Assembly (NCBI GenBank): GCA_001029755.1
Contig: CP011214.1
Span: forward strand, 200,595 to 264,594
DNA: 64,000 nt
Source of the DNA: Candidatus Woesebacteria bacterium GW2011_GWF1_31_35
Lineage (GTDB): Bacteria > Patescibacteriota > Microgenomatia > UBA8517
Direction: 5' to 3'
Part shown: positions 1-64,000 of the stretch, piece after piece
Position numbering within the stretch: position 1 is the stretch's first letter
Layout: every line of letters begins with the position of its first letter
The notes under the pieces: model-generated
What the model saw: only the letters and a program-made list of their open reading frames with translations
Told to the model about the DNA's origin: nothing
Database searches by the model: none
Translations under genes and position numbers: made by a program

Positions 1-716
1 ATCATTTCTTCCAACATCCCTCTATAGTATCTTAATGTTGGTATTAAACTTGCATATGATTGTCTAACAGGTCCAATTACTCCTAAAGCTCCGTTTGTAT
101 CTTTAACTCTAAAATGTGCAGCAACTATTCCAACTGGAAAATTTCTAAAACCCATTTCTTCCCCAAACAATACATCAAAAGGAATTTCTAATGGAAACCT
201 TTTAAAAAATAGGTCAATCATCTGGTCGGATTCATCCATAAAACCAAAAACTGAAGCACATACACCCAAATCTGCAAATTCTGGATATAAAAATATATTT
301 GCATGTCCTGCCTGCCAGACTGAACCGTCTTCTGTTGCTGCAATTGCAAGGCCTCCAGTCCTATGAGCCAAGGAATGAGTTATTTCACCTAAAAATTTAT
401 CTAAATTTCCTTTTGAATCCCAAACTTCTTCTTTTGCTTTTACTTCATCGGTTAAACTCATTTGTTTTTCTTCCATAAGTTGATCAACATAGAATTTCAT
501 AGCACCAGATGTTGGAACTCTTCCGGCTGAAGTGTGTGGTTGTTTTAAATAACCTGATTTTGTAAGTAAACTCATCTCATTTCTAATTGTTGCAGGGGAT
601 ACTCCAAGATTATATTTTTTTTCCAACGAATCAGATCCAACAGGTTCTGCTGTTTCTATATATTCATCAATAATTACCTTTAATATTTGTGTTTGACGAG
701 AAGTTAAACTGTTCAT
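1..716 (-). CDS. hrcA: Heat-inducible transcription repressor HrcA (partial; runs off the left window edge)
   Basis: Minus-strand translation starting at the ATG at 714-716 reads [71 protein letters not shown]..., a typical HrcA N-terminal winged helix. A CIRCE element lies immediately upstream. Confidence 0.75.
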
Positions 717-726
717 TTTTATTAAC

Positions 727-753
727 TTAGCAGTACTATACTCTGAGTGCTAA
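727..753. promoter_or_regulatory. CIRCE operator (TTAGCAGTA-N9-GAGTGCTAA) upstream of hrcA
   Basis: Inverted repeat matching the CIRCE consensus TTAGCACTC-N9-GAGTGCTAA. It overlaps the -10 region of a minus-strand TTGACA-N18-TATAGT promoter. Confidence 0.7.
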
Positions 754-764
754 CTATTTGTCAA
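735..764 (-). promoter_or_regulatory. sigma-70-like promoter of hrcA (TTGACA-N18-TATAGT on the minus strand)
   Basis: The minus strand reads cTTGACAaatagttagcactcagagTATAGT; the CIRCE element sits within it. Confidence 0.45.
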
Positions 765-784
765 GAGGCTTTTTTAATTATTTA

Positions 785-2494
785 TTATTCTGAAGGATCA
801 ACTTCAGTATTTGAACTTCCACCAACAAATCTTTTAAATAAAGTTTTGAATGTTTCTAGTTCTTTAGATTTCATTAACACTAAACTAATTAAATAAATTG
901 AAATTCCAATTAGTCCTACAAAGATAGTTAAAATAAGTAAATTTCCAGCATATCTTGTATCTAGTACAAATTTTTCAAAAGGTAAATCAAGTGAAGAAAT
1001 GAAGGAAAGTTTTTTAACCCAAACTGATTTATCAAAAAACTTTAAAATAAAATACATTGTTGATCCAGAAATTAAACTTGAAATAAATATTTTTATTATT
1101 GGAATATATAAACTTTGCTTTGCTCCATTGTGAATTCTTTTTGTAATAAGCAAAAATAAAACAATTGATTGAATAATCGATGAAAAAGAAAAGGCGGCTG
1201 CTAAACTCCAAACCGGTAAATGCAATTTAACTACAAAAATAAAATCTAAAATTATGTTGACAAGTAAAGTAGAAATCGAAACAATTACGGGAGTTTTGGT
1301 ATCAGTTAATGCATAAAAAGATCTTGCTAATATTGAATTTATGGCTTGAGAAAAAATACCAAAAGCAAAAGCTGAAACAACTAATGAAGTTTCAACAGTA
1401 GAATCCCAAGTAAAAATATCTGTTCCAAAAATTAGCCTTACTACAGGAACCCTTGCAACCATTAAAAAAACAACGATTGGTGCCATTAAAAAAATTACTT
1501 GGTTTAAAGTTTCAAAAAGTGTCTTTTTAAAAGCTGGTAAATTATCTGCTTGCCTTGCTAAGGTGGGAAGTGCAGCTTTAGCAATTGAAGTACCAAAAAG
1601 CCCAACAGGAAGAAGTTGTATTGTGTTTCCAAAAGTAAAGAAGGTATAGGCGGGAACTGAAATTAATGAAGCCAATGTTAATTCAACGAATTTAGCAACT
1701 TGCAAAAAAGATACCTCAATTATTCTAGGTAAAGAAAGCTTGGCAATTTTTTTAACTTCTGGTGTAATTTTTAGTGAACTACTAAATCTAAAACCAAGTT
1801 TTACAGCTAAAGGTAGTTGGATTAAAAAATGAGATCCTGCACCAATAACAACACCTATGGTAGGAGCTAATAACCCAAGGTTTTTTGAAAAGAAAAATGT
1901 TGCAATTATTATTCCTAAATTATAAAAAAGAGGTGCTAAAGCAGGTACAAAAAATCGTTTTGAAGATTCCAAAACAGCAGTTAAAACATATGAAATTACA
2001 AAAAAACCCTGAGCTGCAAATAGAATTCTAGCCAAAGTCACTATTTTGTCTTGATCCGAAGGACTAAAACCTGGAGTTATAAGCTTATATAATGGATGTG
2101 CAAAAGTAATTACAACTGTTGCTAATATAACAAATAAAACGCCTCCCCAATTAGCAACCAATCCTGCAACCTCCCAAGCTTTTTTATGACCTTCAAATTT
2201 ATTTTCTTTTAATGTTTTTGTAAAGACTGGTATGAAAGCTGATGCAAAGGTCCCAAAAACCAAAACTTCAAAAATTGTATCCGGTAATCTAAAGGCCGCA
2301 AAAAAAAGACTTAAATTATCAGGAGTAAAAAAATGGGCCAACACCCTTTGACGAACCAATCCCAATAATCTTGAAGCAACTATCATTATCATTATTAAAG
2401 TTGCCGCAGATAAAACAGAATGTTGTTGACCAAAAAATAACGATTTAAATTTCTTTAAAACAAATTTTGTTTTAGTTGTTATTGTTAATTTCAC
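785..2494 (-). CDS. murJ: Lipid II flippase MurJ/MviN
   Basis: 569-aa polytopic protein. The N-terminus SAATLIMIMIVASRLLGLVRQRVLAHFFTPDNLSLFFAAFRLPDTIFEVLVFGTFASAFIPVFTK is the MurJ signature region. Confidence 0.8.
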   Translation of the reverse strand: MKLTITTKTKFVLKKFKSLFFGQQHSVLSAATLIMIMIVASRLLGLVRQRVLAHFFTPDNLSLFFAAFRLPDTIFEVLVFGTFASAFIPVFTKTLKENKFEGHKKAWEVAGLVANWGGVLFVILATVVITFAHPLYKLITPGFSPSDQDKIVTLARILFAAQGFFVISYVLTAVLESSKRFFVPALAPLFYNLGIIIATFFFSKNLGLLAPTIGVVIGAGSHFLIQLPLAVKLGFRFSSSLKITPEVKKIAKLSLPRIIEVSFLQVAKFVELTLASLISVPAYTFFTFGNTIQLLPVGLFGTSIAKAALPTLARQADNLPAFKKTLFETLNQVIFLMAPIVVFLMVARVPVVRLIFGTDIFTWDSTVETSLVVSAFAFGIFSQAINSILARSFYALTDTKTPVIVSISTLLVNIILDFIFVVKLHLPVWSLAAAFSFSSIIQSIVLFLLITKRIHNGAKQSLYIPIIKIFISSLISGSTMYFILKFFDKSVWVKKLSFISSLDLPFEKFVLDTRYAGNLLILTIFVGLIGISIYLISLVLMKSKELETFKTLFKRFVGGSSNTEVDPSE

Positions 2495-2516
2495 TTTTTT
2501 TGATTATACTACCCAC

Positions 2517-2750
2517 ATGCCAGTAACAAAAACAGCCAAAAGAGCATTACGAGGCTCAAGCAAAAAAGAGAAGGTAAATACTTTAATTTTATCTAAGCTT
2601 GGAAAAGCTTTACGTTCTGCCAAAAAGACAAAAACGAAAAAAAATATTGAAACCGCAATTTCTTTAGCTGATAAAGCAGCTAAAAAAAATACAATCCACA
2701 AAAATAAAGCTGCTAGAATCAAATCTCAGCTTTCTAAACTCCTAAAATAA
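2517..2750 (+). CDS. rpsT: 30S ribosomal protein S20
   Basis: 77-aa, very basic, alpha-helical; MPVTKTAKRALRGSSKKEKVN...AARIKSQLSKLLK follows the S20 pattern. Confidence 0.8.
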   Translation: MPVTKTAKRALRGSSKKEKVNTLILSKLGKALRSAKKTKTKKNIETAISLADKAAKKNTIHKNKAARIKSQLSKLLK

Positions 2751-2803
2751 AGATTATTAAATACTAGCTTCTAAGACAGGTTTTCATATGCTATATTTAA
2801 GCT

Positions 2804-3373
2804 ATGCCTGCTAATAAAAGAAATAAGATAAACCTTCTTCCTCAAGAAGAATTTGAAACATCTACTTTCGGTAGAATTTTAAAATGGGCACTTTCTTCTT
2901 TTAGAATAATGGTTATTGTGACCGAACTTGTAGTCATGGGGGCCTTTCTTTCTAGATTTTGGCTTGATGCAAAAAATTCTGATTTAAACGATGAATTAAA
3001 TACTAGTAAAGCTCAAGTTTCAGCATATTCGGATGTAGAATCAACAATAATATCAAATCAAAAAAGACTATCTATCGCAAAATCTCTTTACACACAAAAA
3101 AATATTAGTGAAATTATTGAAAAAATCTCCAAATCAATTCCATCAGATATATCCCTAAATTCAATTTCAATTAGTGAAGGAGTTTTAACACTTAAGGCAT
3201 CTTCCCTTTCAGAAAGATCAATTATGCAATTTTTAGTTAATCTTGACAGTGATGAAGATCTATCTGACGTAAACTTGTCGCAAGTTTCTTCGGGTGTTGA
3301 TAATAGTTACATAACAATTTTTACAATAACAGCCAATGTAAAAAGTTTCACGACACAGAAAGGAGCAAAATAA
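2804..3373 (+). CDS. PilN-like type IV pilus/competence assembly protein
   Basis: N-terminal KINLLPQEE motif followed by a single TM helix and a periplasmic domain, the PilN architecture. Assigned by sequence pattern only. Confidence 0.5.
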   Translation: MPANKRNKINLLPQEEFETSTFGRILKWALSSFRIMVIVTELVVMGAFLSRFWLDAKNSDLNDELNTSKAQVSAYSDVESTIISNQKRLSIAKSLYTQKNISEIIEKISKSIPSDISLNSISISEGVLTLKASSLSERSIMQFLVNLDSDEDLSDVNLSQVSSGVDNSYITIFTITANVKSFTTQKGAK

Positions 3374-3374
3374 T

Positions 3375-4034
3375 ATGGCAGTTGGATGGAAAAAAGATTA
3401 TTTAAGATATAAGGATTTTTTCTTAAATGTATTAAGACTTTATAAAAATAAGCCAAATTTTAAAATTTATTTGGAATTAATACTTTCTCTTTCTGCAATA
3501 GTAATCTTTTCAATTTTTGCAATTCGTCCCACAATCATTACAGTATCTGAATTAAATAAAGAAATTAAAGGAAAAGAGGAAACGGTAGCAAAATTAAAAG
3601 AAAAAATAAAAAATCTCCAAACCGCTAGTGTGAATTTGCAAAAAGAATCTGGTAGACTTCCATTAATTACTCAAGCCGTACCAGCCTTAGCAAGTCCAGA
3701 AATTTTAGTTAAACAAATTGAAACATTAGTTTCTCAAGATGGAGTTACAATACTTAGATTTTCTGCTTCAGATGTTTTATTAGTTGGTAAAAAAGAAGAT
3801 ATTAAAAAATCAAAAGATTTCGTAAGTTTATCCGGAGACGCTGATGAGCTTCCTTTTTCAATATCTGTAACTGGGCCTTACCAAAATCTTTATTCATTTT
3901 TAAAATCTGTTGAAAATTTAAGAAGGCCAGTAAAGGTTGATTCTTTTTCGATTACCTCAAGTGTTACTGATTTATCAAAAGTACTAACTTTAACAATAAC
4001 TGGAAGATTACCATTTTTGTATGAAGAAAAATAA
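3375..4034 (+). CDS. PilO-like bitopic membrane protein
   Basis: Short cytoplasmic N-terminus, one TM, a coiled-coil segment (KEIKGKEETVAKLKEKIKNLQ), then a periplasmic domain. Gene start is adjacent to the PilN-like gene. Confidence 0.4.
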   Translation: MAVGWKKDYLRYKDFFLNVLRLYKNKPNFKIYLELILSLSAIVIFSIFAIRPTIITVSELNKEIKGKEETVAKLKEKIKNLQTASVNLQKESGRLPLITQAVPALASPEILVKQIETLVSQDGVTILRFSASDVLLVGKKEDIKKSKDFVSLSGDADELPFSISVTGPYQNLYSFLKSVENLRRPVKVDSFSITSSVTDLSKVLTLTITGRLPFLYEEK

Positions 4035-4037
4035 AAT

Positions 4038-4238
4038 ATGAAAAATACTAAACTGCCTAGTGTAATAGTTCTTTTAATACTAACTTCGATTACTATTGTT
4101 TTTTGGGTATTTTTTAATATTTATTATGTTGTTTCCAAAAAGACTCCTGCTACAGTATCTGAAGAGATACTTTCTCCAATAAACCCCAAGCTTGATACAG
4201 AAGTAATCAATCAAATGGAGAAAAGAAGTTATCCTTAA
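4038..4238 (+). CDS. Small single-pass membrane protein
   Basis: 66 aa with a hydrophobic N-terminus; sits in a PilP-like position but no family could be assigned. Confidence 0.3.
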   Translation: MKNTKLPSVIVLLILTSITIVFWVFFNIYYVVSKKTPATVSEEILSPINPKLDTEVINQMEKRSYP

Positions 4239-4250
4239 AACTACTTCCCA

Positions 4251-5639
4251 ATGAAGAAAATTAAAAAATTACCAACAATTTTAGGAATATTAATTTTAAT
4301 ATCTGGTTTAGTAGCTGGAATTTTTTTAGTTAATTCTAGACAAGTTTTTAAGTTAGGAGCAAGTGCTGATTTTGCTCCAAAAAATGTAAGGGTAAGTAAT
4401 ATTACCAATAGTTCTTTAACTATTACTTGGACTACTGACAAAATAAGTAAAGGTTTTATCAAATGGGGCAAAAGCGAATCGGCTTTAAGTAAAACTACGT
4501 TGGAGGAAAATGCTGAAAAAGAATTTATTCATTCAGTAAACCTTCCAGCAATAGAACCCAATACTGATGTATTTTTTAAAATTAATTCAGAAGGTGAAGA
4601 TTTTGACAACAGTGGAATACCTTGGCAATCAAAAACATTATTAGAAAAAACAAATCAGACTAGTTCACTAACAGGATCTGGAATAATTCTTTCCCCTGAT
4701 GGGTCCAGCCCAGCAAAGGCAATTGTTTATTTATCAGTTAATGGGATAGCCCTTTCAAATTTAACCTCCCAGGAAGGTACTTGGATAATTCCAATTTCAT
4801 TGTTTATTGAATCAATTCCTGAAACAACAGTTATTGAGATTTCTGTAATTGATGGACAAGGAGGAACCGCACAAGCTGCAATTTATCCTACAACAATTAA
4901 AAATACTCCAACGATTGTTATAGGTAAAACATATGATTTTAGAAATTATGTTCCTACAGTTGACTCAAATCTTCCTGAAAGTAAACTTACAATACCTGAA
5001 ACAATAGAGATTTCATCAAGATTTGAGGTAGATAATTCAAGTCTTACTTTATCTTCAAATAATGTAGTTACATTAGATTCAATTGATGAGGGGGAAATAA
5101 TTACAACAACTGACCCTCAATTCTTCGGAACTGCACCTGCAAAAACTGGGATTGAAATTTCAGTAGAATCAGAACTTCAAACTGATTCCCTAACTTCAAG
5201 TTCAACTGGAAAATGGAGTTGGAGTCCACCTACTAATTTGGATCCAGGTCAACATACAGTGACAATTAAATGGAGAGATTCAAACGGAATTTTAAGAACC
5301 CTGACAAGAAATTTTGTAGTTCAAGCTGGTGAAGCACCCGCATTTGAAGCAACTCCTTCAGCTACACCTAACATAACCGCAACACCTACAAGTAGTGGGA
5401 TAGCAACTCCAATAACATCGCCTACTGGCACTTCTAGGAGTACTAGTATACCAACAACAATTCCATCTACCACCCCTACAATTAAAGCCAGTGGAACACC
5501 AAAAGCAACAATTTCTGCAACACCAACCAATCCTTCGCTTCCGGAATCAGGAAACTTGACACCAACCATTGGTCTATTCATAATGGGTGTAGGAATATTA
5601 ATGTCGAGTATTTTTGTTTGGAAAAGACAAGATGCCTAA
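4251..5639 (+). CDS. Cell-surface protein with Fn3-like domain and C-terminal LPESG sorting signal
   Basis: N-terminal signal/anchor, an Fn3-like segment (SLTITWTTDKISKGFIKWGKSES), Thr/Pro/Ser-rich stalk, then LPESG followed by a hydrophobic helix and a KRQDA tail. This is the LPXTG-type cell wall sorting architecture. Confidence 0.6.
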   Translation: MKKIKKLPTILGILILISGLVAGIFLVNSRQVFKLGASADFAPKNVRVSNITNSSLTITWTTDKISKGFIKWGKSESALSKTTLEENAEKEFIHSVNLPAIEPNTDVFFKINSEGEDFDNSGIPWQSKTLLEKTNQTSSLTGSGIILSPDGSSPAKAIVYLSVNGIALSNLTSQEGTWIIPISLFIESIPETTVIEISVIDGQGGTAQAAIYPTTIKNTPTIVIGKTYDFRNYVPTVDSNLPESKLTIPETIEISSRFEVDNSSLTLSSNNVVTLDSIDEGEIITTTDPQFFGTAPAKTGIEISVESELQTDSLTSSSTGKWSWSPPTNLDPGQHTVTIKWRDSNGILRTLTRNFVVQAGEAPAFEATPSATPNITATPTSSGIATPITSPTGTSRSTSIPTTIPSTTPTIKASGTPKATISATPTNPSLPESGNLTPTIGLFIMGVGILMSSIFVWKRQDA

Positions 5640-6747
5640 AGATAATAATCAAACACCAATTACACCAACCACCAACAGCGATGATCAATCACCTGTTTTC
5701 ATGGAAGAAACCCTTCCTCCAATGCCACAAGAAGCACCTATAACTCAAGATATGGCTCCAGTAGAAAATAAACAGGATACAAAACCAAACGAAACCCCAG
5801 TTGAAACTCCAATTGTGGATTCAGGTTCAGCTGCACCTCAAGACGATGCAATAATGCCTCCAACGGTAACATCAAAAAATAAAAAAAAGTTTGCAGGAGG
5901 AAAAGTAATCGCAACAATTTTAGGGCTTTTTCTTTTAATTGGTGGTATAGGAGCAGGAGTTTTATTAGTTAAACAAAATCAAAATATAAATGAAAAGGCT
6001 TGGACACAGCAAACTTGTGAAAGTCAGGATGCTATTTTATGCCCTCTTCCTGACTATCAAGCTACCTACGAGGCAGGCAGAGCAAATAATGTTGGTATTT
6101 TAGAAGAATGTTATTGCAAATATATTGGTGGAGGTGGAGGTAGTGGAAATACAGATAATCCGACTTCAGGAACATGTCCAAATGGCAATCCTTTTAACAA
6201 TGAATGTGTAATTATTTATTGTCCAAATGGAGACACAAACAATGATGGAGCTTGTGAGGTACCAGATGTTGGTGCATGGTATGGATCAAAACACACATGT
6301 GGAACAAAAACATTTGGAACTAATGAATGTGGACAAGTTGATCCTGTTGATGATAATGGTGTTTATTGCGAATTACCCGGTTGGGATTACGACATAAAAT
6401 TAAGTAATTGTTCTGGACCTTTACCACCAACCACACCACCTACAGACAATTCAGGTACTGCATCATGTTCAGATGTTAAGGCATATACAGAAAGTTGGGT
6501 TTTGATCCCACAGATTAATCTTCCAAGTCTAAATGTTGGGGATAAAATAAATTTATGTGTTACTGGTACTTCAACTGGAGGAAGTTTTGATATGGCAAGA
6601 TTTAAAGTTAATGGAGTTACCCTACCAGATACAACAACTATAAGGCCTGGATCAAATGATTATTGTTATCTTTACACTATTCCAACAGGAACAAGCACAT
6701 TTAACATAATAGGTCAAATCCATCATACAAGTCTAGGATGGAAATAA
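5614..6747 (+). CDS. Membrane-anchored Cys-rich secreted protein
   Basis: Pro-rich N-terminal region, one TM (VIATILGLFLLIGGIGAGVLLV), then about 24 Cys in Gly/Asn-rich repeats. The start may instead be the ATG at 5632. Confidence 0.45.
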   Translation: MFGKDKMPKDNNQTPITPTTNSDDQSPVFMEETLPPMPQEAPITQDMAPVENKQDTKPNETPVETPIVDSGSAAPQDDAIMPPTVTSKNKKKFAGGKVIATILGLFLLIGGIGAGVLLVKQNQNINEKAWTQQTCESQDAILCPLPDYQATYEAGRANNVGILEECYCKYIGGGGGSGNTDNPTSGTCPNGNPFNNECVIIYCPNGDTNNDGACEVPDVGAWYGSKHTCGTKTFGTNECGQVDPVDDNGVYCELPGWDYDIKLSNCSGPLPPTTPPTDNSGTASCSDVKAYTESWVLIPQINLPSLNVGDKINLCVTGTSTGGSFDMARFKVNGVTLPDTTTIRPGSNDYCYLYTIPTGTSTFNIIGQIHHTSLGWK

Positions 6748-6759
6748 ATTATAAATAAT

Positions 6760-7395
6760 ATGAAAAATAAATTATCAACAATAGTAATAATATTAGTAAC
6801 GATAATTTTAGCTGGAGTTGCAATTTTTACTGCCATTAGATTGTATCAAACAAGAAATACTTCTGTTGCACCTAACGCCCCTTCAAGTAAACCAGAAGCA
6901 TATGGAGGGTCTTGTAGTTTATCTTTTACCTTAGCAACACCTACCAGTACAGCCTCAGGTACAGCTATAGCAACTGCTACAAGTACGGCCACATCGACTG
7001 CTACATCAACTTCAAGAGCGACAAGTACTGCTACATCAACTGCTACATCAACTTCAAGAGCGACAAGTACTGCTACATCAACTGCTACAGCTACAGCAAC
7101 AAGTACAGCCTCAGGACAACCAAACTCTTGTAATGGAACTTGTGGATCAAATAGTAATTGTAGTTCTGGACTATTTTGCTATTCAGGTTATTGTAGAAAT
7201 TCTTCTTGTCCTACAGATACAGATTGTGTGTGTAATGGAACAGCTACACCAACAAGTACATCTACTTCTATTGCACAAGGACCAACATCAACATCAGAGC
7301 CACAACTCCCAGAAGCAGGAACATCATGGCCAACAATTCTTGGTACTGGATTTGGAATATTTATTATTCTAGGTGCACTTCTATTGGCACTTTAA
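6760..7395 (+). CDS. Thr/Ser-repeat surface protein with Cys-rich module and C-terminal LPEAG plus hydrophobic anchor
   Basis: N-terminal TM, (ATSTATSTATSTSR)n repeats, Cys-rich block (CNGTCGSNSNCSSGLFCYSGYCRNSSCPTDTDCVC), then LPEAG and a hydrophobic tail. Confidence 0.55.
   Translation: MKNKLSTIVIILVTIILAGVAIFTAIRLYQTRNTSVAPNAPSSKPEAYGGSCSLSFTLATPTSTASGTAIATATSTATSTATSTSRATSTATSTATSTSRATSTATSTATATATSTASGQPNSCNGTCGSNSNCSSGLFCYSGYCRNSSCPTDTDCVCNGTATPTSTSTSIAQGPTSTSEPQLPEAGTSWPTILGTGFGIFIILGALLLAL
6991..7100 (+). repeat. Tandem 42-bp in-frame direct repeat (acaagtactgctacatcaactgctacatcaacttcaagagcg) inside the surface-protein gene
   Basis: Two perfect copies (7021-7062 and 7063 onward) and one partial copy, encoding TSTATSTATSTSRA units. 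Confidence 0.6.
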
Positions 7396-9821
7396 CGCCA
7401 ACTTGGAAACCAATAATAACTTCTATCTAACCATTCAGGAATTTTAAGTCCTATCCAATGTGGATAGAAATAAATAAAAAGAAGTAGTGTAATTGTAAAA
7501 ATAGGAATAATTGTTTTTGGAAAACGGCGCAAGATAAATCCTGTTGCTATTGTCAAAAATGGAATAGATGGTAGGTAATGATATAGAAACATAATTCTAG
7601 GAGATGCAATCCAGGGAACAAAAAAAATAAGGTAAGAAAATATAATAAATCCCAATTTCTTGTTTCTTTCTTTTGCTGAAATGAAAAATGAAAGTATTAT
7701 AGAAAATAATCCAAACCAAAAAACTGCAGGGTTTCCAAAAGCATAAATTCTTGAAACAAATTCCTTAGTTTCAGGGCCATTATAAAGATAAATAGGACGA
7801 ACAAGCATTGGCCAAGTATAAGCAGGCGAAGTATAAGGATGTTCTGCTCTTAAATTAGTGTGATACCACCACATTTGTTTTTGCACTTCAATGAAGTTTT
7901 CCCAACTATGACCCGTTTTAAACATTATTCCATAACTTGCAATATAAATTGCAATTGGAATAATAAGAAAAGATAGATAAGATATTTTTAATTTCTTTTT
8001 AAAAACAAAATGAGAAACAAAAAATATTGGTAATGTATAAATTGCAGACCACTTGGATGCAATTGCTAGACCAAACACAACTGACGAAAGAAAGTTTTTA
8101 TCTTTTAAGAAAAGGAGAATTGAAAGAAGTGAAAAAAACAAAAGGTATGAGTCATTCATTCCTATCCTACTCATTACTAAAACCAAACCATCAAGTGAAA
8201 AAATTGCTGAAGATAAAATTCCTACAAGCCTGTCCTTAAAAACTAAACTTGCAATCAAATAGACTAAAAGTACCGATCCAACACCCAAAATTGCTTGAAC
8301 AATTCTCCACCCAAATGCATTTTCTCCAAAGATAATCATTCCAAGGGTCATTCCTAGTTTTGCAACAGGTGGGTGAGTCCATTCATATGCAAATCCTTCA
8401 GGATGTGGATTCCACCACTCCCAAGCCTTAGGATCACCATGAAGCACTAACCCAGCAGTAAAAGCATGGTAGACTTCGTCAAAGTATTTTTCTTTTGGAA
8501 GATTTAAAGAATAAATTCTTGTAATAATTGAAAAAAATAAAATACCTAAAAGTAAAATCCTAGCTTTTTTACCTGAAATATCTTTTCCAAAATAATTAAT
8601 TTGTGATTTAACTTTATTTAATTTTAGCCTGAATAAGTCTTCGTATTTAAACGAAAATTTAATTTTTTTAAATTGAGAGATGATAAAAAATAATAACAAT
8701 GAGAGATTTGTAATGATAAAAAATTTGATAATTACTGGATTAAAAATTTCTTTAAAATTATCAGTTATCCAATAGTAAGAATAAGATAAATTAGCAAGAT
8801 AAGTAAAGGAAAATCCTGCATATACAACTAATACAACAGGGTTAGCTAATGAGGCTAAAAGAAGTGGTGCCAAGATTGGCAACAAATGTCTTTCATGCAT
8901 CCTAGTTAAAAACAGAAAAGAAACAAGAAGAGAAATTGCTGAAATTGTATACTCTAATCCCCCTTTCTTTCTTAATAAAAAAAGAACAATGACAATTAAT
9001 AAACAACTGATTCCTGCCCCAATCCAAAAAGATATATTATCAGGTTTCCAAAAATCAAAAAGTCCCCAAAAAGAAAATGCATTTACTGACCCATATGGAT
9101 ATTGGCTAGCTGAAACAGAAAGTCTTTTTAGAATAAACTCAAAAATGTTAGAAGTATTATTAAAAGGAATAAATCCAAATATAAAAACTACTAAACCAGA
9201 AATTATAAAGAATATAATTTCTTTTCCTTTCCATTTATTTTTTATAATTAAATATAAAATTCCAGGTAAGATAAATGCCGCCTGTGGTTTAATTAATGTT
9301 CCAATTGCAAGAATAATTGCAGAGAAAACCTTTTTATTTTTAGATGCCAGATAAACTGCCAAAAGTGAGAAAAATGCAGTTAATGAATCAACTTGTCCCC
9401 AAAGAGAAGAATTAGCAAAAACTGCAGGGTTAAAAAGATAAATTAAAGATAGAATTATTCCCCATTTTTTTACACTTAAATTATTGGCAATTTTATAAAT
9501 TAAATAACCAGTTCCCATATCAGCTAAGATTGCAGGTAATTTAAATAAAATAACCTGAAAAGCTGGAATTAGATTTAATTTTCCTAAAAGCCAAAGTATA
9601 TAAAGATACCCTGGTAGATAATCAGACCAACCAGAATAAAAATTATTAAGACCATTTTGTACTAATGAATTACTCCAAGCAACGAATGTTCCATGATCTA
9701 ATTGTAGTGTCCCAAAATTAGCTAAAAATAATCTTAACGCAAAGGCAGAAAAAATTATTAAGATAATGTTAAAATCAATGTAATGAAAATTAATAACAAA
9801 TTTTTTAAAAATATTTTTCAT
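7392..9821 (-). CDS. Tandem-fused GT-C glycosyltransferase (PMT/GT39-like, two modules)
   Basis: 809-aa polytopic protein. The C-terminal module carries the PMT-type motif KYFDEVYHAFTAG and loop NPHPEGFAYEWTHPP. The N-terminal half is a second polytopic GT-C-like module. Confidence 0.6.
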   Translation of the reverse strand: MKNIFKKFVINFHYIDFNIILIIFSAFALRLFLANFGTLQLDHGTFVAWSNSLVQNGLNNFYSGWSDYLPGYLYILWLLGKLNLIPAFQVILFKLPAILADMGTGYLIYKIANNLSVKKWGIILSLIYLFNPAVFANSSLWGQVDSLTAFFSLLAVYLASKNKKVFSAIILAIGTLIKPQAAFILPGILYLIIKNKWKGKEIIFFIISGLVVFIFGFIPFNNTSNIFEFILKRLSVSASQYPYGSVNAFSFWGLFDFWKPDNISFWIGAGISCLLIVIVLFLLRKKGGLEYTISAISLLVSFLFLTRMHERHLLPILAPLLLASLANPVVLVVYAGFSFTYLANLSYSYYWITDNFKEIFNPVIIKFFIITNLSLLLFFIISQFKKIKFSFKYEDLFRLKLNKVKSQINYFGKDISGKKARILLLGILFFSIITRIYSLNLPKEKYFDEVYHAFTAGLVLHGDPKAWEWWNPHPEGFAYEWTHPPVAKLGMTLGMIIFGENAFGWRIVQAILGVGSVLLVYLIASLVFKDRLVGILSSAIFSLDGLVLVMSRIGMNDSYLLFFSLLSILLFLKDKNFLSSVVFGLAIASKWSAIYTLPIFFVSHFVFKKKLKISYLSFLIIPIAIYIASYGIMFKTGHSWENFIEVQKQMWWYHTNLRAEHPYTSPAYTWPMLVRPIYLYNGPETKEFVSRIYAFGNPAVFWFGLFSIILSFFISAKERNKKLGFIIFSYLIFFVPWIASPRIMFLYHYLPSIPFLTIATGFILRRFPKTIIPIFTITLLLFIYFYPHWIGLKIPEWLDRSYYWFPSWR

Positions 9822-11003
9822 AGTTTCTTTTCAAAAAACAATTTTATATTAATTCCATTATTAATATTTTTTGGAATTTTATTAATATACAAAAATATAT
9901 ATCCTAATCCAAGAAATTGGTATGATCATTATTTATATCTATCAAAATCTCTAATACATGGCTGTGTCGATATACCAGATCTACCTGTATTTTATCACGA
10001 TAAATTAGAATTTAATGGTAAAACTTATATCCCTTTTCCACCAGGAGCATCTTTGGTTTTAATCCCGTTTATTTTACTTAAAGAGAGTATCACGCAACAA
10101 CAAGTATCAATATTGATAGGAAGCTTAGACATCTTATTAATATACTTATTACTTTTAAATTTTACCAATAAAAAGAATGCAATTATTCTCTCTATTTTTT
10201 TAGGATTGGGGACCTCATTTTTTTGGTCAGCTGTAGTTGGAACTACATGGTTTTTTGCCCACGTTGTCTCAATATTCTTTATAACAATTTCATTGATTTT
10301 ACATTTCAATAAAAAACATTTTCTCTCAGGAATTTTCTTTGCTCTCGCTGCACTAACCCGTATTCCAATGGTTCTGGCTGGTATATTTTACTTGTTACAA
10401 TTACTTAAACGAAAGAAAGATTTCATTTACTTCTTAATAGGGGCTTTTATTTTTATTCCAATTTTATTTTTCTATAACTGGGCAAGATTTGGTAATTTTT
10501 TAAAAACAGGATATAACGAGGTTTATCTGCAATATGCAAATTCTAATTACCCTTATACAATAAGGCAAATAATAAACCCCAAATCAACTCTTTATGGATA
10601 CTTTGATATCAAAAATATTCCTATGCATCTATACACATTTTTTATTATGCCACCCGATATCAATATATCTGGGAGAATTGTTAAAGAAATAAAACCTTCA
10701 CCTTTTGGAATGGGAATTTTATTTACTTCTCCACTTCTATTTATTGCATTAAAACCAAAATTTAAAAAAGGTTTGGAACTAAATTCAATAATAACAGCCC
10801 TAATTGTGGCTGTCCCAAGTTTTTTACATATTATGCAAGGCTGGGTTCAATTTGGATACAGATTTGTTTTGGATTTTATAGTTTTTTTGATGATTATATT
10901 GGCACTTCGTTTTAAACCAACAAAATTAAATCTACTATTAATATTAATCTCAATTATAGTAAACTTTTGGGGAGTTATATGGGCAATAAATTTAGGTTGG
11001 TAA
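9783..11003 (+). CDS. GT-C family membrane glycosyltransferase (ArnT/PMT_2-like)
   Basis: 406-aa polytopic protein. Shares a C-terminal motif (QFGYRF..DF..FLM...N.WGV) with the next gene. Confidence 0.45.
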   Translation: MKINNKFFKNIFHSFFSKNNFILIPLLIFFGILLIYKNIYPNPRNWYDHYLYLSKSLIHGCVDIPDLPVFYHDKLEFNGKTYIPFPPGASLVLIPFILLKESITQQQVSILIGSLDILLIYLLLLNFTNKKNAIILSIFLGLGTSFFWSAVVGTTWFFAHVVSIFFITISLILHFNKKHFLSGIFFALAALTRIPMVLAGIFYLLQLLKRKKDFIYFLIGAFIFIPILFFYNWARFGNFLKTGYNEVYLQYANSNYPYTIRQIINPKSTLYGYFDIKNIPMHLYTFFIMPPDINISGRIVKEIKPSPFGMGILFTSPLLFIALKPKFKKGLELNSIITALIVAVPSFLHIMQGWVQFGYRFVLDFIVFLMIILALRFKPTKLNLLLILISIIVNFWGVIWAINLGW

Positions 11004-12139
11004 CAATTTTCATTCCACTTATTATTTTAATAATATATTTTCTTTCTTCTGCTGGAAAAACACCATTTAATCACTTTACATTGCTTGCAGATTCTTTCTT
11101 AAAAGGACATTTATATATCGAAGGGGATTATCCTTGGCTCGAAAAAATTCCCATTGGTGACAATAAATTTTATGTAGCTAATCCTCCAATGCCAGCTATT
11201 CTCGCTATACCTTTTGTTTTTTTCTCAAATAAAAATTTCCCTCAACAGTATATTTCTCACATATTAGGTATGGGAATAATCGGATTAACAATGATTATGG
11301 CATATAGAATTAAAAAGAAATTAAGTTTAATGATTTGGTCAGGATTATTAATTGGACTAGGTTCCATAGTATGGTTTTTATCTTCAGTCGGTTCAGTTTG
11401 GTATCTTGGTCAAATTACCTCAGCATTCTTTTTAACTTGGGCATTAGTCGAAATATTAGGTAAATCAAGGCCAATATTACTAGGAATATTATTGGGCGCT
11501 ACCTTTCTTTCAAGAAGTCATGTTGCCTTAACTTTTCCGTTTATTGTCTTTATGAATTGGGAAAAGTTTAAAAATTTAAAACATTTAAACATATTAATTT
11601 TAGTTTTTTCAATCTTTGCCAGTTTTGGATTTTGGTATAACTTTGTAAGACTTGGAAATCCTTTTGACAATGGTTACAATCTGATTCCTGATGTCAGTAT
11701 ATCATCTTGGTTTGCTCAGGGTCTTTGGAACCCAATATATATACCCAAAAACTTTGATATATTATTTCTAAAAATGCCAGTAATTACAAATACTTTTCCT
11801 TATATTGTCCCATCTCTTGCTGGGATGTCTATAATTCTTACTACTCCTGCTTTTATTCACTCTTTCTTTGCTTCAATAAAAGATATCATCACAAAATTAT
11901 CGTGGATTTCCATTTTAATAATATTATTTATAGTATCCTCGCATGGTGGAACAGGATTCACACAATTCGGATATCGCTTTGCGGTTGACTTTTACCCCTT
12001 TTTAATGTTGCTTACAATTAAGGGTGTGGCCGAACACAACGGACCAAAATGGCACCACTGGTTGTTACTTATTATTTGTATAATTGTAAACACTTGGGGA
12101 GTATTATTTATTAATAAATTTGGCTGGGTAGGTTGGTAG
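10967..12139 (+). CDS. GT-C family membrane glycosyltransferase, tandem paralogue
   Basis: 390-aa polytopic protein with TQFGYRFAVDFYPFLM...NTWGVLFINKFGW, paralogous to the preceding ORF. The two overlap by 37 nt in different frames. Confidence 0.45.
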   Translation: MGSYMGNKFRLVTIFIPLIILIIYFLSSAGKTPFNHFTLLADSFLKGHLYIEGDYPWLEKIPIGDNKFYVANPPMPAILAIPFVFFSNKNFPQQYISHILGMGIIGLTMIMAYRIKKKLSLMIWSGLLIGLGSIVWFLSSVGSVWYLGQITSAFFLTWALVEILGKSRPILLGILLGATFLSRSHVALTFPFIVFMNWEKFKNLKHLNILILVFSIFASFGFWYNFVRLGNPFDNGYNLIPDVSISSWFAQGLWNPIYIPKNFDILFLKMPVITNTFPYIVPSLAGMSIILTTPAFIHSFFASIKDIITKLSWISILIILFIVSSHGGTGFTQFGYRFAVDFYPFLMLLTIKGVAEHNGPKWHHWLLLIICIIVNTWGVLFINKFGWVGW

Positions 12140-14003
12140 CGGTTTTTAAAATTAAAATTCCATTCTTATCATAAACAACCGGATAATCAAATCTTAATTT
12201 TTCTTCATTTATTAGATATTCTCTTCTTTCCCATCCACTTATATAAATGTAATTTATCCCAAATTTCTTTATCAGCTCTTTGTATCCATCTCTTGCATCG
12301 AAAATTGCCAAGATCGCCATTTCTTTATCAGTCGTATCAGTAATCCCGTGTGTCCACAAATAACCACCAAATCCTAGAAATATTTTACGACCAGATAAAG
12401 CAGTTATTATATTATTTGAGTTTCTTGCCGTTAGAAAAATCTCATTGGGACGACTGATCTCTCTAATTTCTTCGGCAATTATTAAATCATTTCTTTTAAA
12501 TATTCCACCGAGCATCCTTGGATCATTAATTGAAATTAGAATACCGGTAACGACTGATAAAAATAAAAAGCAGTAACCTAAAATTTTAACTACAATTATT
12601 TTACTTTCAATCAATTTAATTATTAAATATGAAGCTAAAATTGAAATCATTATATAAGGGTACAAAACAAATCTACTGTTGTCCCAAACATATGGCTGAA
12701 AGATAATTATATTAGCTAGAAATATAATAAATACGTTTACTAAAATAATGTTTCTATTTTTAAATATCTTTTTAAAAAACAACATTACTGATATTATTGA
12801 CCCAAACAAAAAAGGAATACCAAAATTAGTCAAATAGAAAAACAATTTATTATAAGTTCCATCAACAGGCGGCCATTCTGAAAAAGAAAATCTAATAAAG
12901 CTTTTAGATCCTAATGAAGTGAATATTACAGGTAAGATAAAGGCTCCGGAAACAATAAATATTAATAAGCCATATTTAATCCAAAAAAATAATTCTGATA
13001 TTTTTTTAGCTTTTATAGTTTCCGATACAACAACAAACAGAAGCGCTAAAGCAAAAACCAAAAAGGCATAAATATTTGCATATGGTAATAAACCTGCTAT
13101 AAATGCGCTTATAGCAAAGATTCTTAAATTTGTCTTATTGTTTATTAAAAGTATTAATAAATATGTAGCAAAAATCCAAAGTGGTACCCCCACAAGCAAA
13201 GTTCTTTGGGCCATAAGCATTTCGGCAAATATACCAGCATACCCAACGCCTAACTGAGGAAGGTAGGAGAAACGGGTCGTGGCATTGATATAAGTAGACA
13301 AAGGTAATTCATCTAATATAGGTTTTGTAAAACCTAATCCGCCATTAAAAAGAAACAAGAATACTGAAAGATAAGATGCCCTATTATTATTTAATATTTT
13401 AAAAGCCAATAAATAGAGGGAATTAACTAAGAGTAAACCAAAAATGGTAGAGGGAATAATTAGTGAATATCGTAATCCAGAACCTAAGACTAATAATTGA
13501 GCTGAAACAAAGTCAGCAACAAAATGATAATTAATGGTTTTAAAAGAAGCAATTGGGTTGATCGGAGGAAAATTATCTCCATAGGCGAAATTACTAATTA
13601 ACCCTAAATGAAAGGGTAAATCACCACTCGTCGAGGGACTACCGCTTAAATAAGATTCACCAGATTTTAAATGAGTTTGACTTATCACCAAACCAAAACA
13701 GATTAGCCAAAAAATATTAAACAATATATATCCTTTATCAAAACTTATTTTTAATTTGTAATTCTTAAACGTAAATAAATAAAGAGATATTCCACTAAGA
13801 AGCGTTATCCAAGTTGACATTTTGATAGAAAAGATATGACTCAAATAAAAAGATAATAATGCGTTTATTAAGATTCCGGTAAGCATAGAAAAAAATAACA
13901 ATTCTTTTGTATTTAAATGCTTTTGTTTAAAAAGTTTAAACAAAACAGTGAAACCTAAACAAAATGAGGATAGAAAATAAATAGATATATATACAAAACT
14001 CAT
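12111..14003 (-). CDS. Large polytopic membrane protein with C-terminal extracytoplasmic domain (putative GT-C glycosyltransferase)
   Basis: 630 aa: about 12 predicted TM helices followed by a roughly 170-aa soluble domain. It sits among the GT-C genes and the LCP gene. Confidence 0.35.
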   Translation of the reverse strand: MSFVYISIYFLSSFCLGFTVLFKLFKQKHLNTKELLFFSMLTGILINALLSFYLSHIFSIKMSTWITLLSGISLYLFTFKNYKLKISFDKGYILFNIFWLICFGLVISQTHLKSGESYLSGSPSTSGDLPFHLGLISNFAYGDNFPPINPIASFKTINYHFVADFVSAQLLVLGSGLRYSLIIPSTIFGLLLVNSLYLLAFKILNNNRASYLSVFLFLFNGGLGFTKPILDELPLSTYINATTRFSYLPQLGVGYAGIFAEMLMAQRTLLVGVPLWIFATYLLILLINNKTNLRIFAISAFIAGLLPYANIYAFLVFALALLFVVVSETIKAKKISELFFWIKYGLLIFIVSGAFILPVIFTSLGSKSFIRFSFSEWPPVDGTYNKLFFYLTNFGIPFLFGSIISVMLFFKKIFKNRNIILVNVFIIFLANIIIFQPYVWDNSRFVLYPYIMISILASYLIIKLIESKIIVVKILGYCFLFLSVVTGILISINDPRMLGGIFKRNDLIIAEEIREISRPNEIFLTARNSNNIITALSGRKIFLGFGGYLWTHGITDTTDKEMAILAIFDARDGYKELIKKFGINYIYISGWERREYLINEEKLRFDYPVVYDKNGILILKTATNLPSQIY

Positions 14004-15052
14004 AAAATATGATTATTTAACCACTCTTGAAAATCTTTCCAACTACCAGACTTTGGAATAAATACATATTGGTAATCATACTTTTTTAAATTTTGAGAGA
14101 TTTCTAAAAACTTTTCTGGGATTGAAAAGAAATTTATTTTGTTTCTAGATTCAAAGACCAATCTTCCCAATATTAGTAAAGACTTATTATCTAAATTAGT
14201 TTCTACATGAGAAAAGGTAATATCATAAATTTCTTTTAATTTTAAGGGGTTTAATATTATTTCTTTTGATAAAACTTTTTCCTTTATAGCACTAATAACT
14301 TTTTGTTGACGAATTTCTCTTGCCAAATCTGTTCCTTCCAGACCTTCTGAATTTCTACTTCTCACAAATTTTAATGCAGTTTCTCCATCCATTTTAGTAA
14401 CACCTTTTTCAAAAGAAACAGTTTCATATCTACAAGCATATGTTTTGGTTAAAGATAAATTTTGCTTATCATCTTCACATAGATCATTCTCTTTACCCGC
14501 AATTGGATACTTTGAATCTGTAAAGGAATTTTCAACCATCACATTTATTCCACCCAATGTATTTATCAAGTCTTTAAACAAAGAAAAATCTACAACTACT
14601 GTGTATGAAATTGGTATACTTGTTATTTCCTCTATACTTGTATTAACAAGTTCGAAATTATTATTAGATTTTTGTTTTCCCCAATAGTAAGCACTATTTA
14701 ATTTAGCGCGAATTGCAGGTACCCAAACATCTCTAGGAAGAGATAGTATATTTACTTTTTTTGAATTTTGGGAAAGAAATGCAATCATCATTGTATCTGT
14801 TAAATCAGGAGCCGTGTGGCCTTCTCCACCTTTACCTAAAATTAAAATTGATGTGATTCCATTTGAAGATTTAATATTTCCATAATCAAATTTAGAAAAA
14901 AAGATTGATCTTAAAACTAAGAAAAAGATAATTGGCAAAACTACCAAAATGACTAAAAATACCAGGACAACTTTATACTTACCCATGTTACTATTGTATT
15001 TGTTATGAACAACACAAGCAATATTATCAAAAGAGCCAATCAATTCACTCAC
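14000..15052 (-). CDS. LytR-CpsA-Psr (LCP) family cell-wall glycopolymer ligase
   Basis: N-terminal TM then ILILGKGGEGHTAPDLTDTMMIAFL...NILSLPRDVWV...DFSLFKDLINTLGGINV...DGETALKFVRSR, the LCP catalytic-domain pattern. The real start is probably the internal MGKYKVV. Confidence 0.8.
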   Translation of the reverse strand: MSELIGSFDNIACVVHNKYNSNMGKYKVVLVFLVILVVLPIIFFLVLRSIFFSKFDYGNIKSSNGITSILILGKGGEGHTAPDLTDTMMIAFLSQNSKKVNILSLPRDVWVPAIRAKLNSAYYWGKQKSNNNFELVNTSIEEITSIPISYTVVVDFSLFKDLINTLGGINVMVENSFTDSKYPIAGKENDLCEDDKQNLSLTKTYACRYETVSFEKGVTKMDGETALKFVRSRNSEGLEGTDLAREIRQQKVISAIKEKVLSKEIILNPLKLKEIYDITFSHVETNLDNKSLLILGRLVFESRNKINFFSIPEKFLEISQNLKKYDYQYVFIPKSGSWKDFQEWLNNHIL

Positions 15053-15100
15053 CTGTGGACCAAAAATGAAATTGAGTTTGTTACAAACAATATAAAGAAA

Positions 15101-15856
15101 ATGAGTTACAAAGAAATGGGTGCATTTATATCAAGAACTTCTCCATCAATTCAATCAAAGGTTCGATTTCTACCAATCCAACAAAAGGTTAATAAATATA
15201 AAATAAATCAAAAATTTTTTACCAAATGGTCTGAACCAATGGCTTATATATTAGGATTCATAACAGCAGATGGAAATATATGCAGGACAGGAAATTCACA
15301 CATGATCCAAATTGCCTGTGATGACAAAGATATAATAGAAAAAATCAAAATTGAATTATCTTGTGATACACCAATACAGATACGATCAAGACTAAATGGA
15401 AAATCATCCTATCAACTTAGATTTTCAGATAAACATATTTATCAAAATTTAATTAAACTTGGAATAACACCGAGAAAAAGTTTAACTATTAAACCACCTA
15501 TTAAAATACCTCATGTGTTTATTAATGATTATATTAGAGGTTTTTTTGATGGGGATGGTAGTGTTTGGATATCGAAGAGAACCAGACAAGAAAGGCTTGT
15601 TAGTGTTTTTTATACTGCAAGCATAAAAATGATTAAATTTATATTTGAAATAATAAAAAATAACTTTCCATTATTTACCGGAAAAATACAAAGAATACTC
15701 ACACCAAAGAAAAATAGATTCTATTATTCTATAACATTGGGACACAGGGATTCATTACTTTTGTATAAGTATATGTATAAAGGATCAAAAATATTTTCAA
15801 ACAGGAAACATAATATTTTCAAAAAAATATATGACAATCAATTTATCAGAGCTTAA
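15101..15856 (+). CDS. Free-standing double-motif LAGLIDADG homing endonuclease
   Basis: Two LAGLIDADG motifs (AYILGFITADGNI and IRGFFDGDGSVWI) in one chain. The ORF is open from 15005, but that start overlaps the convergent LCP gene, so the ATG at 15101 is preferred. The 3' end overlaps the pcrA start by 26 nt in another frame. Confidence 0.7.
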   Translation: MSYKEMGAFISRTSPSIQSKVRFLPIQQKVNKYKINQKFFTKWSEPMAYILGFITADGNICRTGNSHMIQIACDDKDIIEKIKIELSCDTPIQIRSRLNGKSSYQLRFSDKHIYQNLIKLGITPRKSLTIKPPIKIPHVFINDYIRGFFDGDGSVWISKRTRQERLVSVFYTASIKMIKFIFEIIKNNFPLFTGKIQRILTPKKNRFYYSITLGHRDSLLLYKYMYKGSKIFSNRKHNIFKKIYDNQFIRA

Positions 15857-17684
15857 TAAAGAACAATTAAGAGCAGTAACTTACACCAGCGGACCCCTAC
15901 TGGTCCTTGCTGGAGCCGGAAGTGGAAAAACAAAATGTCTAACATATCGGGTAGCTTTTTTTATATCTAAGCTAAAAGTACTTCCTGAAAATGTTTTATT
16001 AACCACCTTTACTAACAAAGCAGCCAAAGAAATGAAAGAAAGAATGAATGTTCTTTTAAACGAAGCAGGGCTACCTACTGATTCGGTTCAATCATTACAA
16101 GCTGGTACGTTTCATTCATTTTGCGCAAAAGTTCTAAGAATTGATGGAGAAGAAATAGGAATTTTTCCAAATTTTTTAATATATGATGAATCGGATCAAA
16201 AAGATTTGGTTAAAGAAATTATTAATGAATTAGGATTAAAGGAAAGTACTAAACCTTCTTCAATTTTATATGCTATTTCTGAAGCAAAAAACCAGATGCT
16301 TAACCCAGATGCCTATTTTGAAATAGCAAGGGGAGATATAGCCCAAACAGTTTTTCAAGTTTATAAATTATATGAAAAACGCCTTAAAGAAATAAATGCC
16401 TTGGATTTTGATGATTTACTTTTAAAAACAGTAAAACTTTTTGAAGTTCCCAAAGTTATTAATAAATGGAAAGAGAGAATAACCCAAATTTTTGTTGATG
16501 AATGGCAAGATACTAATAAAATTCAATATAGATTAATTAAATTATTAGATGGAAAAAGAGGTTGTATTACAGCTGTGGGAGATGCATCTCAAAGTATTTA
16601 TTCATGGAGGGGAGCAGATTTTAGAAATATTAATTATTTAATAAAAGATTATCCTACTATAAAGATTATTAATCTTGAACAAAACTATAGATCAACACAA
16701 AATATTTTAGATGCTGCAAATTCAGTTATACTTAAAAATACCTCACATCCAATATTGAGGCTTTGGACAGAAAAAAGCGGTGGAGAAAAAATTGTACTTT
16801 ATCCTGCCAGAAATGGGTTTGACGAAGCAGATTTTGTAGTAAAACAAATAAATAAACTCATTAAAAACGTAAAATATTCTGATATTGCGATTCTTTACAG
16901 AACTAACGCTCAATCCCGTGTTCTAGAAGAAGCCTTTCTTCATGCGGCAATTCCATATACCTTAGTAGGGGGAGTAAGATTTTATGACAGAAAAGAAATT
17001 AAAGACATACTTTGCTACTTAAGACTTTTGTTTAATCCAAAAGATTCAGTTTCAGAGAAAAGAGCCGTGGCACTAGGAAAAAGAAGATATGAAAGTTTTA
17101 AAGAAATTAGAGATATTGATAAAAAAACAACTTTAGAAATATTAGATGAAATTATTCAAAAAACTGAGTATTTAACAAAATTTAAAGAAGATGACCCAGA
17201 GGATTTGCCAAGACTTGAAAACATTAAAGAATTAAGGTCTGTTGCGTTAGAATTTCCTGAACTTTTAGAATTTTTAGAAAATGTATCTTTAGTTGAAGCT
17301 GGTCCAATTAATGAAAATGGTAATGCGGTTACTTTAATGACCCTACATTCTGCTAAGGGGTTAGAATTTCCTGTTGTTTTTATTGTTGGCATGGAAGAAG
17401 GACTTTTCCCTCATTCAAGAGCTCTTTGGGAGAAAGAACAACTTGAAGAGGAAAGACGTTTAGCCTACGTTGGTATAACAAGAGCTAAAGATACACTTTT
17501 TTTAACATATGCCAGTAAACGACTTTACTTTGGAGAAAAAATCAGTAATCCTCCTTCAAGATTTATTTCAGACATCCCAGAACATTTATTAGATGGAAAA
17601 ATAATAAGGTTTGAGGAAGAAAGGGTAGAAATATCAAATGATGACCTTAACTTTGATGATATATTGGATAAATATTTAAAATGA
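15831..17684 (+). CDS. pcrA: UvrD/PcrA-type ATP-dependent DNA helicase (short form)
   Basis: N-terminal LNKEQLRAVTYTSGPLLVLAGAGSGKTKCLTYRVAFF (Walker A), DEWQDTN (motif II) and the later UvrD motifs. At 617 aa it lacks the C-terminal extension. Confidence 0.85.
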   Translation: MTINLSELNKEQLRAVTYTSGPLLVLAGAGSGKTKCLTYRVAFFISKLKVLPENVLLTTFTNKAAKEMKERMNVLLNEAGLPTDSVQSLQAGTFHSFCAKVLRIDGEEIGIFPNFLIYDESDQKDLVKEIINELGLKESTKPSSILYAISEAKNQMLNPDAYFEIARGDIAQTVFQVYKLYEKRLKEINALDFDDLLLKTVKLFEVPKVINKWKERITQIFVDEWQDTNKIQYRLIKLLDGKRGCITAVGDASQSIYSWRGADFRNINYLIKDYPTIKIINLEQNYRSTQNILDAANSVILKNTSHPILRLWTEKSGGEKIVLYPARNGFDEADFVVKQINKLIKNVKYSDIAILYRTNAQSRVLEEAFLHAAIPYTLVGGVRFYDRKEIKDILCYLRLLFNPKDSVSEKRAVALGKRRYESFKEIRDIDKKTTLEILDEIIQKTEYLTKFKEDDPEDLPRLENIKELRSVALEFPELLEFLENVSLVEAGPINENGNAVTLMTLHSAKGLEFPVVFIVGMEEGLFPHSRALWEKEQLEEERRLAYVGITRAKDTLFLTYASKRLYFGEKISNPPSRFISDIPEHLLDGKIIRFEEERVEISNDDLNFDDILDKYLK

Positions 17685-17729
17685 ACCTTTTTTAAAGAAT
17701 TACTCATTAGGTAAATGTATAATTAAGAA

Positions 17730-18644
17730 ATGACACATCCATTACAAACTAAAGAGTGGGGAGAATTTAGAAAAGATTGGGGAAATAATATCTCACATTA
17801 TGAAAATGGTTTAATAATTTTTAGTAAAATTCCACACACAAGACTAACTATTGGTACAGTCATTAAAGGTTCGGATCCCACTAAAAAAGATATCGAAGAA
17901 ATATCAAAGATAGCTAAAGTTAATAATGCCATATTTGTAAAATTAGAACCTAATGTGTTACATCGTGAAGATTTAGAAAAAAAACTTATTTCTTGGGGTT
18001 TAGTTAAAGGAAAAACACTTTTTACCCCAACTTCTTTTTGGATTGATTTAACATTATCTGAAGAAGAACTATTGAAAAGTTTTTCTAGTAAAACTAGATA
18101 TAACATAAGGCTTGCCCAAAAACATGGTGTAGTCATTAAGGAGGATAATTCAGATAAGGCGTTTGAAAAATATTTAGAATTGACTTTTGAAACTGCAAAA
18201 AGACAAGGATTTTATGCCCACACCCAAAAATACCATAAATTAATGTGGGAGCATTTAAAGGAAAAAATTGCTCATTTAATCACAGCTACTTATAAAGGAG
18301 AGATTATTTCAGCTTGGATTTTATTTTCTAATGATGGATTTCTATATTATCCATATGGAGCTTCAACTGATAAATACAAGGAAGTAATGGCCAACAACCT
18401 AATGATGTGGGAGGCTATTAAACTAGGTAAGAAACTAGGTCTAACTACATTTGATTTGTGGGGGAGAGAAGAAGGAAAAGGGTTTACTAAATTTAAAGAA
18501 GGTTATAATCCTAAAATTGTAGGATTTATTGGCTCTTGGGATCTTGTTATTAATAAACAACTTTATGCAATTTATAAAAACTTAGAAGAAATTAGATGGT
18601 TTGTATTAAGATTTAAGAAGAAAATTATTAATCCTAAATTTTAA
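17730..18644 (+). CDS. FemAB/FemX-family peptidoglycan interpeptide-bridge aminoacyltransferase
   Basis: KEWGEFRKDWGN, KTRYNIRLAQKHGVVIKE, YYPYGAS and TFDLWG match conserved FemX/FemAB blocks. About 300 aa, FemX-like, with no coiled-coil insert. Confidence 0.65.
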   Translation: MTHPLQTKEWGEFRKDWGNNISHYENGLIIFSKIPHTRLTIGTVIKGSDPTKKDIEEISKIAKVNNAIFVKLEPNVLHREDLEKKLISWGLVKGKTLFTPTSFWIDLTLSEEELLKSFSSKTRYNIRLAQKHGVVIKEDNSDKAFEKYLELTFETAKRQGFYAHTQKYHKLMWEHLKEKIAHLITATYKGEIISAWILFSNDGFLYYPYGASTDKYKEVMANNLMMWEAIKLGKKLGLTTFDLWGREEGKGFTKFKEGYNPKIVGFIGSWDLVINKQLYAIYKNLEEIRWFVLRFKKKIINPKF

Positions 18645-19543
18645 TGACAGATATTCGTCAAACTCTTGAGTATGCCAATTATTTAAAATCTAATGGTTGG
18701 ATAGTAGAAAGAATTAATGGAATTAACTATTTTATTAAAAAATTACCCTTACTGGGAAGTATATTAAAACTTCAAAGGCCAAAAGAAATTGATTTTAAAA
18801 TAATAAAAAAATTATCCAAAAAGTATGGAGTATTTCAAACAATTATTGAACCCGATTTAGGAATTACCGTCTCCCTGAAGGGTAACCCCTCCAACACTAG
18901 GCCCTTCACTAAGAACAAATCCATCCATGATTTAATGTTATCACGCGGCTTTAAATTGTCAAAAAGTCCATATCTACCCACAAAAACACTGCAAATTGAT
19001 TTATCTCAAACTCAAAAACAAATTTTTGAAAAATTTAGTAAAGACTGCCGATACAGCATCCGAAAGGGAAGTGGTCTTATTATTAAAGAATACTCGACCC
19101 CAGAAGAAATAAAAAAATTTAGAAATGCATGGAAAAATTCTGTTAATTTTAAAAGATTTGTACCATCCGTAAAACAACTAATAAACTTAAAGAAATGTTT
19201 TCCTCGTAATTACTCTACTTTCTTAGCGTCGCACAATAATCTTGGCAATATTATAGGAGGAGCGATTTTCACGCGCTCTGCTAGAGATTTTTCATACTAT
19301 TGGCAAGCATTTACTAACTATGAGGGTAGGACATCCCTATCACAATACCCACTTCTCTATCATGGAATACTATGGGCAAAAAAACAAGGTTGTAAAGTTT
19401 TTGACTTTGAAGGAATATATGATTTCAGGTTTCCAAATAAAAATTGGCTGGGTTTTACTCATTTTAAAAAATCATTTAGTGGAAGTGAAATTCTCTACCC
19501 TGGCTGTTATACTAAATTTAATCTACTAAAAGATGGGGAATAA
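18644..19543 (+). CDS. FemAB/FemX-family aminoacyltransferase, tandem paralogue
   Basis: CRYSIRKGSGLIIKEY, FSYYWQAF and FDFEGIYD blocks parallel the preceding gene. Its start overlaps the upstream stop (ATGA). Confidence 0.6.
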   Translation: MTDIRQTLEYANYLKSNGWIVERINGINYFIKKLPLLGSILKLQRPKEIDFKIIKKLSKKYGVFQTIIEPDLGITVSLKGNPSNTRPFTKNKSIHDLMLSRGFKLSKSPYLPTKTLQIDLSQTQKQIFEKFSKDCRYSIRKGSGLIIKEYSTPEEIKKFRNAWKNSVNFKRFVPSVKQLINLKKCFPRNYSTFLASHNNLGNIIGGAIFTRSARDFSYYWQAFTNYEGRTSLSQYPLLYHGILWAKKQGCKVFDFEGIYDFRFPNKNWLGFTHFKKSFSGSEILYPGCYTKFNLLKDGE

Positions 19544-19835
19544 AATAAAATTAATCATATTTACTATTTTGATTCCGGCTGTCTTATTGGAAATTATTTT
19601 TATTGCCTTTTTTGTCTGGGGTCAAGATTATATATTTAACACAAATATATTACCTATCATTGTAGGAATATCCTCTATATTATGTGGAATATTTGTAAGC
19701 ATAAAAATAAGTGAAAATGTTTTGGGTAAAATTGCATATGCCATCTTAACAAGCATAATCGCCACTATTATTTTTGGATTGCTGTCAATTCTACCACTTA
19801 TTTTTTTAGCTTTTATCTTTACTAAAACCGGATAA
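19533..19835 (+). CDS. Small three-TM membrane protein
   Basis: 100-aa hydrophobic ORF with a start overlapping the FemAB paralogue. Confidence 0.35.
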   Translation: MGNKIKLIIFTILIPAVLLEIIFIAFFVWGQDYIFNTNILPIIVGISSILCGIFVSIKISENVLGKIAYAILTSIIATIIFGLLSILPLIFLAFIFTKTG

Positions 19836-19857
19836 GTTGAAATTTCTTATCTGGCCA

Positions 19858-19883
19858 ATTATTATCTTTAATAAGATAATAAT
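19858..19883. promoter_or_regulatory. Perfect 11-bp inverted repeat (attattatctt-taat-aagataataat)
   Basis: Seen directly in the sequence, 25 bp upstream of the ASCH-like gene and downstream of the membrane-protein gene. Candidate operator or weak terminator. Confidence 0.3.
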
Positions 19884-19907
19884 ATTCTATAAATTAAAAT
19901 AAGACGC

Positions 19908-20171
19908 ATGAAAATAATCGAAAAGAAAACTTGGCCTGATAGTTTTAATAAAATTTTATCGAGTCAGAAAACTTTTGACGCAAGACTAGATGATTTTAAA
20001 ATTAAAAATGGAGATATTTTAGTTCTTCGTGAATATGATCCTACTAAAAAAGAATATACAGGAAGAATTATTGAGAAAAAGGTTTCCTTTATATTAAAAA
20101 CTAAAGATCAAAAATATTGGACTACGAAAGAAATTCAAAAATACGGTCTACAAATAATTGGTTTCAAATAA
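19908..20171 (+). CDS. ASCH/DUF3850-like small protein
   Basis: 87 aa; KTFDARLDDFKIKNGDILVLREYD...YTGRII resembles the ASCH beta-barrel fold pattern. Assigned from memory of the family. Confidence 0.35.
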   Translation: MKIIEKKTWPDSFNKILSSQKTFDARLDDFKIKNGDILVLREYDPTKKEYTGRIIEKKVSFILKTKDQKYWTTKEIQKYGLQIIGFK

Positions 20172-20173
20172 GT

Positions 20174-23086
20174 TTATTCACTTTTACAAAACATTGAATA
20201 TTCACATTTTCCTTGACAGAAAAAATGATTACTACATTTAAAATCTGATTTACAAATTTCATCCCGTACTTTAAATATTTCTTGAGTAGCTTTATCTAAA
20301 TCTTTTTGTGTTCTAGTTGTAGTAATTTTTTCTTGGCTATCTAAGTAGTAAAGAGACAATTTTATTTCTTCTGGTTTTCTGTTAAATGGTTTTGATAATA
20401 TTTTTGTTGCAGCTAATGCGTAAAAGGAAAGTTGCAAATTATTATCAACTTCCTTTTGAGTTGGAATCGTAGCTCCTGTTTTATAATCCATAATTTCCAG
20501 ACTTCCATCTTTTAATTGATCTATTCTATCTATTGTTCCTCCTATTTTTAATGTTTTATCCAAGGGAATTGTAAATTTTTGCTCTAATAATATTGGCAAT
20601 TTTTTGGGGTTAAAAGATTCTTTCAAAAATCCTGATAAATATACCTTTCCTTTTTCAAAAAATTTTCTTTCGTGTTCTTTCGAACTAAACCCATCATCAA
20701 TCCAATTATTTTTTAAAATTTCACAAATTAATTTTTCAGTGGGTTTAGCTCCATCTTTAACTTTTCTATAAAATTCATTAAATGTCGAGTGAATACTTAT
20801 TCCAAAACTAATTGATGCTGAAGTCGGTGTTGGAATTTTATAGATATACCTTAATTTATAATGCATTGGGCAGGTTTTAAAAGTTTCAATTTGAGAATAA
20901 GATAAATAATTAATATCTAATAATTTATTATTTATAGGTAAATTAACCTGTTCACTTCTTTTATTATCTGAAAAATCTATATTTTTATTATTTTTCTTTA
21001 ATTTTGAGTCATTTAATTTTAAATCTTCTAATGCCTCAAATATAAATGGGGATAATTTCTTCTCTCTTTTCCCTTCTCCATAATAATCGGCTGCAGTTAG
21101 AAAAAGCCTTTCTTTAGCTCTTGTCATGCCAACATAGAAAAGTCTTCTTTCTTCCTGTAAATGAAAATCACCTTGAGGTAAAACTTCTTTTATCAATTCT
21201 TCAGGAATTGGAATTTGCTCTTTTCTTTCAGTCGATGGAAATCTTTGAGCAACTAGGTTAACCAAAAACACAACAGGAAACTCCAATCCCTTGGAAGAAT
21301 GTATCGTTAAAATATTAACTGCGTCATTTTCTGTCCAATCAGTGTCAGTTGCTAAAGGTGACTCTCCTAGTTCTTGTAAGAGTTCAATCCAGTCAACAAT
21401 TTGGTTAACACCAACTTTTTCATGATCTACTTCATATGATTTTATTTTGTCAAAAAATTTAGCAATATTTTTAGCTTTCTTTTCCCCATCAGAGTCCTTC
21501 GGATTTAATAGATTTTGCAAAAGCCCTGAAGAAAGTAAAAAATCATATAAAATCTCGCCAGCTGTTTGTTTATTTATTATTCCTAAGTGTTTATTAATTA
21601 AAATAACTATTTTTTCGATCTTTTCTTTAGTGTCTTTTCTTAACTCTAATTGATCTAATTTCCCACATGCATCAAAAAAAGACTTATTTTTCTTTCTTGC
21701 CAAGTTTCCGATTTTTATTAAGTCTAATGGGTTAATGTCAAATAATTCAATAGATAATAGTCTATAAAAAGATTCCGAATCTTCAAGATTATAAAGTACT
21801 TTAAAGTAAGAAATTAGATCGATAATTTCATCCTGTTTAAATAATTTTGCAGGACCTAAAAACTGATGATGGATACCTTTTCTTTCAAAAGCCCTGATAA
21901 ATGGGTCTGCATGATTATTAGCTCTTATTAATATTGCAAAATCTTTATATGTTAATTTGTTAGTTTTCTTTTTTACTAATTTGATTATTTCTTCAGAAAC
22001 CAAGTCTGCTTCATTTTCAACTCTATCTGCATGAATAAACTTCAATTTTTGATTTCCCCCTTTTTTAATAGCTACAAGTTTTTTTTCAATTTTTTCAACA
22101 ACCTCAAGTCTATCGGGATTATTATGTTGAATTAAACTATAACTTCTATTTAAGATTTCCTGGGTGCTTCTATAATTTTTAGTTAAAACAATTATTTCTG
22201 TTTTTGGAAAATTTGATCTAAATTGTATGACATTTGAAACAGCAGCCCCTCTCCAACGATAAATGGCTTGATCATCATCAGCAACAACAGTAATATTTTG
22301 TCTCTTTCCGGAAAGTAATATTGTTAATTCATTTTGAGCATAATTAGTATCTTGAAATTCATCAACCAAAATATATTTAAACTTTTCCTGATATTGCCTT
22401 AAAACATTTGGTCTTTTGTTAAATAATTCTAAGGTTTTAGTTATTAAATCTCCGAAATCAAACATACTTTTATTTATTTTTAATTCATCATATTTTTTGT
22501 AAGCATTAGAAAGTTCTAAGGTTTTTTGTATTTCTAGTTTTTCTTCCTCAGAAACTTTTGTACTTTTTGATTTAACTTTAGATTTCGCCCAAATAAGGTA
22601 TTCTGTGGGAGTAATATTCTCATCTTGAAGTCTTGAAAAATGATTCAACATTCCTTGTATAAATTTGTTGGGATTTCCTAAAGGTCTAAAATAATCTAAA
22701 TCAAATTCAAATAAGTTAGTTCTAATAAATTGAATTGAGGTAGCCTCCGTCATTAACTTAAATTTAGGGTCAAGTCCTATGTGAATTGCGTTATCTCTTA
22801 AAACTCTGTCGCAAAAGGAATGGAATGTCATCACCCACATCTGTGTATAACCATATGGAAGTGCTAAATCAATTCTTTCTTCCATTTCTTTAGCAGCTTT
22901 TTCAGTAAAAGTTAAAGCAAGTATCTCTTCAGGTTTTGCAAGATCTTTTAATATTAAATTTTTAACTCTTTCTGTTATTACAGTAGTTTTCCCAGTCCCT
23001 GCCCCTGCAATGATTAAAAGCGGACCATCTTTGTGATTAATTGCTTGAAGTTGTTCTTTGTTTAGTTTTTTATCTTGTATACCCAC
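20174..23086 (-). CDS. UvrD-family helicase fused to a C-terminal PD-(D/E)XK (RecB/Cas4-like, Cys-cluster) nuclease; AddA-like
   Basis: 970 aa. N-terminal Walker A AGAGTGKTTV, DEFQDTN, and later UvrD motifs. The C-terminal roughly 250 aa contain a PD-(D/E)XK core (IDRIDQL...EIMDYKTG) and four Cys (CPMHY...CQGKCEYSMFC). Confidence 0.8.
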   Translation of the reverse strand: MGIQDKKLNKEQLQAINHKDGPLLIIAGAGTGKTTVITERVKNLILKDLAKPEEILALTFTEKAAKEMEERIDLALPYGYTQMWVMTFHSFCDRVLRDNAIHIGLDPKFKLMTEATSIQFIRTNLFEFDLDYFRPLGNPNKFIQGMLNHFSRLQDENITPTEYLIWAKSKVKSKSTKVSEEEKLEIQKTLELSNAYKKYDELKINKSMFDFGDLITKTLELFNKRPNVLRQYQEKFKYILVDEFQDTNYAQNELTILLSGKRQNITVVADDDQAIYRWRGAAVSNVIQFRSNFPKTEIIVLTKNYRSTQEILNRSYSLIQHNNPDRLEVVEKIEKKLVAIKKGGNQKLKFIHADRVENEADLVSEEIIKLVKKKTNKLTYKDFAILIRANNHADPFIRAFERKGIHHQFLGPAKLFKQDEIIDLISYFKVLYNLEDSESFYRLLSIELFDINPLDLIKIGNLARKKNKSFFDACGKLDQLELRKDTKEKIEKIVILINKHLGIINKQTAGEILYDFLLSSGLLQNLLNPKDSDGEKKAKNIAKFFDKIKSYEVDHEKVGVNQIVDWIELLQELGESPLATDTDWTENDAVNILTIHSSKGLEFPVVFLVNLVAQRFPSTERKEQIPIPEELIKEVLPQGDFHLQEERRLFYVGMTRAKERLFLTAADYYGEGKREKKLSPFIFEALEDLKLNDSKLKKNNKNIDFSDNKRSEQVNLPINNKLLDINYLSYSQIETFKTCPMHYKLRYIYKIPTPTSASISFGISIHSTFNEFYRKVKDGAKPTEKLICEILKNNWIDDGFSSKEHERKFFEKGKVYLSGFLKESFNPKKLPILLEQKFTIPLDKTLKIGGTIDRIDQLKDGSLEIMDYKTGATIPTQKEVDNNLQLSFYALAATKILSKPFNRKPEEIKLSLYYLDSQEKITTTRTQKDLDKATQEIFKVRDEICKSDFKCSNHFFCQGKCEYSMFCKSE

Positions 23087-23129
23087 AAATGCATTGTAAC
23101 ATGAAGTTTTTCTTTTGAATTATCTTTTT

Positions 23130-24041
23130 TTAACTTAATTTTTTCTTTTCTTTTTCATCACCAAACCCTTGTGTATTAGTGATTTTTTGACCCAAATTAG
23201 TAAATGACGATGAAACACTCCCCATCATATTTGTAGCATTTACTAAATGTTTTTGAAGTTTATTTAAATTTTCTTCTACTTTCCCATAATCTTTCTTTAT
23301 GGCACGTAAAGAAGAAAGTATTTCTTGAGCTTGTTTTTCAATCTTTTGTCCTTCAAAACTCATAAGTATTGCTTTTATGTAAGCATAAAAAGTTGTTGGA
23401 GAAACAGGTAAGATTCTTTTACTTTGGGCATAATCAAAAAGAGTTTGACTATTAACTATTTCATAGTAAACAGATTCTGATGGAATATACATTAAAGCAT
23501 AATCTAATGTTCCTTCATCAGTTAAAATATATTTCCTACTTATATCATCTATGTGTTTTTTAACATCATTTTCAAATGGTTTGGCAAAATTTTTATCTGT
23601 TTGCATTTTTCTAAAGTTTTCCATTGGAAATTTTGAATCAACAGGAATAATCCCGGCTGAAGTTTTTATCGCTGCATCAACTTTCTCCCCAGATTTAAAA
23701 GTATATTGAAGATTAAACGATTCTTTAGGAAGAAATTGTTTTAAAAGCTCTTTTAATACTTGCTCTCCAATATTTCCTCTTAATTTGGGAGATGAGAGAA
23801 ACTCTTGCAAATCTTTCATTCCCCTACCTATTTCACTAAACTCCCCAATATTTTTATTTACATCCCCAATTACGCGAGCTGCATTATCAAGTCTTTCATT
23901 AAAAGATTTATTTTGAACTTCTAAGCGTTGCCCTGTGCTTCTTAGCCATTCAACTAAATCATTTGATGGTTTTTGACGAATTATTAAAACACATAAAAAG
24001 ATAATTGCAATTAATACTATAATTAAAAGGAAAGTTTCCAT
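23130..24041 (-). CDS. rmuC: DNA recombination protein RmuC
   Basis: N-terminal TM, coiled coil, then the conserved block DYALMYIPSESVYYEI typical of RmuC. Confidence 0.7.
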   Translation of the reverse strand: METFLLIIVLIAIIFLCVLIIRQKPSNDLVEWLRSTGQRLEVQNKSFNERLDNAARVIGDVNKNIGEFSEIGRGMKDLQEFLSSPKLRGNIGEQVLKELLKQFLPKESFNLQYTFKSGEKVDAAIKTSAGIIPVDSKFPMENFRKMQTDKNFAKPFENDVKKHIDDISRKYILTDEGTLDYALMYIPSESVYYEIVNSQTLFDYAQSKRILPVSPTTFYAYIKAILMSFEGQKIEKQAQEILSSLRAIKKDYGKVEENLNKLQKHLVNATNMMGSVSSSFTNLGQKITNTQGFGDEKEKKKLS

Positions 24042-24092
24042 AAACTAACATTATATGCCATAAGCATAACTTGTAAAAGATTAAAGCATTGC

Positions 24093-24440
24093 TTGTACAT
24101 AATTATGAAAAAAGATTTACGAAAGAAAAACATACTAAAAAGAAAAAACTTCATGCCAGCCTTGATTGCCACACTTTTTCTTTGGCTAATTTTGACTTTA
24201 ATTGTTTATTTTTTAAGTCCTAGTTCCCTATTTATTCTTCCTCTTTTTTTCTTCGTTTTTTTTCTTTCCTGTCTTTTTACATTTTCTTTGATTTTAGGAA
24301 ATAAAAGACGAGGCTTACTAATTTCTATTCTTTTATCTATCTTTTTAATATTTAGATATTTAGGAATAGGTAATCTTTTGAACTTCTTTCTACTTTCTGG
24401 TCTCCTAGTTGCCATCGAAGTGTATTTTTGCTATCGTTAG
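24093..24440 (+). CDS. Small polytopic membrane protein
   Basis: 115-aa hydrophobic ORF with no recognisable family. Confidence 0.3.
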   Translation: MYIIMKKDLRKKNILKRKNFMPALIATLFLWLILTLIVYFLSPSSLFILPLFFFVFFLSCLFTFSLILGNKRRGLLISILLSIFLIFRYLGIGNLLNFFLLSGLLVAIEVYFCYR

Positions 24441-24446
24441 GGCAAA

Positions 24447-24797
24447 ATGAGAGTATCCAAAAAAGCTTTAAATCCATATCTTCAAAAAGAAATTATAAAT
24501 ACATTTTTTCAAACAATTTCTGATCTTAGTAACCCTGAGGAAATTAAAATTTTTTTAACTGATTTCTTAAACGATGCCGAACTTGAAACATTTTCTAAAA
24601 GACTGGCAATTGCTTACTATTTAAAAAAAGGAAGAAGTTATTCAAATATAAAGGATAATTTAAAAGTTTCTTCAGCCACTGTTGCTGTAATTGAAAAATT
24701 ATTAGACACAAATGGTTTTAAGCTTGCGTTAAAGAAGATGGAAGCTGAGGAATGGGCAAACCAATGGGCTGAAAAAATTAAAAATATTGTTAAATAA
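24447..24797 (+). CDS. TrpR/YerC-like small DNA-binding protein
   Basis: 116 aa; FSKRLAIAYYLKKGRSYSNIKDNLKVSSATVAV resembles the Trp-repressor/YerC helix-turn-helix. Confidence 0.4.
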   Translation: MRVSKKALNPYLQKEIINTFFQTISDLSNPEEIKIFLTDFLNDAELETFSKRLAIAYYLKKGRSYSNIKDNLKVSSATVAVIEKLLDTNGFKLALKKMEAEEWANQWAEKIKNIVK

Positions 24798-24818
24798 TTA
24801 GATAGTATTTGACAAAAT

Positions 24819-24853
24819 ATAAAAATATATCTATATTACCCATAGTTTAGTTA
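24819..24853 (+). promoter_or_regulatory. sigma-70-like promoter TTGACA-N17-TATATT
   Basis: Near-consensus -35 and -10 hexamers with 17-bp spacing, upstream of a 56-aa ORF (24876-25046) and of metG. Confidence 0.35.
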
Positions 24854-25087
24854 AATCAACTATAAAATTAAAAATATGTTTAAAGAATTACAAAAAATAG
24901 CACACATTCTCTCGGCAGAGAATCTGAGAGAAATTGCAGTCGGACATGTTCCATTAGGAAATACTGAGGAATTAGAAAGAACTCAACCTACTAAACTCGA
25001 TTTAAAAGTGATTGTTCCCCAGGAAAAAGCTAAGGAAAGTAATTAAAAAAGGTAATAAAAAATCTTTATATCACACATTTTTTCTGT

Positions 25088-26521
25088 TTGGTCAAAATAC
25101 TTACTTCGAGTTATACTACAAGTATGAACAAGAAAAAATATTATGTAACCACAGCCATTGACTATACTAATGACGTTATTCATATTGGTCATGCCTACCA
25201 AAAATTATTAGCAGATGTATTGGCTCGTTATCATCGTCAAGTTGGAGATAAAACCTATTTTTTAACAGGTACTGATGAACATGGACAAAAAGTTGAAAAG
25301 AGTGCCAAAGAAAAAGGAATACAACCCAAAGAATTTGTCGACAAAATTGCAATTGAGAATAAAAATGAGTGGAACAAGTTAAATATTTCATTTGACAGAT
25401 TTATTAGAACCACAGACGAAGATCATATTAAGTTTGCTCAAGAATTCTACTTGAAGGCAAAGGCTAATGGAGATATTTATAAAGCTAAATATGAAGGTTT
25501 TTATTGTGAAGGTTGTGAATCGTTTAAAGATGAATCTGAATTAATCAACAAGAGATGCGAATTTCACTCCAATAAAGAAATTCAAGAAGTTGTAGAGGAA
25601 AATTATTTTTTCGCTCTTTCAAAATATCAAAAATTTTTAGAAAATCATTTCAAAGAACATCCTGAATTTGTTTGGCCAGAGTCAAAGAGAAAAGAGATTT
25701 TATCTTTTATCAAATCTGGTTTAAAAGATTTTTCAGTAAGTCGTCAGAATGTATCATGGGGAATTCCAGTTCCTGATGACCCAACTCACACAATTTATGT
25801 TTGGTTTGATGCTTTGATCAATTATTTAACATATGGTATTGAAGAGAATTGCTGGCCAGCAGACGTTCACGTTCTTGGTAAAGACAATCAAAGATTCCAT
25901 GCTATTTATTGGCCAGCAATGTTAAAGTCCGCGGGGTATGAACTTCCAAAAACAATCTTGGTACATGATTTCATTTCACTTAATGGTCAAAAGGTAAGCA
26001 AGTCACTTGGAAACGTTATTCTTCCGACAGAATTGATAAATAAATTTGGAATCGATGGAACTAGATACTTTTTTCTAAGATATGGGCCACTGACAAATGA
26101 TATTGACATAACACTAGAAAAAATAACTGAAAGTTATAACGCTGATCTTGCCAACGGTCTTGGAAATTTAGTCTCAAGAGTTGCCAAACTTTGTGAGAAA
26201 ATTGGGTTTGGAGGCATAAGTAAATCTACTAAATTTATTGGAAAGGTTGATGATTCTATTGAAAGTTTTCGATTTGATAACGCATTGGCAATTATTTGGG
26301 ACAAGATTAAAGAAATTGATGTATCAATCAATAAAGTTGAACCATGGAAAATAACAGATGAGAAAAAACTAACGGGTTTTCTACAAAAAACTTGCAGCCA
26401 AATTATTTCAATTGCCTATTCCCTTACGCCCTTTTTACCAGACACATCTAAAAAAATGCTAGATATCTTTTATCTTGATAAAATAAAATCTTCAGAAGGA
26501 TTATTTCCTAGACTAGGATGA
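25088..26521 (+). CDS. metG: Methionyl-tRNA synthetase (minimal form, no C-terminal tRNA-binding domain)
   Basis: HIGH motif TNDVIHIGHAYQ, zinc knuckle CEGCESF...CEFHSN, KMSKS variant KVSKSLGN. The likely start is the internal ATG at 25124 (MNKKKYYVTT). Confidence 0.85.
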   Translation: MVKILTSSYTTSMNKKKYYVTTAIDYTNDVIHIGHAYQKLLADVLARYHRQVGDKTYFLTGTDEHGQKVEKSAKEKGIQPKEFVDKIAIENKNEWNKLNISFDRFIRTTDEDHIKFAQEFYLKAKANGDIYKAKYEGFYCEGCESFKDESELINKRCEFHSNKEIQEVVEENYFFALSKYQKFLENHFKEHPEFVWPESKRKEILSFIKSGLKDFSVSRQNVSWGIPVPDDPTHTIYVWFDALINYLTYGIEENCWPADVHVLGKDNQRFHAIYWPAMLKSAGYELPKTILVHDFISLNGQKVSKSLGNVILPTELINKFGIDGTRYFFLRYGPLTNDIDITLEKITESYNADLANGLGNLVSRVAKLCEKIGFGGISKSTKFIGKVDDSIESFRFDNALAIIWDKIKEIDVSINKVEPWKITDEKKLTGFLQKTCSQIISIAYSLTPFLPDTSKKMLDIFYLDKIKSSEGLFPRLG

Positions 26522-28020
26522 TTAAAAAAATGAGAAAGTACATTTTAAGACACGAAAAAGGAGTTTTAAGAGCTCTTGAGATTTTACCTGGTTTTTTTTC
26601 TTGGAATGTTATTTTATTTCCTTATTGGGGAATATTAGTAATTCCTAATGTTGTAGCCTATTTTATTCTCCTTTTTAATATTTATTGGTTTTATCAATCT
26701 TTTTTAATAGCAATTACATCAATTATTTCACATATCAGAATTCAGGCATCTATTGATTATGATTGGATGGAAGATTTAAAAAGTTTTCCTGACTGGAAAG
26801 AAGTTAATCATGTAATAATAATTCCAACTTATAAAGAACCTCTTCATATTTTAGAAAGAACAATCAATTCTTTAATTAATCAAACATTTCCCACAAAACA
26901 AATAAGTGTAATTTTGGCAATGGAAGAAAAAGAAGATATAAATGTTCGGAACTCTAAGTTCGAAACTTTAAATTCCAAATTTGGAGGAAATTTTAATCAT
27001 TTTTTGACAACAGTGCACAAATTGAAAAAGGGTGAAATATCTGGTAAGGCTTCAAATGAAAGATTTGCGGCAGTTTGGTTTAAAAAACGCTTCATTGATG
27101 AAGCTAAATTAAATATAGATTATTTTACAGTTACTAGTTGTGATGCAGATCATAAATATCACCCAAATCATTTTGCTTGTCTTACTTTTAAATTTTTAGA
27201 TAATCCCAAAAGGTTTCGTATGTTTTGGCAACCCGCAGTAATGTTTTACAACAACATTTGGGAACTACCAGCAATAACCAGAGTTCCTAATACGTTTGGA
27301 TCAATTTGGAATTTATCACAACTCCCCCGTAAGGACAGACTAATTAATGCACAAAATTATTCTCTTTCATACAAACTTTTAGACGAAGTTGATTATTGGG
27401 ATGCAGACAAAATTCCTGAGGATTGGGGTATATTTTTTAAAGCTTATTACAAAGTTAAAGGAGGCTTAGAAGTTGAACCTATTTATCTTCCACTTCATGC
27501 GGACGCTGCCCAATCTACATCTTTTTGGAAAACAATTAAGGTTCAATATGAACAATTTAAAAGATGGGCTTGGGGGGCATCTGATGATTCTTGGATTATT
27601 AAAAATTATTTAATAGATAGTGAGATTCCTTTTTGGGATAAAACAACAAGATTAATGCACGTTATCTCATCTCATTTTTTGTGGCCTGTTAATTGGTTTA
27701 TGATAACTATTGGTCTTACTATTCCGACACTTCTAAATCCAGCATTCGGTAGAACTACTTTGGGTTATATGGTTCCAAAATTATCATCCCTAATTCTAAC
27801 CATTGCTCTTTCATTTCTAATTGTTTTACTTTTTATAGATTATGTTTACAGACCAAAAAGAACACAAAAAGTTTCAATTTGGAGAATAATAATTTCTCCT
27901 TTTGAATTCGTCTTAATGCCTATTGCAGGATTTATCTTTACTGCTCTACCAGGAATTGATGCACATACAAGACTTATGCTTGGAAAATATATTGAATATA
28001 AAGTTACCGAAAAAGTATAG
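26518..28020 (+). CDS. Membrane-bound family-2 glycosyltransferase (processive synthase-like)
   Basis: N-terminal TMs, then IIIPTYKEPLHILERTINSLINQTFP and a DxD motif (TSCDADHKYHP), then a C-terminal TM bundle. Confidence 0.6.
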   Translation: MIKKMRKYILRHEKGVLRALEILPGFFSWNVILFPYWGILVIPNVVAYFILLFNIYWFYQSFLIAITSIISHIRIQASIDYDWMEDLKSFPDWKEVNHVIIIPTYKEPLHILERTINSLINQTFPTKQISVILAMEEKEDINVRNSKFETLNSKFGGNFNHFLTTVHKLKKGEISGKASNERFAAVWFKKRFIDEAKLNIDYFTVTSCDADHKYHPNHFACLTFKFLDNPKRFRMFWQPAVMFYNNIWELPAITRVPNTFGSIWNLSQLPRKDRLINAQNYSLSYKLLDEVDYWDADKIPEDWGIFFKAYYKVKGGLEVEPIYLPLHADAAQSTSFWKTIKVQYEQFKRWAWGASDDSWIIKNYLIDSEIPFWDKTTRLMHVISSHFLWPVNWFMITIGLTIPTLLNPAFGRTTLGYMVPKLSSLILTIALSFLIVLLFIDYVYRPKRTQKVSIWRIIISPFEFVLMPIAGFIFTALPGIDAHTRLMLGKYIEYKVTEKV

Positions 28021-28023
28021 TTT

Positions 28024-28968
28024 TTATTTCAAATCTTTATAATACTCAATAGTCTTTTGAAGCCCATCAATTAAATCAACTTTTGGTTCCCATTTTAAAA
28101 TACCTTTTGCTTTTGTAATATCAGGACATCTTTGCATTGGGTCATCGGGTCTAAATGAATTTGAGAAAATTACTTCAGATTTTGAATCAGTAAGTTCAAT
28201 AATTTTATTAGAAAGGTCACCAATCTTAAATTCATCTGGATTACCTAAATTAAATATTTCTCCCCTAGTTCCATCCGTAAACATCGCCTTCTTAATCCCG
28301 CTAACCAAATCCGTAATATAACAAAACGACCTTGTTTGGCTTCCGTCACCATCAATTTTTATTGGTAATCCATTAATTGCCCAGTTAATAAAATTGCTAA
28401 TTACTCTCCCATCATCTTTTCTCATATTTGGTCCATATGTATTAAAAATTCTAATTATTCTTGCATCAATTCCATATTTATTTAAAAATACATAAGTTGC
28501 AGCTTCTGCAAACCTTTTGCTCTCATCATAACAACTTCTTGGTCCAAATGAATTTGCATTTCCCCAATAGATTTCTTTTTGAGGATGTTCAAGTGGATCA
28601 CCATAGATTTCTGATGTTGAAGCAATTAATACTTTAGCTTTAATTTCTTTTGCTATATTTAATATATTTAAAGTCCCCAAAGAATTAGCTAAAAGTGTTT
28701 CTTCAGAATTGTTTTGATAATCAATAGGTGAAGCTGGAGAAGCTAAATGAAAAATATATTTTAAGTTTAAATAATCAAATGTTAAAGGTTTGATAACATC
28801 AGCCTCAATAAATTCAAAGTTTGGATTAGTTAATAGACTTTTAATGTTTCCCCTATTTCCAGTAATTAAGTTGTCAAGGCAAACTACTGCAAAACCATCA
28901 CTGAGTAAACTATTACAAAGATGGCTTCCAATAAACCCCACCCCACCTGTTACCAAGATTTTTTCCAT
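28024..28968 (-). CDS. UDP-glucuronate decarboxylase (UDP-xylose synthase), SDR family
   Basis: ILVTGGVGFIGSHL Rossmann motif; catalytic SCYDESKRFAEA (YxxxK); overall UXS-like. Confidence 0.75.
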   Translation of the reverse strand: MEKILVTGGVGFIGSHLCNSLLSDGFAVVCLDNLITGNRGNIKSLLTNPNFEFIEADVIKPLTFDYLNLKYIFHLASPASPIDYQNNSEETLLANSLGTLNILNIAKEIKAKVLIASTSEIYGDPLEHPQKEIYWGNANSFGPRSCYDESKRFAEAATYVFLNKYGIDARIIRIFNTYGPNMRKDDGRVISNFINWAINGLPIKIDGDGSQTRSFCYITDLVSGIKKAMFTDGTRGEIFNLGNPDEFKIGDLSNKIIELTDSKSEVIFSNSFRPDDPMQRCPDITKAKGILKWEPKVDLIDGLQKTIEYYKDLK

Positions 28969-30465
28969 ATGTTAGAATTATATAGCATGAACAGAATTAA
29001 AAAAATAATCGCTAAAATTGATACTCCACTTTGGCTTGAAATTCTTTTTGCAGTATTACTTATTCTTCGTATTCCATCATTTTTTGAACCCTATTATTAT
29101 GGCGATGAAATGATTTATTTGACACTAGGAGAAGGAGTAAGACAGGGTGTTCCACTTTATCTTGGTCTTCACGACAATAAGCCTCCCCTACTTTATTTAA
29201 CTGCAGCTGTAGCTGGAAACCTATTTTTCTTTAAAGTAATTTTAGCTTTCTGGTCTCTTATTACGGTTTACGGTTTTTGGAAATTAATAAGTTCAATTTT
29301 TCCCGAGAAAAAAACTCTACATAAAATTTCAACTATTATATTTGGGCTTCTTACTACTTTACCACTTTTAGAAGGAAATACAGTAAATGCGGAATTATTT
29401 ATGATAGGACCAATTATTTTTGCATTTTGGATACTTTTAACCAAAAAAAATAACTTTAAAAACGTATTTATTTCAGGAGGCTTAATTTCAATAGCAGCAC
29501 TTTTTAAAATTCCAGCTGCTTTTGATATTTTAGGAATAGTTGCCTTCTGGGCTATATTTGTTAAAAAAGATACTTTTTTTGAGTTTATTAAAAAATGTAT
29601 TTACTTAAGTTTAGGATTCATTGTTCCAATTGGCCTTACATTTATTTGGTATTATTTTGCTGGAGCATTGAAAGTATATTTAGTTGCGGCGTTCTTACAA
29701 AACTTTGGCTACGTTTCAAGTTGGAGACCGACAGATATCGCTAAACCATTTTTAGTTAAAAATGCCCCTCTTCTAATCCGGGCTGGAATTTTCGTTTTAG
29801 GTATTGGGGTATTATTTATTTCCAAGAAAAAATTTTCCAAAAACTTTATATTTGTTTCAGCTTGGCTTCTGGCTACTCTTTTCGCAGTCACCTTATCAGA
29901 GCGCCCTTACCCACATTATTTTGTACAATCAATTGCCCCTGTATCAATTTTATTGGGCATGTTGATAACCCTAAAAACAATTGAGCAAAGTTTGGTTGTA
30001 ATTCCATTAACTCTAGTTTTTTTCGTACCTTTTTATTACAAATTTTGGTATTACCCCACAAGTACTTATTATTTACGATTTATCGACTTTGTAAGTGGAA
30101 AAATTACAAAGGATGTATATTTTTCTAAGTTTTCTCCAAATGTAAATATGAATTATAAATTAGCTGATTTTTTAATTAAGTCATCAAATAAAGACGATAA
30201 AATATTTATTTGGAGTAACGATGCCCCTGCAATTTATTCTCTTTCTAGAAGGTTGCCTCCTACTAAATATGTTGCAGATTACCACTTTTTAGATTTTTCA
30301 AATAAAGAATATGTATTTGATGTTCTTTCAAAAAATAAACCTAAATTTATAATAATCACACCAAACTCTTTTAGATTTCCAGAACTTTCTGATTTTGTCC
30401 AAAAAAATTACTATTTAATTTCTGAGGTTGATTCCTCCCAAATATGGCTTTATATAAAAAAATAA
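28921..30465 (+). CDS. GT-C family glycosyltransferase (ArnT/PMT_2-like) with C-terminal soluble domain
   Basis: Polytopic N-terminal half containing the YYYGDEMIYLTLGEG loop (a DE motif typical of lipid-linked-donor GT-C enzymes), followed by a roughly 130-aa C-terminal domain. Confidence 0.5.
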   Translation: MASNKPHPTCYQDFFHMLELYSMNRIKKIIAKIDTPLWLEILFAVLLILRIPSFFEPYYYGDEMIYLTLGEGVRQGVPLYLGLHDNKPPLLYLTAAVAGNLFFFKVILAFWSLITVYGFWKLISSIFPEKKTLHKISTIIFGLLTTLPLLEGNTVNAELFMIGPIIFAFWILLTKKNNFKNVFISGGLISIAALFKIPAAFDILGIVAFWAIFVKKDTFFEFIKKCIYLSLGFIVPIGLTFIWYYFAGALKVYLVAAFLQNFGYVSSWRPTDIAKPFLVKNAPLLIRAGIFVLGIGVLFISKKKFSKNFIFVSAWLLATLFAVTLSERPYPHYFVQSIAPVSILLGMLITLKTIEQSLVVIPLTLVFFVPFYYKFWYYPTSTYYLRFIDFVSGKITKDVYFSKFSPNVNMNYKLADFLIKSSNKDDKIFIWSNDAPAIYSLSRRLPPTKYVADYHFLDFSNKEYVFDVLSKNKPKFIIITPNSFRFPELSDFVQKNYYLISEVDSSQIWLYIKK

Positions 30466-30809
30466 AATTTGGACCAGAATTTGAGAGGCTTCCTTTAAAA
30501 AAGCTTTTTGTTTATTCATTTGTTATTAACTTGATTACAATTCTGTTAGGATTATTGGCAAAGTTAATACTTCCTCCTGAAATTCCACTTTTTTATGGGC
30601 TACCTCAAACATCAGAACAATTAGCCAAATCAATTTTTATAATTCTTCCAGCAACAACCGCGCTTTTGTTAACCTTGGTTAATGCAATTTTATCAATTAA
30701 TATTGGGGGGGCATATTTGAAGAAAACTTTGGCGTTTACATCAATTGCAATAAGTTTACTTGCATTAATTGGAACATTTAAAATTATCTTTTTAGTAGGA
30801 TCAATTTAA
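30444..30809 (+). CDS. Small membrane protein
   Basis: 121 aa with three or four TM helices. Confidence 0.3.
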   Translation: MALYKKIKFGPEFERLPLKKLFVYSFVINLITILLGLLAKLILPPEIPLFYGLPQTSEQLAKSIFIILPATTALLLTLVNAILSINIGGAYLKKTLAFTSIAISLLALIGTFKIIFLVGSI

Positions 30810-30816
30810 TTTAATA

Positions 30817-31842
30817 ATGGCTAAACTAATTAGTCTTCTTTTTATACCACTTTTCTTTTCATTTTTGATTTCATATTTTATTACTCCAATAGTAATTAGG
30901 TTTGCAAAGAAACTTAAAATTATGGATGACCCAAGAGGAAAAACTCATCCTAAAATAATTCATGATAAACCCACTCCAAGAGGTGGTGGAATTCCTGTAT
31001 TTATCGCAATTTTAATTGCATCACTTGTTTTTATCCCAATAGATAAACATCTAATTGCAATTTTAATTGGAGCATTTGTCATCTTTGTAATGGGATTTTT
31101 AGATGATAGATATAACCTAAACCCATATTTAAGACTTGCAATTGGAATGGTTGCTGCTTTAATTCCAATATTATCAGGTATAGGAATATCATTTTTAACT
31201 AATCCTTTTGGAGGAATACTTGATCTATCAAATCCCCTTATTTCTGACCTTTTCGCTCTTATTTGGATAGTTTTTATGATGAACATGTTAAATATGGGGG
31301 CTAAAGGAATTGATGGGCAACTTTCAGGAGTTACAGTTATTTCGGCAATTACAATAGCAGCCCTTTCTTTTTATTATTCAGCAGACATTACCCAATGGCC
31401 AGTAATAATTTTAACAGCAGTAACTGCTGGGGCATTTTTAGGTTTTTTCCCTTGGCATAAATTCCCTCAAAAAATTATGCCAGGATATGGTGGCGCAACA
31501 CTTGCTGGATATATGCTAGCTATTGCATCAATTCTTTCTACAACTAAAGTGGGGACATTAATTGTAGTTTTAGGTATTCCACTAATTGACACGGGTTATT
31601 CAATTATTAGAAGAATTCTTTCAGGAAAATCTCCTGTTTGGGGAGATAGAGGCCATCTTCATCATAAACTTTTAGATTCTGGTCTTTCTAAAAAACAGGT
31701 TTCACAAGTCTATTGGTCACTAACAGCAATCCTTGGAATTTTAGCTTTAAATTTGAATGCTACTAATAAGTTATATACAATTGTGGGTGTTGTGTTTCTA
31801 ATAGGAGGAATTATTATATGGTTAACATATCGCTCCAAATAA
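30817..31842 (+). CDS. Polyprenyl-phosphate HexNAc-1-phosphate transferase (MraY/WecA family)
   Basis: FLDDRYNLNP (the DD motif) and NMLNMGAKGIDGQLSG (the N..N..DG.DGL motif) are hallmarks of the WecA/MraY superfamily. At 341 aa it is WecA-sized. Confidence 0.7.
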   Translation: MAKLISLLFIPLFFSFLISYFITPIVIRFAKKLKIMDDPRGKTHPKIIHDKPTPRGGGIPVFIAILIASLVFIPIDKHLIAILIGAFVIFVMGFLDDRYNLNPYLRLAIGMVAALIPILSGIGISFLTNPFGGILDLSNPLISDLFALIWIVFMMNMLNMGAKGIDGQLSGVTVISAITIAALSFYYSADITQWPVIILTAVTAGAFLGFFPWHKFPQKIMPGYGGATLAGYMLAIASILSTTKVGTLIVVLGIPLIDTGYSIIRRILSGKSPVWGDRGHLHHKLLDSGLSKKQVSQVYWSLTAILGILALNLNATNKLYTIVGVVFLIGGIIIWLTYRSK

Positions 31843-32756
31843 TCCGTATAGCAAGACCAGTCCATTGGATTAAAAATTTTGCCCTCTTTGCTGCTTTATT
31901 TTTAACTGGAACATTATTTGAAAAGGGATTATTTTTAAATGTTATTTATGCTTTTATTGCTTTTTCATTAGCAACCTCAGCAACTTATATCTTTAACGAT
32001 ATCATGGATGCTAAAAAGGACAAACTTCATCCAATAAAAAGATTAAGACCAATTGCCTCAGGTAAGCTTCCTATCCCTATTGCAATTTTGGAATTTATAT
32101 TTTTAGTTTTTTTATCTTTAACAATAGCTTCATCTTTAAATCATCTTTTGTTTGTATTAATAGTAAGTTATTTGATAATTCAAACTCTTTATAGTTTGGG
32201 TCTAAAAAATATTCACGTAATTGATATTTTAATAATTGCTACAGGTTTTATAATGCGCGTTTATGCAGGAGCATTTGTAATAAACGCCCACCTTTCAGTT
32301 TGGTTTCTGCTTTGTGTAGTTTCGGCTTCCCTATTTCTTGCAGCTGGAAAAAGAAGAGCAGAAATTAACCTTTTGGAAGCAGTTGATGGAGGAACAAGAA
32401 AAAGTCTTTCTAAATACTCTAAAGAACTTCTTAATTCCTATGTAACCATGTTTGGAAATGCTACTTGGATGAGTTGGAGTCTTTATACTTTTTTTGAGAG
32501 TCCAAAAGCTTCATTAAATTTTTGGCTGGTATTAGCAGAACTTTCAAGAGCAACAACTATCAGTAAACTTATGATGTTAACCATTCCCGTTGTAATTTTT
32601 GGAATTATGCGTTATGAAGCCTTAATCTTTGAAGGGAAATCAGAAGCACCCGAAAAACTTCTTTTAACTGATAAGGGACTCTTAATTGGAGTAACACTTT
32701 GGATAGTTTTAATTTACTGGATTATTTACTCAGGAGTGTCAGTTGCTGGAATCTAA
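31818..32756 (+). CDS. UbiA-family polyprenyl-phosphate phosphoribosyltransferase-like enzyme (DPPR-synthase-like)
   Basis: NDIMDAKKDKLHPIKRLRPIASG matches the NDxxDxxxD motif and the downstream HP.KR.RPIASG block of decaprenyl-phosphate 5-phosphoribosyltransferase-type UbiA enzymes. Second Asp-rich region AGKRRAEIN. Confidence 0.6.
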   Translation: MVNISLQIIRIARPVHWIKNFALFAALFLTGTLFEKGLFLNVIYAFIAFSLATSATYIFNDIMDAKKDKLHPIKRLRPIASGKLPIPIAILEFIFLVFLSLTIASSLNHLLFVLIVSYLIIQTLYSLGLKNIHVIDILIIATGFIMRVYAGAFVINAHLSVWFLLCVVSASLFLAAGKRRAEINLLEAVDGGTRKSLSKYSKELLNSYVTMFGNATWMSWSLYTFFESPKASLNFWLVLAELSRATTISKLMMLTIPVVIFGIMRYEALIFEGKSEAPEKLLLTDKGLLIGVTLWIVLIYWIIYSGVSVAGI

Positions 32757-33563
32757 AATTTTCTTTGTAAATTCTCCTAAAATCCAACCTCCAATATTGT
32801 TTATATTAATTTTATACCACTTTCCCGTTTCATCAGTTTCTAATATTTCATATATTTCACCCGTCTTAACTTGAGTGACTTCCGGAAAATTAAGTCCAGG
32901 CTTTTCTCTAACTCTCAAAAATCCAGTTCCTGTATCTAATATTTCAATTTTTTCTTTTGGGACAGGGATTTCTGTTGGTATAGGAACAATTGATTTGGCC
33001 AACTTTATCGAAGCAGTTAATTTATAACCCTTAACAACTCTAATTGGAAGTGATTTTTCAAGGTATTTTTCAGCCGAAATAACTAAATTATGATCCCCTG
33101 CTGGAATTTTAATTCTTAAAGGTGTGTAACCATACACTTTACCATCAATTATTACTTGAGCATTATCAGGAACTGAAACAACAGTGACAAGACCATCTTC
33201 TCCATTAATTTTTTCAAATGAAACAACCACCCCACTTGAATATTCTTCTGTTTCTTTAAAAGTTCTTTTTATTATTGTTTTAATTCCAGATTCTAAATTA
33301 ATTTTTGTTTCATAATCATCCAAAACCTGCCCTTCAATTTGAACAGGTTTAACTCTAATTGTTATTTCTCCAGGTTCTAGGTTTGCTTCATATGGGGTTT
33401 TTCCTACTTCTTTACCATCTATATAAACTATGGAGGTAGGTTCTGATTCAACTAAAATACCTGCTTCTTGAGGTTTAAAAGCTCCTAAAAAGAGAAGGAT
33501 AGAAGCTCCAATTATTGATAATCCAATCAAAGCTAAAAAGATTACAATTATTTTTCTCTTCAT
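32739..33563 (-). CDS. PEGA-domain secreted protein
   Basis: Signal/anchor, then repeated LEPGEITIRV and IPAGDHNLVISAEKY beta-sandwich PEGA-like motifs. Confidence 0.4.
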   Translation of the reverse strand: MKRKIIVIFLALIGLSIIGASILLFLGAFKPQEAGILVESEPTSIVYIDGKEVGKTPYEANLEPGEITIRVKPVQIEGQVLDDYETKINLESGIKTIIKRTFKETEEYSSGVVVSFEKINGEDGLVTVVSVPDNAQVIIDGKVYGYTPLRIKIPAGDHNLVISAEKYLEKSLPIRVVKGYKLTASIKLAKSIVPIPTEIPVPKEKIEILDTGTGFLRVREKPGLNFPEVTQVKTGEIYEILETDETGKWYKININNIGGWILGEFTKKILDSSN

Positions 33564-33639
33564 AATAATTTTTATAGTTTACCAGAAAAGACTTAGCTTG
33601 GTCATTTATAAACTAAATGGTAGAATAAAGCTACCTTTT

Positions 33640-33712
33640 GACCAGGTGGTGAAGTGGCTAACACGGCGGTCTGCAAAACCGCTACTCGTGGGTTCAAATC
33701 CCACCCTGGTCT
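33640..33712 (+). tRNA. tRNA-Cys (anticodon GCA)
   Basis: Cloverleaf: acceptor GACCAGG/CCTGGTC, anticodon stem GCGGT/ACCGC with loop CTGCAAA, T-arm GTGGG-TTCAAAT-CCCAC. CCA is not encoded. Confidence 0.8.
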
Positions 33713-33773
33713 CACTATCATAAAAATCTCCTAAAATTTGACTTTTGGGTACTTCATGGTATAGAATAGCCAC

Positions 33774-33803
33774 ATCTCGCAAGAAATTGCGGGATTTTTA
33801 TTT
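33774..33803 (+). terminator. Hairpin (ctcgcaa-gaaa-ttgcggg) plus T-run downstream of tRNA-Cys
   Basis: A 6-7 bp GC-containing stem followed by ATTTTTATTTG. Could terminate the tRNA transcript or act as a 5' attenuator for the M23 peptidase gene. Confidence 0.3.
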
Positions 33804-33826
33804 GCTTTAAGCTCCCTCTTAAATAT

Positions 33827-34510
33827 ATGCAAAAACTTATTATACATTTGCCTAAGTATCGCCTTACTGTTAACTACAAGTTATCAAAAAGGCGCAGATC
33901 TTCTTTGGATGAACCTATTATTCCTACTATCAAAACCCTGAACCTAAAATATCGTGTTGGAGGCTTGACTAGAAAATTTTTCAGACACATATTTGAACAT
34001 AGGAAAATTAAAACTATTTTAGGCTCAAACATAGCCTTAATGTTAATTGCCACTTCCTTTATTCCAAGTAATGCAATTGGAAGCATTAATCCTCCTACAA
34101 ACGAGGTTTTAATTGTAAACGAAGCTGAAGCACCTATTTCTACAAAAGTAGCTATTCAACTTCCTGTGGAAGTAAAAAGGGTTACTCAAGGATATGGCTT
34201 CTTCCATCCAGGCATAGATCTTGACGGAACAACCGGGGATCCAATTAAGCCTATGAAAAATGGAAAAGTTATTAAAATTGACCATTCAAAGTTTGCATAT
34301 GGAAATTCAATTATTGTCGACCATGGAAGCAATTTAACTTCTTTATATGCTCATTTATCAAAGATATATGTAAAAGAAGGTCAAGAGATCACAACTGATA
34401 CTATTTTGGGTGAAATGGGATCAACAGGAAGATCAACAGGAGATCATTTACATTTAGAAGTTAGAGATCATGGAATTCCAATAAATCCTCTATCTGTTTT
34501 GCCTAAATAA
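33827..34510 (+). CDS. M23/LytM family metallo-endopeptidase
   Basis: FHPGIDLDG (HxxxD) and GDHLHLEV (HxH) zinc ligand motifs with a signal/anchor N-terminus. Confidence 0.8.
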   Translation: MQKLIIHLPKYRLTVNYKLSKRRRSSLDEPIIPTIKTLNLKYRVGGLTRKFFRHIFEHRKIKTILGSNIALMLIATSFIPSNAIGSINPPTNEVLIVNEAEAPISTKVAIQLPVEVKRVTQGYGFFHPGIDLDGTTGDPIKPMKNGKVIKIDHSKFAYGNSIIVDHGSNLTSLYAHLSKIYVKEGQEITTDTILGEMGSTGRSTGDHLHLEVRDHGIPINPLSVLPK

Positions 34511-34936
34511 AATCTTCTTACATTTATAATTGTCGATTATTCGTTTTGAAGGTGGAAAAATGTTTTCTGGTAAATTTTCTATGTCGTACCATTTCCAATT
34601 GCCTATTCCTTCACCAACAATTTCTTTCGGTTCACTTTCTGTTCTTGCTAATATACCAACAGTAAGACCATCTAAACCAAATATGTTCTCATAAGCTACA
34701 GATATATATTTTCCGAATAAAATTACAGAACCACAAAGACCTGTTTCCTCAAATAATTCTCTCTCTGCAGATTTAACAAATATTTCATCTTTTTCTACCT
34801 TACCACCAGGTAATGCATTCATACCTTTACCAAAATCTGAAAATCTTTCACCGAGTAATATTTTATTATCTGAATTGAATATTAAAACACCTACAGCAAT
34901 TATTGGTCTGTTGCTTTCTCTAATTTCCTTTGACAT
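34490..34936 (-). CDS. NUDIX hydrolase
   Basis: Nudix box GGKVEKDEIFVKSAERELFEETGL. Confidence 0.75.
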   Translation of the reverse strand: MSKEIRESNRPIIAVGVLIFNSDNKILLGERFSDFGKGMNALPGGKVEKDEIFVKSAERELFEETGLCGSVILFGKYISVAYENIFGLDGLTVGILARTESEPKEIVGEGIGNWKWYDIENLPENIFPPSKRIIDNYKCKKILFRQNR

Positions 34937-34957
34937 GGGGAAATGATTGCATGAAAA

Positions 34958-35554
34958 TTATATTTTTTCAAGAGATCTCCAAAGATACCAAGAAGCAACT
35001 GTTCTATAAGGCTTCCACTGTTTCTCGGCAAACTTTACAGATTTTATCTTATCCCATTTTTTACCAGTTACCTTTTCAAATCCTTTTTTAATTCCTAAAT
35101 CATTTGTGGGAAAAATATCTGCTCTTCCTAAAGTAAACATTAAAAACATTTGCGCTGTCCAAGGTCCAATTCCTTTCACATTTGTTAATTCTTTTTCAAC
35201 TATTTCATCTGATAACTCATTTAGTTTTCTAATATGAAGTTTTTTTTCTTTAATTTTTAAAGTCAAATCTTTAATTGCCCTTACTTTTGACCAAGCCATA
35301 CCACAATTTCTTAATTCATCATCGGGTAAAAATAATATTTTATTAACAGTTAATATTCCCCTTATCTTTAATTTAAGTCTTTTATAAATTACGCCTGCCA
35401 CCTTACCTGAAAGCTGTTGACCAATAATTTCTCCTACTAGTCCTTGAAAATAGTCTGTATGGATTCTAGGTTTAATTGCACAATGTCCCCATTTATTAAC
35501 TAAAGGACCAACATATTTATCTTTTAAAAGTTTTTCTTCTGCTTTTTTCCACAT
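34958..35554 (-). CDS. HhH-GPD DNA glycosylase (AlkA-like 3-methyladenine glycosylase II)
   Basis: Helix-hairpin-helix plus Gly/Pro loop VKGIGPWTAQMF with the catalytic Asp in FPTNDLGI. Confidence 0.7.
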   Translation of the reverse strand: MWKKAEEKLLKDKYVGPLVNKWGHCAIKPRIHTDYFQGLVGEIIGQQLSGKVAGVIYKRLKLKIRGILTVNKILFLPDDELRNCGMAWSKVRAIKDLTLKIKEKKLHIRKLNELSDEIVEKELTNVKGIGPWTAQMFLMFTLGRADIFPTNDLGIKKGFEKVTGKKWDKIKSVKFAEKQWKPYRTVASWYLWRSLEKI

Positions 35555-35571
35555 TACAAAATTATAACTTA

Positions 35572-37662
<2,091 letters not shown>

Positions 37663-37664
37663 AA

Positions 37665-37973
37665 TTAAATTTGGACGGCCAGCACATCTTCAAACTTTAC
37701 AAATAAATATTCCTTGCCTTCAATTTTGACCTCATTTCCCCCCCATTTTTTATAAAGAACTATGTCCCCAACTTTACATGGAGAAGATTTTTTACAAGCC
37801 ATACAACCTTTACAATCAACACATTCATCATCTCCGGTAGCTAAAACTTTCCCTTTTAATGGCTTTTCTCCTGCATTATCAGGAAGATAAATACCCGACG
37901 CGGTCTTAACCTCTTTTTCCAGAGGCTCAATTAGAAGATATCCTGCAGTTGGTTTTAAATTTACTTTTGACAT
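37665..37973 (-). CDS. groS: Co-chaperonin GroES with Cys-rich insertion in the roof-hairpin region
   Basis: LKPTAGYLLIEPLEKEVKTASGIYLPDNAGEKPLKGKVLATGDD...GDIVLYKKWGGNEVKIEGKEYLFVKFEDVLA is GroES. The roof loop is replaced by ECVDCKGCMACKKSSPC. Confidence 0.85.
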   Translation of the reverse strand: MSKVNLKPTAGYLLIEPLEKEVKTASGIYLPDNAGEKPLKGKVLATGDDECVDCKGCMACKKSSPCKVGDIVLYKKWGGNEVKIEGKEYLFVKFEDVLAVQI

Positions 37974-37982
37974 TTTAATTAA

Positions 37983-38009
37983 TTAGCATTTAAAGGATAC
38001 GAGTGCTAT
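37983..38009. promoter_or_regulatory. CIRCE operator (TTAGCATTT-N9-GAGTGCTAT) upstream of groES
   Basis: On the minus strand it reads TAGCACTC-N9-AAATGCTAA, placed just downstream of a minus-strand TTGACA-N17-TAGAAT promoter (38008-38036). Confidence 0.7.
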
Positions 38010-38032
38010 TCTACGCACACCAGGTTCGTATG

Positions 38033-38839
38033 TCAAGAGGTCAATCTAGATATAACTACTTTACTCCAATTGTTTGGATGAAATATTGCTTGTGTTGGAG
38101 TTACAACCTCTCTAGAAATTTTATTCTTCATATAAAGATACTGTAATTTAAAAGTTAATTTTTCTACAAAAGAGAATGTTTTAGACGATATCACTTTTTT
38201 AAATTTTAAATTTTTATTTAATTTAACTGCCTTTGGCCAATAATCTAATATCCATGAATTTCTATTTAATAATTTTTCATAAGTATTATCTTTATTTATG
38301 AGTGGTACTATTTGGGCTATTTCATGGGATGAATAGATATTTCTGTTTTCATTTTTCCAAACTAAATCCTCTTCATCTAACCACATATTAAGACATAATT
38401 TATCCCTCTGATTATTATCCTTAGGCTTTCTTACTTTAAAACCATAAATATTAATTAATAGATAACTAATAAGTCTTGTCGTCCAAAGAGTTTTATTTTT
38501 AGTAATAATCATTAAATCTATATCAGAACCTTTATCTGCATTGTTCATCGCAAGTGCTCCTGTTATAGCTACTAATTTAATTGTTGGAATTTTACCCAAA
38601 ACTAAATTTACTTTTTTTGCAATTTTAAATTTATTTTTTGAATACTTTTTTCTTTTTAATCTTTTTTTAATTATTTCTTCTCTCCCTTTTAAAAAATAGA
38701 AACTATTTTTTTCGACTATAACTTTTTTTGTTTTTATATTTTTACTTAACTTCCATTTTTTAAGTTCAAGAGGCGTCAATGGATAATCAAAAATGTCATG
38801 ATAAATTACTGAAGAGATTTCACTGGATCTTAATTCCAT
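38033..38839 (-). CDS. Pol-beta-superfamily nucleotidyltransferase domain protein
   Basis: GALAMNNADKGSDIDLMII matches the G[SG]...DxD nucleotidyltransferase motif. Confidence 0.45.
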   Translation of the reverse strand: MELRSSEISSVIYHDIFDYPLTPLELKKWKLSKNIKTKKVIVEKNSFYFLKGREEIIKKRLKRKKYSKNKFKIAKKVNLVLGKIPTIKLVAITGALAMNNADKGSDIDLMIITKNKTLWTTRLISYLLINIYGFKVRKPKDNNQRDKLCLNMWLDEEDLVWKNENRNIYSSHEIAQIVPLINKDNTYEKLLNRNSWILDYWPKAVKLNKNLKFKKVISSKTFSFVEKLTFKLQYLYMKNKISREVVTPTQAIFHPNNWSKVVISRLTS

Positions 38840-40190
38840 ACTGTGATAATACCTGAATTACACCAGAAGAAACAGTTTCTAAGGCTTTTTCAGGTTCCAT
38901 TCCAGTATTAACAGCATTTACTGCATCTTTAAAGTATTTATTAATTTGAGTATTTATTCCAGTTGGACCATCCCAAGTATTACTTTGTAAAAACCATGTT
39001 TGAGCAAACCTCCCTTGCATCACCGTTGATCCTATTATTGGATGATTTACTAATAGAGATTCCATATCAGTACGTGGATATGGTTCCCCAAATAATCTAG
39101 TTTTTGAGGCTTGGTTATAGAATTTTTCCAAAGACTCCTTGCTTGATATAAATTTCAAAAAGTCCCAAGCTACATCCTTTTTCTTACTCCTTGCCCAAAC
39201 ACCTTCCACCCAATATGATCCATAAGATACATCGGCTTCATTTGCAGATGTTTTAGGTAATTGAGGCACGGGAACAGTTCTAAATTTTAAATTTGGATTT
39301 TGTAATCTTATCTCAAATGCTCTCCAGCTTGGTCCAAAATACATAGCAGATTTTCCAGCTGCAAAAGAAACAGTAGATGAAGGTAGTGTTGCATCCCAAA
39401 CTCCATCAAATAAAGAAAATGTTGTAAAAAACTGCAAAGCATCTTCAGCAAGTTTCCCTGTTGGTCTTGCTAAATCTGCTCCATTTTGAAGCATCATCAA
39501 AGCTAATATTTCAGGCCAGTGGTCTACGTTTTCAGTTCTTCCTAGCGCAACTCCAGCTTGAGTAATTGTTCCATTTTGATCTTTAATTGTGAACTCTCGT
39601 GCAAGTTGTCTTAACTCATTCCAAGTCGTCGGAGGATTTTTTCCAGATTTTGTAAAAATTTCTTCATTTATATATAAAGAAAGTCCATCATATTCTAAAG
39701 GAATCCCAACAATTGATGGACCAACTGTTAAATCAGATGTGGCAACAGGATAAAATATTTGAGAAAATTCAGCAGCTGAATAAACAGTTACAGGCATTTT
39801 ATCTAACTCACTTTTAAACATTGGTACCCAACTATTATGAAATCTGAAAATATCAGGCCCAGTTCCCTTGGCAAGAGCGTTTGTAAGTCTTTCTCTATAA
39901 TCTTCCTTTGATTGTCTAACATACTTAATTTTTACCTTTGGATTTTTTGCTTGATACTCAGAGATAAGTGTCGAAACAGAGCTTTCATCTTCCCACATCC
40001 CCCACCAAATTACCTCGTTTGAAGATAGAATCGAAGATTTACCTGAAATTAAAAATTTAACTGCAAAAAAAACAGCAATTAAAGCTAACAAAATTCCGAT
40101 TACAATAAAAATTATTTTTTTTGAAAACTTTTTCTTAGGTTCAATAGTTGTTTGTGGAACTTGAATTTGTGGTGTCTGGTTCTCTTGCAT
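38820..40190 (-). CDS. ABC transporter extracellular solute-binding protein (family 1, sugar-type), membrane-anchored
   Basis: N-terminal TM anchor, then the roughly 400-aa two-lobed SBP pattern (WGMWEDESS...GPDIFRFHNSW...). Confidence 0.55.
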   Translation of the reverse strand: MQENQTPQIQVPQTTIEPKKKFSKKIIFIVIGILLALIAVFFAVKFLISGKSSILSSNEVIWWGMWEDESSVSTLISEYQAKNPKVKIKYVRQSKEDYRERLTNALAKGTGPDIFRFHNSWVPMFKSELDKMPVTVYSAAEFSQIFYPVATSDLTVGPSIVGIPLEYDGLSLYINEEIFTKSGKNPPTTWNELRQLAREFTIKDQNGTITQAGVALGRTENVDHWPEILALMMLQNGADLARPTGKLAEDALQFFTTFSLFDGVWDATLPSSTVSFAAGKSAMYFGPSWRAFEIRLQNPNLKFRTVPVPQLPKTSANEADVSYGSYWVEGVWARSKKKDVAWDFLKFISSKESLEKFYNQASKTRLFGEPYPRTDMESLLVNHPIIGSTVMQGRFAQTWFLQSNTWDGPTGINTQINKYFKDAVNAVNTGMEPEKALETVSSGVIQVLSQYGIKIQ

Positions 40191-40215
40191 ATACCTTTAA
40201 TGTTATCATACAACT

Positions 40216-41988
40216 ATGGCCAAACTAAAGAAACAGAAAAGACTTAAAAAGATATTTTTATTAGTGTTTGTTCCATTATTTTTTATAAGTCTATTAATTG
40301 CAATAATTTTTATTCCTTTTAATAAAAGGGTTTTTCCAAATATTTTTGTTGCAGGTCAATATGTTGGAGATAAAAGCAAAAGCGACGCAGTTAGTATATT
40401 AGAGAAAAATATATTAGTTCCAGACAAAATTAATCTTTACGTTAAAGGAACTAAATATGAAATATTAACATCTGAAATTTCTCTTGAACTAGATTATCCA
40501 AAAACAGTTGATAGGGCATATAACTATTCAAATTCAGGTAACCTTATAAATGACCTAATTACTAAAATTAAACTAATAATTAAACCTGTCAATTTAAGTT
40601 TAACTTTAAAACTAGATGAAGATAAATTATTAGAATCACTTCTTATCATTTCAGATAAGGTTGGAACAAAACCAATTAAATCTTCTGTAACAATTATTAA
40701 CAACGAAGTAATTGCTGATCCTGGAAAAAATGGGGTTGAAGTAGATATTCAAAAATTAAGATCTGATATAGGGAAAGTATTTTCTTTGTCACTAGATAAT
40801 AATATTCAAGTTGATTTAAAAGAAGTAAACTCTTCTCTTAATACATTTGAATTGGAAAATTACAAATCAAAAGCTATTAAACTAATTGGTAAAAAAATTG
40901 AACTAAAAATTACCAACAGTAATCCTGGCGATACGTTTGAAAACATAACTCTAAAAGATACTACTTTAGTATCTTTTCTTGACGCAAAAAAAGATTTTGA
41001 TGAAGAAGTAATAATCGAAGAAATAATGAAGGTCTCCAGAACTATTAATAGAAATCCTCAAGATTCAGTATTTATTGTTGAGAATGAGAAAGTATCTGAA
41101 TTTATTCCATCAAAAGATGGTATTACGGTTGATGAAAAAAAATTATTAGAGGAAATAAAACAAAAAACGATTGATCTTGAAACAGGAACAGAAACTACAG
41201 TAGTTATCGATATTCCAATTGCTAAATCAGAAGCAAAAATTAAAAATGAGGATGTCAATAATTTAGGTATTAAGACTCTTTTGGGTAAAGGTGTGTCTCA
41301 CTTTAGAGGTTCAATTACAAACAGAATTTATAATGTAAACTTAGCATCATCAAAATTTAAAGGAATCCTGGTTCCTCCAGGGGAAACATTTTCTTTTAAT
41401 AATGTATTAGGTGATGTATCAGCTTACACAGGATATAAAGCTGCTTATGTTATTAAAGATGGTAGAACTGTTTTAGGTGATGGTGGTGGAGTTTGTCAAG
41501 TTTCAACAACACTTTTTAGAGCCCTTCTTGCAGCTGGCTTGCCAATAATTGAAAGGAAACCGCATTCATATAGAGTCGGATATTATGAGCAGGGATTTCC
41601 ACCAGGTCTTGACGCAACAGTTTATGCTCCAACAGCAGACCTTAAATTTCTAAATGACACGCCAGCCTACATTTTAATACAATCGTCAATTGATAATCCT
41701 AGTTTTACTTTAACTTTTGAAGTATATGGCACTAGTGATGGAAGGGTTGCAACAACATCAAAACCAATAATTGCATCATCAACTGCTCCAGCAGAAGATC
41801 TTTATGTTGACGACCCAACGCTCCCTCTTGGAATAATTAAGCAAATAGAACATAAGGCTTGGGGTGCAAAAGTAATTTTTGATTATAAAGTAGTAAGAAA
41901 TGGAGAAACATTAATTGATCAAAAATTTATAAGTAACTATAGACCTTGGCAAGCTGTTTATTTAAGAGGCACTGGTGTTGTCAATTAA
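40216..41988 (+). CDS. VanW-family protein
   Basis: C-terminal VanW signature VLGDGGGVCQVSTTLFRALLAAGLPIIERKPHSYRV; N-terminal TM and repeat domains. Confidence 0.7.
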   Translation: MAKLKKQKRLKKIFLLVFVPLFFISLLIAIIFIPFNKRVFPNIFVAGQYVGDKSKSDAVSILEKNILVPDKINLYVKGTKYEILTSEISLELDYPKTVDRAYNYSNSGNLINDLITKIKLIIKPVNLSLTLKLDEDKLLESLLIISDKVGTKPIKSSVTIINNEVIADPGKNGVEVDIQKLRSDIGKVFSLSLDNNIQVDLKEVNSSLNTFELENYKSKAIKLIGKKIELKITNSNPGDTFENITLKDTTLVSFLDAKKDFDEEVIIEEIMKVSRTINRNPQDSVFIVENEKVSEFIPSKDGITVDEKKLLEEIKQKTIDLETGTETTVVIDIPIAKSEAKIKNEDVNNLGIKTLLGKGVSHFRGSITNRIYNVNLASSKFKGILVPPGETFSFNNVLGDVSAYTGYKAAYVIKDGRTVLGDGGGVCQVSTTLFRALLAAGLPIIERKPHSYRVGYYEQGFPPGLDATVYAPTADLKFLNDTPAYILIQSSIDNPSFTLTFEVYGTSDGRVATTSKPIIASSTAPAEDLYVDDPTLPLGIIKQIEHKAWGAKVIFDYKVVRNGETLIDQKFISNYRPWQAVYLRGTGVVN

Positions 41989-42210
41989 TTTTGGTTTTTT
42001 GCCTTTTTTGAGAAATTCCACAATTTCTTCATTAGTAAATTTATTATCAAAACGTATTATTATTGGCGGTCGATTTACATTAAAAGTATGAGTAGGTTTT
42101 AAACTATACCAAATTTCGAGTTCTTTCATTCCATCAAAATTTGGATCAACTAATCTAGAATTTGCCAGTTTTTTGGAAAATGATTCCGGCATATTGGTAT
42201 AATACTATAA

Positions 42211-42849
42211 ATGGAGTTGGTAAACCTACTAAATATCATTTCAGTAATTTTTGAAAAATGGGGCATTTTAATTATTTTTTTTGGATCTTTAATAGAGATT
42301 ACCCCTTTTGGTTGGGCCGTTCCTGGAGGAGTAATTTTAGCAGTTGCAGGTTTTCTTTCAAATAATAATCAAAATTTATCAATTATTCCAATTATTATGA
42401 CTGGAACATTTGGAGCCTGGATAGCTTTGATGCTTGCCTATATCTTTGGATTAAAATCTGGCATGTGGTTAGTTAAAAAACTTCATCAAGAAAATAATGC
42501 AAGGTTTGCAAAATCATTATTACAAAAAAATGGAGGTGTAATACTTACAACCTCAATGCTAGCTAACTTAACCAGGTTTTGGATTTCATATATCGCTGGA
42601 GTTGAAAAATATAGTTTTCTAAAATTTAATATTTATGCTTTCTTAGCTTCATTAGGGTGGGTTTCTGTAATGACACTTTTGGGATTTTTTGCAGGTTACG
42701 AAAAAGAAAATTTGATAAATATTACAAAAAGTATTGGGATAATAACTTGGATATTACTTTTAATTGCTATTTTTGTAATTTATAAAGCTATCAAAAAAGA
42801 ATATAAACACTTCAAAAAAGACCTTCCTCATGATGAAATAGTCAAATAA
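42211..42849 (+). CDS. DedA/SNARE-associated family membrane protein
   Basis: Polytopic; LIEITPFGWAVPGGVIL resembles the DedA re-entrant loop motif. Confidence 0.5.
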   Translation: MELVNLLNIISVIFEKWGILIIFFGSLIEITPFGWAVPGGVILAVAGFLSNNNQNLSIIPIIMTGTFGAWIALMLAYIFGLKSGMWLVKKLHQENNARFAKSLLQKNGGVILTTSMLANLTRFWISYIAGVEKYSFLKFNIYAFLASLGWVSVMTLLGFFAGYEKENLINITKSIGIITWILLLIAIFVIYKAIKKEYKHFKKDLPHDEIVK

Positions 42850-42850
42850 T

Positions 42851-43023
42851 TATTTTTGACGAATTCCTGTACAACCACATTCCCCTTCTTTATTAATTAA
42901 CACACAACCTGGAGGACAAGCATTTATCTTGACATTTATTACTAACCAAAATATTAAATAAATTACTAAAATTACAAAGACTGATGCTAAAAAATATTTG
43001 TATATTTTTCTAGACTTGCTCAT
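42851..43023 (-). CDS. Unannotated 57-aa single-TM Cys-containing peptide
   Basis: Minus-strand ORF MSKSRKIYKYFLASVFVILVIYLIFWLVINVKINACPPGCVLINKEGECGCTGIRQK. It is below the ORF-track cutoff and weakly supported. Confidence 0.2.
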
Positions 43024-43038
43024 GTGTAAAATTATATC

Positions 43039-44130
43039 ATGAATGATAAAATACCCATTGTAATGAAAATAATTAAAGAAAATAAAAAAGCAACTAATAT
43101 TGTAGTTAAATCCCTATCTGAAGGAAAGCTTGTTTTTATGGCTTCAGAAACTGTTTATATTGCTGCAGTTGATGCTACAAATTTAGAAGCTGTAAAAAAG
43201 TTGGTTTTATTTAAAAACAGACCCTTTGGAAAACCTTTTTCAATTGGAGTAATTGATATTAGTATGGCAAAGAATTATGTAGAAATTAACAACACAGCAA
43301 ATAAAATTTATAAAAGGTTTTTACCAGGTCCTGTAACTGTTATTTCCAAAGGAAAACATAAAGTAGCTAGTGGAGTTGAGGCGGAAAATGGAACTTTAGG
43401 AATAAGGATTCCAGATTATAAATTTTTTCAAGAAGTAATTAAAAAATTTAAAAAACCCATTACAACAACTTCTGCTAATGCTTCTTATCAAAAGCGTCCT
43501 TATAAATTAACTGATATTTTAGATAATATTTCTGAAAAACAAAAAGGGTTAATTGATTTAATGATTGATGCTGGTGAATTACCCCATAATGAACCATCAA
43601 CAGTAATTGACACAACAATCGATGATACACCTATAGTTCTAAGACAAGGGGATATTAAATTAAAGGATAAAAATGAAATACTATCAAGAAGTGAAGAAAA
43701 TACACAAAATTTAGCCAAAGAACTTTGGCAAAAATATGAGGATTTCAAAGGTAAACGCGCACTTATATTTGCACTTGAAGGAAAAATGGGAGTTGGCAAA
43801 ACCCAGTTTGTAAAAGGACTAGCGAGAGCCATGGGAATTGATGAAATAATAACTTCCCCGTCATATGACCTTGAGTATGTTTATGAATCAAAAATTAAAA
43901 AAAATAAACTAGTACATATGGATACATGGAGGATGATAAACCCAACAGAAGAAATTATAAATTTAGATACAAAAAAACTTATAAACGATAAATCTATTAT
44001 TGCAATTGAATGGGCTGATAGGATAGTTGATACAATCCGTACTTTTGCTGAGGATGCAATAGTAGTTTGGGTAAAAATTAATTATGGAAATAACACTAAC
44101 GATCGCATAATTAGTTGGGGGGTTATATAA
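43039..44130 (+). CDS. Fused TsaC/YrdC (threonylcarbamoyl-AMP synthase) and TsaE (YjeE P-loop ATPase) protein
   Basis: The N-terminal roughly 200 aa show YrdC blocks (ETVYIAAVDATNLEAVKKL, LPGPVTVI, TLGIRIPD, TTSANASYQ). The C-terminal roughly 150 aa show TsaE blocks (LEGKMGVGKTQFVKGLARAMGI, SPSYDLEYVY, LVHMDTWRM, IAIEW). Confidence 0.7.
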   Translation: MNDKIPIVMKIIKENKKATNIVVKSLSEGKLVFMASETVYIAAVDATNLEAVKKLVLFKNRPFGKPFSIGVIDISMAKNYVEINNTANKIYKRFLPGPVTVISKGKHKVASGVEAENGTLGIRIPDYKFFQEVIKKFKKPITTTSANASYQKRPYKLTDILDNISEKQKGLIDLMIDAGELPHNEPSTVIDTTIDDTPIVLRQGDIKLKDKNEILSRSEENTQNLAKELWQKYEDFKGKRALIFALEGKMGVGKTQFVKGLARAMGIDEIITSPSYDLEYVYESKIKKNKLVHMDTWRMINPTEEIINLDTKKLINDKSIIAIEWADRIVDTIRTFAEDAIVVWVKINYGNNTNDRIISWGVI

Positions 44131-44131
44131 A

Positions 44132-45190
44132 TTGATAATTTTAAGCCTTGATACATCTTGCGACGAGACTGCTGTTGCCATAACCTGTAATACGAAAGTT
44201 CTTTCGAATGCGGTTTGGAGTCAAATTTCGCTTCATTCCAAGTTTGGTGGAGTAATGCCATCTCTTGCTCAAAGAGCTCACGAAGAAAGAATTGATTTTA
44301 TTACTAATAAAGCCATTAAAAAATCTGGAATTAATATTAAAGACGTTGATGCAATTGCTGTTACTATTGGTCCAGGCCTAGCAATTGCCTTAGGAGTAGG
44401 TATTAATAAAGCTAAAAAGTTAGCTAAACAATACAATAAACCATTAATCCCAATTAACCACGTTGAAGCCCATCTTTTAAGTTCCTTTGCAACTTCTTCA
44501 CCTAATACTATTCTAAAAATTTCATTTCCTGCATTAGGGCTTGTTATCTCAGGTGGAACCACTGAGCTCATTCTAATTAATGATATTGGTAAATATGAAG
44601 TACTGGCAGAAACAGTAGATGATGCTCTAGGAGAAGCACTTGATAAAGCAGCAAGACTATTAGGATTTGGTTACCCTGGTGGAGCAATATTAGAAAAAAT
44701 TGCTAAAAATGGGAAAGTTACTAAATATTCACTCCCCTTGCCTTTAGTTAATGATAAAGAAAAAAATAGATTTAGTTATTCTGGGTTAAAAACTGCTTTT
44801 GTGAGACTTTACGAAAAGGAAAAGAAATTAAATAAACAAGATATCTCCGATCTTGCAAGTACTTTTCAAGATACAGCTTTTGAACACATTATTAATGTTT
44901 TGAAATATCAGATAATAAAAATTCAAAATCAAAAAATCGATATTAAAGATTTACTATTAGGAGGAGGGGTTGCTAATAATGTTGTCATCAAAAATAAACT
45001 AAGAAAATTATGTAGAGAAAAAAATTTAAAACTGCATATTCCTTATACTAAAAAACTTAATGAAGATAATGCAGCAATGATTGGAGTATGTGCTTACTTA
45101 AAAACAAAAGATGAGAGCCTAATAAAATATCTGAAATTTGAAAGAGTTGATAGAAATCCAAAACTTAATTTGAGGGACAAAAGTTCTTAA
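44132..45190 (+). CDS. tsaD: tRNA N6-threonylcarbamoyladenosine synthase TsaD (Kae1/Gcp family)
   Basis: LSLDTSCDETAVAI N-terminus, metal-binding INHVEAHL, GGGVANN block. Its start is adjacent to the tsaC-tsaE fusion. Confidence 0.75.
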   Translation: MIILSLDTSCDETAVAITCNTKVLSNAVWSQISLHSKFGGVMPSLAQRAHEERIDFITNKAIKKSGINIKDVDAIAVTIGPGLAIALGVGINKAKKLAKQYNKPLIPINHVEAHLLSSFATSSPNTILKISFPALGLVISGGTTELILINDIGKYEVLAETVDDALGEALDKAARLLGFGYPGGAILEKIAKNGKVTKYSLPLPLVNDKEKNRFSYSGLKTAFVRLYEKEKKLNKQDISDLASTFQDTAFEHIINVLKYQIIKIQNQKIDIKDLLLGGGVANNVVIKNKLRKLCREKNLKLHIPYTKKLNEDNAAMIGVCAYLKTKDESLIKYLKFERVDRNPKLNLRDKSS

Positions 45191-45425
45191 TAACACATAT
45201 CTTACAATTGTTTGTATTTGAGGATAAACAAACTTCACTAATCATTACTCCATTTTTTGAATGTCTCAAAGGATCTGAACCAACAAAAACTAACCTTTCT
45301 CCTGACCCAAGATTTAGGTTTGAGGAAGATCTTTCTATAATTGTAGGACTGAATTTTTCTTGCATAAGTGGGTATATTAACTTTTTTGTCTGCAAAATGC
45401 AAATTAGGATGCTACAATAATAGGC

Positions 45426-47621
45426 ATGGAGCCACAATACGATCATAATAAATATGAAGGGGAAATATACAACTTATGGGAAAAGTCTGAAAGTTTTAAA
45501 CCTTCTTTAAAGGGAGAGCCGTATACAATATTGATGCCTCCACCAAATGCTAACGCCTCACTACATGCCGGTCACGCAATGTACACAGTTGATGATATTT
45601 TAATTCGTTTTAAAAGGATGCGGGGTTATTCAACTTCTTGGATACCAGGAATGGACCATGCGGGTTTTGAAACACAATTTGTATATGAAAAACATTTAGC
45701 TAAAGATAATAAGTCTAGAATGGATTTTGACAGAGAAACACTTTACAAAAACATTTTTGATTTCGTCAAAGAAAATTCAGGACTTATTTACAAACAATTC
45801 AAAAGACTAGGGTTTTCAGCTGATTGGAGTAAAAGTATTTTTACACTTGATGATAATGTTGTTAAGTATGTTAATAAAACCTTTGAGAAAATGGAGAAGG
45901 AAGGTTTGGTTTATAGAGACAGTTATATTGTTAATTTTTGTACTCACTGTGGAACATCTCTCGCGGAACTTGAAGTAAAACACGTAGAAAGAATCGATCC
46001 TCTTTATTATATTAAATATGGTCCATTCGTACTGGCAACAGTCAGACCTGAAACAAAATTTGGCGATACTGCTGTGGCGGTTCACCCAAATGACCAAAGG
46101 TATAAAAATTTTATCGGTAAAGAAATTGAGGTCGAAGGACTGCTTGGTAAATTTACTCTTAAAGTTGTTGCAGATAAAGCAGTTGATCCAGAATTTGGAA
46201 CAGGGGTTGTAAAAGTTACTCCAGGACATGACCCAGTAGATTGGGAAATCGGAAAAAGACATAATCTTGAAATAAAAAGTGTCATAGATTTAAGAGGAAA
46301 ATTAACTTCTTTAGCTGGAAAATATGAAGGTCTAAACGTAAAAGATGCAAGGATAAAAGTAGCTGAGGATCTTCAAAAAATCAATTTAATTGAAAAAATT
46401 GATAAAAATTATCTTCACAGTGTTATTACTTGTTATAAGTGCGGAAGGGATTTAGAACCTTTAACTGTTCCAAATTGGTTTATAAAAGTTAAGGATCTAA
46501 AAAATGAAGTTAAAAAAGTAGTTGAAAATGAAAAAATAAAATTTTATCCTAAAAGATTTAAAAAACATATGTTAGCTTGGCTTAGCGTTATGCATGATTG
46601 GCCAATCAGTCGTCAAATTGTTTGGGGTATTAGAATTCCTGTTTGGTATGATATTGACAAAAATAAAGACATTATCGTCTCATTTATAGACAAACGTGGT
46701 AATAAAAAATTTGGAAATATACACGATTTTGATTTTTCAGAAGTTGAAAAAGGTCTTCAAACAGTAAGGGCTTCAGTTAATTCTAATTATATAATTAGTA
46801 CTACAAAACCTAACGGTAAATTTTTGCCAGAAACAGATACGTTTGATACTTGGTTTTCATCGGGACAGTGGCCACTTGTTGTAATTCCTGAAAACGAATT
46901 AAGTTCTCGTTTCCCTACTGATTTTATCGGAACTCTATCAGATATATTAAAATTCTGGATTTCAAGAATGATAATGTTTTCAATCTATCTTAAAAAAGAT
47001 ATTCCTTTTAAAGATGTATACCTTTGGAGTATGGTTGCAGATTCTAAGGGAATGAAAATGAGTAAATCTAAAGGTAATGTTATTAGCCCAATTGATTTAA
47101 TTGATAAATACGGCGCAGATTCCTTAAGAATGTCTTTAATTTATGGAACTCCCGCGGGAAGTAAGGTAATTTTATCTGACGAAAAAGTAAAAGCTATGAG
47201 AAACTTTTCTAATAAAATATGGAATTTAGGAAGATATTTACAACTTTCTTTTGAAAAAAATAAAGAAATTTCGTTTGAAAAACCAAAATCTATAGAAAAG
47301 GAAGATGAAAAAATAATTAGAGAATTAGACACATTAACTTTAAGTGTCACCAAATCATTAGATAAATATAATCTAAATACAGCACTTGAAAATATTTATG
47401 AATTCGCTTGGCATAATTTCGCTGACATTTATATAGAAAGAACAAAAGAAAGAATTGAAAACAAAAACATTAGTGGATTATATACTTTAAAACATGTTTA
47501 TCTCACAATTCTTAAACTTCTTCATCCTTTTGCCCCGTTTGTTACCGAAGCTGTTTGGTTAGAACTAAGATATTTAAAAGACTCTAATAAAAATTTAATT
47601 AATACTTCTTGGCCTTTATAA
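45426..47621 (+). CDS. valS: Valyl-tRNA synthetase (short, no C-terminal coiled coil)
   Basis: PPPNANASLHAGHAM (HIGH), GFSADWSKSIFTLDD, GLVYRD, VNFCTHCGT, RPETKFGDTAVAVHPNDQRY, KMSKSKGN. Confidence 0.85.
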   Translation: MEPQYDHNKYEGEIYNLWEKSESFKPSLKGEPYTILMPPPNANASLHAGHAMYTVDDILIRFKRMRGYSTSWIPGMDHAGFETQFVYEKHLAKDNKSRMDFDRETLYKNIFDFVKENSGLIYKQFKRLGFSADWSKSIFTLDDNVVKYVNKTFEKMEKEGLVYRDSYIVNFCTHCGTSLAELEVKHVERIDPLYYIKYGPFVLATVRPETKFGDTAVAVHPNDQRYKNFIGKEIEVEGLLGKFTLKVVADKAVDPEFGTGVVKVTPGHDPVDWEIGKRHNLEIKSVIDLRGKLTSLAGKYEGLNVKDARIKVAEDLQKINLIEKIDKNYLHSVITCYKCGRDLEPLTVPNWFIKVKDLKNEVKKVVENEKIKFYPKRFKKHMLAWLSVMHDWPISRQIVWGIRIPVWYDIDKNKDIIVSFIDKRGNKKFGNIHDFDFSEVEKGLQTVRASVNSNYIISTTKPNGKFLPETDTFDTWFSSGQWPLVVIPENELSSRFPTDFIGTLSDILKFWISRMIMFSIYLKKDIPFKDVYLWSMVADSKGMKMSKSKGNVISPIDLIDKYGADSLRMSLIYGTPAGSKVILSDEKVKAMRNFSNKIWNLGRYLQLSFEKNKEISFEKPKSIEKEDEKIIRELDTLTLSVTKSLDKYNLNTALENIYEFAWHNFADIYIERTKERIENKNISGLYTLKHVYLTILKLLHPFAPFVTEAVWLELRYLKDSNKNLINTSWPL

Positions 47622-47672
47622 AACCTTCTTGTCATAATTATTAAAATAGCCTAATCTTAATTTATATTAAAT

Positions 47673-47954
47673 ATGATAAAGAAGAAAAATTATAATAAGG
47701 ATTTTTATTATTTTTTATATATTACTTTTGCAGTATTAATTATTTTACTTTCAATTTTTAACCTACAAAATATTTCTCAGAAAAAAAATAAAGTCCTTGG
47801 AGCAACAACAGTAATAAGTAAAATTGAATTAGAAAATGAAAAATTCTTTTGGGAGGAGTTTCAAAAAATAAACCCAACTTATATAGACGGATGGATAGAG
47901 TTAGGAAGATTAGATAAAGTTAAAGAAATTGATCCAAACTATTTTATTTATTAA
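47673..47954 (+). CDS. Hypothetical small membrane protein
   Basis: 93 aa with an N-terminal TM helix. Confidence 0.3.
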   Translation: MIKKKNYNKDFYYFLYITFAVLIILLSIFNLQNISQKKNKVLGATTVISKIELENEKFFWEEFQKINPTYIDGWIELGRLDKVKEIDPNYFIY

Positions 47955-48159
47955 TTCCTTCATCAATAAATTTATCAATTAAATTATCAAAAAGAGATTG
48001 TATCTTAAAAGGAGTTTTATTAATCCCCTTTTGAACTATATTGGAAATAATTTCTAATAACTTTCTTTCTTTTTGTAAAGAGAATACAAATTTATCTGAA
48101 TCAACTGGACTACCATCTTCCATAAAATCTAATTCTGGTGACATATTTTTTTACTAATT

Positions 48160-48837
48160 TTATTCCGTCTTTGAAGCTTCAGAGGGTTTTGCTTCAGCAA
48201 CTACCTCACCTTCAGCAGGAACTTCACCTTCAACTGTTGCACCTTCAGCAGGAACTTCACCTTCAACTGGAACAGGAGCTTCAACAACTTCTTCTTTAGT
48301 AGGAGGTTCAACTTTAACAACAATTGATTCCAAATCGGTTAATATTGTAACTTTTTTATCTACTTTCAAATCTTTAACATATATAGCTTGATCAACTTCT
48401 ATTAAGGTAGACGCATCAATAATAATTTTTTCTGGTAAATCAGTTGGAAGGGCTTCTACTTCTATTTCACTAATTTGTTGTACAACTGTACCTAAGTTTT
48501 GTTTTTCAGCTGGAGACTCCCCTTCTACTTCAACTGGAACTTTAGCAGAAATTTTTTCTGTTAAGTCTACTTGTCTAAAATCAATATGAAGATAAGATCC
48601 AGAAACAGGATCGATTTGAATATTTGAAATTAATACAGACTTTCCATCAATATCAATTAATTGAGTCTCCCCTGCTTTTTTAAATATTTCATCAAATTCT
48701 TTTGCATTAACTGTTAAAGCATGTGATTTTATTTTCTTACCAAAAATATTAGCAGGAATTAAACCTTCTTTTCTTAATCTTTTTACTTTTCTTCCAAAAT
48801 CTTCTCTTTTAGTTGATTTAAGTGTAATTTTTGTCAT
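48160..48837 (-). CDS. rplY: 50S ribosomal protein L25/Ctc with acidic repeat tail
   Basis: ITLKSTKREDFGRKVKRLRKEGLIPANIFGK...SVLISNIQIDPVSGSYLHIDF is L25/Ctc; the C-terminus carries EGEVPAEG repeats. Confidence 0.75.
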   Translation of the reverse strand: MTKITLKSTKREDFGRKVKRLRKEGLIPANIFGKKIKSHALTVNAKEFDEIFKKAGETQLIDIDGKSVLISNIQIDPVSGSYLHIDFRQVDLTEKISAKVPVEVEGESPAEKQNLGTVVQQISEIEVEALPTDLPEKIIIDASTLIEVDQAIYVKDLKVDKKVTILTDLESIVVKVEPPTKEEVVEAPVPVEGEVPAEGATVEGEVPAEGEVVAEAKPSEASKTE

Positions 48838-48853
48838 TCAATTAATGTTTAAC

Positions 48854-51172
48854 TTATTTAAAAAATAATCTGGCTGAAAAATCTTTAGCCAGAGTTGTAT
48901 TATAAACTGGAAGTGCCTTACCCGTCAAGGTAAGATCTTTACTACTAATATTTACCCTTAAACCATCATTTTCGGTACCAGCTTGTTTTCTTACTAATAA
49001 TCTAAATTCACCACCCTGGTTTAATTTATTATTCGGTAAAATCCAAACGATTTGAATCTTGCTGGAAGTACTTGGAAGAAGCTCAAATAAAAAACCAATT
49101 TCTTTTCTATTATTTATTTCAGTTGTATCAAATTCTAAATCCTTGTAGTTATTATTTGAATCAAAAATTCTAAGACTAACAACAGAAGCTTCTTGAGGAA
49201 TTAATAATCTAGTGTAGCTTTTATAATTTCCTGGTGCTCCAATTAATTTCCCTGCGTTATTTTCATAATTTATTGATAATTCATGATTAATATATTCTTT
49301 GTTAATCTGTAACTTTATGTCTTGAGATCTTTTAATAAAGAGGTTCGCCTTATTAACTCCAAGGTTTGCATCAATTAAAGAATAATTATCAGAAAAACAT
49401 CTTGATCCACAACTCGTATTTGTGTCTATTTGTCCTGAAAAACCAAGAGAAGATATTGCTTCTTGAGAATTTTGATCATGTAAAAATACTTGTATATGTC
49501 TTTCTTCTAAACTTTTATATATTTCTTTAAAAAGTAAAAAATATTTACTACTTGGTAAATTCTCTAATTCTATTATTAAGTTTTTAGAAAGAGATGTTAA
49601 AAAACTTGCCTTTTTAATTGATCCTGGGAAAAATTCGCTTTCTACTTCACTTTGTGTTGTTTGATAAAGATTTTTATCATCTATTGTCTTTTTAAAATCA
49701 ACAAGATTAATAGGCCCTGTAATTTTAAGTAAACTTTGTATGAAATAAAGATCAATTGCAACAACTCCATCTACCTGTTGATCAGTTTCTTTATCTAAAA
49801 ACCATTCAACTTTTTGTGATGATGTTTTAAAATCTGGGTCCCAATTAGAATCTCTCAAAAACCAACCTCCTTCACCTAAATATTTAAGGATTGGTCCTGG
49901 TGGATCAACATGACCCTTAAGTTGTCCGTCTGCACTATATACATCATTTACTACAATTTCGGTTAGACGTCCCTTATCAAAAGTAATAATTGCAAATGAT
50001 CCAATAAACCCTCCGGTTGGTCTTAATTCCATGTTGTTTTGAAAAAGTATTAAATATTTTTTCGGTTTATCAAGTCCTAATAAATTTGAGATTCTCGAAG
50101 TTAAATTTTTAAATTCATATATTTTATTTTTTAATACCCCAATATCTATATTTTCTTTTAATAATTTATTTCTAATATAATTTCCAATAAACCCCTCTTG
50201 TTCATTAATATCACTTTGTAAAAATCCAATGTCAGTATGGATTTTATCTAAACTCGCAGAGATTCCATTTGAGTAAAATTCAAAATCATAAATTTCATCC
50301 CCCATAATTTTTGATACAAAATCTTTTGTTAAAATTAAAAGTGACAAACTTTCTTCGCCCAAATTAGTAGTTTTAATTAACAAATTTGAAGTGTTATAAA
50401 AAATCGGAATTCCAAAACTTAAAGATTTTGAAGAATAAGAAAAAAAAGTAGAGGCTTTTATTAATTTACTTGATAATTCACTATTCTTAGTCACCAACTT
50501 TAAGGATAAAAGTGAAGTGCTTAATGATAAAAAAATTAATACAAGAGGAATTAAAAACACTAAAAGGATTGTTATAAACAAAAGGGTAAGTTTTTTATAA
50601 AACTTTTTGTTTGAAAAATAACTTTTTTTCTTATTTGTAATTGTATTTGACTTAGTACTAGTATTTACTGGCAATAAAATTGCATTATTATTTTTTATTT
50701 TGATTTCTTTTTGTTCAGGCAAAGATTTATTAAGATTTATAAAATTCTTTAAAGAAAGTGTTTGACCAGATATACCAAACGACAATGTCTCTTTTACAAT
50801 TCTTTGAGAAACCTTTTCTAAATTAACCGTGTTGGAAAAATCAACCTCTTTTGGAATTAAAATTACTCCGAGATTAAGATTTAGGTCTAACAATTTTTGT
50901 TCGTTTTTATCATCTAGGGGGTAAAGAACAATAATTCTGCAATTTAAATTATCTATTAATCCTTTAATATTTTCGATAGAATCAAAGTCATCCAATAAAT
51001 TAATTATCAAATAACCAAAATTTTTTAAATCATTTCTTTTTAAATCATTAAAAATGATTGCATCAATATATTTTTCTTTAAATATGTTTTTTAATTTTTC
51101 TGATAAGAGGTTTTCTTTTGAATAAATTCCAAGCTTTAGACTATTGTCTTCCATATCTATTAATCCTATCAC
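48854..51172 (-). CDS. Large membrane-anchored extracytoplasmic protein (possibly DUF4012-type)
   Basis: 772 aa: a roughly 190-aa cytoplasmic N-terminus, one TM (LTLLFITILLVFLIPLVLIFLSL), then a large outside domain. The family assignment is tentative. Confidence 0.4.
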   Translation of the reverse strand: MIGLIDMEDNSLKLGIYSKENLLSEKLKNIFKEKYIDAIIFNDLKRNDLKNFGYLIINLLDDFDSIENIKGLIDNLNCRIIVLYPLDDKNEQKLLDLNLNLGVILIPKEVDFSNTVNLEKVSQRIVKETLSFGISGQTLSLKNFINLNKSLPEQKEIKIKNNNAILLPVNTSTKSNTITNKKKSYFSNKKFYKKLTLLFITILLVFLIPLVLIFLSLSTSLLSLKLVTKNSELSSKLIKASTFFSYSSKSLSFGIPIFYNTSNLLIKTTNLGEESLSLLILTKDFVSKIMGDEIYDFEFYSNGISASLDKIHTDIGFLQSDINEQEGFIGNYIRNKLLKENIDIGVLKNKIYEFKNLTSRISNLLGLDKPKKYLILFQNNMELRPTGGFIGSFAIITFDKGRLTEIVVNDVYSADGQLKGHVDPPGPILKYLGEGGWFLRDSNWDPDFKTSSQKVEWFLDKETDQQVDGVVAIDLYFIQSLLKITGPINLVDFKKTIDDKNLYQTTQSEVESEFFPGSIKKASFLTSLSKNLIIELENLPSSKYFLLFKEIYKSLEERHIQVFLHDQNSQEAISSLGFSGQIDTNTSCGSRCFSDNYSLIDANLGVNKANLFIKRSQDIKLQINKEYINHELSINYENNAGKLIGAPGNYKSYTRLLIPQEASVVSLRIFDSNNNYKDLEFDTTEINNRKEIGFLFELLPSTSSKIQIVWILPNNKLNQGGEFRLLVRKQAGTENDGLRVNISSKDLTLTGKALPVYNTTLAKDFSARLFFK

Positions 51173-51239
51173 AACTAATAGGATGAGACTATTTTAAAAT
51201 TTTCCGTAAACTTAAAGATTTAAAAGTAATTATTAAAAT

Positions 51240-51650
51240 TTATTTTCCCGTTGAAGCTGATGCGTCTAATTCCTCATTAACTAAAGTGTCTGCTAATTCA
51301 TTGTCTGATCTATAAGCCCAAATAAACTTAATTTTTAAATTATTGTTAGTTAAAATATCTAAAATCTTCTTGTGAAACTTTTTAAGTTTTTCACTCTTCA
51401 CCTTATATTTCCCATTAATTTGTCTTTCAACTAATTGAGAATCTAAATTAACAATTAGCTCTCCTTTTAAATTACTATCAATTATCCAATTAAGTGCCAT
51501 CAAAACTGCTTGATACTCAGCAATATTGTTAGTTTCAGTTCCTAAAAATTTACTTTCTTTGTAAACTATTTCATTATCTTTCACTGCAACAAAGGCAGAA
51601 GCTGCTGGTCCTGGATTTCCACGAGACCCTCCATCACAATAAATAATCAT
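51240..51650 (-). CDS. rnhA: Ribonuclease HI
   Basis: IIYCDGGSRGNPGPAASAFV, TNNIAEYQAVLMAL, and the DSQLVERQING catalytic blocks. Confidence 0.8.
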   Translation of the reverse strand: MIIYCDGGSRGNPGPAASAFVAVKDNEIVYKESKFLGTETNNIAEYQAVLMALNWIIDSNLKGELIVNLDSQLVERQINGKYKVKSEKLKKFHKKILDILTNNNLKIKFIWAYRSDNELADTLVNEELDASASTGK

Positions 51651-51661
51651 ATATTAGTATT

Positions 51662-52789
51662 TTACTTTTTTTTAGAAGTTAGTGACAGGGCTAAAACAAA
51701 AGTGAATAATAAAATATTTTGTTGAAGGGTTATCCAATAATGATCAGATAAACCTGTGATTAATATTGCGTATAAGGAAAATATATAAACCTTAATTCCT
51801 TTAGAAAAAATAAAAGAGCGAATTAATAAGTAGACGAATAACATTAACCCAATAATTCCAGTTTCAGAAAAGATAAGCAGATAAATATTATGAACGGGTT
51901 GAAGTTCCCAAGAGTTTAAAAACCCATTAGAAACTTTTACTAAATTAGGAATAAAATTATTTAGACCAACTCCAACAAAAAAGTTTTGTTTAATCAAATG
52001 AAGTGATGATTTTAACAATTCTATCCTATGTGAAAATGTCCTTGATCCAAAATCAATAAATAAAAATGTGTAATTTAAGTAAGGATTTACATAAATTAAA
52101 ATCAAAATAAATATTGTTAAAAATACATTCAAAGAAAATGTGAGTAATAAATTTGTGATAATTAAAATTGATAAGATATAAAAATATTTTTTATTAAATA
52201 GATTTTTAAATTTTATAAAAAATATCGAGAAAACTAATAGAAAACCGGCAAAGGAATTAGGATGAGAGAAAAAAGCATAAGGCCTTAGCATTTCTGTTCC
52301 TAACATATTAAACGCAGATATACCCGGATCCCCTAGTCTAAAACTTCTTTCGCCTAACAAATAAAATGGTCCACCAATGGTTTTTCCTAAAAGCCATTGC
52401 ACTATTCCTAAAAAACATGCAATAAAAATAGAATATGAAAGTGGTTTAATAAAATTATCAAAAACTTTAAAATTTTTAGATTTAATAATTAATAGACCAA
52501 GAAGAATCATTTCAGATACCTTTATCCATTTATATATACTGGGTATTTTATATTGGGACACTAAAACATTGATAATAATAAAGGATACAAATAACAAAGT
52601 TGTGAATAACTTAAACTTAATTTTTTTAATATTAAAAAATAATAATAAAAATATAATGATATCTGTTAAATATATTGTTGGAATTAAATAATCAATTTTA
52701 AAACCAAATACTGTCGAGGTTAAAAAATTTAAATGAAATCCTAATTGGGTGGGGATTAAAAAAGATAATAAATTAAATAAAAATACCAC
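51662..52789 (-). CDS. O-antigen ligase/Wzy_C-like polytopic membrane protein
   Basis: About 10 TM helices with a central extracytoplasmic loop; weak family-level call. Confidence 0.4.
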   Translation of the reverse strand: MVFLFNLLSFLIPTQLGFHLNFLTSTVFGFKIDYLIPTIYLTDIIIFLLLFFNIKKIKFKLFTTLLFVSFIIINVLVSQYKIPSIYKWIKVSEMILLGLLIIKSKNFKVFDNFIKPLSYSIFIACFLGIVQWLLGKTIGGPFYLLGERSFRLGDPGISAFNMLGTEMLRPYAFFSHPNSFAGFLLVFSIFFIKFKNLFNKKYFYILSILIITNLLLTFSLNVFLTIFILILIYVNPYLNYTFLFIDFGSRTFSHRIELLKSSLHLIKQNFFVGVGLNNFIPNLVKVSNGFLNSWELQPVHNIYLLIFSETGIIGLMLFVYLLIRSFIFSKGIKVYIFSLYAILITGLSDHYWITLQQNILLFTFVLALSLTSKKK

Positions 52790-53250
52790 TATTTAGATTT
52801 TACTACTAAATATCTTTCTGGTTCTTCTCCTTGAGATTCACTTAAAACATCTCCTCTTTCTGCTAAGTGCATATGAACAACTCTTCGTTGAGATGCATTT
52901 AAATTATAAATAGGTTGTGGTTCGTTTGTTTCAATCGCCCTATCTGCTGAAATATTTGCAAGTTCTTTTAATTTCTCTTCTTGTTTTTGTCTATAATCTC
53001 CTACATTAACAATTATTCTAAACCACTCACCTGTTACTCCTTTTAACATAATTCCTAATACTGTCTGAATAGCGTTTATGTTTTCTCCTCTAAACCCAAT
53101 CAGAAGTCCTGTTTCGTCAGGAGTTGAAAGATTAACTTCAAATGTATCTTCCTCTTTTTCAACCACTTCAATTTCTGCATTTACTCCAGCTAAGGATAAT
53201 AATTTTTCAGTTAACTCCTTTATTTGATCTGTTGTTTTTACTTTAGTCAT
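52789..53250 (-). CDS. jag: Jag/KhpB-like KH + R3H RNA-binding protein
   Basis: Jag-N, KH (LLIGFRGENINAIQTVLGIMLK), R3H (LNASQRRVVHMHLAER). Conserved position after yidC. Confidence 0.7.
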   Translation of the reverse strand: MTKVKTTDQIKELTEKLLSLAGVNAEIEVVEKEEDTFEVNLSTPDETGLLIGFRGENINAIQTVLGIMLKGVTGEWFRIIVNVGDYRQKQEEKLKELANISADRAIETNEPQPIYNLNASQRRVVHMHLAERGDVLSESQGEEPERYLVVKSK

Positions 53251-53256
53251 AATTAT

Positions 53257-54075
53257 TTAAGTTTTTGATTTTAACAAACCAACTCTATTAATTAAAGGGG
53301 TAAGCCCTCCCCAACCTGATGTTTTATATTGTTGATAAATTTGAAATATAGAAAAAAGTAACCAATAAAGAGCAAGACCTGATGGAAATTTAATGCCAAA
53401 AAGAATAGTCATAGCAGGGAATGTGTAAATCATTGATGATTGCATTGCAGTTGCCATATCATCAGCCTGTCCTTTTGTTTTTTTGGCAAGTTGTTCTTCT
53501 TTCTTGACCAAAGGAGAAGTCATTTTTGCAGAGAAAAACTGCAATAGTCCTGCTAATATTAAAATTGGGCCTGGAATTGGAAAAGGAAGACCTGGAACAT
53601 TAAATACATCAGGCTTCCTAACATCAAGGTACAAAAATCCTGTATTTATTGTTTGTTCTTGGCTAAATTTTAATGGTTTGTATAAAAGTTCATTAAGTTT
53701 TGTCATTGCATCACCATTAACTGAAAGTGCTTTAGTAAAAACAGTAAAGAGAGAGATTAAGATAACAATTTGTAATATATAAGGCAAACATCCTGCTCCA
53801 GGATTAATTCCCTTTTGTTTATAAAGTTCAGTCTGAGCAGCCATTAAGGCTTTTTTGTCACTTCCATATTTATTTTTTAACTTATTGACCAAAGGTTCAA
53901 CCTCTTTTATCTTCTTCATTGAATTCATATAAGGAGCTGTTAGGGGATTTAAAATGACCCTTAAGAATAAACTAAAACCAATTATGGCAAGACCCATATT
54001 TTGGCCCAAGACTTTATAAAATAAAATAAGACCGTTTGTTAAGGGTTGAATCAAACCAACTGTAAAAATATTCAT
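53257..54075 (-). CDS. yidC: Membrane protein insertase YidC (short Gram-positive/CPR form)
   Basis: PLTAPYMNSMKKIKEVEPLVNKLKNKYG...LYKQKGINPGAGCLPYILQIVIL matches the YidC/Oxa1 conserved core. Confidence 0.85.
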   Translation of the reverse strand: MNIFTVGLIQPLTNGLILFYKVLGQNMGLAIIGFSLFLRVILNPLTAPYMNSMKKIKEVEPLVNKLKNKYGSDKKALMAAQTELYKQKGINPGAGCLPYILQIVILISLFTVFTKALSVNGDAMTKLNELLYKPLKFSQEQTINTGFLYLDVRKPDVFNVPGLPFPIPGPILILAGLLQFFSAKMTSPLVKKEEQLAKKTKGQADDMATAMQSSMIYTFPAMTILFGIKFPSGLALYWLLFSIFQIYQQYKTSGWGGLTPLINRVGLLKSKT

Positions 54076-54087
54076 ATATTTATTTTT

Positions 54088-54354
54088 TTAAACTTTAAAA
54101 AAATTATTGCAGCTTAAAATTCTTTTAAAAGAAAGCAAACCACCCTTGATGATACCATATTTTTCGATTACGACAACAGAGTATTCAGAACATGTTGGTT
54201 TATATCTACAGCCTCCTCCAAATAGATACTTTAGAATAGGGGAAAAGGTAGCCTTGTAACAAACAAGAATAATTTTAAGAAAAAATATAAATATTTTTCT
54301 TAAATACTTAAAAATAGCTTTAATAAATTCATAAATTCTTTGAAATAGCTTCAT
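54088..54354 (-). CDS. yidD: Membrane protein insertion efficiency factor YidD
   Basis: GGGCRYKPTCSEYSVVVIEKYGIIKG matches the YidD CRF.PSCS.Y motif. Confidence 0.7.
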   Translation of the reverse strand: MKLFQRIYEFIKAIFKYLRKIFIFFLKIILVCYKATFSPILKYLFGGGCRYKPTCSEYSVVVIEKYGIIKGGLLSFKRILSCNNFFKV

Positions 54355-54664
54355 TGATTTCCTTTTCTATTAATTCTCTATCAATTTTTAAAATTGATGG
54401 TTTAATCAAAAATATTACATCTAATCCAGGTTTAATCTTTTCAAAATTTAATCTAATATGGTCAGAAAAAAATCTTTTAATTCTATTTCTAACCACGGCT
54501 CTCTTTGATATTTTAGTTGAGATAACAAAACCAAAAAGAGAAGGGTCTTCGTCTTTTCGATCATAAACTCCTAACCCAAAATATTTAAATTGAGAAAGTT
54601 TTCCATCAATTTCAACCCTAACAAATGAGGATTTATATTTAAGTCTGTATTTTGAAGCAAGCAT
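54329..54664 (-). CDS. rnpA: RNase P protein component
   Basis: 111-aa basic protein with RAVVRNRIKRFFSDHIR (RNR motif). Its position lies between rpmH and yidD. Confidence 0.8.
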   Translation of the reverse strand: MLASKYRLKYKSSFVRVEIDGKLSQFKYFGLGVYDRKDEDPSLFGFVISTKISKRAVVRNRIKRFFSDHIRLNFEKIKPGLDVIFLIKPSILKIDRELIEKEINEAISKNL

Positions 54665-54688
54665 TAAAAAAATTAAGTAATAAAAAGG

Positions 54689-54832
54689 TTATGCGTTAAC
54701 TATTTTCTTTCTACCCTTTAAAATTCTTCTTTTCAAAACTTTCCTTCCGTTTATCGAGGAATTTCTTGACATGAAACCAAACTTTTTAATTCTTTTTAAT
54801 TTGTGTGGTTGATACGTTCTTTTTGTTGACAT
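54689..54832 (-). CDS. rpmH: 50S ribosomal protein L34
   Basis: Not in the ORF track because it is only 47 aa. Minus-strand translation gives [47 protein letters not shown], the L34 pattern. Confidence 0.85.
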
Positions 54833-54918
54833 GAGGTGATTATAGCAAAGATAATAGATATTTACCAAGCCTTAAAATAAATATTTATTAATATAGTAAC
54901 TTTTTGCCACTTGACCAA

Positions 54919-54927
54919 TGTGGATAA
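54919..54927 (-). promoter_or_regulatory. Perfect DnaA box (TTATCCACA on the minus strand) upstream of dnaA
   Basis: tgtggataa at 54919-54927, in the rpmH-dnaA intergenic region. Confidence 0.6.
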
Positions 54928-54994
54928 CTTTTTTACTATGTGCAAGATACACAAGCTACGCTTATGCATCTTGCTCCTGCCTTTTTAATTACTC

Positions 54995-56368
54995 ATGGAA
55001 ACTGTTGATAAAGACAAGGTTTGGAAAGACACACTCGAGGTTCTCCGAGTATCTGTTTCTGATGCCACTTTTGGGACATGGTTAACCCACACACATCTTT
55101 CTGATGTAAAAGAAACTGGGGGTAGGGTAGTTTGTGAAATTGGATGTAACTCTATTTTTGTTAAATCCCAAGTAGAACAAAGGTATTTTGGTCTAATTCA
55201 AGATACCTTAACAAAACAATTTGAAAAACCCACTGATTTAACTTTTATAGTCAAGCCAAGACATGAAGAAAAACAAGTAACCACAAATACACCATCTCCT
55301 CTTTTTGATCAACCTAAAATAAATCAAGAGGAAATAAATTTAGCCACAAGAAGATCAAACGTAAGACCTAGTTTTACTTTTGAAAAATTTGCAGTTTCAG
55401 GTTCTAACCAACTAGCACACGCAGCTGCCGAAGCTATTGCTCAAAGTCCAGGAAATGCTTATAACCCATTATTTATTTGGGGTGGGGTAGGGGTGGGGAA
55501 AAGCCATTTAATGCATGCTGTTGGAAACTCAATGATTTCAAAAGATACAAGTTCAAAGATTATTGCCTGTACTGCAGAAGATTTTACTAATGATATTGTT
55601 GATGGAATTAGAAACAAAACAACAGCAGAAGTAAGAAAAAAATATAGGAAATTAGATGCTTTGTTTATTGATGATATTCAATTTATTGCTGGTAAAGATA
55701 CGGCTCAGGAAGAATTTTTCCACACCTTTAATGCTGTAACCTCAGCTGGGGGACAAGTAATATTAACTTCCGATAGGCCTCCTTCTGAAATTAGCAAGCT
55801 TGAAGAAAGACTTAAAAGTCGTTTTGAGGCTGGCTTAATTGTAGATATTGCACCACCTGATTTTGAGTTAAGGTGTGCAATTGTGCAAATTAAGGCAGAG
55901 GAAAGGGGAATTAAAATTGATTCAGAGATAGTACAGCTTATTGCCGGAAACATTGATTCGGCAAGAGCAATACAAGGATTTATTGTAAATTTATTTACGC
56001 AGGTTAATTTCAAGAAATTAGAATTAACATATGATGCAGTTCAGTCTATTCTAGGTAAAGGTAATGAGAAAAATGAAAGAGTAATTAAATCAAATCCTGA
56101 GGATGTTATTAATATTGTTTCAAAATACTATTCTGTTGGCAAAAAACAACTTTTAGGGGAATCAAGGGCAAGACCAATTGCAAGGCCTAGACAAATGTTA
56201 ATGTATTTACTTAAAACTCAATTAGGGATTCCTTACCAAGAAGTGGGTAGACTTATTGGAGGAAGGGATCATACAACAGTGATGCACGCTGTTAATAAAA
56301 TACAAGAATTGGCTTCAAGTAGTGTGGATATTCAAGAGGATATAAGGGGGATTAAAAAGTCACTTTGA
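54995..56368 (+). CDS. dnaA: Chromosomal replication initiator DnaA
   Basis: Walker A GGVGVGKSHLMHAVGN, AAA+ core, and the C-terminal DNA-binding signature GGRDHTTVMHAVNKI. Confidence 0.95.
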   Translation: METVDKDKVWKDTLEVLRVSVSDATFGTWLTHTHLSDVKETGGRVVCEIGCNSIFVKSQVEQRYFGLIQDTLTKQFEKPTDLTFIVKPRHEEKQVTTNTPSPLFDQPKINQEEINLATRRSNVRPSFTFEKFAVSGSNQLAHAAAEAIAQSPGNAYNPLFIWGGVGVGKSHLMHAVGNSMISKDTSSKIIACTAEDFTNDIVDGIRNKTTAEVRKKYRKLDALFIDDIQFIAGKDTAQEEFFHTFNAVTSAGGQVILTSDRPPSEISKLEERLKSRFEAGLIVDIAPPDFELRCAIVQIKAEERGIKIDSEIVQLIAGNIDSARAIQGFIVNLFTQVNFKKLELTYDAVQSILGKGNEKNERVIKSNPEDVINIVSKYYSVGKKQLLGESRARPIARPRQMLMYLLKTQLGIPYQEVGRLIGGRDHTTVMHAVNKIQELASSSVDIQEDIRGIKKSL

Positions 56369-56436
56369 GGATAAGATTTGAAAGTTCTCCACTTATCCAC
56401 AAATTAGATTAATTTATACACAAATCTATCCACAAC
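56367..56436. promoter_or_regulatory. oriC DnaA-box cluster between dnaA and dnaN
   Basis: ttatcctca (reverse, 1 mismatch) at 56367-56375; TTATCCACA (perfect) at 56393-56401; TTATACACA (1 mismatch) at 56413-56421; CTATCCACA (1 mismatch) at 56427-56435. An AT-rich stretch follows (attaatcttaattgattaatt). Confidence 0.65.
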
Positions 56437-56558
56437 AGGTTAGCCATAGTTATTAACACGAAATTATGACGAACATTAATCTTAATTGATTAATTCCTTA
56501 CACATATATACCGTCCCTACTACTAGTACTACTAGTTAAAATATGATAAAAACAAACT

Positions 56559-57668
56559 ATGAAATTAACTGTTTTACAAGAAAATTTAAAAAATGCAGTA
56601 ACTATAACTTCTCATTTTATTTCTCCTAAAGCACAACTTCCAATATTGGGAAATATCTTAATTAAAACTGATAAATCTAAACTTATATTATCTTCTACTA
56701 ATTTGGAAACATCTGTTTCAACTTCAATTGGAGCTAAAGTTGAAAAGGAAGGAGAAATTACAGTTCCTGGAAGAATATTCAGTGATGTTATTTCAAATCT
56801 TTCTTCTGGAACGATTGAAATAGAAGTAGAGAAAGAACAAATAAAAATTACTTCAGGAACATTTAAATCAAACATCTTAGGTGTTAATTCTTCCGATTTT
56901 CCAATAATTCCTAATTCAATTGGAAAAAATTCATTAACTCTACCCAAAAATAAATTTTTAGAAGGATTAAATAAAACTCTTTTTGCTGTTTCAACTGACG
57001 AAACAAGACCTGTTTTAACTGGAATCCTTTTTGTATTTAAAGGCAAAAATTTACATTTAGTATCAACAGATGGTTTTAGACTTTCTCAAAAGACAATCAA
57101 ACTAGAAAAGGAATTTGAAGATCAAAAAATTATTGTGCCTAAAACAATACTTCTTGAAATTTCAAAACTAGGAAGTAGTGATGATATTTCATTTTCGTTT
57201 AGTAAAAAAGATAATCAAATTGTTTTTGTAAGTGGGGAAACAGTATTCTCTTCAAGAGTAATAGAAGGGGAATATCCAGATTTTGAAAAGATATTACCAA
57301 AGTCATCAGTTTTAAATGTCTTAATTGATAAAGAAGATTTTGAAAAAGCAGTTAAACTAGCATCAGTCTTTTCTAGAGACGCCGGAAACATATTAAAATT
57401 GTCAATTGATAAAAATACTTTAAAAGTGATTGCAGAAAGTTCAACTTCAGGAAACCAAGAAACTAATTTGGAGGTTAAGGTTGAAAAGAAATCTGAATTT
57501 GATGGGGGAGTAGAAATATCCTTTAATTATAGATTTATTGAAGAAGTATTAAGAGTAATATCATCTGATGATATATTAATTGAATTTGGAGGGCCCAATA
57601 CTCCAGGAAAGTTTATTGATAATAAAGATACAGATTTTCTTCATTTAATAATGCCTATTAAGACTTGA
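56559..57668 (+). CDS. dnaN: DNA polymerase III beta sliding clamp
   Basis: 369 aa with three-domain beta-clamp organisation; MKLTVLQENLKNAVTITSHFIS N-terminus. Confidence 0.9.
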   Translation: MKLTVLQENLKNAVTITSHFISPKAQLPILGNILIKTDKSKLILSSTNLETSVSTSIGAKVEKEGEITVPGRIFSDVISNLSSGTIEIEVEKEQIKITSGTFKSNILGVNSSDFPIIPNSIGKNSLTLPKNKFLEGLNKTLFAVSTDETRPVLTGILFVFKGKNLHLVSTDGFRLSQKTIKLEKEFEDQKIIVPKTILLEISKLGSSDDISFSFSKKDNQIVFVSGETVFSSRVIEGEYPDFEKILPKSSVLNVLIDKEDFEKAVKLASVFSRDAGNILKLSIDKNTLKVIAESSTSGNQETNLEVKVEKKSEFDGGVEISFNYRFIEEVLRVISSDDILIEFGGPNTPGKFIDNKDTDFLHLIMPIKT

Positions 57669-57691
57669 TTTAAAAAAATAAATAATTAACT

Positions 57692-58762
57692 CTATTTTTT
57701 AGAATATGCCGATAAATAAAGTGAGGCTGTTATTTCTTTATCAAATCCTTTAACAGAAGCCATTCCTTCTAGAAGAAATACTGGTTGTATTATTTCAGAA
57801 GTTAAGCTTTCTTGTAAATACACTAAAGATACCTTGCCTATTGTGATATTTTTTATATCTTCAGACTTTAAGTCTGGAAGATTAACATTTGAGTCATTTA
57901 AACTAACTAGCACGGAATCATTAATTGTTTCTATTACTTCTTTATAATCCTTTATCTTATATTCAATTTCTCCTAGCTTATATTCTGAATACAAGGAGGC
58001 TTCTAAGTTTAAAATCTCTCCGTCTTTGGTAAATTGAACATATATCTGTGAATTTTGAGGATTGGTTGTAAATATAGGCAATGTTCCAGAAGATGAATAT
58101 AAATTAACTTGTGTTATTTCTGCATCTTCTTTAGTAGTTTTTCTAAAATTTTCTAATCCGTCCTCTGTTTTTAAATAGGCAAAATTAGAGAACTTAAGTG
58201 AATCTTTGTTTATATTTAATTTTTCAGACAAAAGATTTATTGCAATATTTTTATAATCTTCATCTGACAATTGTTTATTAATAGCGTTGTCAATCATAGA
58301 TTTAGGATTAACAGCTGGGGTAACTTCAATTTTTCTTATTTTTGAATAAATAATTAAACTATATTTGTCACCGTTCCATATATAAATTTTTCCATTTTTA
58401 ATATCATTGAATTCTAAAGGACTAATTGTAAATCCAAAATTTTTAGAAATTTTATCCATCTCTACTTGTGTAAAAGAATTTAAAGAAGATTGCTTAAGAT
58501 AAGAAATATTTTTTGGAAAATTGTCAAAATTCTCCTTTTTTAAAGAATGGGTTATTTTTAAATTATTTCCAAAATAGTTCTCAATCTTAGGAGGAGTAAT
58601 AAACTGTTGTTTTGAGGTATCTACTTTATTTTTACTTGAAAAAATAACATAAACAGAACTGGCGATAGAAATAATTATTAACAATATAATTAATTTAGAT
58701 TTAAGATTTAATTTTCTCATCTTTATAATTCTACGGTATAGACCCACAACCAATACCATCAT
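57692..58762 (-). CDS. Secreted/anchored hypothetical protein downstream of the M23 membrane protein
   Basis: N-terminal signal anchor (likely true start MRKLNLKSKLIILLIII at 58720). No recognisable family; co-directional with the T4SS-like genes. Confidence 0.4.
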   Translation of the reverse strand: MMVLVVGLYRRIIKMRKLNLKSKLIILLIIISIASSVYVIFSSKNKVDTSKQQFITPPKIENYFGNNLKITHSLKKENFDNFPKNISYLKQSSLNSFTQVEMDKISKNFGFTISPLEFNDIKNGKIYIWNGDKYSLIIYSKIRKIEVTPAVNPKSMIDNAINKQLSDEDYKNIAINLLSEKLNINKDSLKFSNFAYLKTEDGLENFRKTTKEDAEITQVNLYSSSGTLPIFTTNPQNSQIYVQFTKDGEILNLEASLYSEYKLGEIEYKIKDYKEVIETINDSVLVSLNDSNVNLPDLKSEDIKNITIGKVSLVYLQESLTSEIIQPVFLLEGMASVKGFDKEITASLYLSAYSKK

Positions 58763-61526
58763 TAGAACAACCCCTTATTATTGATTTAGGAATAAAAGGT
58801 GGAATCATTTGCAAACCACCCTTAAATTCATAATGTAAATGGGGACCAGTCGAATTTCCCGTATCCCCGCTTGCTCCAATCATTTGTCCTAATAATACTT
58901 CTTTTCCGTTTGGTATAGAAAAACCAAGTAGATGAGCATATGTTGTTGTAATTATTTTACCACCACAACTTGAAGTAATAACCACGTGGTTTCCGTAACC
59001 CCCAGAATCCTCATAAGTAGTAGCTATCCCTGAATGAGTAGCTTTTACTTTTGTTCCTGTTGGTAAAATAACATCAATTGCCTCTACTTCTCTATGACTA
59101 TAACTACCGTCAGGAGTCTGGGTAATTTTTCCACTATCAACCGGCCAAATACTAGGGCAATCGTCAGGTGGGTTTCCAATCTTGACTCCGGCTGATGCAC
59201 TTGATTTAATTCCACTTTGACCCGCAGTATCTGCTGTAACTGTAATAATGTCTACAATTAAAGAATCTTCAAAAGTTCCTTTTGAATATTCTTGTTTATA
59301 TGAAAAAGAAAAAGTTTCTCCTGGCTGTATGTCTTCAAGTGTTGTGGGTATATTAGGACTCGTTGGAGGACAATTTATTTTTGGTCCAGTTTTAACAACT
59401 CCACATTCATAGGTTAAACGAATGTTTTTTAAAACATCCTTTTTAGCTTTAATTGTAATTTTATACTCAACAGTTAGTGGTAATTCAGAATTTTCAAAAG
59501 GTCCCGGTGGAACCGGAGTTTTGGTCACTTCAATGTAAGGGTTAATAATGTTTGCAAATGTTAAAGCGCTTGGTGGAACCATATACGCTCCAGAATTAAT
59601 AATGAACATAAAAAAAGCAACTGTTGGAGGGATAACCAAAAGAGTAACTATTATTGGTGTAGCTATTGTAACAGCAATACTTCCAAAGATAGCTCCTAAT
59701 TTTCCAAAAAAAATACTTACCCTAGCAACACTCTTTAATGCCCCTATTGCATATAATCCTCCACCTGCAATCATAGTTAAACCAATCGGACCGCCTATTA
59801 AAAGTCCTCCTCCGACTATGGCTGTTGGTAATAAATTTTCTTTAACCTTTTTCCAATTAATTTTTTCGACTATTTTTCCCAAGATCCACCCAACTGCTAT
59901 TGATATTCCAAGTGTTACCCAACCAGCAAGTGTAGATAAAGACGCAAAAATTGTTGGCAATAAACCACCCGCAACTTTTGTTGTAGTTTGAACAACAGCT
60001 TGACCAGCTAGTTGTGCACCTGTTTGTGTAGCTACTTCAGTCGTTATTGTACCAATAACAGGTGCCGCCCCAGTAGAAACAGTACTTATAATCGGGGCTG
60101 TTTCAATTACAACTGATGCTGTGGGGGCAAGACCGAAATTAATCCCAGTTAATTTGCTTATTCCGCTTAAAATTGGAGCTGAATCCGGAGCAAATTTTAA
60201 AGCCATTCCTCCAAACCAATTTGTTGATTCCCATGTAACAGGAGAACCAACCCCAAAAGTTGAATAAAAAAGGCTTTTTGCTTCTATTGATTGGAATATT
60301 TTTCCTGCTGCTGATTCTGGTGCAAAACTTGCAATTTTTCCTTCTAAATAAGTTCCAGCCTTGTTTAAAAGAAAACCCTTTGTTTTATCTGTTCCAAAAT
60401 CCTTTATAGTTTCCAGAGTTGAATTTTGATCTTCTAATGTTTTTTGGTGGTTTTGATTAATTTCGCTTAAATTAACAGTGTTTATAAATCCTTCTTTCGG
60501 GCTTTCAGAAAAAGTAACTTCTATTTGACTCGGATCCGCCCCGAAGATGGTTGAGGCAAACTGTTTTCCAAAAGCTATTGTTGTAATTTCTTTGGCAATT
60601 TGATCAGGAACAATTCTATTTACAGCAGTTGAATTTACAGTGTTTTTTAAAATATTAAGAGTTTCTTTATTTGTAATAACTTTAGGGATTATATTTTTGT
60701 CGTTTACAATTCCAGTTAATATTGCAGACTGTGTTATTGGGGAAATATAACTCGGATTATCTAGTTGAACAATGTTTTCAATAATTTTTGTTGCTGTTTG
60801 TTTTGAAATTAGTTTTATTTCTTCGTTTGTTACTCCTTGTCCTTTAAAAACAGGTGAAACTCTCTCTTCTATTACTTTTGATAAATCTTCTAATGTTTCT
60901 TTAGGTTTTGTTTTTGCTTCATTTTTGTAAATATCGAATGCTTTTTGTTCTTCTTCTGTAAATTTGGGTAAGTCTTTAATCTTTACTTTTGCATAGATTT
61001 TTTTATCTTGATTGCTTGAATCTTTAAGGTCTGAAGCAATTTTTTGTGATTCCTCTATTTTTCTTTTTAACAAATCCTGCTGATCTTTTATTTCTTGTTT
61101 TCTTTTTATCGTTTCTCTAACCTCTTTATTTGATTTTTCAATTATTTCTTTCCTTTTCGTCTCACGTGCAACTTGTTCTTCTTGAAGTTGTTTTGATTCA
61201 TCTTTATTTAAGGTTGTTTTTGTTTGCTCTTCAGGTCTTGGAGCTTCCTTTGGCGCTATTTTTCTACTCTCAATCTCTTCATAAATTTTTGCATATGCGG
61301 GTCTTATATTTTTTGTATCTGTTAAAGTTTCAACAAAATTTAATAGATCTTTTTTACTTGTTGTGTTTTTGTAAATAATTCCAATTTCAGGAATTGACCA
61401 TGTGGTTTGGCCTTCACCATAAAACTCTTCAAGACTTAGTTCTTTGGGAAACGATTTCTCACAAGCCTCAAGAATCTTTTGAAGTGTTTTTGTTTCAATT
61501 TTATTAATATCATTTACTGTTGCCAT
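58731..61526 (-). CDS. Polytopic membrane protein with cytoplasmic coiled-coil N-terminus and C-terminal extracytoplasmic M23 peptidase domain
   Basis: 931 aa: charged coiled-coil N-terminal roughly 180 aa, soluble middle, Gly-rich TM bundle (WVTLGISIAVGWILG...IVGGGLLIGGPIGLTMIAGGGLYAIG...), then an M23 catalytic core (GYGNHVVI...GASGDTGNSTGPHLHYEF). Confidence 0.7.
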   Translation of the reverse strand: MATVNDINKIETKTLQKILEACEKSFPKELSLEEFYGEGQTTWSIPEIGIIYKNTTSKKDLLNFVETLTDTKNIRPAYAKIYEEIESRKIAPKEAPRPEEQTKTTLNKDESKQLQEEQVARETKRKEIIEKSNKEVRETIKRKQEIKDQQDLLKRKIEESQKIASDLKDSSNQDKKIYAKVKIKDLPKFTEEEQKAFDIYKNEAKTKPKETLEDLSKVIEERVSPVFKGQGVTNEEIKLISKQTATKIIENIVQLDNPSYISPITQSAILTGIVNDKNIIPKVITNKETLNILKNTVNSTAVNRIVPDQIAKEITTIAFGKQFASTIFGADPSQIEVTFSESPKEGFINTVNLSEINQNHQKTLEDQNSTLETIKDFGTDKTKGFLLNKAGTYLEGKIASFAPESAAGKIFQSIEAKSLFYSTFGVGSPVTWESTNWFGGMALKFAPDSAPILSGISKLTGINFGLAPTASVVIETAPIISTVSTGAAPVIGTITTEVATQTGAQLAGQAVVQTTTKVAGGLLPTIFASLSTLAGWVTLGISIAVGWILGKIVEKINWKKVKENLLPTAIVGGGLLIGGPIGLTMIAGGGLYAIGALKSVARVSIFFGKLGAIFGSIAVTIATPIIVTLLVIPPTVAFFMFIINSGAYMVPPSALTFANIINPYIEVTKTPVPPGPFENSELPLTVEYKITIKAKKDVLKNIRLTYECGVVKTGPKINCPPTSPNIPTTLEDIQPGETFSFSYKQEYSKGTFEDSLIVDIITVTADTAGQSGIKSSASAGVKIGNPPDDCPSIWPVDSGKITQTPDGSYSHREVEAIDVILPTGTKVKATHSGIATTYEDSGGYGNHVVITSSCGGKIITTTYAHLLGFSIPNGKEVLLGQMIGASGDTGNSTGPHLHYEFKGGLQMIPPFIPKSIIRGCSNDGIGCGSIP

Positions 61527-61533
61527 TTTTTAG

Positions 61534-63447
61534 TTATTCTTGTTTATTCCAGGGTTTAACATTTGGAACTGTGGGTACTAAAGTTTCAAGAGGCTTTGTT
61601 GTAATTAATTTATGTTCATCGGCAGATGCAACAACTCTAATTGGTGCATGGTGTTGTCCTGCAAAAAAGATTCCTTCACCAATGTTTGCAGCCAAAAGAA
61701 GTTGTTTTTCTCCTTCGGAAAGATAAAAAGTTTCCCCAATTTTATCTATTGCCGCAGGTGACTGCTTTAATAGAAGCCTTAATGCAGAGTTTGTAACAAT
61801 TGCTTTCCCAATGTCTTGACTTAGGAAGTCTTCGATGTCCTGAGTGATTGTAGTAAGTCCCAGATAGTATTTTCTAGCTCTCTTGACAACACTCCAAAGA
61901 AATTGTGCAGTGTCAGGATATTTCATCATTTGCCATGCTTCTTCAACAACTAGTATTCTTCTTTTTATATCCTTTTTAACCCTGGTCCAGATGTAGTCTA
62001 AAATCATAAACATAGCAATTGGTCTTAAGGCATCTTGCATATCTTTTACAGAAAAAACAGTAAATGGATTATTAAGGTTTATATTTGTTTGTTTGTCAAA
62101 AATCCCAACAAAACTTCCTCTTACAAACTTTTCAATTCTAGCAGCAAGGTCCAATGCTTCTGGGGACTCCATCCCTATTAATGTTTTATAAAGATCTTCA
62201 ATCAAAGGAGGTTCCTTGGTTTGGGTTATTGGATCAGTTGTAATACCTTTTGCTTTATAAGTCATAATTATTGCTCTATCAAGTAAAGCTTCTTGAATAG
62301 GGGAAATTTTACCCATGATAATTGCAAAGAGTGAGTGGAGCGACAAAACCTTAAGTCCTAATTGGTTTTCTCCCTCTTCTTGAATTTGTGCTAAATCAAA
62401 AGGATTAATTTTTGAAGGAGAATTATATGAAAAAGAAATATACTGTCCTCCAACAGCATCACAAAGTTGTTTATATTCAGCTTCTGGGTCTAAAATTATT
62501 ACCTCTGTCCCAATCATTAAAGACCTGACCGCCTCCGTTTTAACGAAATATGATTTTCCACCTCCAGATGTAGCCAGCACTGTGAAGTTGGCATTCTCTA
62601 AAGAAAATCTATCAAAAATAATGAAAGATTCATTTTGTGAATTTATTCCATACAAAACTCCTTTGTCTGAGGAAAGTTCCGCTGAAGTAAACGGAAAAGT
62701 GGTAGCAACTGAGGTGGTATCCATATTTCTAGTAATAGAAAGACTATCTCTACCATATGGAATTGTTGAAAGAAATCCTAACCTTTGGTCAAGCATTGCG
62801 TGTTTTGCAATAATTAATAAAGATCCTAAAGTGGATTCAATTTGTTTTGTAATGTTATTTAATTCATCTAATGTGTTTGCCGATATTGTTATATAGAAAG
62901 AAAACTCATAATATCTTTCAATTCCTTTTACCAGTTGTTCTTGTAAAGACCTTGCATCTTCAAGTTTTGCTGTGGTTGATGGGTCAACAATTTTCCCCCT
63001 TTCAATGTCTGTTGAAAGTTCAGCTTCCATTTCTGCAATTTTACGTCGAAGATCATCAAGAACAGATTTTCCGGCAACAGGATAAACGTAAAAACTAATA
63101 TCAAGTGAGCTATTAAAGTTAATTATTGGTTCAAGCCAACCGGGAGCTACAAATCTTGGATATCCTGCAACGAATAGTGTTTTATAGTAAACGTTATTTA
63201 CTTTAATAAAATCAAAATCAACTTCAACATGCTCTGACGCTATTGCATCACAAAGGCTTAGTTCTTTGTTTTCAATAGCAAGGTTTGGATCAGTTACCTT
63301 CGGTTTAATAATTGTGTTTGGTTCTGAAATGTTAGTACCAGTAATAGATTGAATAGGTTGCTGTTCTGGTGTTTTAACATCAGGAACAGGTGAGACAGGC
63401 ATATTAATGTTTTTGTCTAGTTTTGTATTGTTTGTTGTGTTATCCAT
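61534..63447 (-). CDS. VirB4/TrbE/TraC-family type IV secretion ATPase (C-terminal, ATPase-containing part)
   Basis: Walker A VLATSGGGKSYFVK, Walker B RRILVVEEAWQMM, LGLTTITQDIEDF, plus the upstream N-domain block DFDFIKVNNVYYKTLFVAGYPRFVAPGWLEPIINFNSSLDISFYVYP typical of Gram-positive-type VirB4. Confidence 0.8.
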   Translation of the reverse strand: MDNTTNNTKLDKNINMPVSPVPDVKTPEQQPIQSITGTNISEPNTIIKPKVTDPNLAIENKELSLCDAIASEHVEVDFDFIKVNNVYYKTLFVAGYPRFVAPGWLEPIINFNSSLDISFYVYPVAGKSVLDDLRRKIAEMEAELSTDIERGKIVDPSTTAKLEDARSLQEQLVKGIERYYEFSFYITISANTLDELNNITKQIESTLGSLLIIAKHAMLDQRLGFLSTIPYGRDSLSITRNMDTTSVATTFPFTSAELSSDKGVLYGINSQNESFIIFDRFSLENANFTVLATSGGGKSYFVKTEAVRSLMIGTEVIILDPEAEYKQLCDAVGGQYISFSYNSPSKINPFDLAQIQEEGENQLGLKVLSLHSLFAIIMGKISPIQEALLDRAIIMTYKAKGITTDPITQTKEPPLIEDLYKTLIGMESPEALDLAARIEKFVRGSFVGIFDKQTNINLNNPFTVFSVKDMQDALRPIAMFMILDYIWTRVKKDIKRRILVVEEAWQMMKYPDTAQFLWSVVKRARKYYLGLTTITQDIEDFLSQDIGKAIVTNSALRLLLKQSPAAIDKIGETFYLSEGEKQLLLAANIGEGIFFAGQHHAPIRVVASADEHKLITTKPLETLVPTVPNVKPWNKQE

Positions 63448-63456
63448 ATTTTTTTA

Positions 63457-64000
63457 TTAAATATCTTTTTTAACAGCTGGTGGTTCAGGATTATTAATTT
63501 GCCAGTAAAGATCTATTAGTTCATGTGTTGTTAGTTGCTTAAGTTTTAAACCAAGCCTTCCTGCTTGTCTTACTAAATGATCCCTTTTAGGAAAAAGCGT
63601 AACCTTAGCTTTTTTTAACACATAACCTTTAGGAAAAGGAAGTGGACCACTTTTAAGAATAGTTTGGGCTGATTTAGTAACACCTAATTCTAATTGATTA
63701 AATGGAATTACAATAAAAAATCTTTTACCAAGAACAGTTTTTTTCTTAATAGATTCTGTAATGAAATCTCTGTAGCTTTGAGTAATTGCAATAAGTTTAG
63801 GGTTAGTAATTTTACTAGCAGCTTCATCAAAAAAATTAATATATCCTGAAATATCTTTCCTTTGTGTTCTAATCATTATTTGTATTGAAAAAGACAAAGA
63901 ATTTATTAAAGCTGCAAAAGCAGCTACAACCGCACCCTGTTCTTTTTCTGACAAAAGTCCAAAGTTTAAAGATGATGTTTCTAAAACAATTGCAGCCCCA
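63457..64000 (-). CDS. VirB4 N-terminal-domain-like protein (partial; ORF stays open to the right window edge)
   Basis: The reading frame is open from the window edge to the stop (…LNFGLLSEKEQGAVVAAFAALINSLSFSIQIMIRTQRKDISGY…KRFFIVIPFNQLE…LIDLYWQINNP). This resembles the extreme N-terminal region of conjugative VirB4 proteins. It ends with TAA TAA, then AAAAAT, then the ATG of the ATPase ORF, all in one frame. Confidence 0.5.
   Translation of the reverse strand, partial: GAAIVLETSSLNFGLLSEKEQGAVVAAFAALINSLSFSIQIMIRTQRKDISGYINFFDEAASKITNPKLIAITQSYRDFITESIKKKTVLGKRFFIVIPFNQLELGVTKSAQTILKSGPLPFPKGYVLKKAKVTLFPKRDHLVRQAGRLGLKLKQLTTHELIDLYWQINNPEPPAVKKDI

Follow-up and report, generated by a model that had tools for sequence, protein, structure and literature searches.

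A run of co-directional genes in Candidatus Woesebacteria bacterium GW2011_GWF1_31_35, a tiny uncultured groundwater bacterium, is interpreted here with moderate confidence as an operon for a cell-envelope glycan, passed down vertically in the Microgenomates group of CPR bacteria, which would use a ribofuranose donor in the six-step scheme given below. The last gene of the operon functionally resembles the ribose-phosphate-loading enzyme of the tuberculosis bacterium, and it is therefore probable that a lipid-linked five-carbon sugar goes into a sugar polymer on the surface of these bacteria. DPPR synthase as an enzyme type and its annotation on this protein were already known; the lineage-wide operon around the DPPRS-type UbiA protein is new, no description of it having been found in the literature searched. 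An earlier sequence-only reading had proposed a lipid-linked pentose pathway for this region. The DPPRS-type UbiA protein in a conserved operon favors that proposal, and its arguments from UDP-xylose synthesis and from mycobacterial arabinose fell away.

Gene content and layout

Open reading frames and domain profiles (Pfam and NCBIfam) were evaluated across the whole 64-kb stretch of DNA, referred to as the window. The features of the region are as follows.

25088-26521, + strand: methionyl-tRNA synthetase, MetRS (NCBIfam metG TIGR00398, 456 bits)
26518-28020, + strand: membrane GT2 glycosyltransferase (Pfam PF13632, Glyco_trans_2_3, 30.1 bits)
28024-28968, - strand: UDP-glucuronate decarboxylase (UDP-xylose synthase, UXS; 321 bits to human UXS1)
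28987-30465, + strand: GT-C fold glycosyltransferase, 492-498 aa (predicted structure)
30444-30809, + strand: small 3-TM membrane protein, 121 aa (recurrent gene order)
30817-31842, + strand: WecA/TagO-like transferase of the MraY superfamily (Pfam PF00953, Glycos_transf_4, 83 bits)
31818-32756, + strand: UbiA-superfamily polyprenyl-phosphate 5-phosphoribosyltransferase, 312 aa (NF008978)
32739-33563, - strand: membrane-anchored protein with two PEGA domains and SH3_3 (Pfam PEGA 72 bits, SH3_3 44 bits)

All genes named in the sequence-only reading were recovered as open reading frames at the same coordinates; the 121-aa frame between the GT-C and WecA genes had been overlooked. The operon order is metG, GT2, UXS (on the opposite strand), GT-C, small 3-TM protein, wecA-like, and ubiA-like. 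Overlapping stop and start codons join metG to GT2, GT-C to the small frame, and wecA to ubiA. The metG gene heads the co-directional run, with its stop codon and the start codon of GT2 overlapping in ATGA, and the 3' end of the wecA-like gene extends 25 nt into the UbiA gene. The start of the GT-C gene is placed at 28969 in the NCBI annotation and at 28921 in the mechanical open reading frame. Of the promoter-like matches in the region, the best was located at 24809-24837, and their count was not above chance.

The UbiA-family protein

The UbiA homologue is, on the evidence of its sequence, a DPPR-synthase-type polyprenyl-phosphate phosphoribosyltransferase and not a quinone, heme, or chlorophyll prenyltransferase. 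It scored 226.8 bits against NCBIfam model NF008978, which has a curated cut-off of 207, and fell below the cut-offs of two other DPPRS models (NF008977, 217.7 bits against 234; NF008976, 162.5 bits against 474). The best non-DPPRS prenyltransferase model in NCBIfam reached 52.5 bits, which leaves a lead of at least 170 bits over other UbiA families. The structure of Rv3806c of Mycobacterium tuberculosis (8j8j) was matched with 132 bits (E 3e-37), the first 200 aligned residues being about 38% identical. The block that the sequence-only reading had likened to DPPR synthases, NDIMDAKKDKLHPIKRLRPIASG, corresponds to residues 60-82 of the protein, and the likeness was borne out by these matches and by the contact residues.

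The published PRPP and phosphoribose contact positions of Rv3806c are all kept in the window protein, the sole change listed being Y157 to F144. The Mg2+ ligands N73 and D77 of the NDxxDxxxD motif are matched by N60 and D64; the pyrophosphate-binding K/R cluster R22, K87, R90, and K143, together with Y138, by R13, K74, R77, K130, and Y125; and the phosphoribose-specific contacts K28, Y70, Q135, and Y157 by K19, Y57, Q122, and F144. The contact residues are at least 90% conserved across 81 Microgenomates sequences. The phosphoribose contacts of Rv3806c are absent from other (prenyl-transferring) UbiA enzymes, and Phe at the position of Y157 is found in some mycobacteria too (PMC10994848).

It is extremely improbable that the protein is an ordinary aromatic or lipid prenyltransferase (MenA, UbiA, heme O synthase, or GGGP-type). 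Pfam assigns only the generic UbiA family and JGI labels homologues as 4-hydroxybenzoate polyprenyltransferase, both of which would suit that reading, but the phosphoribose-specific contacts are conserved and every other prenyltransferase model scored about 52 bits or less against 227, 218, and 163 bits for the DPPRS models. The grouping with menaquinone or ubiquinone enzymes that would have spoken against the sequence-only reading was thus not observed. The NCBI annotation already gives the identical protein the name polyprenyl-phosphate 5-phosphoribosyltransferase.

The accompanying membrane enzymes

The membrane GT2, WecA/MraY-family, and further GT-C enzymes named in the sequence-only reading were all upheld. 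The GT2 protein matched PF13632 weakly, yet above the cut-off (30.1 bits against 27); its GT-A domain is preceded by two TM helices at the N-terminus and followed by others at the C-terminus. Its DxD (209-211), ED (301-302), and QFKRW (346-350) motifs are present, and across 69 homologues D209xD211, E301-D302, and Q346xxR349W350 show conservation of at least 90%. The top Foldseek matches were hyaluronan synthases and BcsA, with TM-scores of at most 0.39 for a poor model (pLDDT 63). The protein is therefore assigned provisionally to the cellulose/hyaluronan-synthase-like type, the Pfam match being marginal and the structural model of low confidence.

The WecA-like protein scored 102.7 bits against the WecA model TIGR02380, far under its equivalog cut-off of 326, and 52.8 bits against the mraY model (cut-off 192). 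In addition to the PF00953 match, the motifs D96-D97, D166-G167, and HLHH (H280-x-H282-H283) are at least 90% conserved. It is a member of the MraY superfamily that appears closer to WecA than to MraY, and is predicted to be a polyprenyl-phosphate N-acetylhexosamine-1-phosphate transferase.

No Pfam match was obtained for the 492-aa product of the GT-C gene; its predicted model (pLDDT 89.8) has a GT-C fold. ArnT was among the best structural matches and gave the longest alignment, and the model was not specifically Emb/Aft-like. The WWDxG signature of oligosaccharyltransferases (STT3/PglB/AglB) was not found in the C-terminal periplasmic domain, so that the oligosaccharyltransferase identity named in the sequence-only reading as contrary evidence did not materialize. 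The protein is a candidate extracytoplasmic pentofuranosyltransferase, and it is gene order that suggests it may consume the UbiA product.

The small 3-TM protein carries an LPPxxPxxY loop in which P48 is invariant. Neither 36 members nor their profile gave a match in Pfam or the PDB, and none to the GtrA/SMR families was obtained. Within the recurrent gene order it ranks among the best-conserved components, and it is a candidate flippase or accessory subunit.

The UXS insert

The assignment of the opposite-strand gene as UXS with an intact YxxxK motif was confirmed by the match of residues 2-311 to the human UXS1 structures 4gll and 2b69 (321 bits, E 9e-95; 132 bits for the next structural family and about 89 bits for ArnA), with GGVGFIG (GxxGxxG) at residue 8 and YDESK at residue 147. 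The gene occurs in only 10 of 80 related loci, lies between GT2 and GT-C in 7 Woesebacteria loci, and is absent from the closest complete relative and from L001/L004. Its product, UDP-xylopyranose, serves Leloir enzymes and by pathway logic does not feed into a lipid-linked pentofuranose derived from PRPP (PMC11127046). A variable insert on the opposite strand that is biochemically unrelated to the PRPP route gives no support to the lipid-linked pentose hypothesis, for which the sequence-only reading had invoked UDP-xylose synthesis. UXS is proposed to be an optional add-on in some Woesebacteria that supplies UDP-xylose for extra Leloir-type decoration.

Conservation of gene order

The comparison set comprised 80 species-level Microgenomates genomes (80 loci) with UbiA identities down to 42%, and the order GT2, (GT-C), small 3-TM protein, WecA-like, UbiA recurred among them. 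The WecA-like gene is directly upstream of UbiA in 77 loci; 70 have the small 3-TM gene immediately before the WecA-like gene, 68 contain GT2, and in 58 the cluster has MetRS upstream of it. GT-C is present in 53 loci, consistent with an operon in which the UbiA homologue is usually accompanied by such an enzyme; its absence from the other 27 (for example, Collier- and Daviesbacteria types) indicates that it is not an obligate partner. The small 3-TM protein always abuts WecA-UbiA, whether or not GT-C is absent. Median identities within Woesebacteria-type loci were 69% for GT2, 65% for UbiA, 62% for WecA, 45% for MetRS, and 82% for GroEL; the higher conservation of GT2, UbiA, and WecA than of the adjoining MetRS argues for a core function.

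Absent partners and the identity of the sugar

Neither the window nor the 8 kb around the UbiA gene in the 80 genomes yielded a DprE1/DprE2-type or ORF13-type epimerase, which leaves the arabinose analogy of the sequence-only reading unsupported and makes ribofuranose the simplest (default) sugar over arabinose. A phosphoribose phosphatase (HAD/PRP or PAP2) was likewise not found in the window and did not recur within 8 kb in the 80 loci, and a fused HAD/PRP domain is absent from the 312-aa protein, which consists of the UbiA domain only; a phosphatase gene may lie elsewhere in the genome. Recognized flippase families (MATE, GtrA/SMR) were detected neither in the window nor in the 8-kb surroundings of the 80 loci; the place expected for a transporter is occupied in 70 of these by the 121-aa protein that matches no family. 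No gene for PRPP synthetase was recognized in the window.

Proposed pathway and alternatives

In the proposed scheme, the UbiA-like enzyme would transfer 5-phosphoribosyl from PRPP to polyprenyl phosphate at the cytoplasmic face, as Rv3806c does, a step predicted from family membership and active-site conservation. A putative phosphatase would then act, and polyprenyl-P-ribofuranose would be moved to the outer face, the small 3-TM protein being only a candidate for this transport. Outside the membrane, GT-C may use the lipid-ribofuranose donor to place pentofuranose on a glycan or protein, as its fold and gene order suggest. The translationally coupled WecA-like enzyme would form the polyprenyl-PP-HexNAc primer of the acceptor glycan, the cellulose-synthase-like GT2 may supply or extend a beta-linked backbone, and an LCP ligase encoded at 14000-15052, 12 kb from the operon, could attach the PP-linked product to peptidoglycan. 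There is precedent for systems of PPPRS, transporter, and GT-C (PMC11127046).

It is unlikely that GT-C does not use the UbiA product, and that GT2, the small protein, and GT-C instead form a Gtr/Arn-like module in which a polyprenyl-P-hexose or -xylose is made from a UDP-sugar, flipped, and transferred, with the phosphoribosyl lipid serving another GT-C or another purpose. The three genes are contiguous, UXS lies among them in the 7 Woesebacteria loci, and the ArnT matches of the GT-C model fit such a module. However, the GT2 has QxxRW, and its matches are to PF13632 and HAS/BcsA, not to the architecture of GtrB/ArnC/DPM1; 70 of the 80 loci lack UXS; and the small protein, with no GtrA/SMR match, keeps its place beside WecA-UbiA where GT-C is missing. 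A mycobacterial-type arabinan pathway, in which DprE1/DprE2-like enzymes elsewhere in the genome would convert the lipid-ribose to polyprenyl-P-arabinofuranose and the GT-Cs would be arabinofuranosyltransferases, is considered quite unlikely; it shares its entry enzyme with Mycobacterium, and that enzyme is accompanied, as in arabinogalactan synthesis, by WecA, GT2, GT-C, and LCP. In M. tuberculosis H37Rv, too, dprE1/dprE2 are not known to be adjacent to ubiA, which counts in its favor.

The acceptor could also be protein rather than wall polysaccharide, with pili or sortase-anchored Ser/Thr-rich surface proteins O-glycosylated with pentofuranose. The segment 2804-7395 encodes proteins resembling PilN/PilO together with surface proteins that are rich in Thr/Ser/Pro and end in LPxxG-TM tails; it is adjoined by four more GT-C-like genes, and TfpW places D-Araf on the group IV pilin of Pseudomonas aeruginosa (bioRxiv 10.1101/2020.04.19.049825). 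This is distinctly improbable, since the pilus genes are 20 kb away and a glycan that is lipid-PP-linked or secreted is what the tight coupling to a synthase-like GT2 and a primer enzyme of the WecA type suggests. Beyond the favored ribofuranose scheme, it is tentatively suggested, as a possibility that we hold in some doubt, that the operon encodes a core, vertically inherited, Microgenomates-wide wall-glycopolymer pathway with a WecA-primed anchor and a PRPP-derived polyprenyl-phospho-pentofuranose donor. This would be a minimal, independently organized counterpart of mycobacterial arabinogalactan synthesis outside Actinobacteria, in which the small 3-TM protein replaces known flippases and the enzymes are under stronger constraint than MetRS.

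Comparison with known systems

The operon may be regarded as a variant of known pentofuranose glycosylation systems (the mycobacterial DPA pathway; Kelly et al. 2024), its function being inferred. With the DPA pathway it shares a UbiA enzyme of the Rv3806c family with the same Mg2+ ligands, pyrophosphate cluster, and phosphoribose contacts; the accompanying WecA-type primer enzyme, GT2, GT-Cs, and LCP ligase of arabinogalactan synthesis; and strong conservation, as for a core wall function. In contrast to the mycobacterial pathway, a nearby Rv3807c-type PAP2 phosphatase, DprE1/DprE2, and GtrA-like Rv3789 are missing from the window, GT-C is not specifically Emb/Aft-like, WecA is joined to ubiA in one operon by overlapping codons, and the host is a small-genome CPR bacterium (contig 826 kb).

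The ORF15-ORF14-ORF12 locus of Citrobacter youngae O1/O2 (Kelly et al., PNAS 2024, PMC11127046) likewise combines a PPPRS of the same family with GT-C, and the predicted route from PRPP through polyprenyl-P-Ribf and flipping to extracytoplasmic transfer, with ribofuranose as the default where no epimerase is present, is that of such three-component systems. The window PPPRS differs in having no fused HAD/PRP phosphatase, an unrelated conserved 3-TM protein is found instead of a MATE transporter, and WecA and a synthase-like GT2 are also present; in contrast to a variable, serotype-diversifying add-on, the window operon is lineage-wide, highly conserved, and next to metG. Unlike the ArnT/Arn pathway (undecaprenyl-P-L-Ara4N to lipid A), the SDR of the window is a true UXS by its scores, ArnB/ArnC/ArnD homologues are absent from the window, and the GT2 is not ArnC-like. 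Since these bacteria are not expected to have an outer membrane, a lipid A acceptor is unlikely.

As far as we are aware, CPR/Patescibacteria envelopes are almost uncharacterized and most lineages, Microgenomates included, have no cultured members. The combination of a WecA-type initiator and a phosphoribosyl-lipid synthase in one operon predicts that the cells carry a ribo- or other pentofuranose surface glycan, so that lectins or probes specific for pentofuranose could serve to label or enrich them. If this is correct, PRPP-derived lipid-linked pentose donors would not be confined to the Mycobacteriales wall and to variable decoration of O-antigens but would also be a core trait in a large uncultured radiation, and the small unannotated 3-TM membrane protein is nominated as a new component of such pathways.

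Flanking PEGA protein

The PEGA protein noted beside UbiA in the sequence-only reading was confirmed by Pfam (PEGA twice, and SH3_3). It has one N-terminal TM helix, is probably wall-associated, and is convergent with the operon, a position that it also occupies in 59 of the 80 loci.

Operon structure and genomic setting

Sequence comparison supports the placement of a predicted polyprenyl-phosphate 5-phosphoribosyltransferase, a putative GT-C enzyme and a WecA-type phosphotransferase together in one conserved operon. All genes named in the sequence-only reading were recovered with the same coordinates; one further ORF, which that reading had missed, encodes a 121-aa protein with three transmembrane (TM) helices. 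The features concerned are as follows.

28024-28968, minus strand: short-chain dehydrogenase/reductase, UDP-glucuronate decarboxylase (UXS)
28921-30465, plus strand: GT-C fold protein
30444-30809, plus strand: 121-aa, 3-TM protein
30817-31842, plus strand: WecA-like protein
31818-32756, plus strand: 312-aa UbiA homologue
33640-33713, plus strand: tRNA-Cys (GCA), between the PEGA gene and an M23 peptidase gene, the only Rfam/ARAGORN match in 64 kb

Stop and start codons overlap at three junctions (metG/GT2, GT-C/small ORF and wecA/ubiA), which is consistent with an operon. Scans for promoters and terminators of the region gave matches no better than chance, and the Rfam scan of the window, with the tRNA as its sole match, contained no riboswitch. 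A 108-aa antisense ORF inside the WecA gene (30960-31286) was judged spurious. The window has a G+C content of about 30% and its genes include those for DnaA/DnaN, GroEL/ES, MetRS, ValRS, FemAB-like enzymes, MurJ, pilus parts and many membrane glycosyltransferases. Its NCBI lineage runs through the Patescibacteria group to the Microgenomates group, and identical copies of the operon proteins are also deposited under Candidatus Woesebacteria bacterium GW2011_GWC1_30_29 and GW2011_GWE2_31_6.

The UbiA homologue

The likeness to decaprenyl-phosphate 5-phosphoribosyltransferase (DPPR synthase) proposed in the sequence-only reading was borne out: the protein is predicted to be of this type, with NCBIfam and PDB scores far above those of other prenyltransferases. 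NCBIfam model NF008978 (decaprenyl-phosphate phosphoribosyltransferase) gave 226.8 bits against a cut-off of 207, two sister models gave 217.7 and 162.5 bits, and a HAD-UbiA fusion model of the Citrobacter ORF15 type gave 152.7 bits, covering the UbiA half of the window protein. The top non-DPPR prenyltransferase model reached 52.5 bits, and the ChlG, UbiA, haem O synthase and MqnP models at most 33 bits each. The sole strong match in the PDB was M. tuberculosis Rv3806c (8j8j; 132 bits, E 3e-37), compared with 31 bits for an archaeal UbiA in the same search.

Contact residues of Rv3806c were transferred to the window protein through a HMMER alignment. The Mg2+ ligands N73 and D77 (PMC10994848) correspond to N60 and D64, and the pyrophosphate cluster R22, K87, R90 and K143, plus Y138 (PMC10994848), to R13, K74, R77, K130 and Y125. 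Residues K28, Y70, Q135 and Y157, which contact the ribose or 5-phosphate and lack conservation across the UbiA superfamily at large, map to K19, Y57, Q122 and F144; Phe also replaces Y157 in some mycobacteria (PMC10994848). The mapped positions are at least 90% conserved across 81 Microgenomates sequences, and the majority are invariant among 38 diverse UbiA representatives. The family comprises 1,476 clusters at 50% identity (E below 1e-30). An identical protein at NCBI already bears the name of a DPPR-synthase-type enzyme, so that the enzyme call is correct but not new. A literature search of incomplete coverage found nothing linking CPR/Patescibacteria to DPPR synthase; the annotation itself is already public.

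Gene neighborhood across genomes

One genome per species was scanned with a 9-sequence UbiA alignment, used in place of the 38-sequence diverse profile, which was too divergent for this purpose. Exact-sequence look-ups with the window protein and a 100%-identical entry returned no contig, and a relative with a 76%-identical UbiA (L001) was used for locus comparison. UbiA relatives are encoded in at least 588 genomes, and the best 80 of these loci (L004-L083) are without exception of Microgenomates type (Woese-, Ames-, Collier-, Levy-, Davies-, Gottesman-, Pace- and Cerribacteria). A number of these MAGs (L005, L006, L012-L014, L016, L017 and others) carry the title 'uncultured Gammaproteobacteria bacterium' or 'uncultured Pseudomonadales bacterium', evidently a mislabelling by the submitters, as both the genes present and the identity with Woesebacteria proteins indicate. 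Neighbors were counted by ORF calling and BLASTP clustering, with a cross-check by tblastn.

Table. Neighbors of the UbiA gene among the best 80 loci
WecA-like gene, directly upstream of UbiA: 77/80
Small 3-TM protein gene, directly upstream of WecA: 70/80
GT2, about 500 aa: 68/80
PEGA gene, downstream and convergent: 59/80
MetRS, upstream: 58/80
GT-C family of the window: 53/80
TatD-like gene (sequence reading), between MetRS and GT2: 53/80; absent from that place in the window

The TatD-like ORF, of about 273 aa, lies between metG and GT2 in most non-Woesebacteria Microgenomates (L020-L083). It was considered as a missing phosphatase or epimerase and set aside, its sequence, judged by eye rather than by family search, reading as a TatD-type hydrolase. 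No recurrent cluster resembling DprE1, DprE2, another epimerase, PAP2 or HAD was present among the 80 loci, and none of these was found in the 64-kb window.

Table. Median identity of window proteins to 15 Woesebacteria-type loci
GroEL: 82%
GT2: 69%
UbiA: 65%
WecA: 62%
GT-C: 53%
MetRS: 45%
PEGA: 39%
Small protein: 37%

With identities above that of MetRS, GT2, WecA and UbiA are under stronger constraint than this essential tRNA synthetase, which is easier to reconcile with a core function than with a variable add-on for antigen diversification.

Glycosyltransferases and neighboring proteins

Catalytic acidic residues of GT-C enzymes sit after the first TM helix, and in the putative GT-C protein an invariant Y38-G39-D40-E41 follows this helix. 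The protein had no Pfam or NCBIfam match even at E up to 10, nor did its family sequence profile match the PDB; its identity was found solely by fold comparison. The sequence-only reading had allowed that such proteins might instead align to oligosaccharyltransferases. The protein lacks a WWD motif and so does not represent a specific oligosaccharyltransferase, nor is it closely paralogous to the window's other GT-C-like genes.

The GT2 protein passed Pfam PF13632 narrowly (30.1 versus 27), and conservation of its motifs D209xD211, E301-D302 and Q346xxR349W350 reaches at least 90% across 69 sequences. Its sequence had no match in the PDB, and homologues carry the JGI label cellulose/PNAG-synthase-like. 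The AF2 model is poor (pLDDT 63) because the underlying alignment is shallow, none of its members falling below 71% identity with the query. Foldseek ranked hyaluronan synthases, the minimal cellulose-synthase-like PcManGT and BcsA highest for this model (TM at most 0.39), so the modelled resemblance to HAS/BcsA is suggestive only. With moderate confidence, the protein is assigned as a cellulose-synthase-like membrane GT2 and not as a GtrB/ArnC-type lipid-sugar synthase.

Membership of the WecA-like protein in the MraY/WecA superfamily, as first read, was confirmed (PF00953, 83 bits); its score with the WecA model is twice that with the MraY model, where it falls far below the cut-off. The small protein consists of three hydrophobic helices with a conserved LPPxxPxxY loop in which P48 is invariant. 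It matched no Pfam family and no solved structure; a GtrA/SMR-type flippase was considered and dropped since no family matched, and one member had a weak DUF1648 match (E 0.0017). Because its position beside WecA-UbiA is constant, it might, speculatively, be a candidate flippase or subunit. Besides PEGA, the PEGA protein has an SH3_3 domain and a single N-terminal anchor helix.

UDP-glucuronate decarboxylase

The first identification of UXS holds with high confidence: GxxGxxG and YDESK are intact, and the protein aligns over its full length to human UXS1 (321 bits, E 9e-95), with the next structural family at 132 bits. Its start codon (28968, minus) abuts the NCBI-annotated GT-C start (28969, plus) with zero intergenic bases, so that the UXS gene interrupts, in antisense orientation, an operon whose other genes all run the same way. 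The gene occurs in 10 of the 80 related loci, in seven of them, all Woesebacteria, in the same opposite-strand position. The closest relative with a long contig (UbiA 76% identical) lacks it, and in relatives without it (L001) GT2 and GT-C are about 20 nt apart. The sequence-only reading had counted UDP-xylose synthesis in favor of a lipid-linked pentose route. This argument falls away, since Xylf and Araf come from epimerised lipid-linked ribose and not from UDP-xylose (PMC11127046), and the gene is thus no evidence for a PRPP route. More likely, some Woesebacteria use UXS to supply a Leloir-type xylosylation.

Proposed pathway and comparison with known systems

By analogy with Rv3806c and the three-component systems (PMC11127046), PRPP and polyprenyl phosphate would yield polyprenyl-P-ribose-5-P, the 5-phosphate would be removed by a phosphatase, the lipid-linked sugar would be flipped to the outer face, and a GT-C enzyme would there transfer the pentofuranose onto a glycan. 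The anchor of that acceptor would be made by the WecA-like enzyme, with a backbone perhaps supplied by GT2, and the LytR-CpsA-Psr (LCP) ligase at 14000-15052 could join it to peptidoglycan. As no epimerase lies nearby, ribofuranose would be the simplest product.

Judged from predicted functions, the operon would work like the entry step of the mycobacterial DPA pathway and the Citrobacter-type three-component systems. Unlike either of them, it contains no fused or adjacent phosphatase, no MATE or GtrA transporter and no epimerase; it joins UbiA to WecA, to a GT2 of synthase-like type and to an uncharacterised small membrane protein, and it is a lineage-wide, strongly conserved trait. On the M. 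tuberculosis H37Rv map, the GT-C gene aftB, ubiA and the GT2 gene glfT2 are likewise adjacent, a suggestive parallel.

Other envelope and possible secretion genes

Further genes of the window include the following.

4251-7395, plus strand: three consecutive predicted surface proteins with Thr/Ser/Pro-rich tracts
7392-14003: first GT-C island
14000-15052, minus strand: LCP protein (Pfam 105.9 bits), adjoining the GT-C island
15005-15856, plus strand: free-standing LAGLIDADG-type homing-endonuclease-like ORF (Pfam LAGLIDADG_3, E 9e-9)
42211-42849, plus strand: DedA/VTT-domain protein
51662-52789, minus strand: Wzy_C/O-antigen-ligase-like 375-aa membrane protein
58731-63954, minus strand: 931-aa membrane protein with a C-terminal M23 peptidase domain, adjoining a TraG/VirB4-like P-loop ATPase

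The surface proteins lie right behind PilN/PilO-like genes (2804-4034) and right ahead of four GT-C-like genes; two of the three end in LPESG or LPEAG plus a hydrophobic helix, with the look of a sortase-type anchor, and they are plausible O-glycosylation targets. Within the GT-C island, GT87 and PMT/PMT_2/PMT_4TMC domains occur together in an 809-aa protein, putative GT-C proteins of 406 and 390 aa are mutual paralogues (29% identity, E 5e-25) with no Pfam match, and a 630-aa putative GT-C protein had no match. An LCP family protein would suit a role in anchoring a lipid-PP-linked glycopolymer on peptidoglycan. The LAGLIDADG ORF is flanked by the LCP gene and a UvrD/PcrA-like helicase. The DedA/VTT-domain protein, whose family is implicated in polyprenyl-phosphate recycling, and the Wzy_C-like protein represent two further envelope-glycan genes. 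The M23 protein and the TraG/VirB4-like ATPase look like a type IV secretion/conjugation-like module near the replication origin (dnaA at 54995).

Follow-up and report, generated by a model that had tools for sequence, protein, structure and literature searches.

In the Woesebacteria/Microgenomatia genome analysed here, the end of a 64,000-nt stretch of DNA (the window) carries a minus-strand gene cluster related to type IV secretion systems (T4SS), which is convergent with dnaN and dnaA. The features are as follows:

63457..64000, minus strand: TrsD-like ('TraC-like') gene, 3′ 181 codons including the stop; runs off the window
63448..63459, minus strand: junction TAA TAA AAA AAT, from the TrsD-like stop to the VirB4 ATG
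61534..63447, minus strand: VirB4-type ATPase without the N-terminal domain, 637 aa (NF045971, Pfam)
58731..61526, minus strand: 931-aa membrane protein (Pfam Peptidase_M23)
57692..58720, minus strand: 342-aa single-pass protein (356 aa from the first ATG, 58762), last operon gene
56559..57668, plus strand: dnaN (DNA_pol3_beta Pfam domains), convergent with the T4SS operon
56366..56434, no strand assigned: probable oriC, five DnaA-box-like 9-mers, one perfect (TTATCCACA)
54995..56368, plus strand: dnaA

The VirB4 family match and the dnaA and dnaN neighbours agree with the preliminary description, which had proposed a T4SS-like module adjoining the replication origin; VirB4, placed there next to dnaN, is in fact separated from it by two genes. 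The cluster of DnaA boxes overlaps the 3′ end of dnaA, runs into the dnaA-dnaN spacer, and is the probable oriC; the T4SS operon ends ~1.3 kb away from it. Another perfect DnaA box is located at 54919-54927, upstream of dnaA.

The 637-aa protein matches the NCBIfam family NF045971 ('VirB4-like conjugal transfer ATPase, CD1110 family') with 372.5 bits (cutoff 325) over profile positions 180-735 of 752, the Pfam families P-loop_TraG (E 9e-32), AAA_10 and DUF87, and the VirB4 C-terminal domain of PDB 4ag5 (E 7.5e-47). The previously recognised Walker A and Walker B motifs are ATSGGGKS (residues 292-299, window 62551-62574) and LVVEEAW (residues 499-505, window 61933-61953). Among more than 7,600 homologues, the best 120 listed are 75-100% identical and, bar one intein carrier, ~575-695 aa long; outside Patescibacteria, the protein is closest to the conjugation ATPases found on Firmicutes plasmids and ICEs. 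The first ~57-73 residues are poorly conserved, and residues 74-619 align with residues 193-744 of a 754-aa Carboxydocella VirB4.

The TrsD-like gene is complete in contig MGIH01000003.1, which matches the window over an identical overlap of 12,467 nt and provides 9.3 kb past the window edge (L001). It encodes 236 aa and extends as far as the equivalent of window position 64167 (L001 9110-9820). Residues 37-226 of the product align with residues 11-176 of the Carboxydocella VirB4 (E 2e-14), and the product aligns with residues 19-138 of an 810-aa Brevibacillus TraC (E 2e-13), a protein likewise tiled by the TrsD-like protein and VirB4. On the NCBIfam VirB4_plasma profile, the TrsD-like protein matches positions 104-232 of 894 (E 1.9e-6) and VirB4 positions 272-893. 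The match to NCBIfam TrsD/TraD (E 2.3e-5, 24 bits) is far under the cutoff of 200; alignment with TrsD of pGO1 by hhalign gives E 1e-4. The best PDB fold match of its structural model (pLDDT 67.6), though weak, is TrwK/VirB4 of R388 (E 0.049). There are 1,339 homologues, of which the best 120 listed are all stand-alone, 206-349 aa long, and carry PF26593. By these comparisons, the TrsD-like product is the N-terminal domain of VirB4, encoded as a soluble protein of its own, as had been surmised for the upstream ORF, and the two products tile full-length VirB4 proteins of Firmicutes plasmids.

The 931-aa protein ends in a Peptidase_M23 domain (residues 815-903, window 58818-59084, 68.8 bits, cutoff 28.7), as the preliminary description had it, and sits where Gram-positive T4SS place their wall hydrolases. 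Its N-terminal ~520 aa form a helical domain with a coiled coil and a long K/E-rich helix (H108-162); this domain is presumably cytoplasmic, and no signal peptide is evident by eye in the N-terminus. A Gly-rich transmembrane region has hydrophobic segments within ~523-647, and a conserved motif, FIINSGAYxVPP (window 59571-59612), contains one strictly invariant residue, I643. A Cys-containing beta-sandwich (residues ~665-783) precedes M23. The topology given here is a predicted one, because pLDDT values below 50 over residues 422-661 of the model leave the number of transmembrane helices unsettled. Likewise, because the first metal-binding motif is H-x6-D, not HxxxD, catalytic activity is not certain. 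We regard the protein as a candidate for the cell-wall hydrolase of the system, functionally analogous to VirB1/PrgK. No homology to VirB6 or to TrsF of pGO1 was found, and the earlier label 'M23-fused channel component' is not supported. An M23/LytM domain in a T4SS hydrolase, earlier supposed to be unusual, has precedents in PrgK of pCF10 (PDB 8s0u) and in the M23 genes that come directly after virB4 in Firmicutes plasmids (Brevibacillus, Carboxydocella, Pontibacillus), although these have only the M23 domain in common with the 931-aa protein. On PLSDB plasmids, matches were confined to M23, with none to the ~800-aa cytoplasmic/transmembrane/beta-sandwich module, of which there are 560 homologue clusters among metagenome and genome proteins.

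The last gene and dnaN end 23 nt apart. The start of the former is likely Met15 (window 58720), giving 342 aa as in the public record; the 356-aa start would overlap the preceding gene by 32 nt. The product contains a single N-terminal hydrophobic segment, so that for the 'secreted 356-aa protein' of the preliminary description a signal-anchored or exported protein of 342 aa is the better reading. No family or PDB match was found for it, and the proteins at the same position in relatives, two of which have a PEGA domain, cannot be aligned with it.

The cluster goes on past position 64000, as anticipated, with a PrgI/VirB3-like gene (PrgI match 30.1 bits, cutoff 27), a polytopic membrane protein gene, and at least three genes for VirB2-like pilins (T4SS_pilin matches of 39.1 and 33.8 bits, cutoff 26.6; the third copy is under the cutoff). 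An 836-aa gene on the opposite strand lies between the polytopic protein, a VirB6 candidate, and the PrgI-like gene. Of the components sought in this flank, pilins are thus present, while no cluster gene gave a VirB6, VirB8 or VirD4 family match and no NTF2/VirB8-like protein was recognised in the cluster.

The order PrgI-like, TrsD-like, VirB4, large membrane protein, small single-pass protein (with an N-terminal hydrophobic segment), dnaN, dnaA recurs in 11 related loci (L003-L010 and L016-L018), with identities of 68-86% for VirB4 versus 50-76% for DnaA. The Patescibacteria T4SS clade (PMC12102498; Quinonero-Coronel 2025), which includes this VirB4 and falls within the MPF-FATA class in the published phylogeny, shows TrsD-VirB4 pairing (1,664 TrsD homologues adjoining virB4), pilin arrays, peptidases downstream of virB4, and dnaA/dnaN proximity. 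In Southlakia epibionticum, SEML1_0005-0011 and 0013, adjoining dnaN, are essential (PMC10633639; Wang 2023, with supplementary tables); this set covers VirB4 (612 aa), an upstream gene (293 aa), and a protein of 1,113 aa whose C-terminus has a DD-peptidase fold. Like the present cluster, this clade and SEML1_0006-0019 have a short VirB4 after TrsD-like and PrgI/VirB3 genes, and virB4 is immediately followed by the gene of a very large protein that ends in a LAS-type peptidase. They also share accessory proteins that are exported (the 342-aa protein corresponds in position to those of Southlakia), a VirB2-like pilin array, convergence on dnaN/dnaA, and the absence of a linked relaxase and coupling protein. 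The present cluster differs in its wall-hydrolase head, which is M23, whereas SEML1_0007 has an M15B/DD-peptidase-like fold and a separate lysozyme/CHAP protein after it, in the opposite-strand 836-aa gene, and in having no recognised NTF2/VirB8-like protein.

A second parallel is the pGO1/pSK41/pIP501-type operon (TrsB-TrsC-TrsD-TrsE-TrsF-TrsG), in which VirB4 is also in two pieces (TrsD, 227 aa; TrsE, 672 aa) and the order is likewise VirB3-like, TrsD, VirB4, membrane protein, wall hydrolase. Since TrsE residue 50 aligns with residue 81 of the window VirB4, the split point is common to both. In contrast to the window, pGO1 is plasmid-borne, has a relaxase, VirD4 (TrsK) and TrbL/VirB6 (TrsL), and encodes its hydrolase TrsG (CHAP domain) as a separate gene. 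VirB4/TraC of Carboxydocella pCCELLA01 and Brevibacillus pBbsI, whose domains are those of both window proteins combined, and TrwK are single polypeptides, whereas the window has two genes.

On the minus strand, the junction reads ...AAA AAA GAT ATT TAA TAA AAA AAT ATG GAT AAC, as previously described, with no evident Shine-Dalgarno sequence. The upstream stop (63459-63457) and the VirB4 ATG (63447-63445), 9 nt apart, place both genes in one frame. That only TAA TAA AAA AAT separates two ORFs in one frame could point to a VirB4 that was once full-length and has lately been interrupted by a nonsense mutation, to a pseudogene, or to an error of assembly, but this is almost certainly not the case. 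An independent second assembly (GCA_001793425.1, L002) reads the same across the junction, the best 120 homologues listed for either protein have, apart from one VirB4 intein carrier, the lengths of separate proteins, and VirB4 starts with its own poorly conserved leader (57-73 residues) rather than carrying on the TrsD-like sequence. Furthermore, the two genes are kept in the 11 related loci, mostly in different frames: 5 of 8 relatives have an ATGA overlap, and other relatives have spacers of 4, 9, 29 and 37 nt. The split is thus genuine, as had been argued, whereas the shared frame and double stop, taken earlier as informative, are chance without meaning; only 2 of 11 distinct genomes share the frame. 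Nor is the split VirB4 the 'unusual variant' once proposed: in Patescibacteria, a TrsD-like protein plus an ATPase of ~600-640 aa is the normal arrangement, the same layout occurs in pGO1 and a Pontibacillus megaplasmid, and the split is old and fixed, neither unusual nor recent.

The Firmicutes conjugation ATPases nearest to VirB4 outside Patescibacteria, and a gene order collinear with the pGO1 trs and pCF10 prg operons, could also suggest an integrated conjugative element or plasmid remnant for conjugative DNA transfer. This is very unlikely: the window plus 9.3 kb beyond yielded no relaxase, coupling protein or integrase in a search where tblastn with one query each (TrsK, MobA) found no homologue and Pfam searches of the 10 largest ORFs found the largest others to be housekeeping genes. 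All related genomes examined have the cluster in this place adjoining dnaN/dnaA, conservation is higher for VirB4 than for DnaA, the GC content (0.32 versus 0.30 in the rest) fits the surrounding chromosome, and relaxases occur in only 103 of 3,035 genomes (PMC12102498). The same machine might instead work inward, importing host nucleic acid or other macromolecules like Helicobacter ComB or archaeal Ced, and not act as an exporter or a device for pilus adhesion. The lack of a linked coupling protein, NCBIfam Ced ATPase matches (CedB, E 1.6e-10; CedD, E 5e-7), and a 2026 preprint tying a monophyletic VirB4 to host RNA uptake, with tubular structures at the host interface, are compatible with import; yet the Ced scores are far under their cutoffs, the sequence gives no indication of transport direction, and in Southlakia competence needs ComEC, whose loss leaves viability intact while the T4SS is essential (review summarising Wang 2023). 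We consider import unlikely.

The genes and domains identified above, together with the tiling, the synteny and the conservation, make us confident in reading this region as the downstream half of a chromosomal, vertically inherited Patescibacteria-type T4SS with a two-gene VirB4, a membrane-anchored candidate hydrolase and a probable epibiotic role. One tightly packed operon (intergenic spacers 6-10 nt) would yield five proteins: a PrgI/VirB3-like membrane protein, the TrsD-like protein, the VirB4 ATPase, the membrane-anchored M23 hydrolase, and the 342-aa signal-anchored protein. Upstream of it come the polytopic VirB6 candidate, the gene of a large secreted protein, and the VirB2-like pilin array. 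The TrsD-like and VirB4 genes are presumably co-translated from one mRNA, and their products would assemble into one VirB4 motor of two polypeptides, the former supplying the N-terminal domain and the latter the middle and P-loop ATPase domains. In one-piece VirB4 proteins, the N-terminal domain touches VirB3 and the membrane. The 931-aa protein would probably open the cell wall locally, so that a channel or pilus can assemble.

The cluster, its two-gene VirB4 motor and its membrane-anchored wall hydrolase were already described in 2023-2025 and are not new; that the 931-aa protein family is fast-evolving, with its C-terminal wall hydrolase occasionally swapped, is a small addition to published work. 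An origin-proximal T4SS cluster of this kind is carried by almost all ultra-small Patescibacteria, and, if Southlakia epibionticum is taken as the analogue, its most likely product is a pilus or channel that serves the epibiotic interaction with a bacterial host and not conjugation.

The minus strand of the window carries four ORFs arranged in tandem, and the end of the last, a 356-aa ORF, is 23 nt from the stop codon of dnaN.

Features in the window:
63457 to beyond 64000, minus strand: ORF leaving the window, encoding the TrsD-like protein
61534-63447, minus strand: 637-aa ORF, VirB4
58731-61526, minus strand: 931-aa ORF
57692-58762, minus strand: 356-aa ORF (342 aa from Met15)
56559-57668, plus strand: dnaN
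54995-56368: dnaA

The reverse complement of the window is found on contig MGIH01000003.1 (locus L001), which shares 12,467 identical nt with it and runs 9,276 nt past position 64000; a second, independent assembly (GCA_001793425.1) agrees with the window in these genes and in the TAATAA junction. The expectation that the cluster continues past position 64000 was borne out in L001 by a PrgI-like gene and VirB2-like pilins.

Features in L001, beyond the TrsD-like gene:
8129-9103, outside the window: PrgI/VirB3-like protein, 324 aa, above the cutoff for PF12666
5505-8015, opposite strand: 836-aa protein, no match
3843-5501: 552-aa polytopic membrane protein, no match, VirB6 candidate
1349-3823: 824-aa secreted protein, no family
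upstream of 1349, outside the window: VirB2-like pilin genes, three complete and one truncated copy

Specifically, the PrgI-like protein scores 30.1 bits against PF12666 (cutoff 27) over residues 5-84, with a hydrophobic segment at 43-71. Two pilin genes score 39.1 and 33.8 bits against the T4SS pilin family PF18895 (cutoff 26.6), a third scores 21.7 bits, below the cutoff, and the fourth, truncated copy was detected by tblastn. The genes from the PrgI-like gene through the 342-aa gene are separated by gaps of 6-10 nt, so that this block fits one operon; promoter and terminator scans returned chance levels only. The GC content of the cluster is that of the surrounding chromosome. An opposite-strand protein of 836-1,031 aa sits between the VirB6-candidate and PrgI-like genes in L001 (5505-8015) and in two related loci, L016 (2332-5427) and L018 (3259-6105); it matches no family, none of it is predicted to span the membrane, and its position is kept in distant relatives.

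DnaA boxes are grouped over the 3′ end of dnaA and the spacer that separates it from dnaN, which puts the cluster a few kb from the probable origin. At 56366-56434 there are five 9-mers resembling the DnaA box, including a perfect one, and they probably mark oriC; a second perfect box closely precedes dnaA (54919-54927). Across the window, 32 boxes were counted against 21 ± 5 by chance, a marginal excess.

The 637-aa protein is a VirB4-type ATPase that lacks the VirB4 N-terminal domain, which the upstream 236-aa gene provides. It scores 372.5 bits (cutoff 325) against NCBIfam NF045971, the CD1110 family of VirB4-like conjugal transfer ATPases, covering positions 180-735 of 752, with positions 1-179 absent. 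Walker A (ATSGGGKS, 292-299) and Walker B (LVVEEAW, 499-505) are present, Pfam matches are P-loop_TraG (E 9e-32), AAA_10 and DUF87, and the solved VirB4 C-terminal domain (PDB 4ag5) matches at E 7.5e-47. In the public record the protein starts at an ATT codon (Ile58; window 63274-63276, L001 10001) and has 580 aa, while counting from the first ATG makes it 637 aa long; which of these is the true start is uncertain, because the 57 intervening residues are of low complexity and poorly conserved. The VirB4 proteins of some relatives carry an in-frame intein of ~540 aa with a LAGLIDADG-type endonuclease (L010 10695-14228, L005 about 8675-10329, and P0027), and the insertion point is precisely the Walker A loop (ATSGAGK / SINYD...FIHN / SYFVKTEAV). 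The window VirB4 has no intein.

In the preliminary description the ORF leaving the window looked like the extreme N-terminus of a VirB4. Profile evidence for its full 236-aa product, the TrsD-like protein, points the same way. It matches a Mycoplasma-ICE VirB4 profile at positions 104-232 of 894 (E 1.9e-6), NF041427 (TrsD/TraD) at 24.3 bits, far below the cutoff of 200 (E 2.3e-5), and TrsD of the staphylococcal plasmid pGO1 in hhalign (probability 56%, E 1e-4). PF26593 (TraC-like) is listed as weak for the TrsD-like protein and is present in the best 120 of its 1,339 homologues. A local Pfam scan gave no match for the 180-aa fragment in the window or for the full protein, and a profile of its homologues found no VirB4 among PDB sequences; a fold search alone found one, weakly, the best PDB match of the AlphaFold model (pLDDT 67.6) being TrwK/VirB4 of R388 (E 0.049, probability 0.93). 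With the 236-aa protein as query, tblastn against plasmids led to Firmicutes conjugation loci, where the protein matches the N-terminus of one-piece VirB4/TraC proteins in Carboxydocella pCCELLA01 and Brevibacillus pBbsI, and the window VirB4 matches the remainder.

Tiling of the two window proteins on one-piece VirB4 proteins:
Carboxydocella, 754 aa: TrsD-like 37-226 on 11-176 (E 2e-14); VirB4 74-619 on 193-744 (E 9e-88)
Brevibacillus, 810 aa: TrsD-like 34-154 on 19-138 (E 2e-13); VirB4 80-615 on 216-780 (E 4e-44)

The TrsD-like protein is accordingly a short, separately encoded polypeptide. Its gene immediately precedes that of a VirB4 in which the N-terminal domain is missing, and this domain is what it is homologous to. 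The tiling of both proteins on the 754-aa and 810-aa proteins agrees with the initial assignment, and it directly demonstrates, at the level of sequence homology, that the TrsD-like protein and the short VirB4 together equal one VirB4.

The junction between the two genes reads GAT ATT TAA TAA AAA AAT ATG with both ORFs in one frame, exactly as first described, and has a 9-nt spacer with no evident Shine-Dalgarno sequence. The shared frame and double stop had been considered meaningful, a view that comparison with related loci does not sustain. The TrsD-like and VirB4 genes are separate in all 11 related loci (eight Microgenomatia loci, L003-L010, and L016-L018). Five of these have an ATGA overlap and different frames, the remaining spacers are 4, 9, 29 or 37 nt, a common frame is seen in the window and L009 only, and the relatives' Shine-Dalgarno sequences fall inside the upstream gene. 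Since the junctions of relatives vary in frame and spacing, the shared frame and double stop are a coincidence.

The reading of the split as unusual, recent or an artefact is ruled out by homologue lengths, by the separate genes of relatives and by the splits in pGO1 and Pontibacillus. VirB4 has >7,600 homologues, of which the best 120 are 75-100% identical and about 575-695 aa long except for one 1,113-aa intein carrier; each of the best 120 TrsD-like homologues is a stand-alone protein, with lengths of 206-349 aa. In pGO1, TrsD (227 aa) is followed by TrsE (672 aa), a split like that of the window VirB4, and TrsE residue 50 aligns with residue 81 of the window VirB4, indicating the same split point. 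The megaplasmid of Pontibacillus sp. ALD_SL1 (NZ_CP062975.1, 351801-361354) has the same layout as the window cluster, with genes for a pilin-like protein, a 779-aa membrane protein, a small protein, a 274-aa TrsD-like protein, a 621-aa CD1110-family VirB4 and a 1,050-aa M23 protein. The Pontibacillus cluster adjoins flagellar genes, the annotation of the 27 kb shown includes neither a T4CP nor a relaxase, and PLSDB classes the plasmid as non-mobilizable; the cluster may represent a non-conjugative relative outside Patescibacteria.

Protein identities to the window proteins were taken across L003-L010.

Identity to window proteins across L003-L010:
VirB4: 68-86%
TrsD-like protein: 54-86%
PrgI-like protein: 43-63%
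DnaA: 50-76%
DnaN: 38-61%
931-aa protein: 25-34%

By these values, no protein of the neighbourhood is better conserved than VirB4, and none evolves faster than the hydrolase protein. The 931-aa protein carries a Peptidase M23 domain (PF01551) above the gathering cutoff and with the expected fold. The HxH motif (H896-L-H898) and the catalytic His H865 are present, while the first metal-binding motif is H811-x6-D818, not HxxxD, and is kept in the family consensus; the variant motif S-H-x3-E-A-x-D is encoded at window 59073-59099. For the non-M23 part, a word-based homologue search returned 16 proteins, and an exhaustive HMMER search revealed a family of 560 representative clusters at E<=1e-3 and 230 at 1e-30, nearly all of 750-1,000 aa and aligned in the same register. 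Its conserved stretch is LFIINSGAYxVPP, in which the residue that never varies in the large family alignment (A5) is I643, joined in A6 by P651; the other positions are >=90% conserved. Several Cys residues are conserved too. Among 55 sampled members, 33 have an M23 head, one a CHAP and one an NlpC/P60 head, and among local relatives L009 (12529-14331) has Amidase_2 and L010 (14231-16831) a weak CHAP match, so that the head is usually M23 and occasionally exchanged. The orthologues retain the transmembrane module, and most the beta-sandwich too, and differ in the C-terminal wall-hydrolase domain. BLASTP and hhalign comparisons with the Pontibacillus 1,050-aa protein and pGO1 TrsF aligned the M23 domain alone or nothing, and plasmid tblastn with the 931-aa protein likewise matched M23 alone.

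A speculative reading, which we consider rather improbable, makes the 931-aa protein a Patescibacteria-specific component whose conserved cytoplasmic/transmembrane module docks on the VirB4 motor, and whose fast-evolving, occasionally swapped head (M23, CHAP, NlpC/P60 or Amidase_2) is aimed at the wall of the host and not its own, acting as a host-range determinant of a feeding or attachment pilus. Its low identity relative to VirB4 and the different heads of relatives are compatible with such a role.

The last ORF has a single N-terminal hydrophobic segment and most likely starts at Met15, as in the public record. Considered as a possible VirB8-like component (NTF2 fold: PrgL/TraM/TcpC), the 342-aa protein matched neither a family nor a PDB entry in sequence searches, and no alignment to it was obtained for the proteins at its position in relatives. 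In two relatives that position holds a PEGA-domain protein (L006 14730-15899, L007 4679-5857), which recalls SEML1_0005, a PEGA protein of Southlakia that is exported and essential; the window protein has no recognisable domain. The 552-aa protein matches no family in VirB6/TrbL HMM searches and the Pontibacillus 779-aa protein at E 0.31 (BLASTP), and is a VirB6 candidate by position and topology only. Of the genes that the preliminary description proposed to look for past position 64000, the flanking sequence supplied pilins, but neither a VirD4-type coupling protein nor a VirB6 family match. In particular, tblastn with pGO1 TrsK and MobA found no coupling protein or relaxase in the window plus L001, the ten largest other window ORFs are housekeeping genes (MurJ, UvrD, AddA-like, GroEL, a tRNA synthetase and others), and PHROGs and PADLOC searches returned nothing relevant.

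Beyond the observed gene set, domain tiling, synteny and conservation, a working model can be proposed. The neighbouring genes would be co-translated, and the TrsD-like protein and the 637-aa ATPase would assemble into a complete VirB4 protomer. In structures of the R388 system, VirB3 is contacted by the VirB4 N-terminal domain; the TrsD-like protein could similarly tie the protomer to the product of the next gene upstream, the PrgI/VirB3-like membrane protein. The 931-aa protein would cut peptidoglycan locally so that a channel or pilus can assemble, and the machine would make a VirB2-type pilus or channel for host-bacterium interaction, not conjugation.

Each element flagged as unusual belongs to a published, experimentally anchored architecture. 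A survey of 3,035 Patescibacteria genomes by Quinonero-Coronel et al. 2025 (PMC12102498) reported a monophyletic Patescibacteria VirB4 clade nested in MPF-FATA, PrgI/VirB3 homologues, VirB2-like pilin arrays, in Microgenomatia above all, peptidoglycan hydrolases including M23 domains, and a near absence of relaxases and linked coupling proteins, with dnaA, dnaN, rpmH and rnpA enriched near virB4 in Microgenomatia and Paceibacteria. Tn-seq found the equivalent locus of Southlakia epibionticum essential (Wang et al. 2023, PMC10633639). Like the window cluster, that locus converges on dnaN; it encodes a 612-aa VirB4 (SEML1_0008) with an abutting upstream 293-aa gene (0009) and PrgI (0010). The gene that immediately follows virB4 (0007) specifies 1,113 aa and has a DD-peptidase fold at the C-terminus of its product, and the locus further includes a lysozyme/CHAP protein (0006) and PEGA-type proteins that are exported (PMC10633639). 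The two-gene VirB4 and the T4SS module of the preliminary description are real, and their supposed unusualness was not upheld, as all flagged elements are part of this architecture.

The window is one more Woesebacteria case of it, to which our analysis adds, modestly, the explicit tiling, the split-point evidence and the description of a family of membrane hydrolases, ~900 aa in length, whose wall-hydrolase heads are interchangeable. The systems of Patescibacteria are described in a 2025 review as the first T4SS essential for the survival of the bearer. This kind of T4SS matters because it is the only one on which the growth of the bearer has been shown to depend and because it occurs in most Patescibacteria, whose epibiotic lifestyle it probably underlies.
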